DNA from: Alphaproteobacteria bacterium
GTDB taxonomy: Bacteria > Pseudomonadota > Alphaproteobacteria > Rs-D84
Assembly (NCBI GenBank): GCA_017535105.1
Contig: JAFXUI010000001.1
Span: 11,207 to 75,206, forward strand
Reading direction: 5' to 3'
DNA: 64,000 nt
This document shows, piece by piece, positions 1 through 64,000 of this stretch. How positions within the stretch are numbered: position 1 is the stretch's first letter; every line of letters begins with the position of its first letter. The translations under genes and the position numbers were made by a program. The notes beneath the pieces are model-generated. The model saw only the letters and a list, made by a program, of their open reading frames with translations, was not told the DNA's origin and ran no database searches.

Positions 1-1132
1 TATAGAGATCGTGGAAATTTGCTGTTTTTTCTTTTACATTCCAAAAATAATCTGGATTTACAGAATCTAAAATCTTGTCGTGAACAATCAAGCGCGGTGT
101 TATTGACCCCGAAAAACTGACCGTTGTGTATATCGCGGTTATACGACCACCCGTCATATCCAAACTTTGGTTCACATCTAAAATCGCGCTTTTACTGCCA
201 CTGTTTATCGACAACCCCGACAAATTCAACGTATTTGTCCACAGGTCCGCAACAGTCACACTTGAAAACTTACCAACATCTGCCAACAACAATGTTCCAG
301 CAATTTCCATCGTTTTTGCGTCTGCTGACAAATTACCAATACACGTTGCGTTTTTCGTGTCCAGCACACTGTCAATCGTTGTACGATTTGCAAACACAAC
401 CTTATCTGCGGCAATACTGATTGATTTTAATATTTCATCAAAACCCGCCGCTGACGCATCAAAATATTTTACATTTGTTATGTCATGACCACCCAAATTT
501 AATGGTCCTAACATTTTTGCATCGTCTGAATTTTCCGATGGTTCGCGCCACAGGTATAACGCATTATCACGACTGACCGATGTTGTGGTAATGATTCCAT
601 CGGGCGCATTAATACCAATATCCATTGTGTCGGTGTGCCACGCACCAAATGTTCCATACGCATGCGTTCCATCAATAAAGCCCATCTTGTCGCCACCAAC
701 AGCCATTATTTGTTGGGTGCGCAATGGACTTATTGTTGAGTCCGTCATAACAACAACACCTTGTAATGTTGCTTGCCCAATTGCGTCCGAAGATTTCAAA
801 ACACGTAATTGGTATTTATCGGCGTTTTCTTCAACAATATTTTGTGGAATACCAAAGTCAACCAAATCTGCGATTTCAACACGCGCAATGTTTTTACCCG
901 CCACGGTCAACAATTCTTCACGATTGGCAACAATATATCTTTCAAGTGCGCCTTCGACATCTTGCATTTCGCGCGCAATCGCAATATTTTCCGCACGCAC
1001 CACAGAGTCCTGTTGATACTTGAACAAGAATGGCAACACAACCGCGACAATTGCCACACACATCAGCAATTCAATCAGCATGCCACCATGCTGTGATTTA
1101 TGATGCGAAAAAATTCTGCTTCTGTTTATCAT
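1..1132 (-). CDS. Large prepilin-type N-terminal domain protein (pilin-like or pseudopilin-like); 5' portion, C-terminus lies beyond the window start
   Basis: Reverse-strand frame is open from position 1 to an ATG at 1132..1130. Hand-translated N-terminus is MINRSRIFSHHKSQHGGMLIELLMCVAIVAVVLPFLF. It has a Gly-Gly then a hydrophobic stretch with Glu at +4/+5, i.e. a class-III (prepilin peptidase) signal. Its ATG overlaps the TGA of the upstream gene (ATGA overlap). It is not in the ORF track because its stop is outside the window. Confidence 0.5.
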   Translation of the reverse strand, partial: MINRSRIFSHHKSQHGGMLIELLMCVAIVAVVLPFLFKYQQDSVVRAENIAIAREMQDVEGALERYIVANREELLTVAGKNIARVEIADLVDFGIPQNIVEENADKYQLRVLKSSDAIGQATLQGVVVMTDSTISPLRTQQIMAVGGDKMGFIDGTHAYGTFGAWHTDTMDIGINAPDGIITTTSVSRDNALYLWREPSENSDDAKMLGPLNLGGHDITNVKYFDASAAGFDEILKSISIAADKVVFANRTTIDSVLDTKNATCIGNLSADAKTMEIAGTLLLADVGKFSSVTVADLWTNTLNLSGLSINSGSKSAILDVNQSLDMTGGRITAIYTTVSFSGSITPRLIVHDKILDSVNPDYFWNVKEKTANFHDLY

Positions 1133-2349
1133 TGTCCGCTTGTGTACCCCGTTGGAATATATTCTTGCCACCCGTCTGACATAATTGCGCCAAACTCTTC
1201 GGTCTTTGGTACGGTTGGCATTTTAGTACGCGTAATATTCAATTCTGTAAAACTTGGTGGGTTGGTTGATGGAAAATACCACGACCCCAATTTTATCGGC
1301 GAAGTTGTAGACATCATAAGTTCGCCCGAAACCGTCAACCCAAAGTTTTCAAAAAACATTATTTCGTCTGTATTCAAGTATGACGTATATACCGAACCAG
1401 CACTTATTCCCGCAAAACCACTTATTGTTTTGGAACTGCTGGATTTCAGATTTAAATTTTGTGCAACGTTTAACGAATTTGTGACAGTTGCTTTATCGGC
1501 AATGATGCGACCCGATGTCGAATAACCACGATTATTTAACTTGGCCGCGTAAATATTTCTGAACCCGATAACATCTTCGGTTACACGTAAAGAGCCAATC
1601 GAAACATTGTTACCCGTCATATTCGCACCATTGGAAAAATACACCGATTGCGCTGTCAAATCTTCGGATTCAACAAAGGTCGATGTAACATCACGCACAC
1701 GCAGTGCCGATGCAAACACACCACCAATATCGTACATGTTGTATCCGCCCATATTCAAATCACGATGCATAACATTCAAATCATCATCGCCCGATGTACC
1801 ACGATGTAAAAACTTTGTGTTATCTTCGTTTGTCACATTACGCGTAATACGATATATCAAATCACCCGCTGAAAAATCTGGGGCAACAACCGCCCACGTA
1901 CGACCATAGGCAACACCGTCCATACCAACAATTGCCGCGTCATCACCAATATGATGTGCAATATTCGCCGCACGCAAATTTGTTGAACCCATATCAAATG
2001 CTAAATATACATCTGTGACCGAAGTACCATTCACAACGTATTTATCAATAAAGCCCGCATTTGCACCACTGGCCAACATTTCCAAATCTTTTTCACTCAT
2101 TCTTATTTGTACGACATCGGGCCAAGTGTCTTGATTTAAACGGATAAAATTTAATATCTCTGGTCGCAAATCAATTATGTTATGCGCAATTGCCATATCG
2201 CGAATATTGTTGTTTGTTTCGGAAATTTGTGAATACACGAACGGCATGGCAATTGCAACAATTGCCATCGACATCAGCACTTCTAACATGCTGGCGCCAC
2301 GATTTTTACTGTCAAAAATCTTCGTTTTAAACACAGCCACCCTTACCAC
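1129..2349 (-). CDS. Large prepilin-type N-terminal domain protein (406 aa), Asn/Gly/Ser/Thr-rich and adhesin-like
   Basis: N-terminus is ...NRGASMLEVLMSMAIVAIAMPFVY, with G(-1) and Glu at +5 in a hydrophobic helix. The rest is rich in N, G, S and T. It overlaps both flanking pilin-like genes. Confidence 0.5.
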   Translation of the reverse strand: MVRVAVFKTKIFDSKNRGASMLEVLMSMAIVAIAMPFVYSQISETNNNIRDMAIAHNIIDLRPEILNFIRLNQDTWPDVVQIRMSEKDLEMLASGANAGFIDKYVVNGTSVTDVYLAFDMGSTNLRAANIAHHIGDDAAIVGMDGVAYGRTWAVVAPDFSAGDLIYRITRNVTNEDNTKFLHRGTSGDDDLNVMHRDLNMGGYNMYDIGGVFASALRVRDVTSTFVESEDLTAQSVYFSNGANMTGNNVSIGSLRVTEDVIGFRNIYAAKLNNRGYSTSGRIIADKATVTNSLNVAQNLNLKSSSSKTISGFAGISAGSVYTSYLNTDEIMFFENFGLTVSGELMMSTTSPIKLGSWYFPSTNPPSFTELNITRTKMPTVPKTEEFGAIMSDGWQEYIPTGYTSGQ

Positions 2350-3685
2350 TTAACAAACATTGTTTGATATCTATTCTTTTTTCCAACCTTTGCCAATATA
2401 CAAATTGGCATATTATGTATTGCGACAAAGATTGAGAATTATAAACACCGTCCAGTGATGTGATTATCGATTTACAATCAACCGTTGTACTGTCGTTCGC
2501 AGATGGATTCTTTAATATTCTAAATGCGGAATTATCAATTGTGCCAATACGCACGTCTGGTAAAATCGATGTTCCAGCGGGCCGTATATCCAACACCGCC
2601 ACACCACTGCCACCACGCGACAATGATTCAGACGTCTGGTCACGCAGCGTTATATTTGACGCGTGAATAATATCCGTATCAATACCACTGTTACTGCTGT
2701 ATTCCAGTGTGTCGGAATTAATATACACGTCTTGCCCACGCGCAACGTTTAAAAAAGAATCAACTTCTAACCGTTCTGTTGCAAAGTTTATTTTACTGGA
2801 CACCAGGTTGCCATGAATATTCCATTTTGCCGGTCCATAAAAACCCGTACGTCCCTCCGCCATTGAAAAATCATAAACACCCGCAGAATCAAGTGTTATG
2901 TTTCCTGTATCCCCATAACGAGAAACCGTCCGAAACGATGCGTTATCCACAATCATTGTTCCACGAACCAGTGACAATGCGCCCTCACCCGTTTTAGATT
3001 GAAAGATTGTTTTATCGGCGGCCATTGTCACAATTTTATTACGAACCTTGCGATCTGTTTCCAAACCGTTTATGTTTAACACCCCTATTTCTGAACCATC
3101 AAAATTACCACGCCGTGCAACCGCACGACCAACGTCTGAAATTGAATTGTCGTCCATATCCAAATCAACCAAGAAAGCACTGGAATCTATATCGGGTTCA
3201 TTTCTGCGCACAACATCAGAATACAACGTTTCCAACGGCACACCAACCTGGATTGAACCGTCACCCATATCTTTGGCATAAAAACCAATTCGGCGCACCA
3301 ATTCGGTACGCGACATAGTATTCAAATCACCACCCGTTAATTCAACATATGCGGATATTTCAACCGGGGTTTTATTTATTACCAAAATCATCTGTTGCCC
3401 CAGTGCTGTCTTCGGAACAAACCCCAGTGGCAAACCATAGGGTTCCAACATATCGGCAAAAGATTTTCCGGCAATCACAGTACGGTCATACGGCAACGCA
3501 GAAGCATTTTCCCGAATAAAAATTCGTGCCGCAGTTGTTGCATTATCTATTTTTTGCGTTGTCGCATACATGTGCGCATTGTTGTCGCGTTCCAGCAATT
3601 TTACGGCAAAAAACGGGATAAACATGAACAGCAGCGTCACCGCCAGCAATGCTTGCAGCAGAAAGTTTCCACGACTGTTATGCAA
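2327..3685 (-). CDS. Large exported or membrane-anchored protein (452 aa) with a degenerate pilin-like N-terminus; first gene of the three-gene minus-strand cluster
   Basis: N-terminus is MHNSRGNFLLQALLAVTLLFMFIPFF, a Gly then a hydrophobic helix with Gln instead of Glu at +5. It overlaps the downstream gene by 23 nt. I recognise no known domain. Confidence 0.35.
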   Translation of the reverse strand: MHNSRGNFLLQALLAVTLLFMFIPFFAVKLLERDNNAHMYATTQKIDNATTAARIFIRENASALPYDRTVIAGKSFADMLEPYGLPLGFVPKTALGQQMILVINKTPVEISAYVELTGGDLNTMSRTELVRRIGFYAKDMGDGSIQVGVPLETLYSDVVRRNEPDIDSSAFLVDLDMDDNSISDVGRAVARRGNFDGSEIGVLNINGLETDRKVRNKIVTMAADKTIFQSKTGEGALSLVRGTMIVDNASFRTVSRYGDTGNITLDSAGVYDFSMAEGRTGFYGPAKWNIHGNLVSSKINFATERLEVDSFLNVARGQDVYINSDTLEYSSNSGIDTDIIHASNITLRDQTSESLSRGGSGVAVLDIRPAGTSILPDVRIGTIDNSAFRILKNPSANDSTTVDCKSIITSLDGVYNSQSLSQYIICQFVYWQRLEKRIDIKQCLLSGKGGCV

Positions 3686-3841
3686 AATTTTATCCCTCCT
3701 ACATACATAAGATTAGCAATACAAAAAAAATATTGCAATTAGTTTTAAGATGCTTTATTATTGCGAATGTTGAAAGAACGTGGGTACGATAAACGTATAT
3801 TGTTGCCCATAAAAAATGTTTTCCTGATAAAAGAAAAAAAC

Positions 3842-4141
3842 ATGCAAAATAAAAAAAATCAAACGTCTAATGTCGGACAAATGATTCAACGCTGTCACAA
3901 ATGGCGTCAGAAAAGAAAACAATACATTGATTTGGCACGTCAAACGACTGATGAAATCGAACGCGAACGCTTGTTACAAGCGGCGGAACATTATGGTCGT
4001 ATTGTAAATGCCGAACAAGAAAAAATCGATTCTACGCGTGGGGCAACGGGCGAAAAAATACCAGATACAATTACCGATGTCGCTGAATCTGGGGACGAAG
4101 AAGAAATCCCATTACCCGACTTTATTGAAAACTTGAAATAA
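3842..4141 (+). CDS. DUF4167 family protein (conserved small alphaproteobacterial protein)
   Basis: The segment RQKRKQYIDLARQTTDEIERERLLQAAEHYGRIV matches the DUF4167 signature (...YLQLARDA...AENYLQHAEHYFRI). The start is ambiguous: the ORF track uses TTG at 3761, and ATGs occur at 3767 and 3842. Confidence 0.5.
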   Translation: MQNKKNQTSNVGQMIQRCHKWRQKRKQYIDLARQTTDEIERERLLQAAEHYGRIVNAEQEKIDSTRGATGEKIPDTITDVAESGDEEEIPLPDFIENLK

Positions 4142-4176
4142 TTGTTATTTCGGCGCACTTTTATTGTTGAAATTTG

Positions 4177-4210
4177 ACTTCCTTTTGCTATTCTGGACGC
4201 AAAAGGAAGT
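4177..4210 (+). promoter_or_regulatory. Perfect 12 bp hairpin followed by a T-tract that contains the dnaX Shine-Dalgarno; terminator of the upstream gene and/or a structure occluding the ribosome-binding site
   Basis: acttccttttgc (4177-4188), loop tattctggac, gcaaaaggaagt (4199-4210), then tttgat and ATG at 4217. The AAGGAAG Shine-Dalgarno lies in the 3' arm. Confidence 0.4.
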
Positions 4211-4216
4211 TTTGAT

Positions 4217-5740
4217 ATGGATAGTAACTACACCGTTTTAGCCCGTAAATACCGCAGTCAAGATTTTGCATCGCTTATTGGCCAAGATGTTTTGGTAAAA
4301 ACATTGACCACGGCGATAAACACTGGACGTATTGCACACGCATATATTTTCACCGGAATTCGTGGAACTGGTAAAACCAGTACGGCACGTATCTTGGCCA
4401 AGGCATTGAACTGTTTATCGTCAAACGGACCAACCGCAACACCGTGCGGGGTTTGTGAAAACTGCCGGGCAATTGCGGCGGGGCAACACATTGACGTAAT
4501 GGAAATTGACGCGGCGTCACATACCGGCGTTGATAATATGCGCGAAATATTGGACGCGGTCCAATACCGTCCGACAAATGGTCGTTATAAAATCTATATC
4601 ATTGACGAAGTCCACATGTTATCAATCAGTGCTTTTAACGCACTGCTTAAAACACTGGAAGAACCCCCTGCACACGTTGTGTTTATTTTGGCAACAACCG
4701 ATATACGCAAGGTACCAGTTACAATTTTATCACGTTGCCAGCGTTTTGATTTGGTGCGTGTACCAGTTGAAACATTGAAAAAACATTTCGCCAACATTGC
4801 TGAAAATGAAAAGATTGAATTGACCGATGCCGCAAATGAATTATTGGCACGTGCCGCCGATGGTTCGGTCCGTGACGGTTTGTCGTTACTTGACCAGGCA
4901 ATTGCCCAAACAGGTGGACACGTTGATGAAACAGCGGTCTTAAACATGCTTAAACGTGCCGATCGTAGTGTTGTTATGTCGGTTATGGAAACAATACTTT
5001 CGGGCGACACTGCAACCGCATTGGAACGCATTGATGAAATCTATAATAACGGCGCTGATTTATCTATGTTGCTTACCGATATGATGGAATGGACACATTG
5101 GGCAACACGTATGCACCCGGCACTTCACGCGGGCGATTGTGCATCGGCACCATATACACCGGACCAGCGCGCAAAAATTCGTGATATAAATTCACACACG
5201 TCATTAAACACCCTGTCCAGATTATGGCAGGTTATGGTTGCATCGGTCTCAGAGATGCAAGCCGCGGGCAATCAAAAACAATGTTTTGATATGTTGGTTG
5301 TGCGTATGATGCATATTGCGGAAATGCCATCTGTTGCTGAAATATTGAAAAAGCAACCAAGTGCGTCAGCTGCGCAACCAAAGGCACCAGCGACACCAGC
5401 CAAACCGAAAATCACATCGGCGACCGAATTGGCAAGTGCGCTTCAGGCTGATAAAGAAATTTTGATGTATTCGTATTATACTTCGAATATTGAGGTTTCT
5501 GAATTCACTGATGGTCACATTGTATATTTTGACCGTGGTAACGATGATGACTTTGCACAGAAATTAACCGCATGGTTGAACAAAAAGACAGACAAGATTT
5601 GGTCACTGGAACGTGTAACAAAATCTGAACACGCGCAAACCGTCACCGAACAGCGACATGATGAAATTGTATCGGACCCAATGGTCGCAGACGCAATGAG
5701 TTTGTTTGAAGATGCCGAAATTATCGATTCAACAAAATGA
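4217..5740 (+). CDS. dnaX: DNA polymerase III subunit gamma/tau
   Basis: The N-terminus YRSQDFASLIGQDV...HAYIFTGIRGTGKTSTARILAKALNC carries the Walker A motif, followed by a Cys zinc module and the DEVHML sensor motif. Confidence 0.95.
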   Translation: MDSNYTVLARKYRSQDFASLIGQDVLVKTLTTAINTGRIAHAYIFTGIRGTGKTSTARILAKALNCLSSNGPTATPCGVCENCRAIAAGQHIDVMEIDAASHTGVDNMREILDAVQYRPTNGRYKIYIIDEVHMLSISAFNALLKTLEEPPAHVVFILATTDIRKVPVTILSRCQRFDLVRVPVETLKKHFANIAENEKIELTDAANELLARAADGSVRDGLSLLDQAIAQTGGHVDETAVLNMLKRADRSVVMSVMETILSGDTATALERIDEIYNNGADLSMLLTDMMEWTHWATRMHPALHAGDCASAPYTPDQRAKIRDINSHTSLNTLSRLWQVMVASVSEMQAAGNQKQCFDMLVVRMMHIAEMPSVAEILKKQPSASAAQPKAPATPAKPKITSATELASALQADKEILMYSYYTSNIEVSEFTDGHIVYFDRGNDDDFAQKLTAWLNKKTDKIWSLERVTKSEHAQTVTEQRHDEIVSDPMVADAMSLFEDAEIIDSTK

Positions 5741-5752
5741 TGGGGGGATATT

Positions 5753-6211
5753 ATGAGACAAGAACACGGACGTTCACTGATTGAAATTATCGGGGTGTTG
5801 GCCATTGGTGCGGTTATGTCGGTCGCAACAATCGCGATGTACGGCCAGATTCGCACGACCCAAATTCGTACAGTTGCAACAGCGGAACTGGAACAGATTG
5901 TCAAAGACGTGAAATTACTTACTGGTGCACGTGGCACGTATGAGGGTGTTTCGGTTGAATACTTGGTCAAGGCGGGCGCATTAAAATCAACACGTTCACC
6001 ATTGGGTGGCGAAGACTGGTCTGTCAACCCCAGTTTTGATGGTGCATCTTTCTCAATCAACTTAACCGAACTTTCTGCCGATGAATGTGCTTACTTTTCA
6101 ACCAAGCAACCAACATGGGCGAATGCTATTTTAATAAACGGTTATGAGATTGACGAAAGCCAGCACTGTTTTTCAACAAACACCAATCAGATTTCTTTCA
6201 TAGTGGAATAA
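5753..6211 (+). CDS. Type IV pilin-like protein (152 aa) with an atypical +1 residue
   Basis: MRQEHG|RSLIEIIGVLAIGAVMSVATIAMYGQ matches the type IV pilin N-terminal helix consensus (xTLIELMIVVAIIGILAAIAIPQY), but has Arg at +1 instead of Phe or Met. There is Glu at +5 and a C-terminal Cys pair (ADEC...QHCF) like a D-region disulfide. Confidence 0.55.
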   Translation: MRQEHGRSLIEIIGVLAIGAVMSVATIAMYGQIRTTQIRTVATAELEQIVKDVKLLTGARGTYEGVSVEYLVKAGALKSTRSPLGGEDWSVNPSFDGASFSINLTELSADECAYFSTKQPTWANAILINGYEIDESQHCFSTNTNQISFIVE

Positions 6212-6212
6212 A

Positions 6213-6887
6213 TTGAAAATAAAAAATTTATTTTTGATATCTGTTTTACTTGTTGCGGGTTGCGTAACGTATCACAGTCCCGACCGTGACACGTGGGGAA
6301 CGTACCTGCGCGGTGCAAGTTTTGACAGTATGACCGAAACATCACGCACCGCAAAACGTCCGGTGTTTTTGGGTGCGGGCGGAAAAACCATCTCACAAAT
6401 TAAACACAGCGAAAAATACGAATATGGGGACAAGGCAACAAATGATACCGCGCTGGCGGTTGCCTATATGGCCGATTTAGAATTCGCACTGTATGATGCA
6501 TTACGCAAACCCGGCATATCGGTCCAGCGTGCCGGCACCGACGTCGTTGTAATTTTGGTGCGTGATGCGATAATGGAATTGGACGTTGCCGACATTTCCC
6601 GTGACGGCGCCGATACATTAAAAACCATTTCCAAGATATTAAATAAATACGATGCAACATTTATCGAAATTGCTGGATATACCGATGCAACACGTGACAC
6701 ACGTGCCGCCAATGCACTTTCCAGCGATATGGCATCACGTACCGCGGTATTTTTGGCACAACACGACATTATACCACAACGAATGTTCATTGTTGGCCGT
6801 GGTTCATCGCGCCCCATTGCCGCCCAGGACGATGTGGGACGCTTAACAAACCGGCGGGTTGAAATACGCATTTCGCCAGCGCGATAA
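6213..6887 (+). CDS. OmpA/MotB-family peptidoglycan-binding lipoprotein
   Basis: It has a lipoprotein signal (LLVAGC) and a C-terminal OmpA-like domain (IEIAGYTD...NRRVEIRI). It uses a TTG start and lies immediately downstream of the pilin-like gene. Confidence 0.7.
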   Translation: MKIKNLFLISVLLVAGCVTYHSPDRDTWGTYLRGASFDSMTETSRTAKRPVFLGAGGKTISQIKHSEKYEYGDKATNDTALAVAYMADLEFALYDALRKPGISVQRAGTDVVVILVRDAIMELDVADISRDGADTLKTISKILNKYDATFIEIAGYTDATRDTRAANALSSDMASRTAVFLAQHDIIPQRMFIVGRGSSRPIAAQDDVGRLTNRRVEIRISPAR

Positions 6888-6972
6888 AGGGGCAAAAACG
6901 GAATAACTTTCTCTTTTATTTTTGTTTTTTTATTGCTATACTGGCGACAACCAATAAACAAAGGAAGAAAAA

Positions 6973-7635
6973 ATGGTACAAAACAAAACTAAACAAGCAA
7001 AAACAAACTATGCAAAAATTGGTATCGTTGCGGCAATTGTCGTTGCGGTCGCGATTCTTGGTGTTGTCATTGTCAACGCGGTAAGTCATCACGGTGGTGT
7101 ATCCGTTGATCGTGCGGTTGAATCAATATCGTCCGATGCTGCAACTGGTGCAGATTTGCGTATCGCATTGGTTCGTATGGACGCAATTCAATCCGAAGCC
7201 AACGCATTACAAGATTTGCGTAAACAACGTGAATCGTATGAAAGCAAACTGCGTGATGAATTGACCGCCGAACAAAAGAAACTGGAAAAAGAAAAAGCAG
7301 AAATTGAAAAATCCCAAGACGTGTTGTCCCAGGACGCTTTGCAACGCCGTGTTGCCGACTATCAAAGACGCGTTACAAAATTGCAACGTGATTTGACAGA
7401 ACGTGCACAAAGCATTGAAACTTCTTATCAAAAGGCTTTACAAGATATCCAAGCAAAACATTTGGATCCGGTTATCGAAGGCATCATCGCGAAAAAGAAC
7501 TTGTCATTGGTAATTGACGGCCGTTTTGCACGTATGGGCGCAAATGCACAAAACTTGGACATCACAGATGACGTTGTTTCTGCGTTGAACAAGAAAGTGT
7601 CCAAGGTTAAAATGGAAAAACCAAAAGGTTTCTAA
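6973..7635 (+). CDS. skp: Periplasmic chaperone Skp (OmpH family)
   Basis: It has a signal or anchor helix and a coiled-coil OmpH-like body, and sits directly upstream of lpxD-fabZ, the conserved position. Confidence 0.8.
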   Translation: MVQNKTKQAKTNYAKIGIVAAIVVAVAILGVVIVNAVSHHGGVSVDRAVESISSDAATGADLRIALVRMDAIQSEANALQDLRKQRESYESKLRDELTAEQKKLEKEKAEIEKSQDVLSQDALQRRVADYQRRVTKLQRDLTERAQSIETSYQKALQDIQAKHLDPVIEGIIAKKNLSLVIDGRFARMGANAQNLDITDDVVSALNKKVSKVKMEKPKGF

Positions 7636-7736
7636 TCCTAAAACCTATAAACAACTTGAAAACGTCGCGATTGCGGCGTTTATCATTTGTGTAATATTTT
7701 CTTTTATTTTGATATTTCATCGTCTATAATTCCAGC

Positions 7737-8795
7737 ATGTTAAATATAATTAAATTTTTTATGGCACCCAAGGGGGCCAAGAAAACAGCCGGCCAATTGG
7801 CCGAGTTGTTTGGTTTGGAATTACGTGGCGATGCGAACGCAACCGTCAATGGTGTTGCGCCAATCGCAGATGCAAAACCGGGACAACTTGCGTTCTATTC
7901 CACTGAACAAAACAGTGCCGCGTTCAAGATATTACCACTATCGGTTTTGGAAAATACGCGCGCAACGGTGATTTTGGTTCAGCCGGAAATGGCGAAACAC
8001 GCTCCAAAGGGGGCGACACTGCTTATCACCGACACGCCACGCGGAAACATTGTAAAAATTTTGGGTGAAATATACCGTGAAAAACCACGCTTTGGCATCA
8101 GCAGTGATTCCCACGTTGAACGCGGTGTATTTTTCCGCAAAAAAAGCACCGTCTATGTTGGACACTTTGCGACAATTGAACGTGGCGCGGTTATTGAACC
8201 AGACGTCAAGATTTACCCAGGCGCATTTATCGGCCGCAACGTTACAATTGGACGCGGAACAATCGTCCAGACGGGCGCACATATTGAAAACGCAACAATT
8301 GGTGCCGATTGTGTAATTCACGCCGGCGCGGTTATTGGCAAGGACGGTTTTGGCTATACCCGCCAAGATGGTCATAACGTGTTTATTCCACACGTTGGTC
8401 GTGTTGTTTTGGGCGACCGCGTTTCTGTGGGCGCAAACACTTGTATCGACCGCGGTGTTATGACCGACACACGTGTTGGTGATGGAACAAAGATTGATAA
8501 CCTGTGCCAGATTGCACACGGTGTTGTAATCGGGTCCGAATGCTTCTTGGCATCGGGCGTGGGTCTGGCCGGCGGTACGGTAATTGGCGACCGCGCATTA
8601 TTGGGTGGCCACGTTGGCGTTGCAAATGGAATTCATATCGGTAATGATGCCGAAGTTGGCGCACAATCGGGCGTATTTCGTAATATCCCCGATGGCGATC
8701 GTCAAATGGGCTTTCCAGCGGTACCGGGGCTTGAATTCTGGCGTCAATATGCGTGGCTTAAAAACAATTCTAAAAAACCAGCAGGCAAAAAATGA
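7737..8795 (+). CDS. lpxD: UDP-3-O-acylglucosamine N-acyltransferase
   Basis: It has left-handed beta-helix hexapeptide repeats (GAFIGRNVTIGRGTIVQTGAHIENATIGADCVIHAGAVIG) and lies in the skp-lpxD-fabZ context. An alternative start is at 7761. Confidence 0.9.
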   Translation: MLNIIKFFMAPKGAKKTAGQLAELFGLELRGDANATVNGVAPIADAKPGQLAFYSTEQNSAAFKILPLSVLENTRATVILVQPEMAKHAPKGATLLITDTPRGNIVKILGEIYREKPRFGISSDSHVERGVFFRKKSTVYVGHFATIERGAVIEPDVKIYPGAFIGRNVTIGRGTIVQTGAHIENATIGADCVIHAGAVIGKDGFGYTRQDGHNVFIPHVGRVVLGDRVSVGANTCIDRGVMTDTRVGDGTKIDNLCQIAHGVVIGSECFLASGVGLAGGTVIGDRALLGGHVGVANGIHIGNDAEVGAQSGVFRNIPDGDRQMGFPAVPGLEFWRQYAWLKNNSKKPAGKK

Positions 8796-9229
8796 TTGGC
8801 GCAAAAGAAATAGAAGCGGTTATCCCACATCGTGGCAACATGCGTCTTATTGACGAAATACGCGAGTTTTCAGAAACCAGCGCAGTTGGCATAAAATACG
8901 TCCGCGATGACGAATTTTGGTGTGCGGGTCATTTCCCAGACAAACCGATTATGCCCGGCGTGCTTCAGGTCGAAGCCTTGGCGCAAACCGCATGCTTTAT
9001 CGCATTAAAGTCCGCACATATGGATAACGGCAAAACACTTGGCTATTTCACGACAATGGACCACATAAAGTTTTCGCATATGGTCGTACCGGGCGATGTG
9101 TTGGAATTACACGTCGAACTGATTACGTCAAAAATGCGTCTTTACAAATTTCACGGCACCGCCATTGTTGACGGCAAGAAAGTTGCCGAGGCCACATTCA
9201 GCGCGGTAATGGATTCAATTACCAAATAA
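8792..9229 (+). CDS. fabZ: 3-hydroxyacyl-ACP dehydratase
   Basis: It has the HFPDKPIMPGVLQVEALAQ hot-dog motif and a 4 nt ATGA overlap with lpxD. Confidence 0.92.
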   Translation: MIGAKEIEAVIPHRGNMRLIDEIREFSETSAVGIKYVRDDEFWCAGHFPDKPIMPGVLQVEALAQTACFIALKSAHMDNGKTLGYFTTMDHIKFSHMVVPGDVLELHVELITSKMRLYKFHGTAIVDGKKVAEATFSAVMDSITK

Positions 9230-9277
9230 AAAACTGGACAGCTTAAAAAAAATGCTTTAAGATTTGCGCACTGATAC

Positions 9278-9354
9278 GGATGTTTAGCTCAGTTGGCTAG
9301 AGCATCTGCTTTACACGCAGAGGGTCAGGGGTTCGAGTCCCTTAACATCCACCA
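9278..9354 (+). tRNA. tRNA-Val (anticodon UAC)
   Basis: The cloverleaf was read by hand: acceptor GGATGTT/AACATCC, anticodon stem TCTGC/GCAGA with loop TTTACAC, T-loop TTCGAGT, and an encoded CCA. Confidence 0.88.
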
Positions 9355-9498
9355 TAAAAATTAAGCCACGTTTATCGTGGTTTTATTTTTATGCCTTGTG
9401 ATGTTTGGACGAGAACCCCCGGGTTCGACAATGAGTAAGCAAGAACAAGCAACGCGCAGTTCGAGCGCTAACGAATGCCGCGCAGGCGTTTAGCCGAG

Positions 9499-9519
9499 CG
9501 AGTCCCTTAACATCCACCA
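9499..9519 (+). repeat. 21 nt exact direct repeat of the tRNA-Val 3' end (CGAGTCCCTTAACATCCACCA); possible relic attachment site
   Basis: It is identical to 9334-9354, the T-arm half plus acceptor plus CCA, and lies 144 bp downstream of the tRNA. Confidence 0.6.
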
Positions 9520-9550
9520 TGAATTTAAAAACCGGCAAATGCCGGCTTTT

Positions 9551-10297
9551 TTATTTCGTATGTTGTTTATACCAATCCAACGCATTTTTCAGATAATCGC
9601 GCGCCAAATCCAGATTCATTGACCCAGTCGCGTCGCGCAAGCGTCCCTCGGCATCTATCCATGTATCATAATCTGCCGGGACAACATTTGCGATCTTGCC
9701 CAACGTGTCGCTAACTTTTGTTGGTGATATTCCCCCCGCATATCCAAACTGAATATCCTTATACACTGGCGCAAGTCGCTTTTTTGGTGCGATGCCAGCA
9801 CCATATGATTCATCAAACAACAAAGTGAACTGGGCGCCAGTAATTTTCAATTCTTCTATTTGGGGTTTTGTAATACTGTTATACGCCAATATAACCTCAT
9901 ATTTTTTCCACTTTGATATCAGGTCAGCCAATTTTCGCGCGTTAAATTCGTGTGCATAATCGCCAATATTTAATTGGATTCTGGAAATCAACGGCTGATC
10001 AGTATAAGAATGTTTTTGTTTCAGAAAATGTTTTATTTCGCCCGGTATATTGCCAGTACAAATTTCATCACACCATTTATAATTCACGTGTAATGCAAAG
10101 TTTAGTGGTTCTTTTGACTCTTTGGCATATTCAATCACCTTGTTAAACCAAGTGTACATTTCTTTACCTTTGGACATAGTTGATGGGAACACTTGAATTC
10201 CTAATTCTGCTAATGGAAACGATTTTAACAAACCAACTACTTTTACCGGTTCCAGATTTTCACGCGGATCCGAACATGTTATATACCGAAGTCTCAT
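9551..10297 (-). CDS. Conserved hypothetical protein, paralog A of the MRLRYITCSDPRE family (248 aa)
   Basis: It shares N-terminal MRLRYITCSDPRE and multiple blocks (HVNxxWCxEIC, FxLLxDxSxGxGxxP, GYxGGxSPxxV, IWIDAEGxLx, LARxY) with the ORF at 11349..12101. The synonymous codons differ, so conservation is at the protein level. There is a weak resemblance to the phosphate-binding (beta-alpha)8 barrel motif xxGGxSPxNV of TrpF-like or CutC-like enzymes. Confidence 0.6.
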   Translation of the reverse strand: MRLRYITCSDPRENLEPVKVVGLLKSFPLAELGIQVFPSTMSKGKEMYTWFNKVIEYAKESKEPLNFALHVNYKWCDEICTGNIPGEIKHFLKQKHSYTDQPLISRIQLNIGDYAHEFNARKLADLISKWKKYEVILAYNSITKPQIEELKITGAQFTLLFDESYGAGIAPKKRLAPVYKDIQFGYAGGISPTKVSDTLGKIANVVPADYDTWIDAEGRLRDATGSMNLDLARDYLKNALDWYKQHTK

Positions 10298-10433
10298 ATA
10301 CTATCCTTTATAATGTGTGTAAATATATCTATACAATTTTTCGTATACAAGTCAAGGTATTCCCACGATTTTTTCATATTGTATTTTATGTTTTTTTGGG
10401 CTAATCTTTTGCGCATACAGAAAAGGAGAAAAA

Positions 10434-11081
10434 ATGAAGAAAGTATTACCATTGTTTATGGCCGGTGCGATACTGGCGGGTTGCACAACAACAAACCCAT
10501 ACACCGGCGAACAACAAACATCTAAATTGGTTTGGGGCACGGCGATTGGTACCGCGGCGGGCGCAGCAACCGGCGCAATTGTATCCAAGGATAAGGGCAA
10601 AGGCGCATTGATTGGTGCGGCGGCTGGTGCGGCACTGGGCGGTGGCGTTGGTTATTATATGGATACCCAAGAGGCCGAATTACGTAAAGAACTTGAATCA
10701 ACCGGTGTTCGCGTTGCACGTGACGGCGACAATATCCGTTTAATTATGCCGGGCAATATTACATTCCAAACAGATTCAGCAGATATCAATTCTGGATTCT
10801 ATGCAACATTGAATTCGGTTGCCAAAGTATTCAAGAAATACAGCGATACAACCGTTATGGTGTTGGGCTATACCGACAGCACTGGCAGCGTAGAATACAA
10901 CCAAACATTGTCGCAAAAACGCGCACAATCGGTTGCATCATACCTTATTGGCCAGGGTGTAAAATCATCACGATTTGAGGTTATGGGCATGGGCATATCA
11001 AATCCAATTGCATCAAACAGCACCGCGGCGGGTCGTCAGCAAAATCGCCGTGTTGAAATCAAAATTATTCCAAACAAATAA
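10434..11081 (+). CDS. OmpA-family lipoprotein with an N-terminal glycine-zipper domain (YiaD-like)
   Basis: It has a lipoprotein signal (ILAGC) and a Gly/Ala zipper (GTAIGTAAGAATGAIV...GAAAGAALGGGVGYY), followed by an OmpA C-terminal domain (VMVLGYTDSTGS...NRRVEIKI). Confidence 0.8.
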   Translation: MKKVLPLFMAGAILAGCTTTNPYTGEQQTSKLVWGTAIGTAAGAATGAIVSKDKGKGALIGAAAGAALGGGVGYYMDTQEAELRKELESTGVRVARDGDNIRLIMPGNITFQTDSADINSGFYATLNSVAKVFKKYSDTTVMVLGYTDSTGSVEYNQTLSQKRAQSVASYLIGQGVKSSRFEVMGMGISNPIASNSTAAGRQQNRRVEIKIIPNK

Positions 11082-11124
11082 TGATGATAAAGAACAAAAA
11101 AACACCGGCAAACGCCGGTGTTTT

Positions 11125-11370
11125 TTATCTCTGTTTTACAAAATCACGAAACATAATATTTTTTGTATTTGCTTTCGCATCAGCAAGCATATTGTTATTT
11201 TCTTTTTTCTCTATAATATCTGGTTCTGCTTTTGGTTTACGACGGTACAACAAACAACAACCCAACGCTATGGCCCCCAATGCCAACCCAGAGGCAATCA
11301 CTAATGTTCTTATAATTTCTTTGGAGTATTTATTCATTTTGTTTTCCTTTATCTTTGTCTGTTTATCCAT
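11125..11370 (-). CDS. Small hypothetical membrane protein (81 aa)
   Basis: It is a Lys-rich peptide with one predicted transmembrane helix (LVIASGLALGAIALGCCLLY). It may be spurious. Confidence 0.3.
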   Translation of the reverse strand: MDKQTKIKENKMNKYSKEIIRTLVIASGLALGAIALGCCLLYRRKPKAEPDIIEKKENNNMLADAKANTKNIMFRDFVKQR

Positions 11371-12101
11371 TTGTCTGCTTTCATAATATATTGACGTGCA
11401 AGTTCACAATCAAATTTGTCGTTGGTTTTCAATTTCCCTTCGGCATCAATCCAAATGTCTTCACGATTCTTTGGCACGACCGATGAAATCTTTCTTAAAT
11501 TTTTCACAACATTTTTCGGTGACATTCCGCCCGAATATCCCATCGGCACGCTGTCATATACTGGCTTGTTCCATGTGCCTGGTGTCAAACCACGTCCACC
11601 AGACGCATCATAAAGCAACGAAAACTTTGCGCCCATTTCATATAATACCCATGCGGCATTTTTTGTTCGGTCATTATACTGCAAAATAAATTCATGGTCG
11701 TCATTGTGCAGGAATAATTTTTTTACCGCATCATAATTTATATCACGAACGGCGGTGTTTGACATATTTAACTGCCAGCGTTTAACCAATGGTGAAAAGC
11801 CCAAGTTTTTACGATAAAGCCCAAAGAATTCCCGTAATTCCATTGGAATTTCACCGGTACGACAAATTTCTTCGCACCATTCTTGGTTTACGTGCACCGC
11901 CAAATTTATGTCATGGGCATCACGTACACAATAACGGCACAATTCATGAAACCATTCATTACGTGGCATACCCGGGGACGCCTTGGACGGATGCATTTGC
12001 ACCGCAATTTCTGCACGTGGCGAACTTTCTGCCAATTTTACAATATCATGAAAATCATTAAATTCACGCGGGTCAGAACAAGTGATGTATCTCAGTCGCA
12101 T
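11349..12101 (-). CDS. Conserved hypothetical protein, paralog B of the MRLRYITCSDPRE family (250 aa)
   Basis: The evidence is the same as for paralog A. Its start overlaps the 3' end of rlmN by 29 nt. Confidence 0.6.
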   Translation of the reverse strand: MRLRYITCSDPREFNDFHDIVKLAESSPRAEIAVQMHPSKASPGMPRNEWFHELCRYCVRDAHDINLAVHVNQEWCEEICRTGEIPMELREFFGLYRKNLGFSPLVKRWQLNMSNTAVRDINYDAVKKLFLHNDDHEFILQYNDRTKNAAWVLYEMGAKFSLLYDASGGRGLTPGTWNKPVYDSVPMGYSGGMSPKNVVKNLRKISSVVPKNREDIWIDAEGKLKTNDKFDCELARQYIMKADKWINRQR

Positions 12102-13203
12102 TTTTTTCTTCCTTTTTATGTTTTAAACGCAACTGTCCACATGCAGAACCGATGTCGGTTCCCCTCTCTCGCCGTATGCGTGTATGAATACCGTTTTTAA
12201 TCAAAATGTCTTGAAACCGATGAACCGCGTTGCCCGATATAGATGCAAAATCACGTTCATCAACCGTATTCCATGGGATTAAGTTTACCATACAATTTTT
12301 ACCATGCAATAACTTTGATAATTCTTCGGCATATTCGGGCGTCGCATTATAAAGCACCACGTCGCCATTTTCGTCTTTTTTGCCAAGAAGTATATATTCG
12401 ATCATCAACTGGCGATTATGTAGGTTTGTAAACTCGTCCGCCGTCGCCAACACCTCCGATAATTTATATTTATTATTTATCGGCATAATTTGGCTGCGTA
12501 ATTCGTCTGTTGGTGCGTGCAGAGATATTGCCAGATTTATCGGACGGCCCCACTCTATCAATCGTTTAATTCCCGGCACAATACCACATGTCGACAGTGT
12601 TAAGCGCCGCCAGCCAATACCCATATCAGTGTTTGCGCGTTCCATAAAACCGATTACGTTTTCGGTATTCTGTAATGGTTCACCCGTCCCCATAATTACA
12701 ATATGCGAAACATCACCATTATTTGCATCGCCATTTGGGTGAATAGATTTTTCATTTGTAGAATTGCGTAATGTCCATTGTGCAATTAAAATCTGGGCGA
12801 ACATTTCGTTCACGGTTAAATTACGTTTTAATCCCAACAGTGTACTTGCGCAAAATTTACACCCCATCGCACAGCCAGCCTGGGAACTGACACAGACACT
12901 GTTGCCATAACTGGTGCGCATTAAAACGCATTCTATTTGTTCCGCGTCATTTAATTCCAATAAAAATTTGGTTGTTTGACCGTCACTTGATTCCAGTTTT
13001 TTCGTAACACGTAATGGTAACGTTTGTGCCGTTTCGTCCAAGCGTTTACGCAACGCCGCCGGCAAATTTTTCATTGATTCAAAATCTGGTGCACCACGAT
13101 TTAACCAATCGCGAATTTGTTTTGCGCGAAAACGTGGTTCGCCCAAATCTACGACAAACTTTTCCAATTCAGAATCATTAAAATCAAACAGTATTGGTTT
13201 CAT
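12073..13203 (-). CDS. rlmN: 23S rRNA m2A2503 / tRNA m2A37 methyltransferase, radical SAM
   Basis: It has the CxxxCxxC radical-SAM cluster (GCAMGCKFCAS) and the conserved RlmN N-terminus (FRAKQIRDWL). Confidence 0.92.
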   Translation of the reverse strand: MKPILFDFNDSELEKFVVDLGEPRFRAKQIRDWLNRGAPDFESMKNLPAALRKRLDETAQTLPLRVTKKLESSDGQTTKFLLELNDAEQIECVLMRTSYGNSVCVSSQAGCAMGCKFCASTLLGLKRNLTVNEMFAQILIAQWTLRNSTNEKSIHPNGDANNGDVSHIVIMGTGEPLQNTENVIGFMERANTDMGIGWRRLTLSTCGIVPGIKRLIEWGRPINLAISLHAPTDELRSQIMPINNKYKLSEVLATADEFTNLHNRQLMIEYILLGKKDENGDVVLYNATPEYAEELSKLLHGKNCMVNLIPWNTVDERDFASISGNAVHRFQDILIKNGIHTRIRRERGTDIGSACGQLRLKHKKEEKNATEIHHLF

Positions 13204-14021
13204 AATTTATATCTGTCATCGTTTATAACAACAACCGCTTTGCGCCGTAATTGTTTTAATTGTTGTTCGGCAACAAACATCGCCTGTTTATACATCGCGT
13301 TTTGTTTTATAACTTCGTCCAGTTTTCCATATTCGGCTGTTTTTTTCGTACTGCATACCAACAGCACCGAATCATCAACACGTGGCGACCAGGTAAGATT
13401 TGGCAACCCCGTCACACGTTCACGAATATCACGCGACAATTCATATTGCGCCGCCGTAAACTTTTGTGGCGCGCCACCCAAATCTTCTGCCATTTTCATT
13501 GCAGCATCACAACTTTTTGGTTTGGTCAGTTTTGCCGCGACATCGGCCGGTATATCCAACAATCGCACAATTGTCATTTCAATTGGCAAACCCTGTTCAC
13601 GTGCCAAATCATTTTTCATATCGTTAATGTCGTCTTTGCTGACATCAATTGTCGGCATAATTGTTCGCGTGATTATAACCTGCCATGCGATTTCAGCACG
13701 AATTGCCGATATTGCCATTTCACGTTCCATCGCCGTCAAGTCCGACATATTCATACGCTTTAATTCACTTGCCGCATCCGCGTCTGTTGGTTTAACGCCA
13801 AAGTTTGCCGCATAGTCCAACTTTACCGTATCATCGATAATATTTTGCAACGCAATACGGCGATTGTCTGTTGATGTTTTTCCTTGGCGCGCCATAAGTT
13901 TTGTGCGTGCAGTAATATCAGCATCTGTGATTGGTTTGCCACCAACCGTTGCAACAACACTTGTCGCAAACGCGGGCGATGCAAACATACACAACAAAGC
14001 AACAACCTTTAACAACTTCAT
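13200..14021 (-). CDS. SurA N-terminal-domain periplasmic chaperone-like protein (no obvious parvulin domain)
   Basis: It has a signal peptide and sits immediately downstream of lptD, the conserved lptD-surA position. It is only 273 aa. Confidence 0.6.
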   Translation of the reverse strand: MKLLKVVALLCMFASPAFATSVVATVGGKPITDADITARTKLMARQGKTSTDNRRIALQNIIDDTVKLDYAANFGVKPTDADAASELKRMNMSDLTAMEREMAISAIRAEIAWQVIITRTIMPTIDVSKDDINDMKNDLAREQGLPIEMTIVRLLDIPADVAAKLTKPKSCDAAMKMAEDLGGAPQKFTAAQYELSRDIRERVTGLPNLTWSPRVDDSVLLVCSTKKTAEYGKLDEVIKQNAMYKQAMFVAEQQLKQLRRKAVVVINDDRYKL

Positions 14022-14042
14022 TTTTCCCTTCCCCTATTTCCT

Positions 14043-16058
14043 TTAATAGTGTTGACCTTCGATACTCATTCCAAAACGGAACTGGACCGAAGTATTACCA
14101 TGATAATCTTCGTACACCGCATTATCACGACGATAACCAAACGAAAAATAATAACACGGGTGATTATAGTACAACGTACCACTGTGGCGCAAAAACTTAT
14201 CGTCTGTCCAATTGTATATCGCGTCCATTCGCAATGACCAACGTTCAGACAGTTTTAATCCCACACTGGCAATCGTCTCGTTTGTATCATTTTCAGCAGA
14301 ACCAATGTTGGTAAGTTGGCGCGCCCAAATATGTCCAACCGTAAACGATGCATAATCACCATTGATTGTCGCCGATGTTTCCGCATGCCGTAAATCAAAA
14401 GAATCACGATCAAAGCGATAACGACTTGATAAATCAAGCCAACTTGAATTACTGAACCCGATGCGCCCGACATAGTCCGAAGCACCATCGTGAAAGCCAC
14501 TGTTTATATCTGTGGCACGTTTTGTAAAGTCATATGATTCACCCAAAAAGACTTCGACTTGGCGACCATCTGAATTGAATGCGGCCCAGCGCACACCATA
14601 ATCGGCAAATGTTCCGTTTTCCCACAAATCGTATCCGGCAAAACGATTGTCGGAAAACAACACTGTATCCGATAAAAACGCACCCGCAGAATCATTGTTT
14701 TGCGCAAATTGTTCATCATCAACACGATGCCGCATTGTTAAACGTGCGCGCGGTTCAATTGTCTGGGACCAAGATTCCGATGGGCGAACCAATGGCAAAC
14801 CCCATTCAACATAACCACTGGGCAAGAAACGATTTTTAAGGCCGGAAAATTCGCCCCCGTCCACCATAATCGTTTTATCAAAATTATACACATCATATCG
14901 TGCATCAATTGATGCTGTTAAACGATTACCACCCCACAGTGTCCACGGACTTGTTATACGGGCATCACCGATAAAACGCTGGGCCGATGTTCCGTCACCA
15001 ACAATACCCAACACATCGGTTGAAAATGTTGCATAGGTTTCACGGAATAATGGTTGCGTCTGATAAACACCACGAATATTTGGCAAAATATTTCCACTGG
15101 GGATAGTTGTTAACCCACGCCAATTTTCCCGTCTACGCAACTCTTGGAAACTGTGCGTATCTGCGACAACGTATCCAGTCTTTGCGAACAATTCCAGTTT
15201 TGCGCCCGAATCTAAATACGGTTGATCATTATAGAATCTGTATTTCTGTAAGTATGTTTTATCCGAAGTACGCGCAATATACACCGAACCACGTGCATGC
15301 TCCCCAAGGTCAAATTTATCATTGTTAAATATGTGCCAACGGTTTTTACCTTCGCGATTATGCGTATATGAACCATTTGTTCTGAATTCTGCATGTTCAA
15401 GGTTCAACCGGTGTTCCAATTGGAACAATGGGTTTTCTTTTGTTAAATATGACACAGTAAATGTTGCATCATGCGTATCTGAAAAAGCAATATACAATGG
15501 TACATTTATTTCCGTTCCCATTTGATTTGTCGAACCAAAACTTGGCATTAACAAACCGCTTTTATGTTTAACACCGGGGTCGGGCATACTATAATACGGA
15601 AACCACAATACTGGCACATCATATACCCACAAAACCATATTGTGAAAATACAGCATACGTTCGTCCAATTCGTGAATTATTTTTGATGCCCATATCGACC
15701 AAGCATTTCCATAATCATCACACCCATCACATGCGGTGAATAACGCGCCACGCGCCACCGTATCATCGCCACTGCGCGTAATACTGTCTGATTCAACATA
15801 CACATGTTGACCCAGCCATATCTTCACATCATCACCATGTAATTCTTCGCCCTTTTGTGAAAAGTAAGAATCTTTCAATGTCATACGTTGACCACTGGCG
15901 TTTGTGATTTCAGTGTTACCCGAAGTTTTAATTGAACCGCTTTTTATATCGTATTCTATTTTGTCTGACTTGATTGTTTTTGGCGAACTGGAATCAACCC
16001 CGATTGCGAACAGCGGCATCGGAACAAGAGACAACAAAAGAGCAATAAGTTTTTTCAT
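14043..16058 (-). CDS. lptD: LPS-assembly outer membrane protein LptD
   Basis: It is 671 aa with a signal peptide and an OstA-like N-terminal domain, followed by a large beta-barrel with aromatic-rich strands. Confidence 0.88.
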   Translation of the reverse strand: MKKLIALLLSLVPMPLFAIGVDSSSPKTIKSDKIEYDIKSGSIKTSGNTEITNASGQRMTLKDSYFSQKGEELHGDDVKIWLGQHVYVESDSITRSGDDTVARGALFTACDGCDDYGNAWSIWASKIIHELDERMLYFHNMVLWVYDVPVLWFPYYSMPDPGVKHKSGLLMPSFGSTNQMGTEINVPLYIAFSDTHDATFTVSYLTKENPLFQLEHRLNLEHAEFRTNGSYTHNREGKNRWHIFNNDKFDLGEHARGSVYIARTSDKTYLQKYRFYNDQPYLDSGAKLELFAKTGYVVADTHSFQELRRRENWRGLTTIPSGNILPNIRGVYQTQPLFRETYATFSTDVLGIVGDGTSAQRFIGDARITSPWTLWGGNRLTASIDARYDVYNFDKTIMVDGGEFSGLKNRFLPSGYVEWGLPLVRPSESWSQTIEPRARLTMRHRVDDEQFAQNNDSAGAFLSDTVLFSDNRFAGYDLWENGTFADYGVRWAAFNSDGRQVEVFLGESYDFTKRATDINSGFHDGASDYVGRIGFSNSSWLDLSSRYRFDRDSFDLRHAETSATINGDYASFTVGHIWARQLTNIGSAENDTNETIASVGLKLSERWSLRMDAIYNWTDDKFLRHSGTLYYNHPCYYFSFGYRRDNAVYEDYHGNTSVQFRFGMSIEGQHY

Positions 16059-17116
16059 TATTTTTTATACAACACGCCCAAAATTACTATCAACAGAACA
16101 AATTGTAAAAATGCCAACACAACAAAGTCTGTCACACTGTCAATCATATTGCTTGCAGACATAAATGTCGCCATAACCACCGCCATCGCAGCAACAGACA
16201 TTACTGGGGCGAAACTGGCACGCCGGCGTAACAATGATGAACGCAATAATATAGCCAGGCATAATGCCGCCAAAATAAGATTCATTATTGGGTTTAACAA
16301 GCGTGTTGACAATTCGTTCAATACCGCCCGATGACGTTTTGCGGTTGGCGAATCAAACACATCACGAATAAGCGCCAACGTTGAAACACTGCGCACACGA
16401 TACGATGACGAACCACCCTTGTCCGCAACATTCAAGTCCATATCAAACATATCAAAAGATCCCGTCACTGTGGCATCACCATTACCCTGAATCGAACCAT
16501 TTGTCATAACAATCGATAACCCGCGTGGTGTCGCAACCAATTTACCCTTTTCCGCAAAGATTGTCATTTCCGACCGCGCATCACGCATATCTGCCAACAT
16601 AACCTGGGACAAATCATGCCCCGACACTTTATCCACATAGACCACCAAACCAGACGACAATTCTGTAAAAGCCGACTCTTTCAATTTCAAATGCGCCAAA
16701 CCATAACGCAGATTCCATTGCATACTGTAAAACTCGGTCTGGCTGGCCGGCACAATAAATATATTCAAAACCAAGTGCGCCACCGTCAAAATTGCCGCCA
16801 AACGCAAAGCCGGACGCGCCAATCCCGCGGGTGACAGCCCAGACGCCGCCATTACCGTTACTTCGTTATCAGAAATAAGTTTGTTATACACAAATATAAT
16901 CGAAATAAAGGTAACAAACGGTATTATTATCGATATGATAAACGGTATCATAAGGGACGTTAAACCAACAAAACTGCCCATACTTACGCCATAATTCAAC
17001 AGAAATTTCATCATGGACATAATTTGAACCATCCACGCCAATCCCGTTAAAACCGCCAACAGCATAATAAACACCATTATCAATTGGCGTGAAAAATACC
17101 TATTTATTATAGTCAT
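16058..17116 (-). CDS. LPS export ABC transporter permease, LptF/LptG (YjgP/YjgQ) family
   Basis: The N-terminus MTIINRYFSRQL... and the overall transmembrane topology are typical of LptF/LptG. It lies adjacent to lptD. Confidence 0.82.
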   Translation of the reverse strand: MTIINRYFSRQLIMVFIMLLAVLTGLAWMVQIMSMMKFLLNYGVSMGSFVGLTSLMIPFIISIIIPFVTFISIIFVYNKLISDNEVTVMAASGLSPAGLARPALRLAAILTVAHLVLNIFIVPASQTEFYSMQWNLRYGLAHLKLKESAFTELSSGLVVYVDKVSGHDLSQVMLADMRDARSEMTIFAEKGKLVATPRGLSIVMTNGSIQGNGDATVTGSFDMFDMDLNVADKGGSSSYRVRSVSTLALIRDVFDSPTAKRHRAVLNELSTRLLNPIMNLILAALCLAILLRSSLLRRRASFAPVMSVAAMAVVMATFMSASNMIDSVTDFVVLAFLQFVLLIVILGVLYKK

Positions 17117-17228
17117 GAATTAAAGTATAGCCCCCAAAACCAGTGGTGTCAATTATATCAGTTTTTTCTTGCATATTTCCGATTCGCCGTTATAATAGGC
17201 ATTGTTCTTAAAAGTTAAAGTTTTAGGG

Positions 17229-17248
17229 GCGGGGTTGAAGAACCCCGC
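17229..17248 (+). promoter_or_regulatory. Perfect 8 bp GC-rich hairpin in the nusA leader, between divergent genes
   Basis: GCGGGGTT gaag AACCCCGC, then a T-rich tract, 42 nt upstream of the nusA ATG. It is not a terminator for any gene, because both flanking genes diverge from it. Confidence 0.3.
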
Positions 17249-17289
17249 TTCTTCAATAAAAAAGACAAATTACATAAGGAGATACGCAA

Positions 17290-18828
17290 ATGTCTTTTGA
17301 ATCTATGCCTCGTCAAGATTTGTTGTTGGCCATTGATTCCTTGGCCCAGGAAAAACAAATCGACCGTGAAATTGTTATTGAATCGCTGGAAGCGGCCATT
17401 GCAAAAATCGCCAAGCATAAATATGGCGAAGAATTTGATATTGTCGCAAACATTGACCGCAAAAATGGTGCTATTCACGTTAAACGTTTGTTCACCGTTA
17501 TTGAATCACCAGAAGCCGCTGGCGAAGAATATGACCCAAGTACAATGTTGACGGTTGCCCAGGCAAAAAAATATGCCAAAAACCCATCGGTCGGCGATGT
17601 TGTCGAAGACCAATTACCAGAACCAGAATTTGGACGTATGGCATTCCAGACGGCAAAACAAATTATGACTGCACGTGTTCGCGATGCTGAAAAAGGCCGT
17701 CAATACGAAGAATTCAAGGACAACATTGGCGACATTGTATCTGGTGTTGTAAAGCGTATCGAATTTGGAAATGTATTTGTTGATATCAATGGCAAAGCCG
17801 AAGGTTATATCAAAGGCAGTGAACTTATCCCTGGTGAACGTTTGGCGGTCGGTGATCGTGTACGTGCGTTGATTATGGACGTGGCACGTTCTAATTCGGG
17901 CCCACAAATCTTTTTGACCCGTACCCACCCATTGTTCATGGAAAAGTTATTTGTCCAAGAAGTACCAGAAATCTATGAAGGTCTTATTAAAATTAAATCT
18001 GTATCACGCGCACCAGGTTCACATGCGAAAATCGCGGTTGAAACATCTGACCCATCTATTGACGCGGTTGGTATGACTGTTGGTATCAAGGGTACACGTA
18101 TTCAACCAGTTATCAATGAATGCCATGGTGAAAAGATTGACGTTATTTTGTATTCCGAAGATCCTGCTGTGTTCATCGTGAACGCAATGCAACCGGCCAA
18201 GGTCGCAAAAATTATCGTCGACGAAGACACACACACTGCGGCGGTTGTTGTGAACGAAGATCAACAATCATTGGCGATTGGTCGTCGTGGTCAAAACGTC
18301 CGCTTGGCATCACAATTGACGGGCTGGAACATTGACGTTATGAACGAAGCCGAAGAACAAGAACGTCGTGCTAAAGAATTTAAAGAAAAGACGGAATTGT
18401 TCATTGGCGCACTGGACGTTGATGAAATGATTGCACACTTGTTGATTACAGAAGGTTTCCGTACCGTCGAAGAAGTCGCATTTGTGGACGCATCTGAATT
18501 AGAATCTATCGAAGGGTTCACACCAGAATTGGCGGCCGAATTACAGAAACGTGCGAAAGATTATTTGGACAAGGTTGAACAAGACTATATCGACAATGGT
18601 CACAAAATGGGCATGTCGGACGATTTGTTAAAATTCGACTTTATCAAACGTCCAATCATTATGAAGTTGGGTGAAAACGGCATTAAATCTGTCGCTGATT
18701 TGGCAGATTTGTCATCTGACGAATTGGTTGAAATCTTGGGCGAAGATACAATGAGTGAACGCCTTGCGGGTCGCGTGATTATGAAAGCGCGTGAAGAAGC
18801 ATACGGCATAACCCAGGACGAAGAATAA
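17290..18828 (+). CDS. nusA: Transcription termination/antitermination factor NusA
   Basis: It has the NusA N-terminal domain, S1 and KH domains, and acidic C-terminal repeats, and precedes infB. Confidence 0.93.
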   Translation: MSFESMPRQDLLLAIDSLAQEKQIDREIVIESLEAAIAKIAKHKYGEEFDIVANIDRKNGAIHVKRLFTVIESPEAAGEEYDPSTMLTVAQAKKYAKNPSVGDVVEDQLPEPEFGRMAFQTAKQIMTARVRDAEKGRQYEEFKDNIGDIVSGVVKRIEFGNVFVDINGKAEGYIKGSELIPGERLAVGDRVRALIMDVARSNSGPQIFLTRTHPLFMEKLFVQEVPEIYEGLIKIKSVSRAPGSHAKIAVETSDPSIDAVGMTVGIKGTRIQPVINECHGEKIDVILYSEDPAVFIVNAMQPAKVAKIIVDEDTHTAAVVVNEDQQSLAIGRRGQNVRLASQLTGWNIDVMNEAEEQERRAKEFKEKTELFIGALDVDEMIAHLLITEGFRTVEEVAFVDASELESIEGFTPELAAELQKRAKDYLDKVEQDYIDNGHKMGMSDDLLKFDFIKRPIIMKLGENGIKSVADLADLSSDELVEILGEDTMSERLAGRVIMKAREEAYGITQDEE

Positions 18829-18870
18829 AACAAGGGTAAACAAGTAAAACATTAAAATACGGAGTATTTA

Positions 18871-21243
18871 ATGGCAACACTGACACTTGGAAAATCTGTA
18901 ACATTGGACGCGGTGCACAGCAAAAAGGGTGATTCCGTTTTTGTTGAACGCCGCCGCCGCATTGTTGCCCCCGGCAGCAAGGAATTGCGCGAAGAACCAA
19001 CTGCACCGGCACAACCACACAGCGCGGCTGATGAAAAGTTGCGCGCAGTGTTGGAGGCTGCACGTGCCCGCGAAGAAGAACGCAAAGCCAGAGAGGCCGC
19101 CGAAGAAGCTGCACGTGCCGCACGTGAGGCTGAAATCGCGCGCGAAGCCGATGAATATGAACAGGTAAAATCCCAGTTGGCTGCACGTGAAAGCGCGGCT
19201 GCCGAAGTGCCAGAAATAGAAGAAAAGCCATTTGCTTCTAAAAAACAGGCGCAAAATAATGGCGCACGTAATCATAACTCACGCGAAATTGATGAAGATC
19301 GCCCCCAGAAAAACAATCACAATAAAAAAGACTTCAAGAAAACTGGTAAAATCTCTATTCACGACATTGTTATTGGTGGTGATGATGACGATGATGAAAT
19401 CGGTATTCGTGGTGCAAATCGCCGCCGCAGCGAAGCGTCATTAAAACGTTTTCGTGAAAAAGCGCGCGCGATGTTTAATGCACCGCAAAAGGTTGCACAC
19501 GAAGTCACACTGGGCGAAACAATTACCGTCAAAGATTTGGCCGCAGCTATGGCTGAAAAGGTTGGTAATGTTATCAAGAAATTAATGGAAATGGGTATGA
19601 TGGCATCGGTCAACCAATCTATTGATGCCGATACTGCGGAACTGATTGCGGGCGAATTTGGCGCAACTGTTAAACGTGTTGTTGTTAAGCCATATGCCGA
19701 ACAGTTGGAAAGATTGCCCGATCCAAACAAATTACAATCACGTCCACCAGTTGTGACGGTTGTGGGTCACGTTGACCACGGCAAAACATCACTTTTGGAC
19801 GCGTTCCGTAATGCAAATGTTGTTGCTGGCGAAGCGGGCGGAATTACCCAGCACGTTTCTGCGTATGAGGTTAAATCACAATCTGGCCAGATGATAACAT
19901 TTTTGGATACACCGGGTCACGAAACATTTACCGCTATGCGCGCACGTGGTGCACAAATGGCAGACATTGTTATTTTGGTTGTTGCCGCAAATGATTCTAT
20001 AATGCCCCAAACGATTGAAGCATTAAATCACATTCGCGCGGCGAACGTGCCATTTATCGTTGCGATAAATAAAATCGATTTACCCGAAGCCGACCCAATG
20101 CGTGTTAAAACCGACCTTTTACAACAGGAAGTCCAGGTCGAAGATATGGGTGGTGACGTTCAATGTGTTGAAGTATCGGCGAAACAAAAAATCGGTCTTG
20201 ATAAATTGGAAGAAGCAATTTTATTACAGGCCAGTGTTATGGATTTAAAGGCCGACCCAGAAATGCCGGCGGTCGCCCACGTGGTTGAGGCGAAAATGGA
20301 ACGTGGCTTGGGTGCGGTTGCAACCGTCTTGGTACGTCAAGGTACATTAAAGATTGGCGATGTGTTCGTTGTTGGCGAAACATTTGGTCGTGTTCGTGGT
20401 TTAATCAACTCAAACGGAGAACGTGTTAAATCTGTCCGTCCGGGCCAGCCAGTAATTGTTTTGGGGTTGGATTCGGTACCACAAGCGGGTGACGAATTAC
20501 ACGTTATGGAAACAGAGGCACAAACCAGGGAAGTTGCCGCATATCGTGCACAACAGGCACGTGACAAGGCAAACGCGGTTAAACGCACATCACTGCAAGA
20601 ATTGTTCGCAAAACGCGACAGCAATAAAAAACTTATATTGCCAATCGTATTGCGTGCCGATGTACAGGGCAGTGTCGAAGCCATCACCGATATGTTGAAA
20701 GAAATTAATACTGACAAGGTTGGTGTTGATATCTTGTCATCCGGCGTTGGTCAAATTACCGAAGGTGACATCAGATTGGCGGCGGCATCAAATGCGGTTA
20801 TCATTGCGTTTAATGTTCGTGCCGATGCGGGTGTACGTGATATGGCACGTAATGCGGGTGTTGATATTCGCTATCACAGTGTCGTCTATCGTATTACCGA
20901 TGAAATCAAAGAAATCTTGTCTGGTAAATTGGCCCCAGAAAGAAAAGAAAACTTTATCGGTTACGCCGATGTTATCGCACTGTTCACGGTTGGCAAGGGT
21001 GTCCGTGTTGCCGGTTGCCGTGTAAGCGAAGGCACAATTAAAAAAGATGCGTTCGTACGATTACTGCGCGACAATGTCGTTATTTACGATGGCAAAATTG
21101 GCGAATTACGTCGTGAAAAGAACGAAGTCAAAGAAGTATCCGGTGGCGTTGAATTCGGTATGAGTTTTGAAAAATATAATGACCTGAAGGAAGGCGACCG
21201 CGTTGAATGCTATGAAGTCCAAGAAGTAAAAACACAGTTGTAA
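18871..21243 (+). CDS. infB: Translation initiation factor IF-2
   Basis: It has the G domain motifs [23 protein letters not shown] and NKID, and an Ala/Glu/Arg-rich N-terminal region. Confidence 0.97.
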
Positions 21244-21272
21244 AAAAAACGCCCGTTTGGGCGTTTTTTTAA
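21244..21272. terminator. Bidirectional rho-independent terminator (A-tract, GC hairpin, T-tract)
   Basis: aaaaaaaacgcccgtttgggcgttttttt lies between convergent infB and the virD4-like gene. Confidence 0.7.
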
Positions 21273-23524
21273 TCTATAAATTCTTTCAATTCACCGGTGG
21301 CGGGGTTATATACACGTGGTTTTCCCTTGTACCCCATAATCGCGTGATGTGATGGAATTAAAAACTCTGGCAATGGTGACGATTCCCCCATTTGAACCTT
21401 TGCGTTTAATGCTTTCTGTACTGGTGTTTTATCCAAGAAATATCTTTCTTGGGACGCTTCAATCGGTCGATTGTAATACCCTTGGTATATAATTATTTGT
21501 TTACTATCTTCCAGTTTCATAATATCCATTGGCGAATACAATAATTCTGGTGATTTTTCTTCTTTATCTTTACCGTCTGCACCCTTAACCGTTTTAAGTT
21601 TTATTTTTTCGCCCATCATATCCGAAAAACGTTTTGCGGTATCTGGGTCGTTTTGACGCATAACAATTTTTGCCGCCGTTGTTGATATAATGGTATCGGC
21701 CGCATCTGCGCCATACTTTTCGCGAATCTGGTGGATATCTTGACCGATGATAAGGTATGAAATCTTTTGACCACGTCCAAGGTCCGGTCCCTGAATCACG
21801 GCTTGCAATTTCATCATCTTTGGCATTTCGTCCAAAACAAACAATACTGGGTATGGTCCCATTTTTTTACCGTCGTGTTCAGAATCTGGCGCATTTGCCA
21901 ACAAGAAATTCGACATCAATTCAATAAAGATACCAGTAATTGGGTTTAACGCCTCAGCATCAACCATGTTGATAGACAGGTACACCGAAACAGGTTTAAT
22001 TTTGCCATCGCGTGGGTCAACCATTCCACGCAGGTCGCTGAAATGAAAATCAGAATGACTTGTACGATTACGCACCGCGGCATTACGGAAAATCGACAAG
22101 CCCGCCATAATGGTTGATAAAATTGAACCACGTTCTTTATCTGGTGTATTCGCAAGTTGCGTCAGTTCCAAAATCGCACGATGCGAATATGCATATCGGC
22201 GTGCTTCATCAACCGCACCCATAAATACATCTTTTAATGGGTCCGCCATCATAACCATTTGGTCACCGGCACGGCGGCGTTCTTCGATATCTTGGGCAAC
22301 CGCCAATTCAGCCGCATTTAACCAGTCCAAAATCATTGACAATGATGCTTCTTTACCCACCCAAGCGTCTGGTATGTGTTCCCATGTACCAACATGAACA
22401 TAGTTTGATTCATTTAATTCGCCACGTTGTAACATTGCCACCGCCGCATATGCATTTGGATCTTCGGTCATAGACAGGTAATAATCGGTCAAAACAGCTG
22501 CATCATCTGAATTAAACTCACCTGATTTAAAACGTGCATAGAAATAATCATCGGCCTTGGCACGTTCAATCTTTGACACAATAAAACTGATAAAACCAGA
22601 CAGCCCCGCACGACCAGTAATTCCCCAGTGTGGATCCTTTGGCGTTTCTTGGACTAAAACATTACAAATCGTGTCTATATACAAATCGCGCTGTTCTGGA
22701 TTAAATGGTACGTGTTCTGGGGACAACGGATTCCAAGATGGATAGTAAATTCCGCGTTCAGGATCGTCTTGACCCGCCCAGTTCATAATAAACACCGGAC
22801 CAACAGTTGAACGATATGCTGATGTTTTTTGTTTCAATTCTGGTTTCGGGTCATTGATAATCATTGAAACATTGTCACATTCAACAATAGTCGGGACAAC
22901 AACACCCGCTGTTTTACCAGTTCCCGGGGGCGCAACGCATAACGCAGACAAAGATTCGTCAAACATCAACGGCATCATTTTGCCCTTGTTCTTGAAATAC
23001 CCCAAAACCATCATAAAGCCATTGAATAAGCCTTCTTTGTTTTTATGGTCTTGCGCCATTTCTCTGATATCTGCGGCGGTTGCCTTGCGCGAAGATTTTT
23101 CGTCCAACTTATCTTTTTCATTTGGGTTAAATTCGGAAACAAGCGTCTTGTCCGCCATAATGTAATACGCGATTATAGGAAGCAATGGCGCCATACACGC
23201 CATATCGGTGTACATAACACAGCGCACAACCCACGATGGAATTTCCGCAATTACTGACATACCAAGCGTTGATAACGCATTATGTAAATAAACACTTGTC
23301 CACACGGAACTTGCCGGTGACCAACCATACCGCCATACGTGTTCCAGTATGAACGACAGGCCAAACGCAAGCGCACAAACAACCCATACAGCCAAGACCC
23401 AGCGCAACTCCCAAAAAACACGCGCCATTGGGATACGTTGGTGTTCCTTGTAAGACGCCGAATTAAAAATATTCAGACCCTTACCTTTGCCACCTGCGGA
23501 TAAAATCTTGAACTGCCCTGCCAT
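21269..23524 (-). CDS. virD4: Type IV secretion/conjugation coupling protein (VirD4/TraG/TraD family ATPase)
   Basis: It is 751 aa with an N-terminal membrane region, a Walker A motif (VAPPGTGKTAG) and a Walker B-like motif (VLFVLDEMPKM), and has the overall length and architecture of a type IV coupling protein. Confidence 0.72.
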   Translation of the reverse strand: MAGQFKILSAGGKGKGLNIFNSASYKEHQRIPMARVFWELRWVLAVWVVCALAFGLSFILEHVWRYGWSPASSVWTSVYLHNALSTLGMSVIAEIPSWVVRCVMYTDMACMAPLLPIIAYYIMADKTLVSEFNPNEKDKLDEKSSRKATAADIREMAQDHKNKEGLFNGFMMVLGYFKNKGKMMPLMFDESLSALCVAPPGTGKTAGVVVPTIVECDNVSMIINDPKPELKQKTSAYRSTVGPVFIMNWAGQDDPERGIYYPSWNPLSPEHVPFNPEQRDLYIDTICNVLVQETPKDPHWGITGRAGLSGFISFIVSKIERAKADDYFYARFKSGEFNSDDAAVLTDYYLSMTEDPNAYAAVAMLQRGELNESNYVHVGTWEHIPDAWVGKEASLSMILDWLNAAELAVAQDIEERRRAGDQMVMMADPLKDVFMGAVDEARRYAYSHRAILELTQLANTPDKERGSILSTIMAGLSIFRNAAVRNRTSHSDFHFSDLRGMVDPRDGKIKPVSVYLSINMVDAEALNPITGIFIELMSNFLLANAPDSEHDGKKMGPYPVLFVLDEMPKMMKLQAVIQGPDLGRGQKISYLIIGQDIHQIREKYGADAADTIISTTAAKIVMRQNDPDTAKRFSDMMGEKIKLKTVKGADGKDKEEKSPELLYSPMDIMKLEDSKQIIIYQGYYNRPIEASQERYFLDKTPVQKALNAKVQMGESSPLPEFLIPSHHAIMGYKGKPRVYNPATGELKEFID

Positions 23525-23581
23525 TGTGTTATGATTATATCAGAAAAAAAGCATTTAATAAATCACAATCGCACAGAAAAG

Positions 23582-24235
23582 ATGAAAAACATACCAAGAA
23601 TTTTTGTCGGTGACAATGTAAAAAGCGGTATGATTATACCGCTTGGCCGTGACACCGCACACTATTTGACACGCGTTATGCGTACCGATGTCGCCATTGT
23701 TTTTGGTGGCGGAAACGAATTTAATGCGCGCGTTGATGCAACACAAAAAAATATTATTGTTGGCGAAAATACCAAACGCGCCGACCCATCGGGCGATATA
23801 ACACTTTACTTTACGCCAATAAAACGCACCGACGATTTGATAAATATGGCGACACAATTGGGTGTAAAAAAATTGGTTCCAGTTATAACCGAACACACAA
23901 CTGCCCAACACATAAATTGGGAACGCATGAAAAAAATTGCAACCGAGGCCGCCGAACAATCAAACCGCAACAGCGTGCCGGAAATTACCACACCAATAAA
24001 ATTTAGCGACATCGATTTATCAAAAATTGCATTTGCTGATGAACGCGCCGCTCATGGCGCAACACGCGAATCGCACACAAAAATAAATTCAATTTTAGTC
24101 GGACCCGAAGGGGGTTTTTCCGATTCTGAATTTGCGGCATTGGACGCGGCGGGTGCGGTTGGTATATCACTGGGTAAAACAATTTTACGTGCGGAATTGG
24201 CCGCCGCAATCGCAATTACAAAGATAACAAAATGA
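23582..24235 (+). CDS. rsmE: 16S rRNA (uracil1498-N3)-methyltransferase RsmE
   Basis: The N-terminus MKNIPRIFV matches the RsmE start (M.IPRIY), and the C-terminus GPEGGFSDSEF...GISLGKTILRAE is the SPOUT knot. The ORF track start at 23531 is probably too long. Confidence 0.8.
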   Translation: MKNIPRIFVGDNVKSGMIIPLGRDTAHYLTRVMRTDVAIVFGGGNEFNARVDATQKNIIVGENTKRADPSGDITLYFTPIKRTDDLINMATQLGVKKLVPVITEHTTAQHINWERMKKIATEAAEQSNRNSVPEITTPIKFSDIDLSKIAFADERAAHGATRESHTKINSILVGPEGGFSDSEFAALDAAGAVGISLGKTILRAELAAAIAITKITK

Positions 24236-24927
24236 AAACACGTATCGCAAAGTTTATCGCCGAATCTGGAATTGCTTCACGCCGTGCGGCCGAAGATTTA
24301 ATTGCACGTGGTGCAGTTTCTGTGAATGGTGTAAAAATCGATTCGCCAGTATTCTTTGTCGATTCGAATGATGTTGTTATTGTGAATGGAAAGAAAATAA
24401 ATACGGAAAAAGAAACAAAACTTTACGCGTTTCACAAACCGATAAACACAATGACAACACGCAGTGATCCCGCAAACCGTAAAACGATTTATGATTGTTT
24501 ACCTGACGCGTATAAACACCTTAAATACATCGGACGATTGGACTATAAAACGACGGGATTATTATTGCTTACCAACGATGGTGAATTTGCGCGTAAAATG
24601 ACATTGCCATCAACAAAAATTCCACGCGTGTATATCGCAACAATTTATGGCACTTTATCAAAAATCGATTCGGCGCGCCGTGGCATGACAGTACGTGGAA
24701 TAAAATATGCACCAATGAAAATTGATGTTATTGATGATAAAAATTTACGCATCGAAATTGTCGAAGGTAAAAAGAATGAAATCCGTATTGTGCTTGGCGC
24801 GTGCGGTGCAAACATAAAAAAATTACATCGCATTTCATATGGAAAAATTGAATTAGATAATTTGCCTGTTGGACAAATCCGTGAAATAAAACAGAAAACA
24901 ATTGACGTGATAAAAAAATCTTTCTAG
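24232..24927 (+). CDS. Pseudouridine synthase, RsuA/RluB family (S4 domain)
   Basis: It has an S4 RNA-binding N-terminus (IAKFIAESGIASRRAAEDLIARGAVSVNG) and the catalytic GRLDYKTTGLLLLTNDG motif. Confidence 0.85.
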   Translation: MKTRIAKFIAESGIASRRAAEDLIARGAVSVNGVKIDSPVFFVDSNDVVIVNGKKINTEKETKLYAFHKPINTMTTRSDPANRKTIYDCLPDAYKHLKYIGRLDYKTTGLLLLTNDGEFARKMTLPSTKIPRVYIATIYGTLSKIDSARRGMTVRGIKYAPMKIDVIDDKNLRIEIVEGKKNEIRIVLGACGANIKKLHRISYGKIELDNLPVGQIREIKQKTIDVIKKSF

Positions 24928-24955
24928 AATCTTGATATCAGGAAGGGAGAGATTT

Positions 24956-25948
24956 ATGAAAAAACAAACCTCTATCAAAAAGGTAAAACGCGCAAACACC
25001 AATGATTCTGTGGCTTTGCACGCGACACCAAAACAAAAAACATCGTACAATCCATGGTCGATGTCGATATATGTTTATTGGTTTATCATCTTGTTTTTCA
25101 TTGCTGCAACGTTCTATATCCTTGGACGCAGTCATGGTGTGTTGGATCATCGCGTTCCATTAAACGATAATGCCGTTGTCACAGAAGAAGTTTTAATGCA
25201 GGCCCCAGATTATTATGAAAGTGGCAAGGCAAAATTAATTGCTGGTGAAATCGAAGACGCAATTGTTGATTTAACGGCCGCAATTGATTCGGGTGAAGCA
25301 ACCGATGAATTGTTCATCTTGCGTGGTGAAGCATACATGCAATCCGCAAGTTTTGGTAATGCGTTAAATGATTTCAATATGGCAATTGATATGAACCCAT
25401 CAAGTTCTGTTGCATATTATGATCGTGCATTATTGAACACACGTCTTGATGATTACAATGCCGCACTGAACGATATAAATAATGCGTTGGCGGTACGTGC
25501 AACAAATGACCAAGATGTTTTACAATTGCGTGATTTGTACGCAAAACGTGGTCAGTTGAATTTGTGGTTAAAGAATTGGGAGGGCGCAATTGCCGACTAT
25601 ACCAATTCATTGGCCCGCCCAGACGGTGTTGTAAATCCATCTGTATATGCCGAACGTGCCGAAGCATACACCGCAATTGGTGATTACGCGGCCGCAATAA
25701 ATGATTATTCTGCGGCGGTACGTGTTATATCAGAACAAATCCAGGGCGCAGAAACATCAGCAGAACGTGAATTAATGTCATCAAACGCGATGTCATATTT
25801 CGAAAAGTCAGCAGCATTGAATTTGCAACTTGGAAATATGGAAGCGTCACGCAGTGATTTAGAATCTGCGTTAACAATCGCAGCGGCATTAAACGATTCT
25901 GAAAGTGTTGAACGCTTACAGGGTTTAATTGCTGATATGAACCAATAA
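24956..25948 (+). CDS. Membrane-anchored tetratricopeptide-repeat protein
   Basis: It has one transmembrane helix followed by multiple TPR-like repeats (AxxxYxxxG periodicity). The ATG at 24956 has a strong Shine-Dalgarno (GGAAGGGAGAG). Confidence 0.55.
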   Translation: MKKQTSIKKVKRANTNDSVALHATPKQKTSYNPWSMSIYVYWFIILFFIAATFYILGRSHGVLDHRVPLNDNAVVTEEVLMQAPDYYESGKAKLIAGEIEDAIVDLTAAIDSGEATDELFILRGEAYMQSASFGNALNDFNMAIDMNPSSSVAYYDRALLNTRLDDYNAALNDINNALAVRATNDQDVLQLRDLYAKRGQLNLWLKNWEGAIADYTNSLARPDGVVNPSVYAERAEAYTAIGDYAAAINDYSAAVRVISEQIQGAETSAERELMSSNAMSYFEKSAALNLQLGNMEASRSDLESALTIAAALNDSESVERLQGLIADMNQ

Positions 25949-25962
25949 ATGTTTATTGAATA

Positions 25963-25992
25963 AAAAACGCCGGCAGATGCCGGTGTTTTTTT
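25963..25992. terminator. Palindromic bidirectional terminator (ACCGGCA family)
   Basis: aaaaaacgccggcagatgccggtgttttttt lies between convergent genes. Confidence 0.7.
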
Positions 25993-25993
25993 A

Positions 25994-27019
25994 TTAGAAA
26001 GTGATTCGCATTCCTGCGGAAATAAATTCTGTTTTGGACGTTACCCCAAGCGATATCCAACCGTCAACATTTTCACTGTATTTATAGCGAAACGATGAAA
26101 CAACGGTATGATTTAAATAATCATCAACGTCTTTATCCCATATGCCCGTATCGGACAGCATATAAGACAACGAAACATTATATTTCAACAAATCATAACT
26201 GACCCCGGTGCCAAGAATAATTCCATCTGAAACAACGCCAATCGGATTTTCGTCATAAATTGCGCGACCCGTCAATGCGAACATAAAACTGTTATACTGA
26301 ACATTTACAGCCGCGGAAAATTGTGCGCGCCAATCGGCCGTAACATTTGGCGAAAATTGCGATTGCTGGAAATCATCGGGCTTATTCATAAATGAAAAAC
26401 CGATTGAATATGCAGTTTTCGTTTTACCATCGGGGCGTCTGATTTTTATACCGCCATCAATTGCGAACTTATAATCGTCCGAACCACCCGCAACCGAAAG
26501 ACCATATTGCACCCCATTGTGTTGCGTTGTCACAACATTTACACGTGGCGCACCGTCACCCGTATCCAGTATTGTATCCGCAATAACCGCGTGACGTGGT
26601 TTTATTTCTTTATAAAACATCGGGTTGTCGTTCAGGCGCAATCCACCAACATCGGGTAAACCCAAACCCAATTTTTCAGCAACCGAATCTGTAAGACCTA
26701 TTTCAAGACGACCAAGATTTTTTACCTGCCACAATGCGAACAAATCATTTATGTATTCGTCGTCGTCAATTGTTTGCTGGTTCAACGAATAAACCATACC
26801 CAACTTGTACGTTTCATTTACATCATACGACATTTGTCCACGTAACGACCAATCGCCCATAAACATGGAATTAGCCAACGCGAAATCTGGTTCAATCATA
26901 CCGAAATTGCCATATCCAGAAATGCGCGCAGAAAAACCATCTTTGCGATATTCAATCGGCTCCGCAAAAGATGCGGTTGTCGTAATAAAGGCCAACAAAG
27001 CAAAAATACTTACACGCAT
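25994..27019 (-). CDS. Outer membrane beta-barrel protein (porin-like), C-terminal Phe
   Basis: It has a signal peptide (FITTTASFA), alternating amphipathic strands, and an aromatic C-terminus (...AGMRITF). Confidence 0.55.
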   Translation of the reverse strand: MRVSIFALLAFITTTASFAEPIEYRKDGFSARISGYGNFGMIEPDFALANSMFMGDWSLRGQMSYDVNETYKLGMVYSLNQQTIDDDEYINDLFALWQVKNLGRLEIGLTDSVAEKLGLGLPDVGGLRLNDNPMFYKEIKPRHAVIADTILDTGDGAPRVNVVTTQHNGVQYGLSVAGGSDDYKFAIDGGIKIRRPDGKTKTAYSIGFSFMNKPDDFQQSQFSPNVTADWRAQFSAAVNVQYNSFMFALTGRAIYDENPIGVVSDGIILGTGVSYDLLKYNVSLSYMLSDTGIWDKDVDDYLNHTVVSSFRYKYSENVDGWISLGVTSKTEFISAGMRITF

Positions 27020-27022
27020 AGA

Positions 27023-27931
27023 TTATCCATTGCTTTCTTTCAATATCGCATCACGTAATTTTGCGAAAGCACGTTCTTCGATTTGGCGCACGCGTTCGCG
27101 TGAAATACCATATTTTTGTGCCAATGCTTCCAGTGTCCATGCGGGTTCGGTTAAACGGCGCGCACGTAAAATTTCGCGATCACGTTCCGGCAACGCCGCA
27201 AGGTGCTTTTTCAATAAATCATAACCACGGCGGTGTGCCTCAATCTTCTCTAAACTGTCCGCAACATTTTCACGATTGTCCGCCATATTAGACAAAATAT
27301 CTAACGAATCTTCATCGCCACGCATTGGCGCATTTAACGAAACATCACGCGCAGAAATACGTGTTGCCATACGTTTAACATCACCCTCTGGCACGTCCAG
27401 GTATTCCGCCACCTGTTTTGTCTGTTCATCGGACATGCTGTTATCCATTATGCCCAACGCACGTTTTGCACGTGCCAGGTTGAAAAATACGCGTTTTTGG
27501 TTTGCCGAAGTACCAATTTTCACAATAGACCAATTATTCAAAATTGTCTCATAAATCTCGGCCTTGATCCAAAACATCGCATATGTCGAAAAACGAAAAC
27601 CTTTTTCGGGGTCAAATTTCTGTAATGCCTGCATCAAACCCATATTACCACTGGCAATCAGTTCGCCCATTGGTACGCCATAATTCTTGAAATCATATGC
27701 CACCGACACAACAAGGCGCAAATGACTTGCCACCAATTTTTCCGCCGCAATATTATCGTGATTTTGGACCCAGGCATTTGCGTATTCATATTCCTGTTCC
27801 GCGGTCAAAATTGGTATTTTCTGGATTGTTTGGATATATTGCGCCAAGCCGGTTTCATCGCTGACCCCGCGGGCCGCAACCAAACTTGTATTTTGTGTTG
27901 CCGGTAAAGCGTTCTTGATTTGCTTTTTCAT
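27023..27931 (-). CDS. rpoH: RNA polymerase sigma-32 factor RpoH
   Basis: It has the RpoH box (QKRVFFNLARAK), region 2.4 (STYAMFWIKAEI) and a region 4 helix-turn-helix. Confidence 0.9.
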   Translation of the reverse strand: MKKQIKNALPATQNTSLVAARGVSDETGLAQYIQTIQKIPILTAEQEYEYANAWVQNHDNIAAEKLVASHLRLVVSVAYDFKNYGVPMGELIASGNMGLMQALQKFDPEKGFRFSTYAMFWIKAEIYETILNNWSIVKIGTSANQKRVFFNLARAKRALGIMDNSMSDEQTKQVAEYLDVPEGDVKRMATRISARDVSLNAPMRGDEDSLDILSNMADNRENVADSLEKIEAHRRGYDLLKKHLAALPERDREILRARRLTEPAWTLEALAQKYGISRERVRQIEERAFAKLRDAILKESNG

Positions 27932-27996
27932 AATAATTATAGTATAGCAATAAAATAAGATTTATCAAGGGGCACAAACCAACAGGAGATTTTTCA

Positions 27997-28650
27997 ATGG
28001 CCACGATATTACAAAGAAACAAAGACTTGAAACCAAAACCAAAAAAGACACGTGAAGAATACGCCCAAGACGCGCTGTATCGTGAGGTTTGGGAAGAAGT
28101 CAACAACGACAAAACCACCGCTTTTATTAAAAAATACTATCGTCAAATGTTGGCGGCGGCAATTGCCATTATGATTGCGGTGACGGGGGTCCAGATTGGT
28201 ATTCGTTCCTATCACGCGCGCCAAATTGCACGTGCGGTAAATTATGAAACCGCGGTTGAAAATGTTGATGCGGACGCATTGGCGGCAATTGGTCAAAATA
28301 CATCGGGCGCATTGGCTGACTTGGCCATGTTCCAGTCGTATGTTTTAACAAATGATGTCGCCAAAATTGAAAAGTTAGCACGCGATGGCGATACCCGTGA
28401 TTTTCGTGATTTGGCAAAACTGCACGTTATCGGAATTCGTGGCGATGATATGACCGGGGCAGAGGTTGAAAAATACCTGTCCGATTTAAATACAAAATCA
28501 TCACCATTTTACTACACCGCTTGTTTGACTATCGCGCAAAAGTATTTGTCCGAAGATAATGTCGAAGTTGCGAACAAATGGTTGGACAAAATTATCGACG
28601 ATGACGCGGCACCAGCATCTATATCGGCAACCGCGCAAATGTTAAAATAA
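27997..28650 (+). CDS. YfgM-like tetratricopeptide membrane protein (UPF0070)
   Basis: It has a single transmembrane helix, a TPR-like periplasmic domain, and the conserved position upstream of a bamB-like gene. Confidence 0.5.
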   Translation: MATILQRNKDLKPKPKKTREEYAQDALYREVWEEVNNDKTTAFIKKYYRQMLAAAIAIMIAVTGVQIGIRSYHARQIARAVNYETAVENVDADALAAIGQNTSGALADLAMFQSYVLTNDVAKIEKLARDGDTRDFRDLAKLHVIGIRGDDMTGAEVEKYLSDLNTKSSPFYYTACLTIAQKYLSEDNVEVANKWLDKIIDDDAAPASISATAQMLK

Positions 28651-28653
28651 CAA

Positions 28654-29388
28654 ATGCAATTAAACAAAATCGCATTTTTGATGGTGGGATTGGGGCTGCT
28701 TGCGGCATGCGACAGCCATGACCCTATTTTACCTGGGACACGTACTTCTATATTTGATACAAGCACCGTTCGCACCGCAGACACAGCGATAAAATCATTA
28801 CCCGATACCGCATATGAAATGGCGGAAGTAAATTGCCCATATACCCAAGATTCCACAAACACAATCTGGAACGGGGAACGGAAAATCTTTACAGGCTTTC
28901 CAACAACAAATTCGGTTAAAAACGATGCAAAACCCGTTTGCAGTGGCAAATTCGTTTATGCGGGACTAACAACAGGTGAACTTATTAAAATCAATCCAAA
29001 CAGCCGTCAAATCGTCTGGATTGCAGACATTTATCGCCCCAGCAATATGACCGGTGGCGCATCCGTCTTGGACATTGTTGCACCGATTGTAATACGGGGG
29101 TCGTATGTTTATGCTGGCGGTTTGGGTGATGCATTTTGCAAAATAAATGCGGGTACAGGCGCGAAAAAATGGTGCGTGGATATCGGTACCGCAAAACCAT
29201 TTATTATCGCTGGGGACGTGATTTTTGTGGTCGCAACCGACGGTAAATTATACGCCCTGCGCGACAGTGATGGTGCAGCATATTGGAGTGCGGAAATTGA
29301 AAAACAAAAAGCCCCAAAATACGAAAACGGAACAATTACCGTCGGCCACGAAAAGTTTGACGGTGTGTCAGGCAAAAAAATCAAATAA
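28654..29388 (+). CDS. bamB: PQQ-like beta-propeller lipoprotein, BamB-like (short, 244 aa)
   Basis: It has a lipoprotein signal (LLAAC) and PQQ-repeat-like blades (VYAGGL...GKLYALRDSDGAAYW), and follows the yfgM-like gene. It is about 60% of canonical BamB length. Confidence 0.55.
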   Translation: MQLNKIAFLMVGLGLLAACDSHDPILPGTRTSIFDTSTVRTADTAIKSLPDTAYEMAEVNCPYTQDSTNTIWNGERKIFTGFPTTNSVKNDAKPVCSGKFVYAGLTTGELIKINPNSRQIVWIADIYRPSNMTGGASVLDIVAPIVIRGSYVYAGGLGDAFCKINAGTGAKKWCVDIGTAKPFIIAGDVIFVVATDGKLYALRDSDGAAYWSAEIEKQKAPKYENGTITVGHEKFDGVSGKKIK

Positions 29389-29415
29389 AAACACCGGCAA
29401 ATGCCGGTATTTTTT
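29387..29415. terminator. Palindromic bidirectional terminator (ACCGGCA family)
   Basis: aaaaacaccggcaaatgccggtatttttt. Confidence 0.7.
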
Positions 29416-30649
29416 ATTCGTATCTTAAACTGTCAATCGGGTTTAATTTGGCGGCCTTGAATGCAGGCACAACCCCCGATGCCAATCCCACAACAATCGC
29501 AACCGCAACCGACAACACAATCGGCCACAACGAAAACGGCACATTATAATGCAATATAAGTCGCCCCACCCCCTGGGCCAGTCCTACGCCCAACGCCAAA
29601 CCAATCATTGAACCAATAAATGATATTAAAACAGATTCGGACAAAAACTGAATTATTATCTGTTTTTCTTTGGCGCCAATCGCTTTGCGGATTCCTATTT
29701 CACGTGTGCGTTCCGCAACAGATACCAACATCATATTCATAATACCAATTGCCCCAACCAAAAGCGACACCGCCGCAATCGCAATAAGCAACATTTTCAT
29801 ATATCCCGTCACCACCGACATTGTTTCCATTATTTGTTTCATATCCATAATTTGGAAATCGTCTTCATCATTGGGTTTAAGTCTGTGTCTGGTGCGCAAC
29901 AATAATCTTATTTCATCTATTACAAATTCATTGTCTGCGTCTGGATATAATTTCAGAACAATCATTTGCACCGAATTTGGAAAGCGACTGCCCTGGATAC
30001 GTTTTCGCAGTGTTGTTATCGGAATCAAAATCATATTATCCATTGACCCCATTGCAGAATCTCCCTTGGCACGCGTCACACCAATAACCGTCAGCGGTAT
30101 ATTTTGCACACGAATTATTTCACCAATCGGGTTTTCGGGCATTTCTAATTCTGTCAAAACTTCGGGACCAATTACTGCGTATGTTGATGCGTTGCGTACG
30201 GCAAACTGATTGAAAAACGTGCCCATATCTAATTCAACATTTTGCACAGTTGTATATTCGGGATACACCCCCATAAGTGATGTTGTATGATTTTTGTTTC
30301 CATATATCGCCTGGGCGCCGGTGGTTTGGACGGGGCTTGCCGCCATAACCCCCGGCAGTTGTGCAATTGTTTCTGCATCCATGGTGGTCAGTGTTTGCAG
30401 GTTTCCCGTACGCACACCGCCCATACGTGCAACACCAGCACGTATCATAATCGTACTTGTTCCCAGTGCTGAAAACTGATTGCTTATTTCGTTTTCAACT
30501 GTTTCACCAACGGCAACCATTATGACAACCGCCATAACACCAATGACGATACCCAGTACCGTTAAAAAAGAACGAATTTTATTTCCACTTATTGAAACCC
30601 AAGATTCTTTCAATATATCGCCAAATGTCATATTACCCACCCACAACAT
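29414..30649 (-). CDS. ABC transporter permease, FtsX/MacB family (permease only, no ATPase domain)
   Basis: It is 411 aa with an N-terminal transmembrane helix, a MacB-like periplasmic domain and a C-terminal FtsX three-helix bundle. It ends an operon with an MFP gene and tolC. Confidence 0.8.
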   Translation of the reverse strand: MLWVGNMTFGDILKESWVSISGNKIRSFLTVLGIVIGVMAVVIMVAVGETVENEISNQFSALGTSTIMIRAGVARMGGVRTGNLQTLTTMDAETIAQLPGVMAASPVQTTGAQAIYGNKNHTTSLMGVYPEYTTVQNVELDMGTFFNQFAVRNASTYAVIGPEVLTELEMPENPIGEIIRVQNIPLTVIGVTRAKGDSAMGSMDNMILIPITTLRKRIQGSRFPNSVQMIVLKLYPDADNEFVIDEIRLLLRTRHRLKPNDEDDFQIMDMKQIMETMSVVTGYMKMLLIAIAAVSLLVGAIGIMNMMLVSVAERTREIGIRKAIGAKEKQIIIQFLSESVLISFIGSMIGLALGVGLAQGVGRLILHYNVPFSLWPIVLSVAVAIVVGLASGVVPAFKAAKLNPIDSLRYE

Positions 30650-30699
30650 GACAATTTATAGCATAAAAAATCCCCACTTTCGTGGGGATTGAAATCTTA

Positions 30700-31926
30700 T
30701 TACCGCATTGGACCGCCGGGTCGTCCACCCATACCACCACGATTATTTACACTTGAACGATTTTGTGATTTTGCACCAATTTTACCGACAACAATTTTGT
30801 CGCCCGCCTGGATATCGTCTGAAATAATTTCTGTTTCGGTTGCGGTTACCAAACCCTTTGTATATGGGACAAAACTAACCTTGCCATCACGCAAAATCGC
30901 GACGTGTGTTGCCGGTGTTGCGCCATCTGTTTCCACCCCCAAATTATCAAACGAACGCACCAAGAACGCAGAGTTTTGCGTCTTATAAATATCAAACTTT
31001 TCATCAACAACAATTGTGACAAACGCGGTCATACCCGGCATCAAAGACAAATCGGCATTATTAACATCTATTACCACTGTGTACACAACAACATTTGATG
31101 TCGTTGTTGGCGAAAGACGAATTTGATGCACGCGCCCCTCAAAAGTTTTTGTTGGGTATGCATCAACGGTAAACGTGACCTTTTGCCCCTCTTTTATCAC
31201 ACCAATGTCGGCTTCGGATACCGATGTTTCAATTTGCATTTTGGTTAAATCTTCGGCAATTTCGAACAAGTCGGGTGTTTGGAAAGATGCCGCAACCGTT
31301 TGTCCAACATCAACCTTGCGCGAAATGACGGTACCGTCAACCGGCGATGTGATTGTCGCATAGCCCAAATTAGTCTTGGAACGTTCATATTGTGAATTCA
31401 TACGAACGACTTCTTGTTCTGCCTGTTCGTATGTAGTTTGTGATTGTTCCATTTCAGCGCGTGATATAAACCCTTCGTTATATAAAATCTTGTTGCGTTC
31501 ATATTCGCTTTTTGCGTAATTACGTTTTGATTGCGAACTGTTTAATGATGCTTCGGCTTCACGTACTTGGGCCTGTAAAACAGACGGTTCAATGGTCAGC
31601 AAAACATCACCCTTGTTCACGTGCGAATTATAATCAACATAAATGTTGTCGATTGTGCCGGACACCTGGGAACCGACGTTCACAGTATTTACCGGTTGAA
31701 TTTCACCGGTCGCACTTACAATCTGACGCAGATTGCCATAAGTAATTTCAACCGTAGAATACGATTCTTTTTGCGCCTTTTTCGCACCGCCCGAAAACAC
31801 GTTTATACCAACGGCGATAATCGCGATTAAAACAATCCACCATTTTTTGCGCCATATCCAGCGCAATGCGCGTCGCACAAAAGAAGGTCCAGATTCTTTA
31901 ACAATCGTTTTCTGTTGTTTTGCCAT
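30700..31926 (-). CDS. Periplasmic adaptor (membrane fusion protein), HlyD/MacA family
   Basis: It has an N-terminal anchor, a coiled-coil hairpin (QAQVREAEASLNSSQSKRNYAKSEYERNKILYNEG...) and biotinyl-lipoyl-like motifs, with a Gly-rich C-terminus. Confidence 0.85.
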   Translation of the reverse strand: MAKQQKTIVKESGPSFVRRALRWIWRKKWWIVLIAIIAVGINVFSGGAKKAQKESYSTVEITYGNLRQIVSATGEIQPVNTVNVGSQVSGTIDNIYVDYNSHVNKGDVLLTIEPSVLQAQVREAEASLNSSQSKRNYAKSEYERNKILYNEGFISRAEMEQSQTTYEQAEQEVVRMNSQYERSKTNLGYATITSPVDGTVISRKVDVGQTVAASFQTPDLFEIAEDLTKMQIETSVSEADIGVIKEGQKVTFTVDAYPTKTFEGRVHQIRLSPTTTSNVVVYTVVIDVNNADLSLMPGMTAFVTIVVDEKFDIYKTQNSAFLVRSFDNLGVETDGATPATHVAILRDGKVSFVPYTKGLVTATETEIISDDIQAGDKIVVGKIGAKSQNRSSVNNRGGMGGRPGGPMR

Positions 31927-33251
31927 TATTCATTCCCCTGCTTTTCAAGTCCAACACTTATATCACCAATTGCCAGCGCAACCGCCGCACGTTTGATATA
32001 CAAATCATATTTCGCCGCATTGTTTTGCTTTTGCGCAGTCAACAATTCCGATTGTGATGTTTGCCAATCAAGCATTGTTGCACGTCCAACCTTGTACATA
32101 CCACTTGTCACGCGCTCCGATTCGGTTGCGGACTTTAACAATGTTTCGGTTTGTTTCAACACCGTCTGGGCGGTTTTATAATTTTGATATGCGGTGAACA
32201 CGTCCATCATCGCTTCGTTTGTGGTATTCCGTTCTTGCTCTTTGGCGCGTTCATACGATGCCGATGCCGCACGCACACCATACATATTGGCAAAACCCGC
32301 AAATATTGGCATAGACGCCCGAATAGAAATATTACCGTCCACATTTTCGGATTTTGGGCTGTATGCATCAGCCAATTCATTACCACCCAAACCGATACCA
32401 GCAGATAATTTAATAGATGGCAGATTACTTAAAAACGAAGAATTACGTTTATGCCATGCTGCATCTTTGTTTGCCGTTGCGCGCAACAAATCTGGTCGCT
32501 TTTTTTGTGCGATTTCGATTAACTCATCTATGCTTTTCATTTCGGCATCACTGCCAAACTCGGATCCCATATCTGCGATTGTTATTTCCTGATTTGCTGG
32601 GAAAGACAGTTTGGTAAGTAATTTCCCCTTGGCTATTTCACGATTGTTTTTTGCACGCTCCAGGTCTAAATCACGACTTGCCAATGTGGTTTCCGCCTTT
32701 AACACATCAGCGCGTGCCACCGAGCCCGCCGAAAACTTCTTTTTCGCGGTATCGTGCGCGGTTTTCGCCACAGTCTGCGCAGAAATCGCCGTTTTAACAT
32801 CCGCGTCCGCGTTTAATAATTCATAGTATGCACCGACAACCGAATACACAAAGTTTTGGATTGTTTCATCATAGTCAAAACCCGCCGCACGATATGTCGC
32901 CAATGTTTCCGCCATATCCGATGTACGTTTACCAAAATCAAACAGCAAATAAGAAGCCGAAAGCGATGCGCTGTAATTCCAGTCTTTCCAATCTTTGTTT
33001 TCATAATTTTTGCCGACACCCGCAGAAAATTCGACATTTGGTAAATATGTGTGATATGCCGCATCTTTATTGAATTTCTGGGCGCGCAACGCCGCGTGTG
33101 CCGCCGCCGTTTGTGGATTGCGACAAAGCCCCAAATCAACCACATTTTGCAGGGATAAAACGCCGTCTGGAACAGCCTTTAATTCAGCACAATCATCGGC
33201 TGCAAAAGCCGCAATCGGTAAAAAAGCGCATAAAACGAGCAGGTTTTTCAT
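31926..33251 (-). CDS. tolC: Outer membrane efflux channel, TolC family
   Basis: It has a signal peptide and two repeated halves with long coiled-coil segments, and sits first in the operon with the MFP and permease genes. Confidence 0.8.
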   Translation of the reverse strand: MKNLLVLCAFLPIAAFAADDCAELKAVPDGVLSLQNVVDLGLCRNPQTAAAHAALRAQKFNKDAAYHTYLPNVEFSAGVGKNYENKDWKDWNYSASLSASYLLFDFGKRTSDMAETLATYRAAGFDYDETIQNFVYSVVGAYYELLNADADVKTAISAQTVAKTAHDTAKKKFSAGSVARADVLKAETTLASRDLDLERAKNNREIAKGKLLTKLSFPANQEITIADMGSEFGSDAEMKSIDELIEIAQKKRPDLLRATANKDAAWHKRNSSFLSNLPSIKLSAGIGLGGNELADAYSPKSENVDGNISIRASMPIFAGFANMYGVRAASASYERAKEQERNTTNEAMMDVFTAYQNYKTAQTVLKQTETLLKSATESERVTSGMYKVGRATMLDWQTSQSELLTAQKQNNAAKYDLYIKRAAVALAIGDISVGLEKQGNE

Positions 33252-33348
33252 AAAACTCTCTCTTTATCCCCTGTTATGAGAGTCAATATAGCAATTTTTA
33301 TGTTGAATTACAAATATTTTTTGTCTAGGATTCAAGGGCAAAATAAAT

Positions 33349-33422
33349 GGCCAGATGGCAGAGTGGTTATGCAGAGGACTGCAAATCCTTGTATGCCGGT
33401 TCGATTCCGACTCTGGCCTCCA
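33349..33422 (+). tRNA. tRNA-Cys (anticodon GCA)
   Basis: The cloverleaf was read by hand. The anticodon loop is CTGCAAA, it closely resembles bacterial tRNA-Cys, and the CCA is encoded. Confidence 0.88.
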
Positions 33423-33431
33423 AATTTTATT

Positions 33432-34517
33432 ATGATAAAGAAACTTTGCCTTACCGATTTTCGTAATCACACAATGTGTAAAATTGAAACACATGGTTGT
33501 AATAATGTGATTATCACGGGTCCCAACGGCGCCGGCAAAACAGCAATCTTGGAAGCATTATCAATTTTATCGGGCGACCGCGGAATGCGTGGTGCGCAAT
33601 ATGTTGATGTTGCGCGTTTTGATGGCAACGGTGGTTTTTCGGTATTTGCGGTATTGGACGATGACACCGAAATGTCTGTGGCATTTAATTCGGGCGACAC
33701 AAACCGTCATGGCAATATTGACGGCGACACCGCAACATTGGTTGAATTGTCATCGCGGTTGCCGATGGTTTGGATAACCCCGCGCGAAGACAGATTGTTT
33801 GTTGATGCCGCGTCCGAACGCCGTGCGTTTTTTGACCGCTTGGTTGCAAGTTTTGATTCAAACCATTCGGGGCGCGTTGCGCGATTTACAAAATTACTTT
33901 CCGAACGCGCAATCGCATTAAAGTCGGGGCGCGATATGCGTTGGGTTGACGCACTGGACGATCAAATCGCCGGCGTGGCAACCGCAATTGCAGCCGCCCG
34001 CATTCAATATGCCGGCGAATTAAATTATTTTTTACAAAACGCCGCAATTTCTGTGTCGGGAATGCTGGAACAAATGCTGATTGATGGACGTTCATCGGGC
34101 GATACCGAACGCGCCTATCGCGAATATTTGGGTGGCGCGCGTGAAATTGTTGCCGATAAAATGGTTGTTGATGGGGTCCATAAATCAGACTTTGGCGTGT
34201 TTAACAAACAATTAAACCTGCCCGCAAATTTAACCAGTACTGGCCAGCAAAAAACAATGCTTTTGGAAATAATATTGGCGCACGCAAAATTGTTACACGC
34301 ACGCACAAACAATCGCCCAATAATCTTGCTGGACGAAGCTGCCGCACACTTGGATAAATCCGCACGTGATAAATTGTTTGCGGAACTGGGCGAATCAGAA
34401 GCCCAGGTTTGGGCAACCGGAATTGATGTTGAAGTTTTTACCGATGTACCAAATGCCGTATTTGTTTCTTGCAAGGACGGCGAAATAAGTAATATAGTGG
34501 TAAACGGACAGGAATAA
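33432..34517 (+). CDS. recF: DNA replication and repair protein RecF
   Basis: It has the Walker A motif GPNGAGKTAILEALS near the N-terminus and an ABC signature/D-loop near the C-terminus. The start MIKKLCLTDFRNH is 10 nt after tRNA-Cys. Confidence 0.9.
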   Translation: MIKKLCLTDFRNHTMCKIETHGCNNVIITGPNGAGKTAILEALSILSGDRGMRGAQYVDVARFDGNGGFSVFAVLDDDTEMSVAFNSGDTNRHGNIDGDTATLVELSSRLPMVWITPREDRLFVDAASERRAFFDRLVASFDSNHSGRVARFTKLLSERAIALKSGRDMRWVDALDDQIAGVATAIAAARIQYAGELNYFLQNAAISVSGMLEQMLIDGRSSGDTERAYREYLGGAREIVADKMVVDGVHKSDFGVFNKQLNLPANLTSTGQQKTMLLEIILAHAKLLHARTNNRPIILLDEAAAHLDKSARDKLFAELGESEAQVWATGIDVEVFTDVPNAVFVSCKDGEISNIVVNGQE

Positions 34518-34519
34518 AA

Positions 34520-34987
34520 ATGGCAAAGATAAATTACCAGGAATTATTAGACAACGCATTAAAATCGGTCGTCAAAGACGCATTGGTGTATGCCCAGGTA
34601 AATGGGTTGGGCGATGGGACACACTTTTTTATAACATTCAAGACACGCGACCCAGGCGTTGTTTTACCAGACTTTTTGCGTATGCGCTATCCGGACGTAA
34701 TGACCATTGTTTTACAGTATTCGTATAACAACTTGAACGTATCGGACCGCGAATTTGGTGTACAATTGACATTTGACGGACGTCCGTTCTTTATCCGCGT
34801 ACCATTTTCCGCGTTGGTTGAGTTCAAAGATCCATCAACAGACTTTATGTTATCATTTCATCATAAATCTGCACCGGCGGCGGCCGATAACGATATGGAA
34901 TTACCGCTGGACGAAAAACCGGGCACGGTTCCAGACGACAAACGCATCGTATCCCTGGACGAATTTCGGAAAAAGAAAAACGTATAA
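34520..34987 (+). CDS. sspB: ClpXP adaptor SspB-like protein (alphaproteobacterial type)
   Basis: The GDGTHFFITFKTRDPGVVLPDFLRMRYPDVMTIVLQY core resembles the SspB substrate-binding domain. It has an acidic linker and a C-terminal basic ClpX-binding-like tail (SLDEFRKKKNV). Confidence 0.55.
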   Translation: MAKINYQELLDNALKSVVKDALVYAQVNGLGDGTHFFITFKTRDPGVVLPDFLRMRYPDVMTIVLQYSYNNLNVSDREFGVQLTFDGRPFFIRVPFSALVEFKDPSTDFMLSFHHKSAPAAADNDMELPLDEKPGTVPDDKRIVSLDEFRKKKNV

Positions 34988-35015
34988 AAAAACACTGGCA
35001 ATCGCCGGTATTTTT
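34986..35015. terminator. Palindromic bidirectional terminator (ACCGGCA family variant)
   Basis: aaaaaaacactggcaatcgccggtattttt. Confidence 0.65.
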
Positions 35016-35877
35016 ATAACTTCATTTTACTGCACATATCACGCAACACTGGCACATCAACACCGATGCGTGCGGCACGCGCGATTAAACCGCGTAATGC
35101 GGAAATCCCCTCAACCGTACCAATTGCTTCTTCGCCACGTGCGATTGCCATACCGCCGGAAAAATTGCGGCTTGTTTCCGATGTCGCAGACAGGAATAAA
35201 TCACCAATGCCGCACAGACCCAAAAACGTTTCAGATTTTGCGCCCGATGCACAACCCATTTTAACAATTTCGCCCCATGTGCGTGTGAATATCATTGCGC
35301 GTTCGTTTTCACCCGCCGCTGCAACCAAGTTATATCCACATATCAACGCAACCGCGTTTTTACCAACGCCACAATATTCGGCACCGATAACATCATCACT
35401 GTCATCAAGATATAATTTATTCAAGATTTCATGCCCCACCGCGCGCGCTTTTGCGTTCGCCGCCAATGTAGAGCCCGTTGGAACACCACGCGCAACTTCG
35501 GCCGCGAACTGCGGGCCCGACAGCACACCATAATCGCTACATGCCGGTATTACGTCTTGTAAAATCTCGGACATAAATGCACATGTTTCTGGTTCGGCAC
35601 CCTTGGTACAAATGATTATCGGCTGACCATTATAAAACGTACGCGCATTCGTCATTGTGTCACGGAAAAATGCCGCCGGTGTCACAACCAACCACGCGTC
35701 CATGTCAACCATTTCTGCCATATCACGCGTTATGCGCAAATTCCCCGGCATATCAACACCATCAAACGATTTATATTCACCATCAAAGGACCATAATACA
35801 ACGTCCGAACCGCCACGCGCGGCGACAATACCCAATGCGGTTCCCCATGCGCCCGCACCAATTACACCAACTTTCAT
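35014..35877 (-). CDS. gpsA: NAD(P)H-dependent glycerol-3-phosphate dehydrogenase
   Basis: It has the Rossmann N-terminus MKVGVIGAGAWGTALG and is conserved across its length. At 287 aa it is short. Confidence 0.9.
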   Translation of the reverse strand: MKVGVIGAGAWGTALGIVAARGGSDVVLWSFDGEYKSFDGVDMPGNLRITRDMAEMVDMDAWLVVTPAAFFRDTMTNARTFYNGQPIIICTKGAEPETCAFMSEILQDVIPACSDYGVLSGPQFAAEVARGVPTGSTLAANAKARAVGHEILNKLYLDDSDDVIGAEYCGVGKNAVALICGYNLVAAAGENERAMIFTRTWGEIVKMGCASGAKSETFLGLCGIGDLFLSATSETSRNFSGGMAIARGEEAIGTVEGISALRGLIARAARIGVDVPVLRDMCSKMKL

Positions 35878-37478
35878 TTCAACTTCCTTACCTTTTTTTC
35901 AATTTGCGGGACAATCACCAATCCATCTTCTGATAAATCAATCGCCCGCATATATGCATCGCGCGCCAATTTCGTATTTCCGCCACGCGAATACAAATCA
36001 CCCAAAAATTCAAACAACGATGAACATTCTTTGGCAACCTCCCCTACCCGTTCAACCAATTCCAGTGCTGCATCGTCACCTTCACGTACTGCAATCGCGC
36101 GCGCCAACACCTCCCACGCGCACACGTTTGACATATTAAGCCGAACCAACGTCATACCATAGTCGTAAGCCGTTTCTAATTCACGATTTTGTGCCGACCA
36201 TATTTTCGACTGGATCGACAAAATATCTTCATCTATGCCCAAAACATCAGATGCCGCGTGAATGTCCGATTGCGCCGCATTTAAATCACCAAAAACAAAA
36301 TTGATTTGCGCCCTATTCTTTAATAAAAATGCGTGCGATGCGTCGGACAGTTTCTCATTGTCCATTGCACGATTAACCGTCTTTAATGCCGAACTTTTAT
36401 CACCATGTGCAATATAGTACGCCAACACACGACTCATTGCTGGCACAAACGATGGGTGTGTATGTAAAATCTGGCGCAATTTTGTTATATCATTTGTCTT
36501 TTCAGAATCACGCAATGTCACAAATAAATAAAACGGGCTGTCTTTACTTATTTTATCGAAATATGGTTTATAGTCGCCATTATTGTTAAATAAAAACTGA
36601 CCAATATAATAATTTATCGCGTCCATATTACCAGTGTCACCACTTATAATCTGGGCAAAACGCAACAGCAATACCGACAAGTCAGAATACATCATAACTT
36701 GTGTGTGCGAAACATTCTGAATTAAACTGAACGCTAATGCGTTTTTATAGCCAGAAAACACGGACCAATCGGGGATATTATCATAGTCCAACATAAACAT
36801 TCCGCCCGGCCGTGCAGCAAAATCTTCACGTAAAATATCCGCATCTTCGATATAGTCGTAATGTAAATAGAAAGACATTAAATACAAGTAATCGTTTATG
36901 TTCATAAAATCGACATGAACATCGGCAAACTCTTTTTCAGCCTTTTCTATATCACCATTTTCAGCATATATCATGCCACGGGCAAAAGCCTTCCATGATT
37001 CATTTGTTGACAATGAATCGACAAATTTTATAGCCTCGGTCCGATGCTTTATCGCGGCCGATGAAATTATACGCAACGGCGCAATAAATGCAGAATCATC
37101 TTTCTTGTGTCGTGAATATATTTTTTCCCAATCACCCTGCTCTGCAAGATACGCGTCGTATATAAGGCGTGATGGTGTACCACTTTCTTTTTCAAGTTCT
37201 TTGACCCCATCGGGCAAACGACCACTTAAAAAATCGGCCATCATACGCGTGTTTTTTACAACCTTGGCATCAATATCCGCCAACGAAGCACTGTATGCCG
37301 AAGCAGCATCAAAATCATTTACATAAATTGCGTGTTGCGCCGCCAAAAACGCACCAGAATGCGTTTCCGGAATTGCTTTAAATTGTTCGGTCGCCGACAT
37401 CTTTAAACCAGACCGATAGCCAACGGCGAAACAAACAAGCGTTGCAAGACAAATAAATAAAGTTTCTGTTTTTTTCAT
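35874..37478 (-). CDS. Large exported TPR-like helical-repeat protein of unknown function (534 aa)
   Basis: It has a signal peptide or anchor and a Leu/Ala/Tyr-rich repetitive alpha-helical content. I recognise no specific family. Confidence 0.4.
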   Translation of the reverse strand: MKKTETLFICLATLVCFAVGYRSGLKMSATEQFKAIPETHSGAFLAAQHAIYVNDFDAASAYSASLADIDAKVVKNTRMMADFLSGRLPDGVKELEKESGTPSRLIYDAYLAEQGDWEKIYSRHKKDDSAFIAPLRIISSAAIKHRTEAIKFVDSLSTNESWKAFARGMIYAENGDIEKAEKEFADVHVDFMNINDYLYLMSFYLHYDYIEDADILREDFAARPGGMFMLDYDNIPDWSVFSGYKNALAFSLIQNVSHTQVMMYSDLSVLLLRFAQIISGDTGNMDAINYYIGQFLFNNNGDYKPYFDKISKDSPFYLFVTLRDSEKTNDITKLRQILHTHPSFVPAMSRVLAYYIAHGDKSSALKTVNRAMDNEKLSDASHAFLLKNRAQINFVFGDLNAAQSDIHAASDVLGIDEDILSIQSKIWSAQNRELETAYDYGMTLVRLNMSNVCAWEVLARAIAVREGDDAALELVERVGEVAKECSSLFEFLGDLYSRGGNTKLARDAYMRAIDLSEDGLVIVPQIEKKVRKLK

Positions 37479-37496
37479 AAAACCTATGGTACAATA

Positions 37497-38063
37497 ATGT
37501 TTATGAATAATAAAGCCAAATTTAATCGTTATGCCGAAATTTTGCGCGATTGGTCCACGCGCATAAATCTTGTCGCGCCCAGCACGTTATCGGACATCGA
37601 AACACGCCATTTTGCCGATTCGGCCCAACTTGCCGATGTATTACCAAAAAACGTCCAAATCGTTGACATGGGCAGTGGTGCCGGCTTTCCAGGCGTTGTA
37701 CTGGCAATTTTGGGTTGGAATGTCACATGTGTTGAATCAATTGGTAAAAAAGCATCGTTTCTGAACACAGTAAAAGAAGAATTGAACCTTGTAAACCTGA
37801 CGATATATCACGGTCGTTTGGAAGATTTTATAAAGCAAATGCCGGCCGATTCGTCAAACACCGTATTCACCGCACGTGCTTTTGCGCCATTAATTAAGAT
37901 TTTAGACTATACACGAACAAAAAATTGCCGGCTTTTTTTACTAAAAGGCCGGGAAATCGAATCGGAAATTACAACAGCAAAACAAAAATACAAATTCAAA
38001 TACGAACTTGTACCATCAAAAACCGGTGACGGATTTATAATTATTATTAAAAAAGACCGGTAA
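37497..38063 (+). CDS. rsmG: 16S rRNA m7G527 methyltransferase RsmG (GidB)
   Basis: It has the SAM-binding motif VDMGSGAGFPGVVLAI, is conserved along its length, and is followed by parA-parB. Confidence 0.88.
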   Translation: MFMNNKAKFNRYAEILRDWSTRINLVAPSTLSDIETRHFADSAQLADVLPKNVQIVDMGSGAGFPGVVLAILGWNVTCVESIGKKASFLNTVKEELNLVNLTIYHGRLEDFIKQMPADSSNTVFTARAFAPLIKILDYTRTKNCRLFLLKGREIESEITTAKQKYKFKYELVPSKTGDGFIIIIKKDR

Positions 38064-38077
38064 TTTCACATGAAATA
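38062..38077. promoter_or_regulatory. parS-like palindrome (1 mismatch to the TTTCACGTGAAA core)
   Basis: aaTTTCACATGAAAta lies 175 nt upstream of parA. Confidence 0.5.
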
Positions 38078-38122
38078 ACTTATAACAGTTTGATTTTACA
38101 TAATTTTCAATAAAAATATTTT

Positions 38123-38138
38123 TATTTCATATGAAATA
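38123..38138. promoter_or_regulatory. Second parS-like palindrome (TTTCATATGAAA)
   Basis: taTTTCATATGAAAta is perfectly palindromic, with 2 mismatches to the parS core. Confidence 0.4.
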
Positions 38139-38252
38139 AGAAACAGTATATTGTTTTTACGATATTTTTGTGTTTCATTTCACACTTTACTTTAATTATC
38201 TTGACCCAAAATGCCGTTTAAGATAATATGATGTAAAAATGGTGGAACAAAA

Positions 38253-39026
38253 ATGACACAAATAATCGCTTTTGCAAATCAAAAAGGCGGTGTTGGAAAA
38301 ACAACAACCGCTGTAAATATTGGTGCATCGCTTGCAACTATTGGTCGCCGTGTCTTATTGGTTGATCTGGATTCCCAGGGAAATGCTGGAACGGGACTTG
38401 GTTTTGTGCGTACCGCACATCGTCAAAGCATTTATGATGTATTAATGGGATTGTCGCCGGTTGCCGAAAACATTTTAACAACCGCCGTACCAAACATGCA
38501 TATCTTGCCATCATCAATGCAACTGGCCGATGCCGAAGTAGAATTGATAGACATGGAACGCCGCGAATATCGGTTACGTGACGCATTGGCACAAATTGCG
38601 CCATACTATGATTATATTTTGCTTGATTGTCCGCCGGCACTTGGGTTTATAACAATAAACGCACTTGTTGCGTCAAACTATGTAATTATACCAATGCAGT
38701 GCGAATTCTATGCGCTTGAAGGTATTACCCACATGATGAATTCAATTCGCGAAATCAACACAAAGTGGAATCCGGAATTGGAAATCTTGGGCATATTGCT
38801 TACTATGTACACCAAACAATATGGAATGACACATTCTGTTGAAGACGACGTCCGGAAAAAGTTTGGCGATTTAGTATTCAAGACCGTTGTTCCGCGTAAT
38901 GTTCGTGTATCAGAGGCACCAAGCCACGGAAAACCGGCATTGTTCTATGATTTCAATTCGTCCGGTGCCCAGGCATATTTACGTGTCGCAACCGAAGTAA
39001 TAACAAAAACAGAGCAGGGGGCATAA
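38253..39026 (+). CDS. parA: Chromosome partitioning ATPase ParA (Soj)
   Basis: It has the deviant Walker A motif KGGVGKTTTAVN and is conserved throughout. Confidence 0.93.
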   Translation: MTQIIAFANQKGGVGKTTTAVNIGASLATIGRRVLLVDLDSQGNAGTGLGFVRTAHRQSIYDVLMGLSPVAENILTTAVPNMHILPSSMQLADAEVELIDMERREYRLRDALAQIAPYYDYILLDCPPALGFITINALVASNYVIIPMQCEFYALEGITHMMNSIREINTKWNPELEILGILLTMYTKQYGMTHSVEDDVRKKFGDLVFKTVVPRNVRVSEAPSHGKPALFYDFNSSGAQAYLRVATEVITKTEQGA

Positions 39027-39027
39027 A

Positions 39028-39906
39028 ATGGCAAAATTTGGTCTTGGGCGTGGTCTTGACGATTTAGAAAAAGAAATTGGCGATGTGCCAAATATGTCTA
39101 TATTGACGGGCGCCGAACGTGTCGTTGTTCGTAAAATACCACTTTCACAAATTGGCGCGAACCCAAATCAGCCACGAAAAACTTTTTCAGATGATGAATT
39201 GTCTGATTTGGCGGCATCAATTCGCGAAAAGGGTGTGATTACACCAATTCTTTTGCGCAGTGTGGCCGGCAAGCCTTATATGTATGAAATTGTTGCTGGT
39301 GAACGCCGTTTTCGCGCAAGTAAATTAGCGGGCAAAACAGATATACCGGCAATAATAAAAACAATAACAAACGAAAACGCAATGGAAATTGCGTTGATTG
39401 AAAACGTTCAGCGCGAAAACCTGAATCCAATAGAAGAAGCAAACGCATATAAAAACCTTATGGAACAATGTCATTATGAATTGGCCGATGTTGTGCGTTT
39501 AATTGGTAAATCGGAAAGTTATATTCGTAATTCAATTCGTTTAACAGAATTACCAGCGTCTGTTCAAAAAATGGTCCAAGATGGCGATATCTCTGCTTCA
39601 CATGCGCGTACAATTGTTGTTGCCGATGATCCAGAAAAGTTGGCACACGAAATAAAAGATAAAAAGTTATCTGTGGCCGCAACAGATAAATTGGTACATA
39701 CAACCAAACGTTCTGCAAAAAGTCGGACATACGTGTCACACACAATCGATTCAAAAACATTGAAATCAATGGAGCAGGGCATATCCACCGCAATAGGTGC
39801 GCCCGTAAAAATTATCGAAAAGCGGGGTGGGGCGGGCCAGATAGTATTATCATTCGCATCGCGTAATGAACTGCATGAACTGGTTAAAAAACTTATCCAA
39901 AAGTAA
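39028..39906 (+). CDS. parB: Chromosome partitioning protein ParB (Spo0J)
   Basis: It has the ParB box (GERRFRAS) and a helix-turn-helix (IAxxxGKSESYIRNSIRL), and lies immediately downstream of parA. Confidence 0.93.
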   Translation: MAKFGLGRGLDDLEKEIGDVPNMSILTGAERVVVRKIPLSQIGANPNQPRKTFSDDELSDLAASIREKGVITPILLRSVAGKPYMYEIVAGERRFRASKLAGKTDIPAIIKTITNENAMEIALIENVQRENLNPIEEANAYKNLMEQCHYELADVVRLIGKSESYIRNSIRLTELPASVQKMVQDGDISASHARTIVVADDPEKLAHEIKDKKLSVAATDKLVHTTKRSAKSRTYVSHTIDSKTLKSMEQGISTAIGAPVKIIEKRGGAGQIVLSFASRNELHELVKKLIQK

Positions 39907-39920
39907 GCATAAAAAATACA

Positions 39921-39951
39921 AAAAAAACACCGGCAAAAGCCGGTGTTTTTA
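39921..39951. terminator. Palindromic bidirectional terminator (ACCGGCA family)
   Basis: aaaaaaaacaccggcaaaagccggtgttttt. Confidence 0.7.
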
Positions 39952-39964
39952 TACAATTAAATAA

Positions 39965-40384
39965 TTATTTAACTGTTGTTGTCGCGTTACGGTTCCATTT
40001 CCAAACTTTTTCGCCGGTACCTTGAACCAATGGACGTTCTTTACCATACGAAATTGTGGAAATACGTTTTCCGCTAACACCATCTTTGACGATGACGTTC
40101 TTGGCCGCGTTTGCACGACGTGCACCCAATGCCAAGTTGTATTCTGTTGAACCGCGTTCGTCGCAATTACCAGCAATCTGGATTTTGACGTTTTCGTGAT
40201 TCTTCATATACAAAGCCTGACCCAACAAGTTTGTGCGTGCTTCATCAGTGATTTCCGATGAATTGAACGCAAAGAACACGCGCTGATCATTCAAATCAGC
40301 AGGTTCTGTGATTTTTGATGAACCGCCGCAAGCCGCCAAGATAGCAGCAACGCCAGCCAACATAGCAAAGTTTTTGATTTTCAT
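39965..40384 (-). CDS. pal: Peptidoglycan-associated lipoprotein Pal (OmpA family)
   Basis: It has a lipoprotein signal (ILAACGG) and an OmpA-like domain (IQIAGNCDERGSTEYNLALGARRA...). No adjacent tolB is present in the window. Confidence 0.78.
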   Translation of the reverse strand: MKIKNFAMLAGVAAILAACGGSSKITEPADLNDQRVFFAFNSSEITDEARTNLLGQALYMKNHENVKIQIAGNCDERGSTEYNLALGARRANAAKNVIVKDGVSGKRISTISYGKERPLVQGTGEKVWKWNRNATTTVK

Positions 40385-40464
40385 GAAAATACTCCCTTGA
40401 GTTTTTGTTACTCGTGTTATACTTTATAACAACACAGCGTAAAAAGCAAGGAAAAACAAACAAA

Positions 40465-41217
40465 ATGGAACGCGAAGTACTGAAAGATTTAATATTGGCT
40501 GGGGTTCAATGGGAAATAAACGAAACGCCCAACATGCCAACATGCGCAAGTTTAACCCCCGTACAGACAAATCAAACCAAATCACACACCACAACAATTG
40601 TCCCACCGATTGCGCCAGTGCAAACAATTTCACAATCAACCGTTGTCGCGATGGCGGCGCGCCCAAATGATATTGATTCGTTGTGCCGTATGATTAGTGA
40701 ATTTAACCACCCTTTGCGCCGTGGTGCCACAAATGTCGTTTTGCCACATATTGCACCCAAACCAAATGGCGTTGTGATTATAACAGATATGCCTGGCGCG
40801 GACGATGATGCATCCGGTATCGTGCTTTCGGGGGCGGCGGGTGAAACAATTGATAAAATGTTGGCGGCAATTGAAATGTCGCGCAATTCGGTGTCTATTG
40901 TTCCAATGCTGTTTTGGCGCACCCCGGGTGGACGTACACCAACCGCCCAAGAATTAGAATTAGCGCGACCTTTTGTAAATCGAACACTGGAAATGCTGAA
41001 CCCGCGCGTGATATTAACACTTGGCACATTACCCGCAGATGCGTTTGGTAATGTCCAATTGGCCAAGGCTCACGGTGTGCCGGTGGATACATCATATGGC
41101 GCAAAACTTGTTCCGATATATCACCCAAATTATTTGGCATTAAAACCATCTGTGAAACGCGATGTATGGAACGCATTACAAAATATACAAAATTTGTTGA
41201 AAACAGTACAAAAATAA
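40465..41217 (+). CDS. Uracil-DNA glycosylase superfamily protein (family 4-like)
   Basis: It has conserved UDG-fold motifs (PGADDD...GETIDKML and HPNYL near the C-terminus). The ATG at 40465 has a Shine-Dalgarno (AAGGAAAAAC). The N-terminal 100 aa are of low complexity. Confidence 0.55.
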   Translation: MEREVLKDLILAGVQWEINETPNMPTCASLTPVQTNQTKSHTTTIVPPIAPVQTISQSTVVAMAARPNDIDSLCRMISEFNHPLRRGATNVVLPHIAPKPNGVVIITDMPGADDDASGIVLSGAAGETIDKMLAAIEMSRNSVSIVPMLFWRTPGGRTPTAQELELARPFVNRTLEMLNPRVILTLGTLPADAFGNVQLAKAHGVPVDTSYGAKLVPIYHPNYLALKPSVKRDVWNALQNIQNLLKTVQK

Positions 41218-41254
41218 TCAATAATCATATTCATAATAATAAAAGGAGCCTAAA

Positions 41255-41803
41255 ATTAAACCTGCTTTTAATCATGACAATCGTCGGGACATGGGTCCAC
41301 GTATGAATAACCGGATTTTTGCCAAATCTGTCCAGGTAATCACCGCTGACGGCAAAAACCTTGGGGTTATGCCAACCGAACAAGCATTACAAATCGCATC
41401 TGATGATGGCTTGGACTTGGTTGAAATCAATGCCACAAACGTTCCACCAATTGTAAAAATTATGGACTATGGCAAATTCAAGTATGATCAGAAAAAGCGC
41501 GCAAGCGAGGCTCGTAAAAATCAAAAAAATATCGAACTGAAAGAAGTATGGGTAAAACCATTTATCGAAGAAAACGATTTGAACATCAAAATGAAAAAGG
41601 TGTTTGAATTCTTGGATAATGGGAACAAGGTTAAAATCGCCGTTATGACCCATGGAAATAAAAAAGTTCTGGCGCGTGGCAAAGATGCAATTCCAGAATT
41701 ATTTGCACGTATTTTGGAAATCGTAAATGGACGTGCGACACTGGAATCAAAATCAAAGCCAGACGAACGTACAAAATCAATTATTATTGCGCCTGCAAAA
41801 TAA
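41255..41803 (+). CDS. infC: Translation initiation factor IF-3, probable AUU start codon
   Basis: It matches IF-3 along its length (KIMDYGKFKYDQKK..., the C-terminal domain). An in-frame ATT at 41255 lies 6 nt after AAGGAG (41243-41248) and immediately after an in-frame TAA, consistent with the conserved autoregulatory AUU start. The ORF track starts at an internal ATG (41291). Confidence 0.8.
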   Translation: MKPAFNHDNRRDMGPRMNNRIFAKSVQVITADGKNLGVMPTEQALQIASDDGLDLVEINATNVPPIVKIMDYGKFKYDQKKRASEARKNQKNIELKEVWVKPFIEENDLNIKMKKVFEFLDNGNKVKIAVMTHGNKKVLARGKDAIPELFARILEIVNGRATLESKSKPDERTKSIIIAPAK

Positions 41804-41806
41804 TGA

Positions 41807-41836
41807 AATAAACCGGACGAAATGTCCGGTTTTTTA
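41807..41836. terminator. Bidirectional terminator (variant palindrome)
   Basis: aataaaccggacgaaatgtccggtttttt lies between convergent infC and der. Confidence 0.65.
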
Positions 41837-43165
41837 ATCAAATGGATTTTCCGATTTTTTATATTCAATTATAATTGGCAATCTTTCCCATTTTAATGCG
41901 CCCGCAATTCCGCGCCGCAAATAGCGTGTATAAGATTCTGGAATATCAGACGCACCACCAACATTTATCGCGATTCGCATTGGGTGGTGCCCAACCTGGC
42001 GCGCAAACTTTATTTTCATTGGACGTTTCAAGCGCGACATTGGTGGCTGGCGTTCCGCAACCAATTTTTCAACGATGCGATTTAATAAACTTGTTGGCAC
42101 AGTGGCATTTGCCAAATCATATTGTTCATAAACGCGTTTGAACATATTTTGTACACCCGTACCCGTTTCCGCAGAAATTGCCAAAATTAGCGGTTTTATA
42201 ATCTGGTGGAAGGAGTTTGTAAATTGATGCTTTAACTTTAATAACTTGTCATCACGTAATTCTGGTTCGACCAAATCCCATTTATTCAACGCGACGCATA
42301 AAATTTTACCGGCATCATATACACGCCCTGCAATCCCTAGTGCCTGATTTTCAATATCACGTGTGGCATCAACCATTAAAATAACAACATCGGCCTTGTC
42401 AATTGCGTCCAGTGACTTCAATGCTGATAACGTTTCCACGTCGTCAGTCACCCCCGCTTTACGTCGCAAACCCGCCGTATCCATCAAAACAATATCGCGG
42501 CCATAAAATGTCGTTGGTATTTTGACCGTATCACGCGTAATACCAGGTGCATCTTCGACAATTTGCCGTTTTTCGCCCAGAACACGATTTACAAAAGTCG
42601 ACTTACCAACATTTGGTTGGCCCAAAACCGCGATTTTTATGCGTTCGGAATCACCGGTGTTTGCCGGCTTTTTTTCGTCTTTTTCGCCCGCAATTTTATC
42701 CATAAATTCATATATCGAATCGAAACCACGTTTATGTTCCGCAGAAACCAAAACCGGTTCACCAAACCCCAATTTATAAAAATCATTTATATCCGCCAGG
42801 CGTGCCGCCGATTCGGCCTTATTCACTAATAACAAAACAGGTGCCTTGGTTTTACGATGTACCGTACGCGACCAATCAAGGTCTTCATTTGTTATACCAA
42901 CGCGCCCATCAACGACAAATAATACAGCATCGGCCGTTGCAATCGCGCCAATTGCCATATCGGTCGAATCGTGCGCAATTCCGGTCTTGGCATTTTCAAG
43001 TCCCGCCGTATCAGTTATTTCATAATCACGATTTTGGACGATACCAGAAACACAGTCGCGCGTAACACCCGGCCGGTCGTGAACCAGCGCATCACGCGTA
43101 TTTGTCAGTCCATTAAACAAAGTCGACTTACCCGTATTGGGCCGTCCTGCTATTACTATTTTCAT
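41834..43165 (-). CDS. der: Ribosome-associated GTPase Der (EngA), double G-domain
   Basis: It has two GTPase domains (GRPNTGKSTLFN and GQPNVGKSTFVN) and a KH-like C-terminus. The real start is probably MKIVIAG at 43165; the ORF track extension to 43252 is unlikely. Confidence 0.9.
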   Translation of the reverse strand: MKIVIAGRPNTGKSTLFNGLTNTRDALVHDRPGVTRDCVSGIVQNRDYEITDTAGLENAKTGIAHDSTDMAIGAIATADAVLFVVDGRVGITNEDLDWSRTVHRKTKAPVLLLVNKAESAARLADINDFYKLGFGEPVLVSAEHKRGFDSIYEFMDKIAGEKDEKKPANTGDSERIKIAVLGQPNVGKSTFVNRVLGEKRQIVEDAPGITRDTVKIPTTFYGRDIVLMDTAGLRRKAGVTDDVETLSALKSLDAIDKADVVILMVDATRDIENQALGIAGRVYDAGKILCVALNKWDLVEPELRDDKLLKLKHQFTNSFHQIIKPLILAISAETGTGVQNMFKRVYEQYDLANATVPTSLLNRIVEKLVAERQPPMSRLKRPMKIKFARQVGHHPMRIAINVGGASDIPESYTRYLRRGIAGALKWERLPIIIEYKKSENPFD

Positions 43166-43235
43166 ATCATTTTCTCGTTGCTTTTTTGCAATTATAAAGC
43201 AAAAATATAAATAATCAAACAAAGGAAGCAACCAC

Positions 43236-43835
43236 ATGAAGAAAAAGACCACAACAACACGTCAAAATCACTTTTGGGACATCATCGTCAATCCAAAGCG
43301 TTACTTTACGAAAATCGTTGCGGACGGTAATTTGGACGAATCCATGTTCAAGGCGTTTATCTATGGCCTTATTGGTGGGTGTTTGGTGTTGGGTATTCGT
43401 TTGTTGGGTGGCGCAACAATAACGATTGGCGCGGTATTTACTGCAATTGTTATTATGCCGGTTTTGGCGGTTGCATTGCTGTTTGTTTGTGGTGGACTGC
43501 TTATGCTGGTATCTGAAATAACCGGTGGTGAACGTGATTGGGAAATCGCGATTAAGGGGTTGGCATCAATTATGTTCATTTATCCAACAATCTTGGTGTT
43601 AAACGCGTTGGCATTTAACTGCACGACTCTTTGGATAATCAGTATGCTGTGCGATACCTATTTAATGTTCCTTTTTTACAACATTGGCGTATATTGTATG
43701 CGTGGCAAAAAGTCCAATGTTATATTGGTTGTCGCGATGTTGGGACTGTTTATGGCAACGGTGTACATGACCAACTATCGTATCGGCTGGTTTATGCTTA
43801 AAAATGCCAGTGCAGCCTTGGCTTGTTTGATATAA
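43236..43835 (+). CDS. Polytopic membrane protein of unknown function (Yip1-like?)
   Basis: It has five or more predicted transmembrane helices and a good Shine-Dalgarno (AAAGGAAG) 8 nt upstream. Confidence 0.45.
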   Translation: MKKKTTTTRQNHFWDIIVNPKRYFTKIVADGNLDESMFKAFIYGLIGGCLVLGIRLLGGATITIGAVFTAIVIMPVLAVALLFVCGGLLMLVSEITGGERDWEIAIKGLASIMFIYPTILVLNALAFNCTTLWIISMLCDTYLMFLFYNIGVYCMRGKKSNVILVVAMLGLFMATVYMTNYRIGWFMLKNASAALACLI

Positions 43836-43852
43836 AAAACCAACGATTTTAT

Positions 43853-43880
43853 TTGCAAACATTGAAATATGCTTTATAAT
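43853..43880 (+). promoter_or_regulatory. Sigma-70-like promoter for pnp (TTGCAA-16-TATAAT)
   Basis: ttgcaa (43853-43858), a 16 nt spacer, then tataat (43875-43880). A leader of about 120 nt precedes the pnp ATG. Confidence 0.5.
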
Positions 43881-44006
43881 CGCTTTCGGCGGGGGGTAAA
43901 TTGTTCCTTTTTGTGCTTAGACCAGAGTACAAAAACGAATGATTTTTCTCCGTCACAAGAACTTACAAATAATGAATAAATTAACAAAAATACAGGAGTA
44001 AACGAT

Positions 44007-46169
44007 ATGTTATTCGGTTTATTAAATAAAGACGGAAAAACACATTTGAATAATCCAGTCGTGGTTGAGGTCCAATATGGTGACGAAACACTGCGTTTGG
44101 AAACAGGCCGTATGGCGAAACAGGCAAACGGCGCGGTTTTGGCAACAATGGGTGGAACAATGGTTTTGGCAACTGTGTGTGCCGAAAAGACCGCTGTTGA
44201 GGGCCAAGATTTCTTTCCATTGACCGTTGATTATCAAGAAAAATTTGCCTCTGCTGGACGTATTCCGGGTTCACGCGACAGACGCGAAGGCAAGGCATCA
44301 ACATCGGAAACATTGATTGCGCGTTTAATCGATCGTCCAATTCGTCCTTTGTTCCCAGAAACATTCAAGAACAAGGTTCAGATTATCGCACAAACATTTT
44401 CATACGATAAAAAGAATCAACCAGACATCGTTGCAATGATTGCGTCAAGCGCGGCATTGGCTTTGTCGGGCGTTCCATTTGCGGGCCCAATTGGTGCGGC
44501 ACGTGTTGGTTATGCTGATGGCAAATACATTTTGAACCCATCGAAAAAAGCAACCGAAGAATCTGAAATGGATTTGGTTGTTGCTGCAACCAAAGACGGT
44601 GTTTTGATGGTTGAATCTGAAATTGGTGAATTAGATGAAGCAACAACGTTGGGTGCGGTTAAATTTGGTTTTGACGCACAACAAACTGTTATTGCAGCAA
44701 TCAACGAATTGACCGAAAAGGCGGGTAAAGAACGCTGGGCAACACCTGAAAAGTCCGCAGAATATGTTGCAATGGAAAAAGATTTCGAACAATATGCGGG
44801 ACAAATCGAAGAAGCCTTGCAAATCAAAGAAAAATTGACTCGTTTGGAAACATTGGCGAATATTCATGCGTTGGCTAAAACACGTATCCCAGAATTGTTC
44901 CCAGAAACAACAACTGCAACATCAACATTGGAATCGGCCGCCGATGAAATTATCGAAGGTATTACTGCACGTATTATGCGTGGTAACATCTTGGCTGGCA
45001 AACCACGTATTGATGGACGTGATACAAAAACAGTTCGTCCAATTGAAATTGAATTGGGCGTTTTGCCACGCGCACACGGTTCTGCGTTGTTCACACGTGG
45101 TGAAACCCAGGCTTTGGTTTCATTGACATTGGGTGGCAGCAAAGATGCATTACCAATCGAAAGTTTGGACGGAACCGAAGAACGCGACTTTATTTTGAAC
45201 TATAACTTCCCAGGTTATTCTGTTGGTGAAGCCAAGGGTTTAAAATCGCCTGGTCGTCGTGAATTGGGTCATGGTAATTTGGCATGGCGTGCATTGCACC
45301 CAATGGTGCCAAGCCGTGAAAAGTTTGATTACGTTATCCGCGTTGTATCGGATATTTTGGAATCAAATGGTTCGTCATCAATGGCAACAACATGCGGTGC
45401 AACACTCGCTATGATGGACGGTGGCGTACCACTTACACGTCCGGTTGCTGGTATCGCAATGGGCCTTATCAAAGAAGGTGACGACTATGCGATTTTGACC
45501 GATATTTTGGGTGACGAAGATCACTTGGGCGACATGGATTTCAAGGTAACCGGTACCGATCGTGGTATTACCGCGTTACAGATGGATATTAAAATCACAT
45601 CCATTACATTTGAAATCATGGAACACGCTTTGGCCCAGGCAAAAGACGGACGTATGCACATCTTGGGTAAAATTGAAAAAGCGATTAAGGCACCACGTAA
45701 AAACGTGTCTGAATTCGCACCCCAGGCATACACAATGAAAATCAATCCAGACAAAGTCCGTGATGTTATCGGCAAGGGTGGCTCGGTTATCCAGGCATTG
45801 ACCCGCGATACAAACACAACAATTGATTTGGACGATGATGGCAATGTTAAAATCATGGCAACAACCCGTGAAGATGCTGATGCCGCAATCGCACGTATCA
45901 AAGACATTGTTGCAGAACCCGAAGTTGGTGAAATCTATGAAGGTGTCGTATCGGGCATCAAAGACTTTGGTTTGTTCGTGAAAATCTTGAACGGTTTTGA
46001 ATCAATGGTTCACATTTCGGAAATCACTGGTGAACGCATTGCAAAAATCGAAGATACCAAAATCAAAGAAGGCGACAAAGTATTTGTAAAATATCTTGGC
46101 GCTGACAAACGTGGCAAAACACGTATGTCGATGGTTGGTATCGATCAAAAGACCGGTAAAGAAAAATAA
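44007..46169 (+). CDS. pnp: Polyribonucleotide nucleotidyltransferase (PNPase)
   Basis: It has two RNase PH domains and KH and S1 C-terminal domains (720 aa), conserved throughout. Confidence 0.96.
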   Translation: MLFGLLNKDGKTHLNNPVVVEVQYGDETLRLETGRMAKQANGAVLATMGGTMVLATVCAEKTAVEGQDFFPLTVDYQEKFASAGRIPGSRDRREGKASTSETLIARLIDRPIRPLFPETFKNKVQIIAQTFSYDKKNQPDIVAMIASSAALALSGVPFAGPIGAARVGYADGKYILNPSKKATEESEMDLVVAATKDGVLMVESEIGELDEATTLGAVKFGFDAQQTVIAAINELTEKAGKERWATPEKSAEYVAMEKDFEQYAGQIEEALQIKEKLTRLETLANIHALAKTRIPELFPETTTATSTLESAADEIIEGITARIMRGNILAGKPRIDGRDTKTVRPIEIELGVLPRAHGSALFTRGETQALVSLTLGGSKDALPIESLDGTEERDFILNYNFPGYSVGEAKGLKSPGRRELGHGNLAWRALHPMVPSREKFDYVIRVVSDILESNGSSSMATTCGATLAMMDGGVPLTRPVAGIAMGLIKEGDDYAILTDILGDEDHLGDMDFKVTGTDRGITALQMDIKITSITFEIMEHALAQAKDGRMHILGKIEKAIKAPRKNVSEFAPQAYTMKINPDKVRDVIGKGGSVIQALTRDTNTTIDLDDDGNVKIMATTREDADAAIARIKDIVAEPEVGEIYEGVVSGIKDFGLFVKILNGFESMVHISEITGERIAKIEDTKIKEGDKVFVKYLGADKRGKTRMSMVGIDQKTGKEK

Positions 46170-46233
46170 GTAAATAAAATTGTGCCTTGGTTTTTATCAA
46201 GGCACAATTAAACTAAAAAAGCGGGGTATCAAA

Positions 46234-46587
46234 ATGGAAAATCGTATCAATTGGTCCGACCAAGATTGGGCAAAACACTTGGGTATCGAAGTCAAAGATT
46301 TGCCACGTGTGCGTAATTTTGTGAATGATAATTATGATGTGACAACTGTACGCAACCAAATAACAAACAAATATTCTGTTGCGTTGTATAAATATCATAA
46401 ATCACCATCTGGATTCAAAACATTGCAACTTATGGCGACAGCAAGCAAAGAATTCACAGAATCTGCCCAAGCGATAAAATTTGCAAACGAAAACTTTTTA
46501 TCCACACTGGAAATGGACGATAACTGGGCAAAATCGGTAAACATGCCAAAACGTGCGCTTCAATTGTTATCTATAAGGGAGAGATAA
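46234..46587 (+). CDS. Hypothetical protein (117 aa)
   Basis: It is an ORF between pnp and ybaB. I recognise no family. Its start is inferred (ATG at 46234; the track uses an upstream GTG). Confidence 0.35.
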   Translation: MENRINWSDQDWAKHLGIEVKDLPRVRNFVNDNYDVTTVRNQITNKYSVALYKYHKSPSGFKTLQLMATASKEFTESAQAIKFANENFLSTLEMDDNWAKSVNMPKRALQLLSIRER

Positions 46588-46589
46588 GA

Positions 46590-46889
46590 ATGGAAATGCA
46601 AGATTTAATGGTCCAGGCCCAGCAATTACAATCTAAGGTTGCCGCGGCCCAGGAACAATTGGCAAAAACGACTGTGCGTGGTATTGCATCGGGCGGTGCA
46701 TGCATTGTTGAAATGACGGGCAAATATGATTTTCTGTCGATTAAATTACGCGAAGATATATCGGCGCGCAATTCTGATGAAATCGCGGATATCGTTTTGG
46801 CCGCATTAAAAGATGCCAAGGCCAAGGCTGACGCGATTATCGATGATGTTATGGGCGCAGCAACCGCCGGCATGCCATTACCAGAATAA
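46590..46889 (+). CDS. ybaB: Nucleoid-associated protein YbaB/EbfC
   Basis: MQDLMVQAQQLQSKV...GGACIVEMTGKYDF...GMPLPE matches the YbaB family pattern. Confidence 0.85.
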   Translation: MEMQDLMVQAQQLQSKVAAAQEQLAKTTVRGIASGGACIVEMTGKYDFLSIKLREDISARNSDEIADIVLAALKDAKAKADAIIDDVMGAATAGMPLPE

Positions 46890-46910
46890 ATTTTATTTGT
46901 GGGGGATAAT

Positions 46911-47111
46911 ATGGAAGAAAATAAATTATCATTTGAAGAAGCATACAAACAACTTTCCGAACTTGTTAAAAAAATGGAATCGGGCGAATTGTCTTTGGCT
47001 GATTCTGTTGCCGCATATGAACAGGGAATTAAACTGAAAGCATATTGCGAACAAATGCTGAAAGAAGCAGAATTGAAAATAGAAACATTGAAAGTTTCAT
47101 CACAACAATAA
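46911..47111 (+). CDS. xseB: Exodeoxyribonuclease VII small subunit
   Basis: LSFEEAYKQLSELVKKMESGELSLADSVAAYEQGIKLKAYCEQML matches the XseB helical hairpin consensus. Confidence 0.72.
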   Translation: MEENKLSFEEAYKQLSELVKKMESGELSLADSVAAYEQGIKLKAYCEQMLKEAELKIETLKVSSQQ

Positions 47112-47123
47112 CGGAAAAATTCA

Positions 47124-49643
47124 GTGGCCGAAAAAAATAAATTATCGCCCGTAATGCAACAGTACGTTGACATGAAATCGGAAAATCCCGATGCTCTGTT
47201 GATGTTTCGCTTGGGCGATTTTTATGAGGCTTTTTTTGATGACGCCAAAACCGTCAGTGAAAAATTAGGACTTGTTTTAACATCGCGTGGCTCGGACGGT
47301 GATGGTGAAAATATCCCTATGTGCGGAATTCCGTGGCATGCCGCTGATAATTATTTTGGTCGTTTGGTTCGTGCTGGTTATAAACTTGCGCTTGTTGAAC
47401 AAATGGAAACCCCGGCCGAAGCAAAAGCACGTGGGCATAAATATATAGATCGTCGTGTTATACGCGTCCTTACCCCCGGCACACTTACAGACGAAAGTTT
47501 ATTAAATCCAAAAACATCTAATTTCTTGGTCGCTGTTGCACCAATGGATAACGGCGCGTTTGATATCGCGGGTTGTGATATTTCAACGGGCGAATTTTTC
47601 ATTGGAACATCGAACGATTTAATTGACGATATGGTGCGCGTTGCGCCCGCTGAAATAATTTACCCATATAATTCGGCGGAAAGCGATGTAATCATGCACA
47701 TACGCGACATTTTCAAGACAACACCAGTATATGAAAAAATGTATGTGCGTTCCGACATCGGTTTAATTGTATCGCGCGTATTTGGTGGCGCAATTGACAG
47801 TAACGCGAAAGATACCCATAACGCAATTTGTTTGTTGGCGGGTTATCTATTCAACACACAACGCGGTGCCGAAATCACATTCCGTGCACCACACGAATTT
47901 AATTCGGGTCGACAATTATTGATTGATTCTGCAACTTGGAAAAGTTTGGAAATTGATGCACCAATAAATGATGGTGGTATATGTTTGCTGGACGTAATCG
48001 ACAAAACAAAAACCGCCGCTGGTGCGCGTAAATTGCGCGGATACCTGCGTTCACTTTCCGCAGATATAAATGTTATTCATGCGCGCCAAGAACACATTTC
48101 ACATTTGGTTATAAATCAAAATGTTTCTGGCTTGGTTGCGGCAACATTGGAATCATTGCCCGATGTTGGACGTTCTTTATCGCGCTTGTTGTCGGGTCGT
48201 GGTACACCACGCGATATGAAACACATTTGCGACTTTTTAACAGAATTACCAAACGCAAAAATGTTGGCAACAAAACTTGATGCGGGAATGTCGCAACGTT
48301 TTGCCGAAATAAATACACATGATGATTTGGCGTTGGAATTGCGTTCCGCATTGGCGGACGAATTACCAACTTTCTTTCGTGACGGCGGTGTAATTCGTGA
48401 CGGGTTTAATCTGGCATTGGATAATATGCGCGGACTTTCACATGGGGCGCGTGAAACTATTGCGGGGCTACAGGCAAAATACGCCACCGACACCGGCATA
48501 CATACATTGAAAATAAAATATAACAATATACTTGGGTATTTTATTGAGGTTCCGTCCGCCCGGGCCGATGTTATGATGGCGGCTGATTCTGGCTTTATAC
48601 ATCGTCAGACAATGGCGGGCAATGTGCGCTTTACAACCGAACAACTTATCAATCTTGATAACGATGTTCGCAACGCCGCGGAAAAAGCGTCCGGCATTGA
48701 ATCTGAAATCGTCACAGATTTAATTGATAAAATCCGTGATATCGCAGACAGTATCCTTGCCACCGCCGACTTGTTGGCAGAATTGGACACATGGTATGCG
48801 TTGTCGCGTTGCGCCGCCGAATATAATTGGGTTTGCCCCGATATAACAAACGATAATGCGTTTGATGTTATTGGTGGTCGTCACCCGGTTATCGAATATG
48901 CACTTCGTAAAAATGGTGACGCATTTGTTAAAAACGATTGTAATTTAAATGTTCACCCGATTGCGTTATTAACCGGTCCAAATATGGCGGGTAAATCAAC
49001 ATACCTGCGCCAGAACGCACTGATTGTTGTATTGGCTCATCTTGGGTCTTTTGTGCCGGCAACGCGTGCCACGATCGGTATTTGTGACCAGTTATTCAGT
49101 CGTGTTGGTGCGTCCGATAACTTGGCTGCGGGCCAATCAACATTTATGGTTGAAATGCAGGAAACCGCGAACATCTTGCGCCGCGCAACCACCGCATCAT
49201 TTATCATATTCGACGAAATAGGGCGCGGAACTGCGACATTTGACGGTATGGCAATTGCCCAGGCGGTGTTGGAATATATGAATACAATGCGCGCACGCAC
49301 ACTTTTCGCGACACACTATCACGAATTGACGGCATTGGTTGGTGATGACAAATTACAAAACGTTGCGTGTTTAACAATTGATGTGCGCGAACACAACAAC
49401 GAAATTATCTTTATGCATAAAATCATAAATGGCGTGGCAAGTCGTTCATACGGTATTCACGTTGCACGCATGGCGGGCATGCCGGACGCGGTTGTAAAAC
49501 GCGCAGACGCGGTACTCTCGGAACTTGAATCACGCGAACCAACAACCGCCGTTGTTGCACCTGCGCCAACAACACAACCAAAAAAGCAAACAAACGTTTC
49601 ATCACCAAACGCAAACACAACCCAATTAAATTTGTTTGGATAG
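47124..49643 (+). CDS. mutS: DNA mismatch repair protein MutS
   Basis: It has the N-terminal mismatch-binding motif (TPVMQQY...FYEAFFDDA), the Walker A motif GPNMAGKSTYLRQ, and conserved domains throughout. Confidence 0.96.
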   Translation: MAEKNKLSPVMQQYVDMKSENPDALLMFRLGDFYEAFFDDAKTVSEKLGLVLTSRGSDGDGENIPMCGIPWHAADNYFGRLVRAGYKLALVEQMETPAEAKARGHKYIDRRVIRVLTPGTLTDESLLNPKTSNFLVAVAPMDNGAFDIAGCDISTGEFFIGTSNDLIDDMVRVAPAEIIYPYNSAESDVIMHIRDIFKTTPVYEKMYVRSDIGLIVSRVFGGAIDSNAKDTHNAICLLAGYLFNTQRGAEITFRAPHEFNSGRQLLIDSATWKSLEIDAPINDGGICLLDVIDKTKTAAGARKLRGYLRSLSADINVIHARQEHISHLVINQNVSGLVAATLESLPDVGRSLSRLLSGRGTPRDMKHICDFLTELPNAKMLATKLDAGMSQRFAEINTHDDLALELRSALADELPTFFRDGGVIRDGFNLALDNMRGLSHGARETIAGLQAKYATDTGIHTLKIKYNNILGYFIEVPSARADVMMAADSGFIHRQTMAGNVRFTTEQLINLDNDVRNAAEKASGIESEIVTDLIDKIRDIADSILATADLLAELDTWYALSRCAAEYNWVCPDITNDNAFDVIGGRHPVIEYALRKNGDAFVKNDCNLNVHPIALLTGPNMAGKSTYLRQNALIVVLAHLGSFVPATRATIGICDQLFSRVGASDNLAAGQSTFMVEMQETANILRRATTASFIIFDEIGRGTATFDGMAIAQAVLEYMNTMRARTLFATHYHELTALVGDDKLQNVACLTIDVREHNNEIIFMHKIINGVASRSYGIHVARMAGMPDAVVKRADAVLSELESREPTTAVVAPAPTTQPKKQTNVSSPNANTTQLNLFG

Positions 49644-49646
49644 AAT

Positions 49647-50516
49647 ATGGACGGGTGGATAATTCTTGATAAAGATAGTGGTATTTTTTCACGCACTGCG
49701 GGTGGGCGCGTGGCGCGTATGTTTCAAAATAAAAAGTTCGGACATATCGGCACACTGGACCCAATGGCATCGGGGGTGCTTGCTATCGCAATTGGCAACG
49801 CCACAAAAATGATTCCATTTGTCGAAGAATTAAATGAAGCGAGTAAGGAATATTTGTTCGGTGTGCGTTTTGGTTATGAAACCGATACACTGGACATAAC
49901 CGGCACTACAATTAAGACGGGTGGGCGCGTACCAAACGAATCGGAAATTGAAAAAATATTGCCGTCTTTTATCGGCGATACTATGCAAACACCACCGGCA
50001 TATTCCGCCGTACACGTTGACGGTGTACGCGCATATAAAATGGCGCGGGGCGGGGCAAATATAGAAATTCCAGCACGCAAAATTCACATTTCCGAATTGG
50101 AATATACGGGTAAAAACGGCGATTCATATGGCTTTCGCGTGGTGTGTTCACGTGGTACATACGTCCGCGCAATCGCACGCGACATTGCCGAAAAATTGAA
50201 TACGATTGCGACTGTGGATATGATACGGCGTACAAAATCGGGGTGCTTTGACATAAAAAACGCGCAAAAACTTGATTTTCTGGAAAATCTGGTGAATAAT
50301 AGCGCAGACATCAAAAAATATTTGATGCCGGTGGATTTTGGACTGGGGGGCATTCCAGTTCTGAATCTGAACGATATTGACGCCGAACTTTATGTTCATG
50401 GTGGCTTTATCAAAGTGGCGCAAACGAATGGTTTGGTACGCGTGTACAACAACGATAGATTTATTGGTGTTGGCGATGTACAGAATCACGAATTACGTCC
50501 AAAACGAACAATATAA
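49647..50516 (+). CDS. truB: tRNA pseudouridine55 synthase TruB
   Basis: It has the catalytic motif GHIGTLDPMASGVL and a PUA-like C-terminus. Confidence 0.92.
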   Translation: MDGWIILDKDSGIFSRTAGGRVARMFQNKKFGHIGTLDPMASGVLAIAIGNATKMIPFVEELNEASKEYLFGVRFGYETDTLDITGTTIKTGGRVPNESEIEKILPSFIGDTMQTPPAYSAVHVDGVRAYKMARGGANIEIPARKIHISELEYTGKNGDSYGFRVVCSRGTYVRAIARDIAEKLNTIATVDMIRRTKSGCFDIKNAQKLDFLENLVNNSADIKKYLMPVDFGLGGIPVLNLNDIDAELYVHGGFIKVAQTNGLVRVYNNDRFIGVGDVQNHELRPKRTI

Positions 50517-50532
50517 ACAAAAGGAAACATAA

Positions 50533-50805
50533 ATGTCCGTTACAAAAGAAAAAAAAGCAGAATTGGTTGCTGCATATAAAACAACAGACAAAGACAACGG
50601 GGGCAGTGCTGCCTCTCAGGTTGCTGTTCTGACCGAACGCATTCGCAACTTGACCGAACATATGAAGGCAAATCACAAAGACGAACATTCAAAACGTGGT
50701 TTGTTGTTGATGGTCAATCGTCGTAAAAAACTGTTGGCTTATATTAAAAAGAACAACGTTTCTGAATACGAAGAACTGATTAAAAAATTAGGTCTGCGTA
50801 AATAA
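50533..50805 (+). CDS. rpsO: 30S ribosomal protein S15
   Basis: It is 90 aa and matches S15 throughout ([35 protein letters not shown]). Confidence 0.95.
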
Positions 50806-50830
50806 AAATTCCGCCACTTCGGCGGATTTT
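50798..50830. terminator. Bidirectional terminator
   Basis: aaaaattccgccacttcggcggatttttt lies between convergent rpsO and accC. Confidence 0.65.
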
Positions 50831-50833
50831 TTA

Positions 50834-52228
50834 TTATTCTTCTTCGCTTATTTCTTCGTCTGATTCGGTTGGTTCTTCGTCGTGTTTCTCAGACAGATAT
50901 TTTTCCAACCAATGATTATCAAACTTTAATTTACGGACATCTTCATTTTTAAGCAAACGCTGTTGTAATGGAATTGTCGTTTTAATTCCTTCAATCACAA
51001 ATTCGTCCAGCGCACGTGTCGCACGCATTATACACGCGGAACGGCTTTGTGCATGAACAATAAGTTTTGCGATCATTGAATCGTATGTTGGTGGAATTGT
51101 GTATCCGGTGTAAACCGCGCTGTCCACACGCACGCCCAGTCCACCCGACGGTGCATACATTGTGATTGTTCCCGGACACGGTGTAAAGTTTTCTGGATCT
51201 TCGGCGTTTATACGAAACTCCATCGCATGACCATGTGCAACAACGTTTGATTGGGTGTATCCCAACTTTTCGCCCGCCGCAATACGAATCTGTTCGCGCA
51301 CCAAGTCAACACCATAAACCATTTCGGTGACGGGGTGTTCCACTTGTAATCTGGTATTCATTTCCAAGAAATAGAACTTGCCGTCTTGGAACATAAATTC
51401 AAACGTTCCGGCATTGGAATATTTCATTTTCTTGGCGGCTTTCTTACAAACCTCTATCATATCATCGCGCTGTTTCTGGGTCAGTGCCGCCGCCGGACAT
51501 TCTTCCATAACCTTTTGATTTTTACGTTGCAACGAGCAATCGCGTTCACCAAAGACAACCACATTACCGTGTTTATCGCCCAAGATTTGGAATTCAATAT
51601 GACGTGGGTGCAACAACAACTTTTCCATATACAGTGTATCGTCACCGAAACCAGACTTGGCCTCTTGCTTGGTCACATTAAATGCCTCAGCCATTTCTTC
51701 GGCGCTCATCACCGCACGCATACCGCGACCGCCACCACCGGCCGCCGCTTTCAGCATAACCGGATAGCCAATTTTTTCCGCCCATTTAAGTGCGTCTTCG
51801 ACACTTTTAATTGCACCATCAGAACCCGGAACAACCGGCAGGCCACATTTAATCGCGGTTTGTTTGGCGTTGACCTTGTCCCCCATCATTTCAATCATAT
51901 CGGGTTCTGGGCCAATCCAAATCATACCGTGTTGTTCAACCTTTTGCGCAAAGTCAGCACGTTCCGATAAAAAGCCGTATCCAGGGTGAATTGCGTCTGA
52001 ATTAGTCAATAATGCCGCCGTTAAAATTGCGGATTCGTTTAAATAAGAATCACGCGCCGGCGCGGGTCCAATACAAACCGATTCATCCGCCAATTGTACG
52101 TGCATCGCGTTTTTATCCGCAGTTGAATACACCGCAACGGTACGAATACCCATATCGCGACAGGCGCGAATTATACGCAGTGCTATTTCACCACGATTTG
52201 CAATTAAAACTTTTTTTATTTTTGGCAT
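50834..52228 (-). CDS. accC: Acetyl-CoA carboxylase biotin carboxylase subunit
   Basis: MPKIKKVLIANRGEIALRIIRAC... with the ATP-grasp domain, conserved throughout. Confidence 0.96.
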   Translation of the reverse strand: MPKIKKVLIANRGEIALRIIRACRDMGIRTVAVYSTADKNAMHVQLADESVCIGPAPARDSYLNESAILTAALLTNSDAIHPGYGFLSERADFAQKVEQHGMIWIGPEPDMIEMMGDKVNAKQTAIKCGLPVVPGSDGAIKSVEDALKWAEKIGYPVMLKAAAGGGGRGMRAVMSAEEMAEAFNVTKQEAKSGFGDDTLYMEKLLLHPRHIEFQILGDKHGNVVVFGERDCSLQRKNQKVMEECPAAALTQKQRDDMIEVCKKAAKKMKYSNAGTFEFMFQDGKFYFLEMNTRLQVEHPVTEMVYGVDLVREQIRIAAGEKLGYTQSNVVAHGHAMEFRINAEDPENFTPCPGTITMYAPSGGLGVRVDSAVYTGYTIPPTYDSMIAKLIVHAQSRSACIMRATRALDEFVIEGIKTTIPLQQRLLKNEDVRKLKFDNHWLEKYLSEKHDEEPTESDEEISEEE

Positions 52229-52231
52229 GGC

Positions 52232-52669
52232 TTATTCAATAACAATCAATGGCTGGTCAAATTCAACCGCAGCGGCATCCGCCACCAACACTTCTTTGAC
52301 GACACCATCGACATCAGATTTAATTGGGTTAAATGTTTTCATCGCCTCAACCAGCGCAACTGTATCACCGGCGTGAACCGTTGCACCAACCTTTACAAAT
52401 GGTTTTGCGCCCGGCTCTGGTGCCAAATATGCGACACCAACCATTGGCGATTTTAATACATGACCCGTAATAACCTCATGCGTTTCTTCATTTATAACGG
52501 GGGCAGCCGCTTCAACCGCATCACCAGATACCGCGACCACCGATTGTTTTGATAAATGAATACGACGATTAAACAACCCGAACAAATAATTACGTTCGAA
52601 ATCTATTTCTGTTATGCCCATATCATCCATTGTTTTTGACAAGGATTCAATGGTGCTACGAAAAGACAT
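52232..52669 (-). CDS. accB: Acetyl-CoA carboxylase biotin carboxyl carrier protein
   Basis: It has the C-terminal biotinyl domain with EAMK (the biotin-attachment Lys) and lies adjacent to accC. Confidence 0.9.
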   Translation of the reverse strand: MSFRSTIESLSKTMDDMGITEIDFERNYLFGLFNRRIHLSKQSVVAVSGDAVEAAAPVINEETHEVITGHVLKSPMVGVAYLAPEPGAKPFVKVGATVHAGDTVALVEAMKTFNPIKSDVDGVVKEVLVADAAAVEFDQPLIVIE

Positions 52670-52743
52670 TTTTTATCCCTTTTTGTTTATAAATAAATAT
52701 TTATGTCTTGTGAATATTGATTCTAGCACATAAACAACCAATG

Positions 52744-52983
52744 TCAAGGCACCGGATCATATCCACAGCCACCCCCCGGCCGACACCGTAAAATCCGGCG
52801 GATTCCCATATACACCCCACGAAACGCGCCATACTTGGTAATGGCGGTTGCCGTATATTCGCTGCAACTGGGGGTAAAGCGACAGGCATTTTTCCCACCG
52901 ATCACACCGGAAATATTCCGCTGGTAAAACCGCACAGCGCATAAAGCACCGCGCGCAAGAAAAGACGGTTTTTTATTCTGCAT
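52744..52983 (-). CDS. yidD: Membrane protein insertion efficiency factor YidD
   Basis: It has the [10 protein letters not shown]...[14 protein letters not shown] signature and lies downstream of rnpA. Confidence 0.85.
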
Positions 52984-53323
52984 CGCTGGAATTTTTGCTT
53001 TGTTTCAGGTGATTTAACGCCTGCGCCATTGCCGCACGGCCATCATCACGCGTGGCGGTTAAAATAGACTGGCGTGCCACAACGACATAGTCCATGTCCG
53101 GCAACATATATTCTTCGTTAAAGCGCACCCAATCGCGCATCAATCGCTTTGCGCGATTACGCTGGGTCGCCAATTTGAACGTCTTTTTGGTCGCAATAAC
53201 CCCATATCGCGCCTTGTCCGGAATGGTACATGGCTTCATACGCACGTAAAAGAATGACGATTTCGCCACTGGGTTATCGTCAGTCATTAAAAAATCTTTA
53301 TGATTCTTTATCGTATCTCGCAT
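52973..53323 (-). CDS. rnpA: Ribonuclease P protein component
   Basis: It has the RNR motif region ([15 protein letters not shown]), is 116 aa, and lies upstream of yidD. No rpmH is present upstream. Confidence 0.82.
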
Positions 53324-53407
53324 ATCCCTATGATATCACAATATATAAATAATCAAATTTTTTTATTGTCCGTGCCTTGATTTTTGGCAATCTGCGTTTT
53401 ATAGTGA

Positions 53408-54484
<1,077 letters not shown>

Positions 54485-54490
54485 TAAATA

Positions 54491-54518
54491 TTGCAATCTG
54501 AAATTTGTCTGTTATAAT
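54491..54518 (+). promoter_or_regulatory. Sigma-70-like promoter for tRNA-Val (TTGCAA-16-TATAAT)
   Basis: ttgcaa (54491-54496), a 16 nt spacer, then tataat (54513-54518), about 12 nt before the tRNA. Confidence 0.5.
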
Positions 54519-54530
54519 CAGGTTCGCTTT

Positions 54531-54607
54531 GGGTGGTTAGCTCAGTTGGCTAGAGCGTCACGTTGACATCGTGGAGGTCGTTGGTTCGAGCCCAATACCA
54601 CCCACCA
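54531..54607 (+). tRNA. tRNA-Val (anticodon GAC)
   Basis: The cloverleaf was read by hand: acceptor GGGTGGT/ACCACCC, anticodon loop TTGACAT, and an encoded CCA. Confidence 0.88.
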
Positions 54608-54615
54608 GATTTTAT

Positions 54616-54646
54616 AAAAAAACACCGGCATTTGCCGGCATTTTTT
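54616..54646. terminator. Palindromic bidirectional terminator (ACCGGCA family)
   Basis: aaaaaaacaccggcatttgccggcatttttt. Confidence 0.7.
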
Positions 54647-54661
54647 ATTTATATTTTTATA

Positions 54662-55156
54662 TTATCTTGATTTGCCCTTTTCACCCTTGCGCACTGCAAA
54701 ACGAGTTGCCGGCTTAAACCATGCAATCGCCGCTGCAAAAGCGCTTTTATTTTTCAAAGTAATCATTTTGTTCAGCGATATAATCTGATTCAGACGTTCA
54801 TTTTTGGTATAAGTATCCCATTCTGGTGCCTGGTAATAATCAGATGCGCACAGCATAAGCGAATCCAGCAAACGTGTACCTTGGATATTTGCCGGTGAAT
54901 AATATGACGACAAAATACTTAAATCTAAGAATTTGCCTAACACGTTGTACACATCATTTTTATCTTTGACTGTGAAAAAAGCCTTTGGATTTTCGGAAAT
55001 ACCACGTAATTCCGACAAATCGTTTCTCCTTTTTTCATATTCTTCTTCGGTAATTTTCTTTTTTTCGTATTCCAAACGTGCCGAAATCAGTTTAACAACC
55101 GACTTGAAAGTCGATTTGATTGTGGCATTTGCATCAATTGGTCCCTTGTTTGCCAT
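54662..55156 (-). CDS. Hypothetical protein (164 aa), no recognisable family
   Basis: It is a clean ORF between the tRNA-Val terminator and metG, with a Lys/Glu-rich N-terminal half. Confidence 0.4.
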   Translation of the reverse strand: MANKGPIDANATIKSTFKSVVKLISARLEYEKKKITEEEYEKRRNDLSELRGISENPKAFFTVKDKNDVYNVLGKFLDLSILSSYYSPANIQGTRLLDSLMLCASDYYQAPEWDTYTKNERLNQIISLNKMITLKNKSAFAAAIAWFKPATRFAVRKGEKGKSR

Positions 55157-55290
55157 ATAAATCCCCTTTGTTTTGTTGTTATCGTACGTATTTTACCACA
55201 TTTTTCTGAATTTGCTATATTTTTATGTCGTTTCTTGATTTATGGCTTTTTTATTCTATAATTGGCGTAAATTCGATAATGAGGTAAAAA

Positions 55291-57276
55291 ATGGCTAAAA
55301 AATATTTGATTACATCGGCATTGCCATATGTTAACGGTGAATTACACCTTGGGCATTTGGTTGGTTGTTGGTTGCCGTCTGATGTATACGCGCGGTTTTG
55401 TCGTGCGATGGGTCGTGACGTTTTGTTTGTTTGTGGCGCAGACGAACATGGAACACCCGCTGTTGTTGGTGCGGCAAAAGAAAATATGCCAATTATCGAA
55501 TACAATAATAAATATTATGAAAAACATTTGCGTGCCGTACGCGACTTTAATTTGTCGTTTGACTTGTACGGTCGTACGCATACCGAATTACAAGAAAATC
55601 TTATTCACGATTTGTTCACACGCCTTGATTCCCAGGGTTTAATCGAAGAACGCGAAACAATTCAACCATACAGCGTTGATGATGGAATGTTTTTGGCGGA
55701 CCGTCAACTTGTCGGCACATGTCCGAAATGTGGCTATGAAAATGCGCGTGGCGATCAATGTGATAAATGCAGTTCCACCTATGAGGCCACAGAACTCTTG
55801 AACCCACGTTCAACGATATCGGGTTCAACAAATATTGAAATGCGCCCGACCAAAAACTTGTTCTTTTTGGCGTCTAAATTACAGAACGAATGGCACGAAT
55901 GGCTGAAAACACACGCACCAAAATGGTCCAAAACCGCATCTGCAATTGCAAACGGCTGGGCGAATGAGGGTCTGCGCGATACGTCTATTACCCGTGACTT
56001 ACCATGGGGAATTTCTGTGAACAAACCGGGTTACGAAAATAAAGTTTTCTATGTTTGGTTTGATGCCCCATGGGGCTATGTTTCTATTTCAATGGCCGCA
56101 AATCCAGATTGGGCATCTTGGTGGAAAAACGAAGATACACATTATGCACAATTTATGGGCAAAGATAATGTAAAGTTCCATGCGGTGTTTTTCCCAGAAC
56201 AGCAATTGGCGATGCATGACGGTTGGAAAACTGTTGATATGTTAAAATCTATGAACTTTTTGAACTTTGAAGGCGGCAAGTTTTCCAAATCACAAAAACG
56301 CGGTGTGTTCTTGGACGATGCTCTTTCAATTGCACCAAGCGACGCATGGCGTTATGCGTTGATGGCATCTGCTCCAGAAACAGATGATAATGATTTCACA
56401 TTTGTGCGTTTTGCAGACATTGTGAACAAAGACTTGAATGGTATGTTGGGCAACTTTGTTTCGCGTGTTTGTAAATTGACGGCCAAAAACTTTGGTGAAA
56501 AAGTACCAGAATCAGCGGGCACAGATGATGCTTTGACAAAACAAATAAATGAAAAAATCGCCGAATTGACCGCGGCTTTGGACGCGTGTGAATTCCGCGC
56601 AGCAATTGTGGCGTTGCGTTCACTGTACGCAATTGGTAACGAATATATGACCGTCAAAGAACCTTGGACGCTTGTTAAAAACGGCGACATGACGGCGGCT
56701 GGCGCAGTATTGAATACTTGTTTCCAACTGATTGATTTGTATGCGCGTGTGTCTGCACCGTTTATTCCAGACGTGGCCGAAAAGATACAAAACATATTCG
56801 CAGACAAACACGATTTATCGTGGCCAGAAAAATTTGAATCACGCATTGCGAATGGTGAAGTGTTCACGATTCCAGAAAATTTGTTCAACCGCATTGATGA
56901 TGAAACTGTTGCGGCACTCGCCCAAAAATATGCGCCGAAAACAGAAAACAAAATCGTTCCCATTGTTGCCAAGGTTGTTGATGTCAAAGAACACCCGACA
57001 AAAGAAAATTTACATATACTGACGGTAAATGACGGTTCACACGATTTACAAATTGTATGTGGTGCACCGAATGTACATACTGGTTTGATTGGTGTTTTGG
57101 CACCAATTGGTTGCGTGTTACCAGGCGCAAAAAAACCAATTTCACAACGTACTGTTGCCAGTGTTGAATCATACGGCATGATGTGCAGTGCGGCGGAATT
57201 AGGCATTGGAACAAACGCGGACGAAATTGTCGAATTAGACGCAGACGCAAAAATTGGTGAAGAATATAAGGGGTAA
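55291..57276 (+). CDS. metG: Methionyl-tRNA synthetase with C-terminal tRNA-binding (EMAP/Trbp111) domain
   Basis: It has the HIGH motif (PYVNGELHLGH), KMSKS (KFSKS), a Cys4 zinc knuckle (CPKCGYENARGDQCDKC), and a C-terminal OB-fold domain. Confidence 0.96.
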   Translation: MAKKYLITSALPYVNGELHLGHLVGCWLPSDVYARFCRAMGRDVLFVCGADEHGTPAVVGAAKENMPIIEYNNKYYEKHLRAVRDFNLSFDLYGRTHTELQENLIHDLFTRLDSQGLIEERETIQPYSVDDGMFLADRQLVGTCPKCGYENARGDQCDKCSSTYEATELLNPRSTISGSTNIEMRPTKNLFFLASKLQNEWHEWLKTHAPKWSKTASAIANGWANEGLRDTSITRDLPWGISVNKPGYENKVFYVWFDAPWGYVSISMAANPDWASWWKNEDTHYAQFMGKDNVKFHAVFFPEQQLAMHDGWKTVDMLKSMNFLNFEGGKFSKSQKRGVFLDDALSIAPSDAWRYALMASAPETDDNDFTFVRFADIVNKDLNGMLGNFVSRVCKLTAKNFGEKVPESAGTDDALTKQINEKIAELTAALDACEFRAAIVALRSLYAIGNEYMTVKEPWTLVKNGDMTAAGAVLNTCFQLIDLYARVSAPFIPDVAEKIQNIFADKHDLSWPEKFESRIANGEVFTIPENLFNRIDDETVAALAQKYAPKTENKIVPIVAKVVDVKEHPTKENLHILTVNDGSHDLQIVCGAPNVHTGLIGVLAPIGCVLPGAKKPISQRTVASVESYGMMCSAAELGIGTNADEIVELDADAKIGEEYKG

Positions 57277-57407
57277 GTTATGAAAGAAAATGGCAGAATA
57301 GAAAGCGTTCTTGATACGTGTGTTGATTTGTTAAATAAAACATTCGAAGAATCACGCGAAGAAGTTTTTACACGGCTTTATATTTTTAACCAACAAAAAA
57401 CGAAATA

Positions 57408-58004
57408 ATGCCCGATAACGTTAAACTTGTTTTATTATCTTGTTGTGCGCCATGTAGTGCGGGCGCAATAAAGCAACTTGCCGACGGCGGAATTTCCGGT
57501 GTTGATGATTTTGTCGTTTTGTTTTACAACCCAAATATTTTTCCAAACGAAGAATACACAAAACGTATGAACGAACAAATCAAATATTGTGAAGAATTGG
57601 GTGTGAAATATGCTGTTGGCGATTGGGACCATGATAAATGGAAAAACGCGGTGCGCGGTTTGGAAAACGAACCAGAACGCGGAAAACGTTGTGATGTATG
57701 TTTTGCATATCGTTTTGCCTATGCGCGTAATTTCGCGATAAAAAATGGATATAATGCGATCGCATCTGTCTTGGGCGTATCAAAGCACAAGGACCAATCG
57801 CAAGTGGACGCGGCGGCAAAACGTGAATTGGTCGATATTGGGTATATTCCAATCCGTTGGGACGAAAATCTGCGCCAGGCAATAAACCGTGTATCAAACT
57901 TTTATCGTCAAAATTATTGCGGTTGCGAATTCAGTTTTCGTAAAAAACCACAACCCGCGATTCTTGGCATAAACGGTTGCGAAACGGGGAACGGCACACT
58001 ATAA
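57408..58004 (+). CDS. queH: Epoxyqueuosine reductase QueH (DUF208)
   Basis: LVLLSCCAPCS...FYNPNIFPNEEY...EPERGKRCDVCF matches the QueH Cys-ligand pattern. Confidence 0.78.
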   Translation: MPDNVKLVLLSCCAPCSAGAIKQLADGGISGVDDFVVLFYNPNIFPNEEYTKRMNEQIKYCEELGVKYAVGDWDHDKWKNAVRGLENEPERGKRCDVCFAYRFAYARNFAIKNGYNAIASVLGVSKHKDQSQVDAAAKRELVDIGYIPIRWDENLRQAINRVSNFYRQNYCGCEFSFRKKPQPAILGINGCETGNGTL

Positions 58005-58026
58005 TTTATGTATAAAGGGTTTATAA

Positions 58027-58623
58027 ATGCATTTAGTATCAAAGGTTGTTTTTGATTACAATATTGTCAATGGTGATTTTGTTGATGGCAAAAACCTTTC
58101 TAGTCTTGCAGATTTGCAAAGTGCCATAAAGAAAAACACAACCTATGAAAAACCGTTTCTTGTGCGTATTAACAGAATTGTTAAGATTATGGATACAGAT
58201 TCACCAATACTGCATGACGGCAATCCATTTTGTGTTATGAATAAAGATAAATTCAAAACTGTCCAATTTGATGACGAACACTTTGATTTTATTGTTATGG
58301 ACAAATTAATGTACCAACCATATGTACAGAAAATGCTTATAAAAAAATATGGCAGTTCACTTAATTTAGAAAACAAAAAACTTGTTGATAATATACCTGT
58401 GTTGTTGTTTGGGGTTATTGAAGACACGCATTATGGATTAAAGGACAAAGATGGCAACCCAACAACGCAAACTATCCGTTATGTAAATTGTCGCAGTTTA
58501 ACACCTAAAGATATTGTCTTGAATAAAGATTTTTGCCAGATTTGGCCGATTAAATCAAAAAGACCTTTGCTTGCATTGGAAAAATTTTTGCACAAGACAA
58601 AAGAAAACATTCATCAAAAATAA
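58027..58623 (+). CDS. Hypothetical protein (198 aa), no recognisable family
   Basis: It is a clean AT-rich ORF between queH and fabD. Confidence 0.4.
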   Translation: MHLVSKVVFDYNIVNGDFVDGKNLSSLADLQSAIKKNTTYEKPFLVRINRIVKIMDTDSPILHDGNPFCVMNKDKFKTVQFDDEHFDFIVMDKLMYQPYVQKMLIKKYGSSLNLENKKLVDNIPVLLFGVIEDTHYGLKDKDGNPTTQTIRYVNCRSLTPKDIVLNKDFCQIWPIKSKRPLLALEKFLHKTKENIHQK

Positions 58624-58634
58624 AAGGAAATAAA

Positions 58635-59510
58635 ATGTCATCAATATTTGTTTTTCCGGGTCAGGGCGCACAAGTCGTTGGAATGGGGCGCGAACTGTAT
58701 GAATCAAATGCGGCAGCCAAAGCCGTGTTTGATGAGGTTGATGATGCGTTAAACCAAAAATTGTCAGACATCATTTTCAACGGTCCAATGGAAGAATTAA
58801 CATTGACCGCAAATGTTCAGCCGGCAATTATGGCAACATCTATCGCTATGTTGCGCGCGTCAAATGAAAGCGTACCCGAATTTGTCGCGGGACATTCTTT
58901 GGGTGAATACACCGCGCTTTGTGCCGCGGGCGCAATCAGTTTGGCCGACACCGCAAAACTTTTGCGTGTACGTGGAAACGCAATGCAAACCGCTGTTCCG
59001 GTGGGTCACGGTCTTACCGCTGTTATTTTGGGATTGGACATTGATGTTGTGCGTGATATTTGCGCAAAAACAGATTGCGATGTTGCAAACGACAATTGCC
59101 CGGGTCAAGTTGTTATTTCCGGTGCGAAAGAGGTTGTTGAAGCAACAATGGAAAAGTTGAAAGAAGCAGGCGCAAGACGCGCAATGCCACTCGCACTGTC
59201 TGCGCCGGTTCATTGTCGTATGCAGGCACCTGCGGCGGACACAATGCGCGCAGCACTGGAAAATGTGGAAATCAAAACACCAAATGCGAAATTCATATCA
59301 AATAAGACTGCCGATGTGATGATGGACACAAACGACATCAAAGAAGAATTGGTATATCAAATGACACATGGTGTTCGTTGGCGCGAAAGCGTTCTTAAAA
59401 TGCACGAGCTGGGCATTACCGACATGATTGAAATAGGGCCGGGCAATGTTTTAACTGGACTTGCCGGTCGCATTTGTCCCGAAATTAACGCAAAGAAAAT
59501 GGAGATATAA
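58635..59510 (+). CDS. fabD: Malonyl-CoA:ACP transacylase
   Basis: FVFPGQGAQVVGMG...GHSLGEYTALCAAGAI carries the active-site Ser in the GHSLG motif. Confidence 0.93.
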   Translation: MSSIFVFPGQGAQVVGMGRELYESNAAAKAVFDEVDDALNQKLSDIIFNGPMEELTLTANVQPAIMATSIAMLRASNESVPEFVAGHSLGEYTALCAAGAISLADTAKLLRVRGNAMQTAVPVGHGLTAVILGLDIDVVRDICAKTDCDVANDNCPGQVVISGAKEVVEATMEKLKEAGARRAMPLALSAPVHCRMQAPAADTMRAALENVEIKTPNAKFISNKTADVMMDTNDIKEELVYQMTHGVRWRESVLKMHELGITDMIEIGPGNVLTGLAGRICPEINAKKMEI

Positions 59511-59511
59511 A

Positions 59512-60240
59512 ATGTTTGAATTAAATGGACGTGTCGCTTTAATTACTGGTGCAACCGGTGGAATCGGTGGCGAAATTGCACGCAAGATGCGTGCCGCAGG
59601 CGCAACTGTTGTTGTGTCGGGTCGCAGCATTGAAAAATTAAATGCGGAATTTGATGATTCTTATATCAAAATCGCATGTGATTTGGCCGAAGATAGCGCA
59701 GCCGAAGAACTTATGATGAACACAATTGACGCGGCGGGCAAAATCGACATTTTAGTGAACAATGCCGGCATTACCAAAGACACGCTGATTATGCGTATGT
59801 CTGACGAACAATTTGATGATGTGTTGAATACAAATCTGAAATCTTGTTTTAAATTGTGCCGTGCGGCCGTTATGCCAATGATGAAAAATCGTTATGGTCG
59901 TATTATCAACATGGCGTCCATTATCGGTGTTATCGGTGGTGCCGGACAGGCGAATTATGCGGCATCAAAGGGCGGTATGATTGCGATGACAAAATCAATC
60001 GCCGCAGAGGTTGCATCACGCGGTATCACCGCAAACTGTATTGCGCCGGGATTTATCAAAAGTCCAATGACCGATGTTTTGCCGGACGAATTAAAAGAAA
60101 CATACCTTAAACAAATTCCAGCGGGTCGCTTTGGCGAACCAACCGACATTGCGAATTTGTGTGTATTCTTGGCAAGTGAAGAAGCATCATACATCAACGG
60201 ACAAACAATCAACATCAATGGTGGTATGGGACGGTTTTAG
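59512..60240 (+). CDS. fabG: 3-oxoacyl-ACP reductase
   Basis: It has the SDR Rossmann motif (ALITGATGGIGGEIA), NNAGI, and the YAASKGG catalytic triad region. The start is MFELNGRVA at 59512; the track extension back to 59461 overlaps fabD. Confidence 0.92.
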   Translation: MFELNGRVALITGATGGIGGEIARKMRAAGATVVVSGRSIEKLNAEFDDSYIKIACDLAEDSAAEELMMNTIDAAGKIDILVNNAGITKDTLIMRMSDEQFDDVLNTNLKSCFKLCRAAVMPMMKNRYGRIINMASIIGVIGGAGQANYAASKGGMIAMTKSIAAEVASRGITANCIAPGFIKSPMTDVLPDELKETYLKQIPAGRFGEPTDIANLCVFLASEEASYINGQTININGGMGRF

Positions 60241-60243
60241 TAT

Positions 60244-61896
60244 ATGACAGCATACGATGTAATCATTGTTGGTGGGGGGCATGCCGGGGTTGAAGCCGCC
60301 GCGGCCTCTGCGCGTCGTGGTGCAAAAACATTGCTTTTAACTATGCGCGAAAGTGATATTGGTGCAATGAGTTGTAATCCATCAATGGGGGGGCCCGGTA
60401 AATCACAAATGATTGCGGAACTTGATGCACTGGGTGGTGTAATGCCACGCGGTGCGGATGCCGCCGGCATTCATTTTAGAACATTAAATGCATCACACGG
60501 CGCGGCGACACGCGCACTGCGCGCACAAATTGATCGCAACCTTTATCACAACGCCGTTCAAAAAATACTTAGCGAATATAAAACGCTTGATATCGTGTAT
60601 GCGCCGGTGGAAACCATTGATATTAAAAACAGAACTGTAAATAACGAATATCAATTTGGTGCGATTGTTTTTACAACTGGAACTTTTTTACACGGACTTG
60701 TCACACGTGGCGCAGAAAAAACACCATCGGGTCGTATAATGGACAACGGCGAATACCAATCGCCCGACACTCATATTTCCGATGTATTGCGCAATGCTGG
60801 ATTCCGCCTTATGCGATTAAAGACTGGAACACCGGCGCGTATTTATCGCGACAGTATAAACTTTGCGGTTTGTGAATTACAGCCGGGCGACCAACCGCAC
60901 GATTGGTTCAGCGAACCAAATGCGAAAAACAATTTCGATGCTGTTTGCTATATCACACACACGACCGAACAGACCCACAAAATAATTCGTGAAAATATTT
61001 CGGGCGCCCCAATGTATAATGGTGATATTGAGGGCATCGGTCCGCGTTATTGCCCAAGTCTGGAAGACAAGGTTATGCGTTTTCCATCACACACTTCACA
61101 CCATGTGTTTTTAGAACCCGAAGGACTGGACAGCGATTTAATTTATCCAAATGGAATTTCAACAAGTTTTGGTGCCGATATCCAAGACAAATGGATTCGC
61201 ACAATTCCGGGTTTGGAAAATGCGCGTATTGCGCGATATGGCTATGCGATTGAATATGATGCGATTGATGCGCGCGCACTGAATGATAAATTACAAAGTA
61301 AAGACATTCCATATCTGTTCTTTGCGGGACAAATTAATGGCACATCTGGGTACGAAGAAGCCGCCGCCCAGGGTATCGTTGCGGGCGCAAATGCCGCCGC
61401 ATACGCATTGGACGCGACATATTTAGAATTAGATAGAACCAACTCTATGATTGGTGTTTTGATTGACGACATAACAACACTTGGTGTGGACGAACCATAT
61501 CGTATGTTCACATCACGCGCAGAATATCGATTGAATTTGCGTGCCGATAACGCAATCGCGCGCCTTGGTACAATGGGTGTGAAATGTGGTTTAATTACGG
61601 AAAAGCAATTTGATAAAAAATATAAACTGCACGAAAAAGAAATAAAAGAAAATGATAAGTTCTATGCTGGCTATATCCAGCGCAACGAACGGGAAATCGC
61701 CGCATACAAGCGGGACGCGAACCTGAAAATTCCGACCGATTTTGATTATTCTGGAATGCCGGGACTGACCAATGAACTGATCGAAAAATTGAACATGACC
61801 AGACCCGAAAATATTGCCGACATGTCGCGCATACCGGGTATGACCCCGGCGGGAATTATGGTCGTGTTAAGAAAGATTAAAAACGGAAATAATTAG
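60244..61896 (+). CDS. mnmG: tRNA uridine 5-carboxymethylaminomethyl modification enzyme MnmG (GidA), compact 550 aa form
   Basis: It has the FAD-binding N-terminus DVIIVGGGHAGVEAA, GIEGIGPRYCPSLEDKVMRF, YPNGISTS, FFAGQINGTSGYEEAAAQG, and the C-terminal SRIPGMTPAG. Confidence 0.9.
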   Translation: MTAYDVIIVGGGHAGVEAAAASARRGAKTLLLTMRESDIGAMSCNPSMGGPGKSQMIAELDALGGVMPRGADAAGIHFRTLNASHGAATRALRAQIDRNLYHNAVQKILSEYKTLDIVYAPVETIDIKNRTVNNEYQFGAIVFTTGTFLHGLVTRGAEKTPSGRIMDNGEYQSPDTHISDVLRNAGFRLMRLKTGTPARIYRDSINFAVCELQPGDQPHDWFSEPNAKNNFDAVCYITHTTEQTHKIIRENISGAPMYNGDIEGIGPRYCPSLEDKVMRFPSHTSHHVFLEPEGLDSDLIYPNGISTSFGADIQDKWIRTIPGLENARIARYGYAIEYDAIDARALNDKLQSKDIPYLFFAGQINGTSGYEEAAAQGIVAGANAAAYALDATYLELDRTNSMIGVLIDDITTLGVDEPYRMFTSRAEYRLNLRADNAIARLGTMGVKCGLITEKQFDKKYKLHEKEIKENDKFYAGYIQRNEREIAAYKRDANLKIPTDFDYSGMPGLTNELIEKLNMTRPENIADMSRIPGMTPAGIMVVLRKIKNGNN

Positions 61897-61922
61897 AGAG
61901 AATAACTCACAAGGAAAACATA

Positions 61923-62411
61923 ATGAAAGAAAATTTGAAAGAAGGTCTTAAAAGAAACATCTATCACGAATTGGCTACACATGATGTCGTAAAAAAAGAA
62001 GAGAAAGACAGATTTACCGGTTCTTTTAGCCACATGAGTTACACATTTGGAAAATATCGCATAGAAAAACATTGGGATTATATAAGCATGTCTAAGTTCA
62101 ACCCAGATAATAATCACTTTGTTTATATGAATAACGCGGGTTGGGACGATGATTACCCAACAAACACAACATATGAAATATATATTGCGGCCATGAATAA
62201 AGCCGAGGGTAAAAAATATAAAGACCCATATAAAATACCAGCGAAAGAAACCATAAAAGATTCACAAAAACGTTTTAAACAAGAAATGTTGGAAAACGCT
62301 GCGGACTTTTTGCCATATGACATGCCAAAGCAACTGGCATTACGTACAATCGCTGAAATGAAACAGGTTTTAACAAACAACCTGAAAAAACATTATACAA
62401 AACAGAAATAA
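61923..62411 (+). CDS. Hypothetical protein, tandem paralog 1 (162 aa)
   Basis: Its C-terminal half shares the pattern NKAxGK..PY......T......F...M..NA...FPYD.......IAEMK with the next ORF. Confidence 0.45.
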   Translation: MKENLKEGLKRNIYHELATHDVVKKEEKDRFTGSFSHMSYTFGKYRIEKHWDYISMSKFNPDNNHFVYMNNAGWDDDYPTNTTYEIYIAAMNKAEGKKYKDPYKIPAKETIKDSQKRFKQEMLENAADFLPYDMPKQLALRTIAEMKQVLTNNLKKHYTKQK

Positions 62412-62457
62412 AAAAACGGGGGACCGAAGAGAGAATAAAACCCAAAAGGAACCCACT

Positions 62458-62901
62458 ATGCAACTAACAATCGCCGATATAAAAGACATTTGGTATAACA
62501 TCTCAACTCAGAAAATACAAATAGACTCTATTTTTGGAGTCAAAGAATATTCTTTTGGTCCTTTTGCTATTCTTCCAAGTGAAACACATATATCTGTTTG
62601 TAAAAATGGCAAGGTAATAGACGAATGGAAATCAGCATATAATTCCAAAGATGACCCCATTTATCAAATGTCTGTTGCAGTTAAAAACAAAGCGAACGGC
62701 AAGCCTTTTATAAACCCATATGAAAATATGTCTGTGGATACAACCGTCCAAAAGTGTGCAAACACTTTTGAAAAAGTAATGATCAAAAACGCCGGTGCTG
62801 TATTTCCATATGATTATCGCAAGGATAAAGAGAAATACACACAAGTTATCGCTGAAATGAAAACCATTTTCGCCGACAAAATCCGCCAAAAAATCAAATA
62901 A
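62458..62901 (+). CDS. Hypothetical protein, tandem paralog 2 (147 aa)
   Basis: It is a paralog of 61923..62411 with a good Shine-Dalgarno (AAAAGGAACCC). Confidence 0.45.
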   Translation: MQLTIADIKDIWYNISTQKIQIDSIFGVKEYSFGPFAILPSETHISVCKNGKVIDEWKSAYNSKDDPIYQMSVAVKNKANGKPFINPYENMSVDTTVQKCANTFEKVMIKNAGAVFPYDYRKDKEKYTQVIAEMKTIFADKIRQKIK

Positions 62902-62948
62902 TAAAAACCTTGAAATTCGGGGTTTTGTCGTCTATGATAGCAACCGTT

Positions 62949-63024
62949 GCCGGTGTAGCTCAGCTGGTAGAGCATCTCATTCGTAATGAGGGGGTCGTAG
63001 GTTCAAGTCCTATCACCGGCACCA
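62949..63024 (+). tRNA. tRNA-Thr (anticodon CGU)
   Basis: The cloverleaf was read by hand: acceptor GCCGGTG/CACCGGC, anticodon loop TTCGTAA, and an encoded CCA. Confidence 0.85.
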
Positions 63025-63089
63025 CATAAAGAAACAAAATGAACACAAAAACGATAATTATTATTAAATAAACTCGGCGCTGCGCTTTG

Positions 63090-63112
63090 GCGGTGGCTGG
63101 GGCGCATGTGGC
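63090..63112 (+). terminator. GC-rich hairpin plus T-tract downstream of tRNA-Thr
   Basis: gggcgc atgtg gcgccc gttttt. Confidence 0.5.
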
Positions 63113-63143
63113 GCCCGTTTTTAATAAATAAAAAGGATAAAAC

Positions 63144-64000
63144 ATGGCATATCCAAAAACAGAAGCACGTGCAAACTTTCCAGAACTGGAACATCAAATA
63201 ATTCAATTCTGGCGCGATGACAATACATTTCATAAATCGTTAAATCGTACGAAATTGGGACATCCATTTTCGTTCTATGACGGTCCACCGTTTGGAAACG
63301 GTCTGCCACACTGGGGACATTTGGGCGTGTCGTCTATTAAAGATATGGTTTCGCGTTATAAAACAATGCGCGGTTATCACGTGATGCGTGAACTGGGGTG
63401 GGATTGCCATGGTCTGCCCGCAGAAAACAGCGTTGAAAAAAAGCAGGGAAAGTCCGCCAAAGATATTGTTGCGGAATCTGGTATTGCCGCATTTTGTGAC
63501 ATGTGCCGCACAGACGTTATGACATATACAAACGAATGGTTGCAATACATTGAACGCATTGGTCGTTGGGTTGACGGTGGTGATAACTATGGTTATCGCA
63601 CCATGGATAAAAACTATATGGAATCTGTAATCTGGGCATTGAAACAGTTGTATGACAAGGGTTTGCTCTATAAAGATTTCAAGGTCAATCCATACGACTG
63701 GAAATTAGGAACGGTTTTATCAAACAGTGAAGCGTCCAGCGAATATCAAGACGTTGTTGACGATACTGTGACTGTTTGGTTTGAACTGGAAAATGGTGAC
63801 CGCGTTATAGCGTGGACCACAACACCGTGGACATTGCCGGCAAACTCTGCATTGGCGGTGAACCCCAATATGAAATATGTTCGTATGAAGCATAATGACG
63901 GCCACGTGTATATCTTGGCGGAATCACGTTTGTCCGCATACGAAAAGATTTTTGCTGAATCTGAAAACTTGGGTACGGTAATGGGGGCCGATTTAATCGG
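63144..64000 (+). CDS. ileS: Isoleucyl-tRNA synthetase (type 2, eukaryote-like), N-terminal part; continues past the window end
   Basis: FSFYDGPPFGNGLPHWGHL is the HIGH-type motif. TTTPWTLPAN is the conserved WTTTPWT element. There is no stop before position 64000. Confidence 0.88.
   Translation, partial: MAYPKTEARANFPELEHQIIQFWRDDNTFHKSLNRTKLGHPFSFYDGPPFGNGLPHWGHLGVSSIKDMVSRYKTMRGYHVMRELGWDCHGLPAENSVEKKQGKSAKDIVAESGIAAFCDMCRTDVMTYTNEWLQYIERIGRWVDGGDNYGYRTMDKNYMESVIWALKQLYDKGLLYKDFKVNPYDWKLGTVLSNSEASSEYQDVVDDTVTVWFELENGDRVIAWTTTPWTLPANSALAVNPNMKYVRMKHNDGHVYILAESRLSAYEKIFAESENLGTVMGADLI

Follow-up and report, generated by a model that had tools for sequence, protein, structure and literature searches.

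A VirD4/TraG-family coupling protein encoded beside rsmE in Candidatus Enterousia, probable piece of a scattered chromosomal type IV secretion system

Judged from its sequence and its modelled structure, the 751-aa product of an open reading frame (ORF) in the 64-kb stretch of DNA analysed here (hereafter, the window) is a genuine VirD4/TraG-family type IV coupling protein (T4CP); it is likely a functional coupling ATPase and a dispersed piece of a scattered chromosomal type IV secretion system (T4SS) of VirB/VirD4 derivation. The source lineage is Candidatus Enterousia (GTDB order Rs-D84; "Alphaproteobacteria incertae sedis" in NCBI), which lies outside Rickettsiales and inhabits gut and rumen, with genomes of 0.7-1.0 Mb and closed chromosomes of 0.72 and 0.96 Mb. 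The literature describes Rs-D84 genomes as smaller than 1 Mb and devoid of biosynthesis or respiration, with an obligate symbiont or parasite predicted; Enterousia is described as prevalent and uncultured, with streamlined genomes of high coding density from which the pathways for making amino acids, nucleotides and lipids are missing, as are respiration and standard transporters. Its metabolite supply has been speculated to occur "via intercellular connections" (PMC12306168), and the Enterousia genome papers leave a T4SS unmentioned.

The coupling protein and its fold

The gene and the parts of its product are located as follows:
21269..23524, minus strand: VirD4/TraG-family T4CP gene, a complete and uninterrupted 751-aa ORF
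23156..23419, minus strand: N-terminal membrane domain, aa 36-123 (hydropathy and modelled helices)
22910..22936, minus strand: Walker A motif (P-loop) VAPPGTGKT, aa 197-205, with GTGKT at 201-205 (motif position)
22064..22699, minus strand: all-alpha domain inside the nucleotide-binding domain (NBD), aa ~276-487 (modelled helices and TrwB_AAD_bind match)
21815..21847, minus strand: Walker B region VLFVLDEMPKM, aa 560-570, with DE at 565-566, aligning with "LMLMDEF" of Cagbeta

Regarding its integrity, the reading frame is full-length, and more than 120 homologues align over 99-100 % of the protein. The Pfam scan assigned it to PF02534 (T4SS-DNA_transf) with 174.7 bits, the cutoff being 20.1, and it was also matched by PF12696 (TraG-D_C, 71.7 bits) and PF10412 (TrwB_AAD_bind, 58.9 bits). 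As for the curated NCBIfam subfamilies, the protein stays under the cutoff of each of them (VirD4 PRK13897/PRK13850, IncP TraG, Ti TraG, F TraD, SXT TraD and CD1115): the best score is 131 bits for CD1115, below the cutoff of 250, while VirD4 gives 96 vs a cutoff of 728 and IncP TraG 95 vs 674; these scores are far below all the cutoffs, and the window T4CP is a divergent one, member of no curated NCBIfam T4CP subfamily. A search of the PDB by single-sequence phmmer returned no match and a profile was required, with which Cagbeta was found at E = 8e-18, and TrwB and DotL at 2e-5 each.

The AF2 model of the protein (pLDDT 87) has its best Foldseek matches in Cagbeta (E = 3e-18) and TrwB (~1e-12), with TM values of ~0.66-0.75 relative to the target. 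Hydropathy and model together give a TrwB-like layout: a transmembrane anchor at the N-terminus, then a cytoplasmic NBD into which an all-alpha domain is inserted. The first transmembrane segment is the strong hydrophobic stretch at aa 36-64, after which comes a second hydrophobic helical hairpin, and the modelled N-terminal helices span residues 23-66, 70-85, 89-104 and 114-123; the membrane domain is preceded by a 35-aa cytoplasmic tail, conserved in the genus and kept in loci L009 and L041. Among 35 diverse homologues K204 is invariant, and G201, G203, T205 and D565 are each conserved in at least 90 %. The all-alpha domain, solely helical in the model from 276 to 487, counts ~210 aa and is bigger than that of TrwB; C-terminal to the NBD, the model has only ~50 ordered residues and no long extension. 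The T4CP shares with Cagbeta (8DOL), TrwB (1E9R/1E9S) and DotL (6SZ9) the N-terminal anchor and the fold of the NBD plus all-alpha domain, but it differs from them in sequence (13-16 % identity), in the larger all-alpha domain and in the genus-specific N-terminal tail, and it is without the long C-terminal adaptor-binding tail of DotL.

These data agree with an earlier note, made from the letters of the sequence, that had proposed a 751-aa VirD4/TraG-like coupling ATPase: Pfam, PDB-profile and fold matches (Cagbeta, TrwB, DotL) all converge on this family, the membrane domain and the two motifs that it quoted are present, and the frame, for which it had considered frameshifts, is unbroken. The C-terminal effector-recognition extension that it had suggested looking for was not found in the model, at least in any long form.

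Locus, promoter and constraint

Around the T4CP gene, the relevant features are:
18871-21243, plus strand: infB, neighbour of the T4CP gene
from 23531 as the ORF is listed, with the true start probably at 23582: rsmE (Methyltrans_RNA), the other neighbour, head-to-head with the T4CP gene
23534..23542, minus strand: extended -10 element TGATATAAT, 9 nt upstream of the T4CP ATG

The block T4CP-rsmE-rlu-TPR recurs in 79 of the 80 loci compared, in which the opposite flank consists of variable housekeeping genes; infB adjoins the T4CP gene solely in the closest relatives, so that the earlier description of the gene as inserted between infB and rsmE is misleading, since only the rsmE side is fixed. 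The rvh arrangement of Rickettsiales, also mentioned in that note, is not the one seen here: the lineage belongs to Rs-D84, and its T4CP gene is flanked, across the 80 loci, by rsmE and not by virB8-virB11. Essentially all the window ORFs longer than ~120 aa were scanned with Pfam and proved to be housekeeping, with no VirB/Tra, relaxase or integrase domain, and the GC content at the T4CP gene (0.41-0.44) is that of the window (average ~0.43).

When the region between T4CP and rsmE was aligned for the window and 16 loci, the element TGATATAAT proved to be conserved in the genus; it emerged from this alignment alone, the counts of a generic promoter/terminator scan being equal to those expected by chance. 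A Shine-Dalgarno sequence is missing before the T4CP ATG, and the mRNA may be leaderless or nearly so, starting from this putative promoter.

As for its distribution, at least 176 species-level genomes carry the T4CP at 70-98 % identity; they go by the names Candidatus Enterousia or uncultured Alphaproteobacteria, and the lineage matches in the database exceed 1,800. Its median identity of 72.6 % is near those of RpoH and LptF/G and above those of RsmE, LptD and BamB; its dN/dS (0.068-0.098) is similar to that of infB (0.048-0.068) and of rpoH, the values for rsmE being 0.12-0.16. Because of this presence in at least 176 species-level genomes, the fixed rsmE neighbour and the low dN/dS, the T4CP is a vertically inherited core gene of Enterousia and not a remnant of an integrated conjugative element (ICE), which was one of the two origins contemplated in the earlier note.

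Two candidate partners suggested by gene neighbourhood were discarded: the genes downstream of the T4CP in distant Enterousia are not T4SS parts but encode two lipoproteins (one of ~400 aa and an LpoB-like one), and the pentapeptide-repeat protein upstream of out-group T4CPs has no Enterousia counterpart.

VirB3-VirB4, pilus genes and known relatives

In the close relative GCA_017475605.1, a single contig (JAFVFD010000005.1) encodes VirB4 at ~318.7-321.1 kb and, at ~350.7-353.0 kb, a T4CP 84 % identical to that of the window; the VirB3-VirB4 island is therefore ~30 kb off, and it adjoins a type IVb pilus operon. In another locus (L048), the T4CP is 5.6 kb from the VirB3 plus VirB4 island. The lineage VirB4, annotated as "hypothetical" by NCBI, scores 379 bits against TIGR00929; the database has 1462 relatives of it, the best 120 being 77-96 % identical, and it shares contigs with the T4CP. 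VirB4 is not encoded within the 64-kb window; given the synteny with loci L089 and L091, in the window's genome it would sit ~17-20 kb past the right end, and the order expected there from synteny with GCA_017475605.1 is mreC-mrdA-rodA-topA-dnaG-ychF and then VirB3-VirB4-HExxH. The scattered T4SS that the earlier note had offered as the other origin is supported by the VirB3-VirB4 island of the close relative, and its term "orphan" is accurate inside the window but fails beyond it.

With regard to the other components, HMM and phmmer searches that took their seeds from four clustered relatives (L172-174, L175, L178) recovered only VirB3, VirB4 and VirD4, and none of VirB2/5/6/7/8/9/10/11, secretin or relaxase, in 2.8 Mb of redundant lineage DNA, which comprises ±10 kb around T4CP and VirB4 plus the window. 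Similarly, 80 flanks of the T4CP gene, mined for ORFs of 200 aa or more, and 79 flanks of VirB4, mined for ORFs of 150 aa or more, yielded no VirB6/8/9/10. When the database was queried with the cores of VirB9, VirB10 and VirB8, 88 proteins came back, none recognisably from Enterousia; the word prefilter of this search may miss homologues at or below 35 % identity, and VirB6/8/9/10 evolve fast. The unknown membrane or secreted families of the T4CP and VirB4 flanks, once scanned with Pfam, were SPOR, MreC and unknown surface proteins. The conserved protein that follows VirB4 has a signal peptide, an invariant HExxH motif and four invariant cysteines; it was tried as a VirB5 and rejected, with an hhalign probability of 0.03 against a VirB5-like family.

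Concerning the pilus, the relatives carry an operon with PilO/T2SSE/T2SSF, and the window itself has the following genes:
5753..6211, plus strand: type IV(b)-like prepilin of 152 aa, with "G|RSLIE" and a hydrophobic helix, found by the prepilin motif scan
1129..3685, minus strand: two large ORFs, of 406 aa (1129-2349) and 452 aa (2327-3685), from their translations

The 152-aa prepilin matches PilS PF08805 at E=0.0014, below the cutoff, and it is probably the major subunit of the type IVb pilus in this lineage and possibly an accessory of the cell-contact apparatus to which the T4CP would belong. The 406-aa ORF has a clear prepilin-type N-terminus, "G|ASMLE", a motif present also in the L041 homologue; neither it nor the 452-aa ORF, which is possibly prepilin-like too, has a Pfam or NCBIfam match, and both are tentative candidates for PilV-like minor pilins or adhesins. 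Overall, these prepilin-like genes probably belong to the same apparatus as the T4CP, and they add to the picture of the earlier note, whose statement that VirB/Tra components and relaxase are not visible nearby is correct for the window. The sampled Enterousia DNA yielded no secretin (PilN), prepilin peptidase or shufflon.

The best plasmid matches of both T4CP and VirB4 fall in the same complete MobA-VirB2..B11-VirD4 operons of the megaplasmids of Erythrobacter aureus (NZ_CP031358.1), Microvirga sp. VF16 (pMVF16-3) and Sphingosinicella sp. (p1), and these T4SSs rank as the best annotated relatives. Their VirD4s are 31-33 % identical to the T4CP over 76-88 % of the protein, their VirB4s are 31-34 % identical, and HMMs built from them score the Enterousia VirD4 at 440-470 bits and VirB4 at ~620 bits, denoting the same T4SS type. 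However, the megaplasmids hold MobA/MobL relaxase, VirB2-B11 and VirD4 in one 20-kb operon, whereas the Enterousia genes are chromosomal, vertically inherited and dispersed among housekeeping genes, with B2/B5-B11 and relaxase not found in the DNA sampled.

Among the other relatives, the chromosomal locus L175 is clustered, with the secretin inside the VirB cluster, and L178 has VirB2-B11 and TcpQ-secretin-PilO-ATPase in one array, with VirB3, VirB4 and PilO homologous to those of Enterousia. The Enterousia order, VirB3-VirB4-X ... lipoprotein-PilO-PilP-ATPase-platform, is that of L178 minus the VirB5-to-secretin middle, in place of which stand the housekeeping rml and lpx genes. The out-groups of the T4CP clade adjoin T4P-type genes as well, that is, pilins (L081 and L082) and a prepilin peptidase (L177). 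The clustered relatives display the ancestral state, a VirB2-B11/VirD4 system, which in one of them is fused to a type IVb pilus array. Separately, one out-group T4CP is extended at its C-terminus by a stretch that weakly resembles an exonuclease (RNase_T, 22 bits, below the cutoff); the window protein has no such stretch.

The Rvh T4SS offers a second comparison: it is a chromosomal, vertically inherited, P-type system split into islands in reduced-genome, host-dependent alphaproteobacteria, it keeps VirD4 without conjugation genes, and its virD4 adjoins virB8-11; in Rickettsiales, VirB islands are as a rule scattered far apart. The Enterousia genes are likewise chromosomal, vertical and in islands of a reduced genome; unlike Rvh, they belong to Rs-D84, virD4 stands alone beside rsmE, a type IVb pilus is added, and duplicated VirB4/6/8/9 paralogues were not observed. 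Finally, in IncI1 R64, IncI2 TP114 and the PAPI-1/SPI-7 islands a T4SS is paired with a type IVb thin pilus, and Enterousia shares with them the order PilL-like lipoprotein-PilO-PilP-PilQ (ATPase)-PilR (platform) linked to T4SS genes, along with PilS-like major and PilV-like large minor pilins; their T4SSs are instead I-type or GI-type on mobile elements, while that of Enterousia is VirB-type, chromosomal and fixed. In such systems the type IVb pilus mediates donor-recipient contact, a precedent for T4SS-pilus coupling (PMC5297154, PMC9045228).

Possible function, alternatives and significance

The proposed scheme sees the T4CP as an inner-membrane-anchored, hexameric VirD4-type ATPase, whose ancestor would be a VirB/VirD4-type conjugative system, to which a type IVb "thin" pilus operon is joined in some relatives. 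Its components would have become dispersed among housekeeping genes in Enterousia, with VirD4 beside rsmE under its own conserved promoter, and VirB3-VirB4 and the secreted HExxH protein tens of kb away, the type IVb pilus operon and pilins being near. Attachment to a partner cell would be the task of the pilus, and VirD4 would recognise cytoplasmic substrates (proteins or DNA) and pass them to a VirB4-energised translocon; this contact-dependent transfer would serve the partner-dependent, predicted obligate lifestyle of the lineage. The scheme presumes that the T4SS parts work together, that the remaining channel components exist and that the cargo has this nature and direction; a functional coupling of pilus and T4SS is suggested by gene neighbourhood and by analogy to R64, TP114 and PAPI-1.

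The Enterousia T4SS, scattered and chromosomal, is possibly also pared down. In this alternative, which seems rather unlikely, the VirB6-VirB11 core, secretin and relaxase were lost, and VirB3-VirB4 and VirD4 were kept and exapted to work with the type IVb pilus machinery or lineage-specific envelope proteins in import, export or pilus-linked transfer. It would account for VirB6-11 being undetected in the sampled neighbourhoods and in the database search, vs more than 1,400 VirB4 and more than 1,800 VirD4 lineage matches, for the replacement of the L178 segment from VirB5 to secretin by rml/lpx genes, and for the recurrence of T4P-type genes beside the T4CP clade in out-groups (L081, L082, L177, L175). 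Yet that absence refers to ±10 kb around two genes plus the window, fast evolution and the prefilter may hide homologues, and VirB islands lie far apart in Rickettsiales; moreover, a T4SS working without VirB6/8/10-type parts is not known. Its evolutionary counterpart, a doubtful one, is that the ancestral VirB2-B11/VirD4 plus type IVb pilus array lost VirB5-B11, TcpQ, secretin and relaxase in Enterousia, while VirB3-VirB4, VirD4 and the pilus assembly genes stayed under strong purifying selection, leaving a hybrid T4SS-ATPase/pilus architecture. If true, this would be an architecture undescribed before, in which the ATPases could feed substrates through, or be powered alongside, the pilus or envelope proteins, so that macromolecules pass between the sub-1-Mb bacterium and the partner it depends on.

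The other readings have far less in their favour. A still-conjugative system, with VirD4 coupling relaxase-DNA for export or exchange among Enterousia, or serving a nutrient route in which DNA is released or taken up, is very improbable: the ancestral type has MobA/MobL, T4b pili promote mating in the gut (PMC9045228), the lineage is without nucleotide biosynthesis and one out-group T4CP has the exonuclease-like extension, but relaxase and oriT were undetected in the sampled DNA and the window protein lacks that extension. The view that the T4CP is what a decaying ICE or plasmid has left behind, either selfish or without function, to which its local isolation from transfer genes and the MobA/MobL-bearing conjugative operons of its nearest clustered relatives might lend themselves, is effectively refuted by the intact ORF, fixed beside rsmE in at least 176 species-level genomes, by a dN/dS of ~0.07-0.10, about the infB level, and by a normal composition with no integrase or relaxase nearby; besides, streamlined, coding-dense genomes do not keep dead genes. 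Refuted as well is the notion of an FtsK/SpoIIIE, HerA or defence-system ATPase: the P-loop superfamily is shared by all of these, HerA, DndH and VirB4 are distant fold matches of the model, and PADLOC gives a weak, generic P-loop match to "mad8" (31.9 bits), but the best matches in sequence and in fold are T4CPs without exception, as the earlier note had expected, the Pfam matches include no FtsK domain, FtsK is not among the top 50 Foldseek matches, and the lineage has a canonical FtsK in a gene of its own (L010 1291-3543; FtsK_SpoIIIE plus gamma domain).

In conclusion, VirD4 is a genus-wide core gene of Enterousia under housekeeping-level constraint, and the VirB3-VirB4 pair and the type IVb pilus genes probably are so too. 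The dispersed, conjugation-derived T4SS that they probably represent would be a second, independent alphaproteobacterial case, besides Rickettsiales, of such a system being domesticated and scattered during genome reduction, and should the envelope core prove to be absent, the minimal-parts list for a working T4SS would be challenged. For Enterousia itself, these genes provide the first concrete and testable candidate machinery for its dependence on a partner.

The coupling protein and its fold

The gene under study encodes a type IV coupling protein (T4CP) of the VirD4/TraG family, an annotation that is in itself routine, as NCBI already names the gene so.

21269-23524, minus strand: T4CP gene, 751 aa, one uninterrupted frame

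The protein has a hydrophobic region at its N-terminus and the Walker motifs VAPPGTGKT (residues 197-205) and VLFVLDEMPKM (residues 560-570), and it matches the Pfam families T4SS-DNA_transf (174.7 bits), TraG-D_C (71.7 bits) and TrwB_AAD_bind (58.9 bits). All curated NCBIfam T4CP subfamily models match it too, with scores far under every cutoff (best 131 versus 250; VirD4 96 versus 728), so it is a divergent member of the family. A 35-homologue profile matched the solved structures of H. pylori Cagbeta (E = 8e-18), DotL and TrwB; as for the AlphaFold2 model (pLDDT 87.2, pTM 0.76), its top Foldseek matches were Cagbeta (E = 3e-18) and TrwB (~1e-12), with TM ~0.66-0.75 relative to the target, HerA, DndH, DotL and VirB4 were much weaker, and FtsK was not among the top 50. 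The predicted fold comprises a helical membrane domain (23-123), a RecA-like nucleotide-binding domain and an enlarged all-alpha domain (~276-487); only ~50 ordered residues follow the nucleotide-binding domain, and the model has no long tail of the kind that the earlier note had proposed to look for as a C-terminal effector-recognition extension. Open frame, motifs, Pfam and fold agree with that note's reading of an intact VirD4/TraG-type ATPase with an N-terminal membrane domain; neither frameshifts nor a best match to FtsK, which it held would speak against this, were found, the frame being single and open and the top folds Cagbeta and TrwB. A non-T4CP ATPase, towards which a weak and generic PADLOC match points, is barely conceivable. 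In two distant relatives of the protein (P0132, P0154), inteins interrupt the N-terminal part of the ATPase, containing a Hint domain alone or together with a LAGLIDADG homing endonuclease.

A core gene in gut bacteria with reduced genomes

The T4CP has 1,802 database relatives, the best 120 of which are all full-length with 71-98% identity; in a one-genome-per-species collection it is encoded in at least 176 genomes, named Candidatus Enterousia or uncultured Alphaproteobacteria/'Rickettsiales'. These were sampled from the guts of humans, chickens, mice, horses and ruminants, and closed chromosomes of 958,618 and 716,531 bp are among them. [quoted passage not shown]

Regarding its position, which the earlier note gave as between infB and rsmE, only the rsmE side is general: the gene stands head-to-head with rsmE-rlu-TPR in 79 of 80 loci, while the other side varies, infB adjoining only in the closest relatives and two lipoprotein genes following the T4CP in its place in more distant genomes. 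Its median identity to the window protein (72.6%) is similar to that of RpoH (76%) and LptF/G (72%) in the same genomes; RsmE (60%), the pseudouridine synthase (62%), LptD (64%) and a BamB-like protein (55%) are less conserved. Against three relatives its dN/dS is 0.068-0.098, similar to the 0.048-0.068 of infB and the 0.044-0.061 of rpoH and below the 0.12-0.17 of rsmE and rlu, ratios that are approximate because dS > 1. Alignment of the window with 16 loci shows an extended -10 element conserved across the genus, TGATATAAT (23534-23542, minus strand), 9 nt before the T4CP ATG; no Shine-Dalgarno precedes the ATG, which points to a promoter of its own and a leaderless transcript. The divergent T4CP-rsmE intergenic region is 57 bp, rsmE probably starting at 23582, which gives the 217 aa annotated in relatives, and not at the listed 23531.

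The Pfam scan, which covered essentially every window ORF > ~120 aa, identified housekeeping genes, namely dnaX, lpxD, fabZ, rlmN, lptD, lptF/G, nusA, infB, rsmE, the pseudouridine synthase gene, rpoH, the BamB-like gene, a MacAB-TolC-type pump, recF, sspB, gpsA, rsmG, parAB, infC, der, pnp, mutS, truB, accBC, mreB, metG, queH, fabDG and mnmG, and no VirB/Tra component, relaxase or integrase; the window also has four tRNAs. This bears out the earlier remark that no T4SS parts are near the gene; prepilin-like genes are, however, present. The remaining type IVb pilus operon genes (PilO, PilP-like, T2SSE, T2SSF) lie elsewhere in related genomes.

5753-6211, plus strand: PilS-like prepilin, 152 aa, directly after dnaX, reading MRQEHG/RSLIEIIGVLAIGAV...; weak PilS match
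1129-2349, minus strand: large pilin-like ORF overlapping the next, 406 aa, with a prepilin-type G/ASMLEVLMSMAIVAIA..., no family match
2327-3685, minus strand: large pilin-like ORF overlapping the former, no family match
9551-10297 and 11349-12101, minus strand: paralogous ORFs of 248 and 250 aa, both starting MRLRYITCSDPRE, either side of an OmpA-family gene, no Pfam match
61923-62411 and 62458-62901, plus strand: small adjacent ORFs of 162 and 147 aa between mnmG and tRNA-Thr, no family match; mutual paralogues by eye

The mechanically listed recF-like ORF (33276-34517, plus strand) overlaps tRNA-Cys (33349-33422) at its 5' end; its true start is placed downstream of the tRNA because the SMC_N match begins at residue 53.

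The T4CP is, then, a genus-wide core gene. The remnant of an integrated conjugative element (ICE) offered by the earlier note is very unlikely, as the locus, identity and selection are those of a core gene, the GC (0.41-0.44) is that of the window, and no integrase or relaxase accompanies it; synteny, identity, dN/dS, the conserved -10 element and the separate canonical FtsK encoded in the lineage together exclude a decaying ICE fragment as well as an FtsK surrogate, the latter also through the fold matches.

Putative partner genes dispersed in relatives

The variable flanks of the 80 T4CP loci were mined for partner genes. In one relative (L048), two genes of an operon at 5.6 kb from the T4CP code for a VirB3-like protein of 98 aa and a CagE/TrbE/VirB4-domain protein of 805 aa whose Walker motifs are intact and which scores 379 bits against TIGR00929 VirB4_CagE. 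This VirB4 has 1,462 database relatives, the best 120 at 77-96% identity and mostly annotated as hypothetical; several are on contigs that equal T4CP-bearing contigs exactly in length. On contig JAFVFD010000005.1 of GCA_017475605.1, whose T4CP is 84% identical to that of the window, ~30 kb separates VirB3-VirB4 (~318.7-321.4 kb) from the T4CP (~350.7-353.0 kb), and housekeeping genes surround both. Hence the "orphan" of the earlier note is one within the 64-kb window and not at genome scale, and its scattered T4SS finds support. The accC-accB-mreB-metG-queH-fabD-fabG-mnmG order is common to the window (50.8-61.9 kb) and to the interval between VirB4 and T4CP on that contig, so that the window's own VirB3-VirB4 is predicted ~17-20 kb past its right end.

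Comparison of 79 further VirB4 neighbourhoods (81 loci in all) revealed that VirB4 is followed in 71 by a conserved secreted protein of 205-239 aa that has a signal peptide and, as invariant features, an HExxH motif and four cysteines (e.g., L089 12414-13040, L048 4408-5025); it has no relative in Pfam, NCBIfam or PDB, is not VirB5-like, which rules out that assignment, and may resemble secreted zinc metallopeptidases and act as a component or effector of the T4SS. In seven loci (e.g., L048 5032-5691; L102 13073-13888), the next gene of the operon encodes a 219-271-aa protein with TM segments at both termini and no family match, a candidate for a T4SS membrane component that is either specific to the lineage or highly diverged. 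A few kb past the HExxH gene lies a type IVb pilus operon, lipoprotein-PilO-PilP-like-ATPase(T2SSE)-platform(T2SSF), in the same gene order as the R64 and PAPI-1 thin-pilus operons.

Ancestry and proposed role

For both the T4CP (31-33% identity) and VirB4 (31-34%), the best annotated homologues lie in shared, complete operons on Erythrobacter, Microvirga and Sphingosinicella megaplasmids: MobA/MobL relaxase-VirB2-B3-B4-B5-like-B6-like-B7-like-B8-B9-B10-B11-VirD4. More distant chromosomal T4CP relatives (34-50% identity) also have housekeeping contexts. In three out-group lineages (L084 8772-10001, L085 8958-9995, L088 4227-5429; T4CP 34-38% identical, contexts such as hfq-hflX-obg-rpmF-plsX), the gene directly before the T4CP, in the same orientation, encodes a pentapeptide-repeat protein of 345-409 aa, homologous among the three, whose C-terminal tail is basic; adaptor, substrate and DNA mimic are candidate roles, and Enterousia has no counterpart. 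Another of the distant chromosomal relatives, L175, has retained a VirB-type T4SS cluster (6937-20295; ENA ERZ19026115 scaffold_8), in which VirB10-VirB11-VirD4 diverges from 224aa-secretin-VirB9-VirB8-73aa-VirB4-VirB3, its lipoprotein secretin (PF00263; MshL/PilN-like) lying between VirB9 and the proline-rich 224-aa ORF; its T4CP has 909 aa, and a C-terminal extension of that protein weakly resembles RNase_T/DnaQ-like exonucleases (22 bits, under cutoff). Pilin genes adjoin the T4CP in L081 and L082, and a prepilin peptidase directly follows it in L177. Finally, one array joins both systems:

L178 1939-21359 (Logan SRR22388012_2850), one direction, high GC (0.65): VirB2?-B3-B4-263aa-B6-like-59aa-B8-B9-B10-B11-359aa-TcpQ-secretin-PilO-346aa-pilus ATPase

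An IS605 OrfB/TnpB gene interrupts it. Homologues of its VirB3 (45 bits), VirB4 (466 bits) and PilO (66 bits) occur in Enterousia, and the genes between VirB4 and PilO have no Enterousia counterpart; with homologies at both ends only, the Enterousia order looks like this array with rml and lpx genes in place of its middle and with VirD4 moved away, and L178 is a plausible model of the ancestral state.

As for the envelope core, HMM and phmmer searches seeded with the three plasmid operons, L175 and L178 strongly recovered VirB3, VirB4 and VirD4 in 2.8 Mb of redundant lineage DNA (+/-10 kb around two genes) and no VirB2/5/6/7/8/9/10, secretin, TcpQ or relaxase; the "VirB11" matches were only the 545-aa pilus ATPase. 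The VirB9, VirB10 and VirB8 cores of L175 matched only 88 proteins in a 5.8-billion-protein collection (Telmatospirillum, Holosporales, Neorickettsia and others), with no Enterousia-scale set, in a search whose word prefilter can miss homologues of <= ~35% identity. That the system still conjugates DNA is unlikely. The main rival, in which the core is truly gone and the ATPase module functions as part of a non-canonical assembly linked to the pilus, is favoured by this recovery of the ATPases and VirB3 without the rest; nonetheless, we consider it rather improbable, since the absence is suggestive, not conclusive: the unrecovered VirB proteins evolve faster than the ATPases, and both prefilter and +/-10 kb scope could hide homologues.

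In conclusion, the T4CP probably serves as the substrate-receptor ATPase of a chromosomal T4SS that has been domesticated and dispersed and that works with a type IVb pilus in contact-dependent transfer to a partner cell. The system would be analogous to the scattered Rickettsiales vir homolog (Rvh) T4SS and to the thin-pilus-assisted T4SSs of R64, TP114 and PAPI-1 (PMC5297154, PMC9045228). New to published descriptions of the lineage are the T4CP as a genus-wide core gene, its unannotated VirB3-VirB4 and type IVb pilus partners, and the putative scattered derivative of a combined VirB and thin-pilus array; the pilus would be used jointly with the T4SS for contact with a cell on which Enterousia depends, and the T4CP would act as the receptor for substrates transferred into it.

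Follow-up and report, generated by a model that had tools for sequence, protein, structure and literature searches.

The tandem genes pA and pB, which lie between mnmG and a tRNA-Thr gene, are most probably expressed members of a small, fast-evolving and lineage-restricted accessory family, whose product would be a modular intracellular binding protein and not a core partner of MnmG. We use the name family X for the family to which both proteins belong. The term window denotes the whole 64-kb stretch of DNA that was analysed. The features of the part that carries the gene pair are the following.

60244-61896, + strand: mnmG, short form, 550 aa (PDB and Pfam matches to MnmG/GidA)
61911-61915, + strand: Shine-Dalgarno sequence AAGGA of pA, read in the sequence, inside the 26-nt gap after the mnmG stop codon
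61923-62411, + strand: pA ORF, 162 aa (ORF list), the first gene 3′ of mnmG
62355-62374, + strand: likely crossover zone in pA, 20 nt, GAAATGAAACAGGTTTTAAC (DNA alignment, sliding identity and blastn segments)
62446-62450, + strand: Shine-Dalgarno sequence AAGGA of pB, read in the sequence, inside the 46-nt pA-pB spacer
62458-62901, + strand: pB ORF, 147 aa (ORF list), a diverged paralog of pA
62902-62948, + strand: segment between pB and tRNA-Thr (comparison of the window with loci L001, L007, L012 and L023)
62910-62938, + strand: promoter-like element TTGAAA-17-TATGAT (consensus scan, predicted only)
62949-63024, + strand: tRNA-Thr(CGU) (ARAGORN; Rfam 70.2 bits)
63100-63125, + strand: intrinsic-terminator-like hairpin GGGCGC-ATGTG-GCGCCC followed by a T run (scan)

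The pA-pB gene pair

The initial annotation had placed ORFs of 162 and 147 aa on the + strand, each preceded by its own Shine-Dalgarno sequence. The positions are exact and both Shine-Dalgarno sequences are confirmed, with an AAGGA-to-ATG spacing of 7 nt for pA as well as for pB. Also correct were the placement of the pair between mnmG (upstream) and tRNA-Thr(CGU) (downstream, at 62949-63024) and the remark on AT-rich composition: GC content is 33.3% for pA and 34.0% for pB, compared with 45.2% for mnmG and 42.9% for the window. The ileS gene starts at 63146, 3′ of tRNA-Thr. No further family X copies are present in the 64-kb window beyond pA and pB, and Rfam models identified no noncoding RNA other than tRNA-Thr at 57-64 kb.

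The proteins pA and pB are true diverged paralogs. BLASTP aligns them at E=4e-12 with 25% identity over ~150 aa, or near full length. Their Smith-Waterman score is 121, compared with 31.9 ± 5.5 for 2000 shuffled versions of pB (z=16). Paralogy had originally been proposed from the C-terminal portions, with shuffled controls named as the means of refuting it; none of the 2000 shuffles reaches the real score, and the similarity extends over nearly the full length, beyond the C-terminus alone. The C-terminal motif that had been described is likewise real and family-wide, its family-wide residues (pA numbering) being N92, K93, G96, K97, P102, Y103, F118, P131 and Y132. Its register was not entirely right, in that pA reads FLPYD and pB reads VFPYD, with only PYD common to the two.

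The closest relative found (L001) is a 128-kb rumen-type metagenome contig whose MnmG is 97% identical to that encoded in the window. Protein identity between the window and this contig is 79% for pA and 88% for pB (P0001 / L001 10001-10444), and reaches 97-99% for MnmG, FabG and FabD. The corresponding dN/dS values are 0.19 for pA (compared with L001 copy 1) and 0.20 for pB, with 24-46 nonsynonymous and 24-38 synonymous differences behind them, and the flanking housekeeping genes (n=5) give values of 0.03 to 0.12. The out-of-frame ileS comparison is left out of this analysis. These ratios show that pA and pB are under purifying selection, with two- to sevenfold more freedom to evolve than the genes around them. 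Because of this purifying selection, pA and pB are real genes.

It might be argued instead that the ORFs are decaying pseudogene remnants or chance ORFs of an AT-rich spacer, given their base composition, the lack of a known domain, their patchy occurrence and the truncated or frameshifted array members at other loci. Set against this view are the dN/dS values of 0.19-0.20, the presence of intact ORFs with Shine-Dalgarno sites across many species, the retention of motifs down to 25% identity, the high-confidence AlphaFold2 models described below, and a genome of <1 Mb with >90% coding density. The probability that it is correct is close to nil, and non-functional ORFs are ruled out for pA and pB by the selection signal together with the conservation.

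A consensus scan of the stretch from mnmG to the end of pB revealed no terminator-like hairpin, and the first strong terminator-like site after mnmG is that at 63100-63125, 3′ of tRNA-Thr. Because the gaps are tiny, both genes carry Shine-Dalgarno sites and no terminator precedes the end of pB, the arrangement suggests that pA and pB are transcribed by read-through from the queH-(orf198)-fabD-fabG-mnmG unit. The mnmG gene is the upstream anchor of the array, conserved among loci, and the probable source of its transcription.

Distribution of family X and its chromosomal site

We found no match to pA in Pfam at E≤10, and the Pfam immunity families (SUKH/SMI1_KNR4, Imm*) gave no match even at E≤10. 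For pB, the best curated-family match is sub-threshold (TetR_C_22, 14.4 bits with a cut-off of 26.4), and the best PHROGs match (phrog_28467, E=0.027) is not credible. Neither protein is matched in PADLOC or NCBIfam, and a PDB sequence-profile search gave no match (best E 1.2). The original statement that the pair has no recognisable family is therefore upheld across Pfam, NCBIfam, PHROGs, PADLOC and PDB profiles, none of which provides a credible match.

In a word-indexed search of 5.8 billion proteins, pB had 2 relatives and pA had 29, every one of them unnamed or listed as ‘hypothetical protein [Alphaproteobacteria bacterium]’. When 1.84 billion cluster representatives were scanned exhaustively with a HMMER profile, 42 proteins were retrieved at E≤1e-3; pA scores E=1e-82 against the family HMM. 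Among GTDB species genomes, family X occurs only in rumen/gut alphaproteobacterial MAGs, one of which is named Candidatus Enterousia. Every member of the order Rs-D84, to which Enterousia belongs, has a reduced genome, in most cases <1 Mb, and a lifestyle presumed to be partner-dependent (PMC12306168). As judged from these searches, family X is tiny and confined to uncultured rumen/gut Alphaproteobacteria that are Rs-D84 / Candidatus Enterousia-like. The earlier proposal of a lineage-specific accessory family that has duplicated and diversified agrees with this distribution (42 matches in 1.84 billion, one lineage) and with the copy numbers of 0 to 4 reported below.

In the window, and likewise in about 14 other loci (L001-L012, L015, L016 and L023), family X genes lie on the same strand as a 550-aa mnmG and directly 3′ of it. 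The gap between mnmG and the family X gene, measured in ten loci, ranges from -1 to 66 nt, and the adjacency holds even for members that are ~26% identical to pA. The exception is L014, which carries the most distant family X member and does not have it beside mnmG. The arrays lie between mnmG and tRNA-Thr/ileS; tRNA-Thr(CGU) is usually found 3′ of the array where the contig is long enough (L001, L005-L007, L012, L015 and L023), and the segment preceding it recurs in other array-bearing loci. Spacers between the copies of an array are 12-46 nt and contain no intervening ORFs. The search of related genomes for family expansion that the initial annotation had recommended yielded 0 to 4 copies at this same site between mnmG and tRNA-Thr, with the following distribution among array-bearing loci.

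1 copy: L005-L008, L012, L015
2 copies: the window and L023; at least 2 in L004
4 copies: L001, L010

Also, a truncated copy of 109 aa is present in L009-L011, and L009 has a frameshifted copy.

We also used relatives sampled via MnmG alone, a sample that is unbiased as to family X and comprises nine distinct loci. Scanning metagenomes with the MnmG C-terminus gave mainly distant MnmGs and provided four useful loci. Family X is present in one of the nine (L023) and absent near mnmG in the remainder (L017, L019, L021, L022, L024, L101, L102 and L103). The site is empty in L019, L022, L024 and L102, where tRNA-Thr lies 27-30 nt past the mnmG stop codon. A DUF421 gene occupies the mnmG 3′ site in L017, the site is rearranged in L101, and L103 carries outer-membrane-like genes and a phage-type integrase ~1.2 kb 3′ of mnmG, with no family X gene. 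Because eight of the nine MnmG-sampled loci are without family X and four of the sites are empty, family X is an accessory family and the junction between mnmG and tRNA-Thr is a variable site. The site in L015 also holds other cargo, u179.

The tight same-strand linkage to mnmG (gaps of -1 to 66 nt, with members down to 26% identity) invites the explanation that the short MnmG of this lineage has in family X a dedicated accessory subunit or regulator, for instance one that replaces a deleted segment or aids tRNA binding. A 64-residue segment of the helical domain, E. coli residues about 479-542, has no counterpart in the MnmG of the lineage, and family X proteins are basic and have invariant lysines. 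Their genes follow mnmG directly on the same strand, as does rsmG (gidB) in E. coli. The rsmG gene is the one that usually follows mnmG, and MnmE is the established MnmG partner. In contrast to MnmE and RsmG, family X lacks a GTPase, THF-binding or methyltransferase fold. Most relatives with the same MnmG do not carry it, and so it is not a required partner.

Several further observations count against a dedicated MnmG subunit. Eight of the nine MnmG-sampled relatives encode the same short MnmG of 546-550 aa and have no family X gene at the site, and mnmG directly abuts tRNA-Thr in four relatives. The elements of E. coli MnmG that contact MnmE are 427-431, 547-567 and 608-622 (PMC12397908); these are retained in the MnmG of the lineage, and the deleted segment is not among them. 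Furthermore, no sequence similarity links family X to E. coli MnmG, and the copy numbers of 0-4 and pseudogenised copies of the family are ill-suited to a stoichiometric subunit. We therefore regard a dedicated accessory role as very improbable, and the comparisons argue that an obligatory MnmG-partner role is essentially refuted. The specific proposal that family X complements the 64-residue deletion was rejected: there is no similarity, the contacts are retained, and most relatives with the short MnmG are without family X.

Recombination within the array

Comparison with the four-copy array of L001 indicates how the window array may have acquired its present form. Window pA matches L001 copy 1 at 65-97% per 60-nt alignment window up to positions 62355-62374, a 20-nt zone that is identical between L001 copies 1 and 2. 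The last ~35 nt of pA and the entire 46-nt spacer match L001 copy 2 and its 3′ spacer, such that the pA-pB spacer is homologous to the spacer between copies 2 and 3 of L001. The pB gene is the ortholog of L001 copy 3. Copy 4 of L001 is cleanly absent from the window with a junction at the stop codon, past which 97% identity to L001 resumes into the tRNA. From these alignments, window pA is a copy 1/copy 2 recombinant relative to L001, and the pattern is the footprint of unequal homologous crossing-over, in which neighbouring copies recombined through their conserved 3′ parts. Either a deletion in the window lineage or the reciprocal duplication in the L001 lineage would give this pattern. Since pA is such a recombinant, unequal crossing-over resizes the array.

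The region of pA that encodes a predicted β-sheet has a dS of 1.7, compared with about 0.3 in flanking genes, which suggests exchange between old alleles or paralogs. The dN/dS of this region is 0.14-0.25, and positive selection on the variable sheet is unsupported at these regional values. A separate rearrangement is evident in L015, where direct repeats of the mnmG 3′ end (183 bp, 91% identity) lie on both sides of a single family X gene. In the second repeat there is a 69-aa ORF, and its first 12 codons resemble the N-terminus of a family X gene. The arrangement is another scar of illegitimate or unequal recombination at the same spot.

The array resembles lineage-specific ORFan tandem families that undergo birth-and-death by unequal crossing-over. 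The likeness extends to diverged tandem paralogs whose copy number varies from 0 to 4 between close relatives, to chimeric copies and truncated or frameshifted members, and to evolution that is faster than that of the neighbours and under purifying selection. In contrast to ORFan families at genomic islands, the family X site has no mobility genes, is a housekeeping junction of 27-30 nt in a genome of <1 Mb, and bears genes that appear to ride on the mnmG operon.

In each of the ten array-bearing loci examined, family X genes are low in GC content (27-39%) relative to the mnmG beside them (38-46%). The low GC content is constant across loci and therefore provides no evidence for recent import; it is a trait of family X. 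This observation bears on whether the pair is the cargo of a mobile element (a genomic islet, phage remnant or gene cassette) inserted at tRNA-Thr or at the mnmG 3′ end. Such an origin would fit a GC content 10 points below that of the flanks, the adjoining tRNA gene, the location of the L015 gene within a 183-bp direct repeat of the mnmG 3′ end, the phage-type integrase ~1.2 kb 3′ of mnmG in L103, and the other cargo found at the site (DUF421 in L017 and u179 in L015). However, the GC content is equally low in every lineage, and changes in copy number are accounted for by homologous unequal crossing-over. Neither the window (57-64 kb) nor L001 has an integrase, a transposase or an att-like repeat at the site. 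The integrase is seen only in L103, which has no family X gene, and the L015 repeat derives from the mnmG 3′ end and not from the tRNA.

The orientation of the array relative to the tRNA is also informative. Integrases that target tRNA genes use the tRNA 3′ end, but the array lies 5′ of an intact tRNA-Thr. The tRNA-adjacent position that the initial annotation had emphasised is real, yet the genes are appended to mnmG on the 5′ side of the tRNA, unlike an island at a tRNA 3′ end. Searches of 2.9 million viral contigs (IMG/VR), 50,697 phage records (INPHARED) and 72,556 plasmids (PLSDB) found no relatives of family X, and there is no PHROG match. Mobile-element cargo is unlikely, and we consider it an improbable source of the pair, while the site itself is clearly recombinogenic. 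A phage or plasmid origin was set aside after no relatives were found on viral contigs, phages or plasmids.

Predicted structure and possible functions

AlphaFold2 models were built on a 26-sequence family alignment. The pA model (pLDDT 89.8, pTM 0.79) contains a helix at 7-19, five strands within 23-73, and helices at 82-94, 107-129 and 136-161. The pB model (pLDDT 83.8) has the same topology, in which a predicted N-terminal helix is followed by a five-stranded antiparallel β-meander and three helices. Foldseek comparisons with PDB (pA and pB) and BFVD (pA) gave no match at E≤0.001 and no TM-score >0.35, the best matches being non-significant at TM 0.25-0.35. Structure prediction, one of the checks proposed at the outset, therefore returned matching and confident topologies for the two proteins and no significant fold relative.

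The weak Foldseek matches to DUF3836, monellin/cystatin-like, RelE and YmzC structures reflect nothing beyond a helix on an antiparallel sheet. The likeness to the cystatin/monellin-like, RelE-like and DUF3836 folds consists of one helix packed on a five-stranded antiparallel sheet in the N-terminal half, with E≥0.1, TM 0.13-0.35 and 50-90 residues covered. In contrast, the C-terminal three-helix module of family X is absent from these matches. A type II toxin-antitoxin system was rejected because RelE structures match only at E=0.35-0.84 and TM 0.13-0.19 over 55-66 columns (Foldseek, PDB), and because the neighbours pA and pB are paralogs of one family and not a toxin with its antitoxin.

A conservation profile from a 65-sequence alignment of family X (pA numbering) gives the following mean top-residue frequencies.

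N-terminal helix: 0.64
β-sheet, 23-73: 0.39, with indels also here
Helix, 82-94: 0.68
Loop, 95-106: 0.67
Loop, 130-135: 0.72

Positions conserved at ≥85% are Y14, L17, V22, Y40, F42, G43, Y45, Y84, A89, N92, K93, G96, K97, Y99, P102, Y103, F118 and P131. These form a Y-x-F-G hairpin, an N-K-x-x-G-K-x-Y-x-D-P-Y loop and a P-Y-D loop, of which the two loops are near-invariant in the family in the forms N-K-x-x-G-K-x-[YF]-x-[DN]-P-[YF] and P-[YF]-D. The composition of family X is rich in Lys, Asn, Tyr and Ile.

Both pA and pB are basic (pI 9.1-9.2), measure ~17-19 kDa and are hydrophilic, with GRAVY values of -1.1 and -0.4, respectively. Their N-termini are hydrophilic, and neither a signal peptide nor a transmembrane segment was detected (maximum 15-residue Kyte-Doolittle mean 0.35 for pA and 1.02 for pB). 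From these properties, the two are predicted to be soluble cytoplasmic proteins. The suggestion that they might be host-interaction genes is unsupported, as they have no signal peptide, transmembrane segment, domain or eukaryote-like motif. A secreted host-interaction factor is likewise unsupported, as no signal or Pfam domain was found, although type I, IV, VI or other non-classical secretion would be compatible with the sequences.

Many of the same features could be expected if pA and pB were orphan immunity proteins that protect against polymorphic or contact-dependent toxins and are encoded in a diversified tandem array. Immunity arrays typically consist of diverged small cytoplasmic tandem paralogs with a patchy distribution, recombination mosaics and a variable surface on a constant scaffold. 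Family X shows tandem diverged paralogs, patchiness, mosaicism and variable and constant regions, and it occurs in a dense gut community in bacteria with a presumed partner-dependent lifestyle. The likeness to orphan immunity arrays of polymorphic toxin, CDI and T6SS systems (SUKH/SMI1_KNR4, Imm) thus lies in small cytoplasmic α+β proteins, encoded in tandem and patchily distributed in gut bacteria. Unlike these, family X has no family or fold match and no nearby toxin, and it combines a basic character with near-invariant loop motifs.

The evidence against an immunity function can be specified further. No toxin gene or toxin C-terminal fragment is present in or beside any array, where the spacers are 12-46 nt. 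There is no match to a Pfam immunity family (E≤10) or in PADLOC, and no immunity structure is among significant Foldseek PDB matches, chains of CdiI complexes giving E=0.8 and TM 0.14. Many nuclease immunity proteins are acidic, but family X is basic. Also, it is unusual for immunity proteins to keep polar motifs nearly invariant among paralogs that are only 25% identical. The immunity-array reading is possible but unsupported, and we assign it a small chance of being right.

Returning to the preferred reading of family X as an accessory family of intracellular binding proteins, we propose a mechanism that would accommodate these observations. A single variable site, from the mnmG stop codon to tRNA-Thr(CGU), holds 0 to 4 tandem copies, and read-through from the queH-fabD-fabG-mnmG housekeeping operon probably accounts for their transcription. 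The array grows, shrinks and is reshuffled in a birth-and-death process, as the copies undergo unequal homologous recombination in their conserved 3′ halves. In the encoded protein, the conserved helical module with its invariant Lys/Asn/Asp/Tyr loops may contact a constant partner or ligand, and the variable five-stranded sheet may confer specificity for a diversifying target. Each family X protein would then be a modular intracellular binder like those that act in conflict, immunity or recognition.

The part of this proposal that assigns a constant module and a specificity sheet to the protein is tentative, and we hold it with low confidence. The idea of a specificity surface has no backing from positive selection, with a dN/dS of 0.14-0.25 in the β region, and the divergence there looks like old allelic or paralogous diversity moved by recombination. 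Gly, Pro and aromatic residues make up most of the near-invariant positions, which could have a purely structural role. No homologs of known function, significant fold match or partner gene were found for family X. A more specific scenario, to which we give only a slim chance, is that family X is a modular recognition or immunity protein with an unmatched fold, in which recombination reshuffles a β-sheet specificity face next to a constant helical module. An obligately partner-dependent bacterium with a reduced genome would have amplified it to four copies against a diversifying toxin, phage protein or host-cell factor, and the 27-30-nt junction would be a dedicated cassette site with expression from a housekeeping operon.

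Family X is undescribed so far, and its fold is without a match in the databases compared. ORFan families in tandem arrays at variable sites are commonplace in MAGs, and family X is otherwise one among very many lineage-specific MAG families, with no sign of a new mechanism. The locus is a clean natural case in which unequal crossing-over has resized a tandem array between very close relatives. Rs-D84 / Enterousia genomes are <1 Mb and have shed most biosynthesis, and some members still keep family X in up to four copies. The family is thus a candidate determinant of the probably partner-dependent lifestyle of these bacteria in the rumen and gut.

Possible remnants and flanks of the variable mnmG-tRNA-Thr junction

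The junction between the 3′ end of mnmG and tRNA-Thr(CGU) holds zero to four tandem copies of the family of lineage-restricted orphan small proteins, and some of these copies are truncated or split, and one is bordered by repeated sequence.

L015 1653-1835 and 2388-2570: direct repeat of the mnmG 3′ end, 183 bp, 91% identity
L009 3670-3999 and 4020-4492; L010 1377-1706: truncated or split family members
Window 62902-62948: 47-nt segment from the last family gene to tRNA-Thr, with a promoter-like TTGAAA-17-TATGAT

The single family gene of locus L015 is bracketed by the two copies of the 183-bp repeat. The downstream copy constitutes a 69-aa ORF that matches the MnmG C-terminal Pfam domain, and the initial 12 codons of this ORF are similar to the N-terminus of a family member. 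The arrangement looks like a recombination scar or a chimeric remnant.

A conserved, truncated member of 109 aa, which lacks the final two helices, is present in arrays of other metagenome contigs. The last array copy of L009 is broken into ORFs of 106 aa and 57 aa, and the break is a frameshift or else an artefact of assembly.

The 47-nt segment preceding tRNA-Thr is shared, with changes, by four relatives (L001, L007, L012 and L023). At sites empty of the family, its place is taken by another AT-rich gap of 27-30 nt.

A short MnmG and other genes of the window

Window 60244-61896: mnmG, 550-aa product
Window 1129-2349 and 2327-3685, - strand: a pair of large neighbouring ORFs of 406 aa and 452 aa
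Window 29414-33251, - strand: consecutive genes for a MacB-type permease (MacB_PCD + FtsX), a membrane-fusion protein of the HlyD family and a TolC-like OEP

The MnmG encoded in the window lacks ~64 residues relative to its E. coli counterpart (E. coli 479-542 are missing). This gap falls within the C-terminal helical domain, and the MnmE-contact helices are still present. This form is matched at 77-97% identity by over 120 clusters of proteins 546-550 aa long, which shows the short MnmG to be lineage-wide.

Elsewhere in the window, Pfam gives nothing at E<=0.001 for the 406-aa and 452-aa ORFs, which add to the lineage-specific orphans of a reduced genome. This small genome also encodes a tripartite system for efflux or export, made up of the permease, the HlyD-family protein and the TolC-like protein.

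Other possible accessory genes around mnmG

Window 58027-58623, + strand: 198-aa ORFan between queH and fabD
L103 5878-6930: phage-type integrase gene, ~1.2 kb downstream of mnmG

A Pfam search with the 198-aa ORFan gave no match. The gene is also carried by L001 and L004. In L005 and L008 it has diverged and moved to a position upstream of queH, and no copy was seen in the remaining loci that were fetched (L006-L007, L009-L012, L014-L024). Over 61 aa, the ORFan weakly resembles (E=4e-4) a 179-aa ORF located at the mnmG-tRNA-Thr site of L015. The ORFan may represent a second accessory family at intergenic junctions of the mnmG operon.

In L103, a relative without the orphan family, two minus-strand genes, one of them OMP beta-barrel-like, lie between mnmG and the integrase gene; no tRNA-Thr was seen in the fetched stretch of this locus. 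The proximity of a phage-type integrase to mnmG suggests that integrative elements also use the region downstream of this gene.
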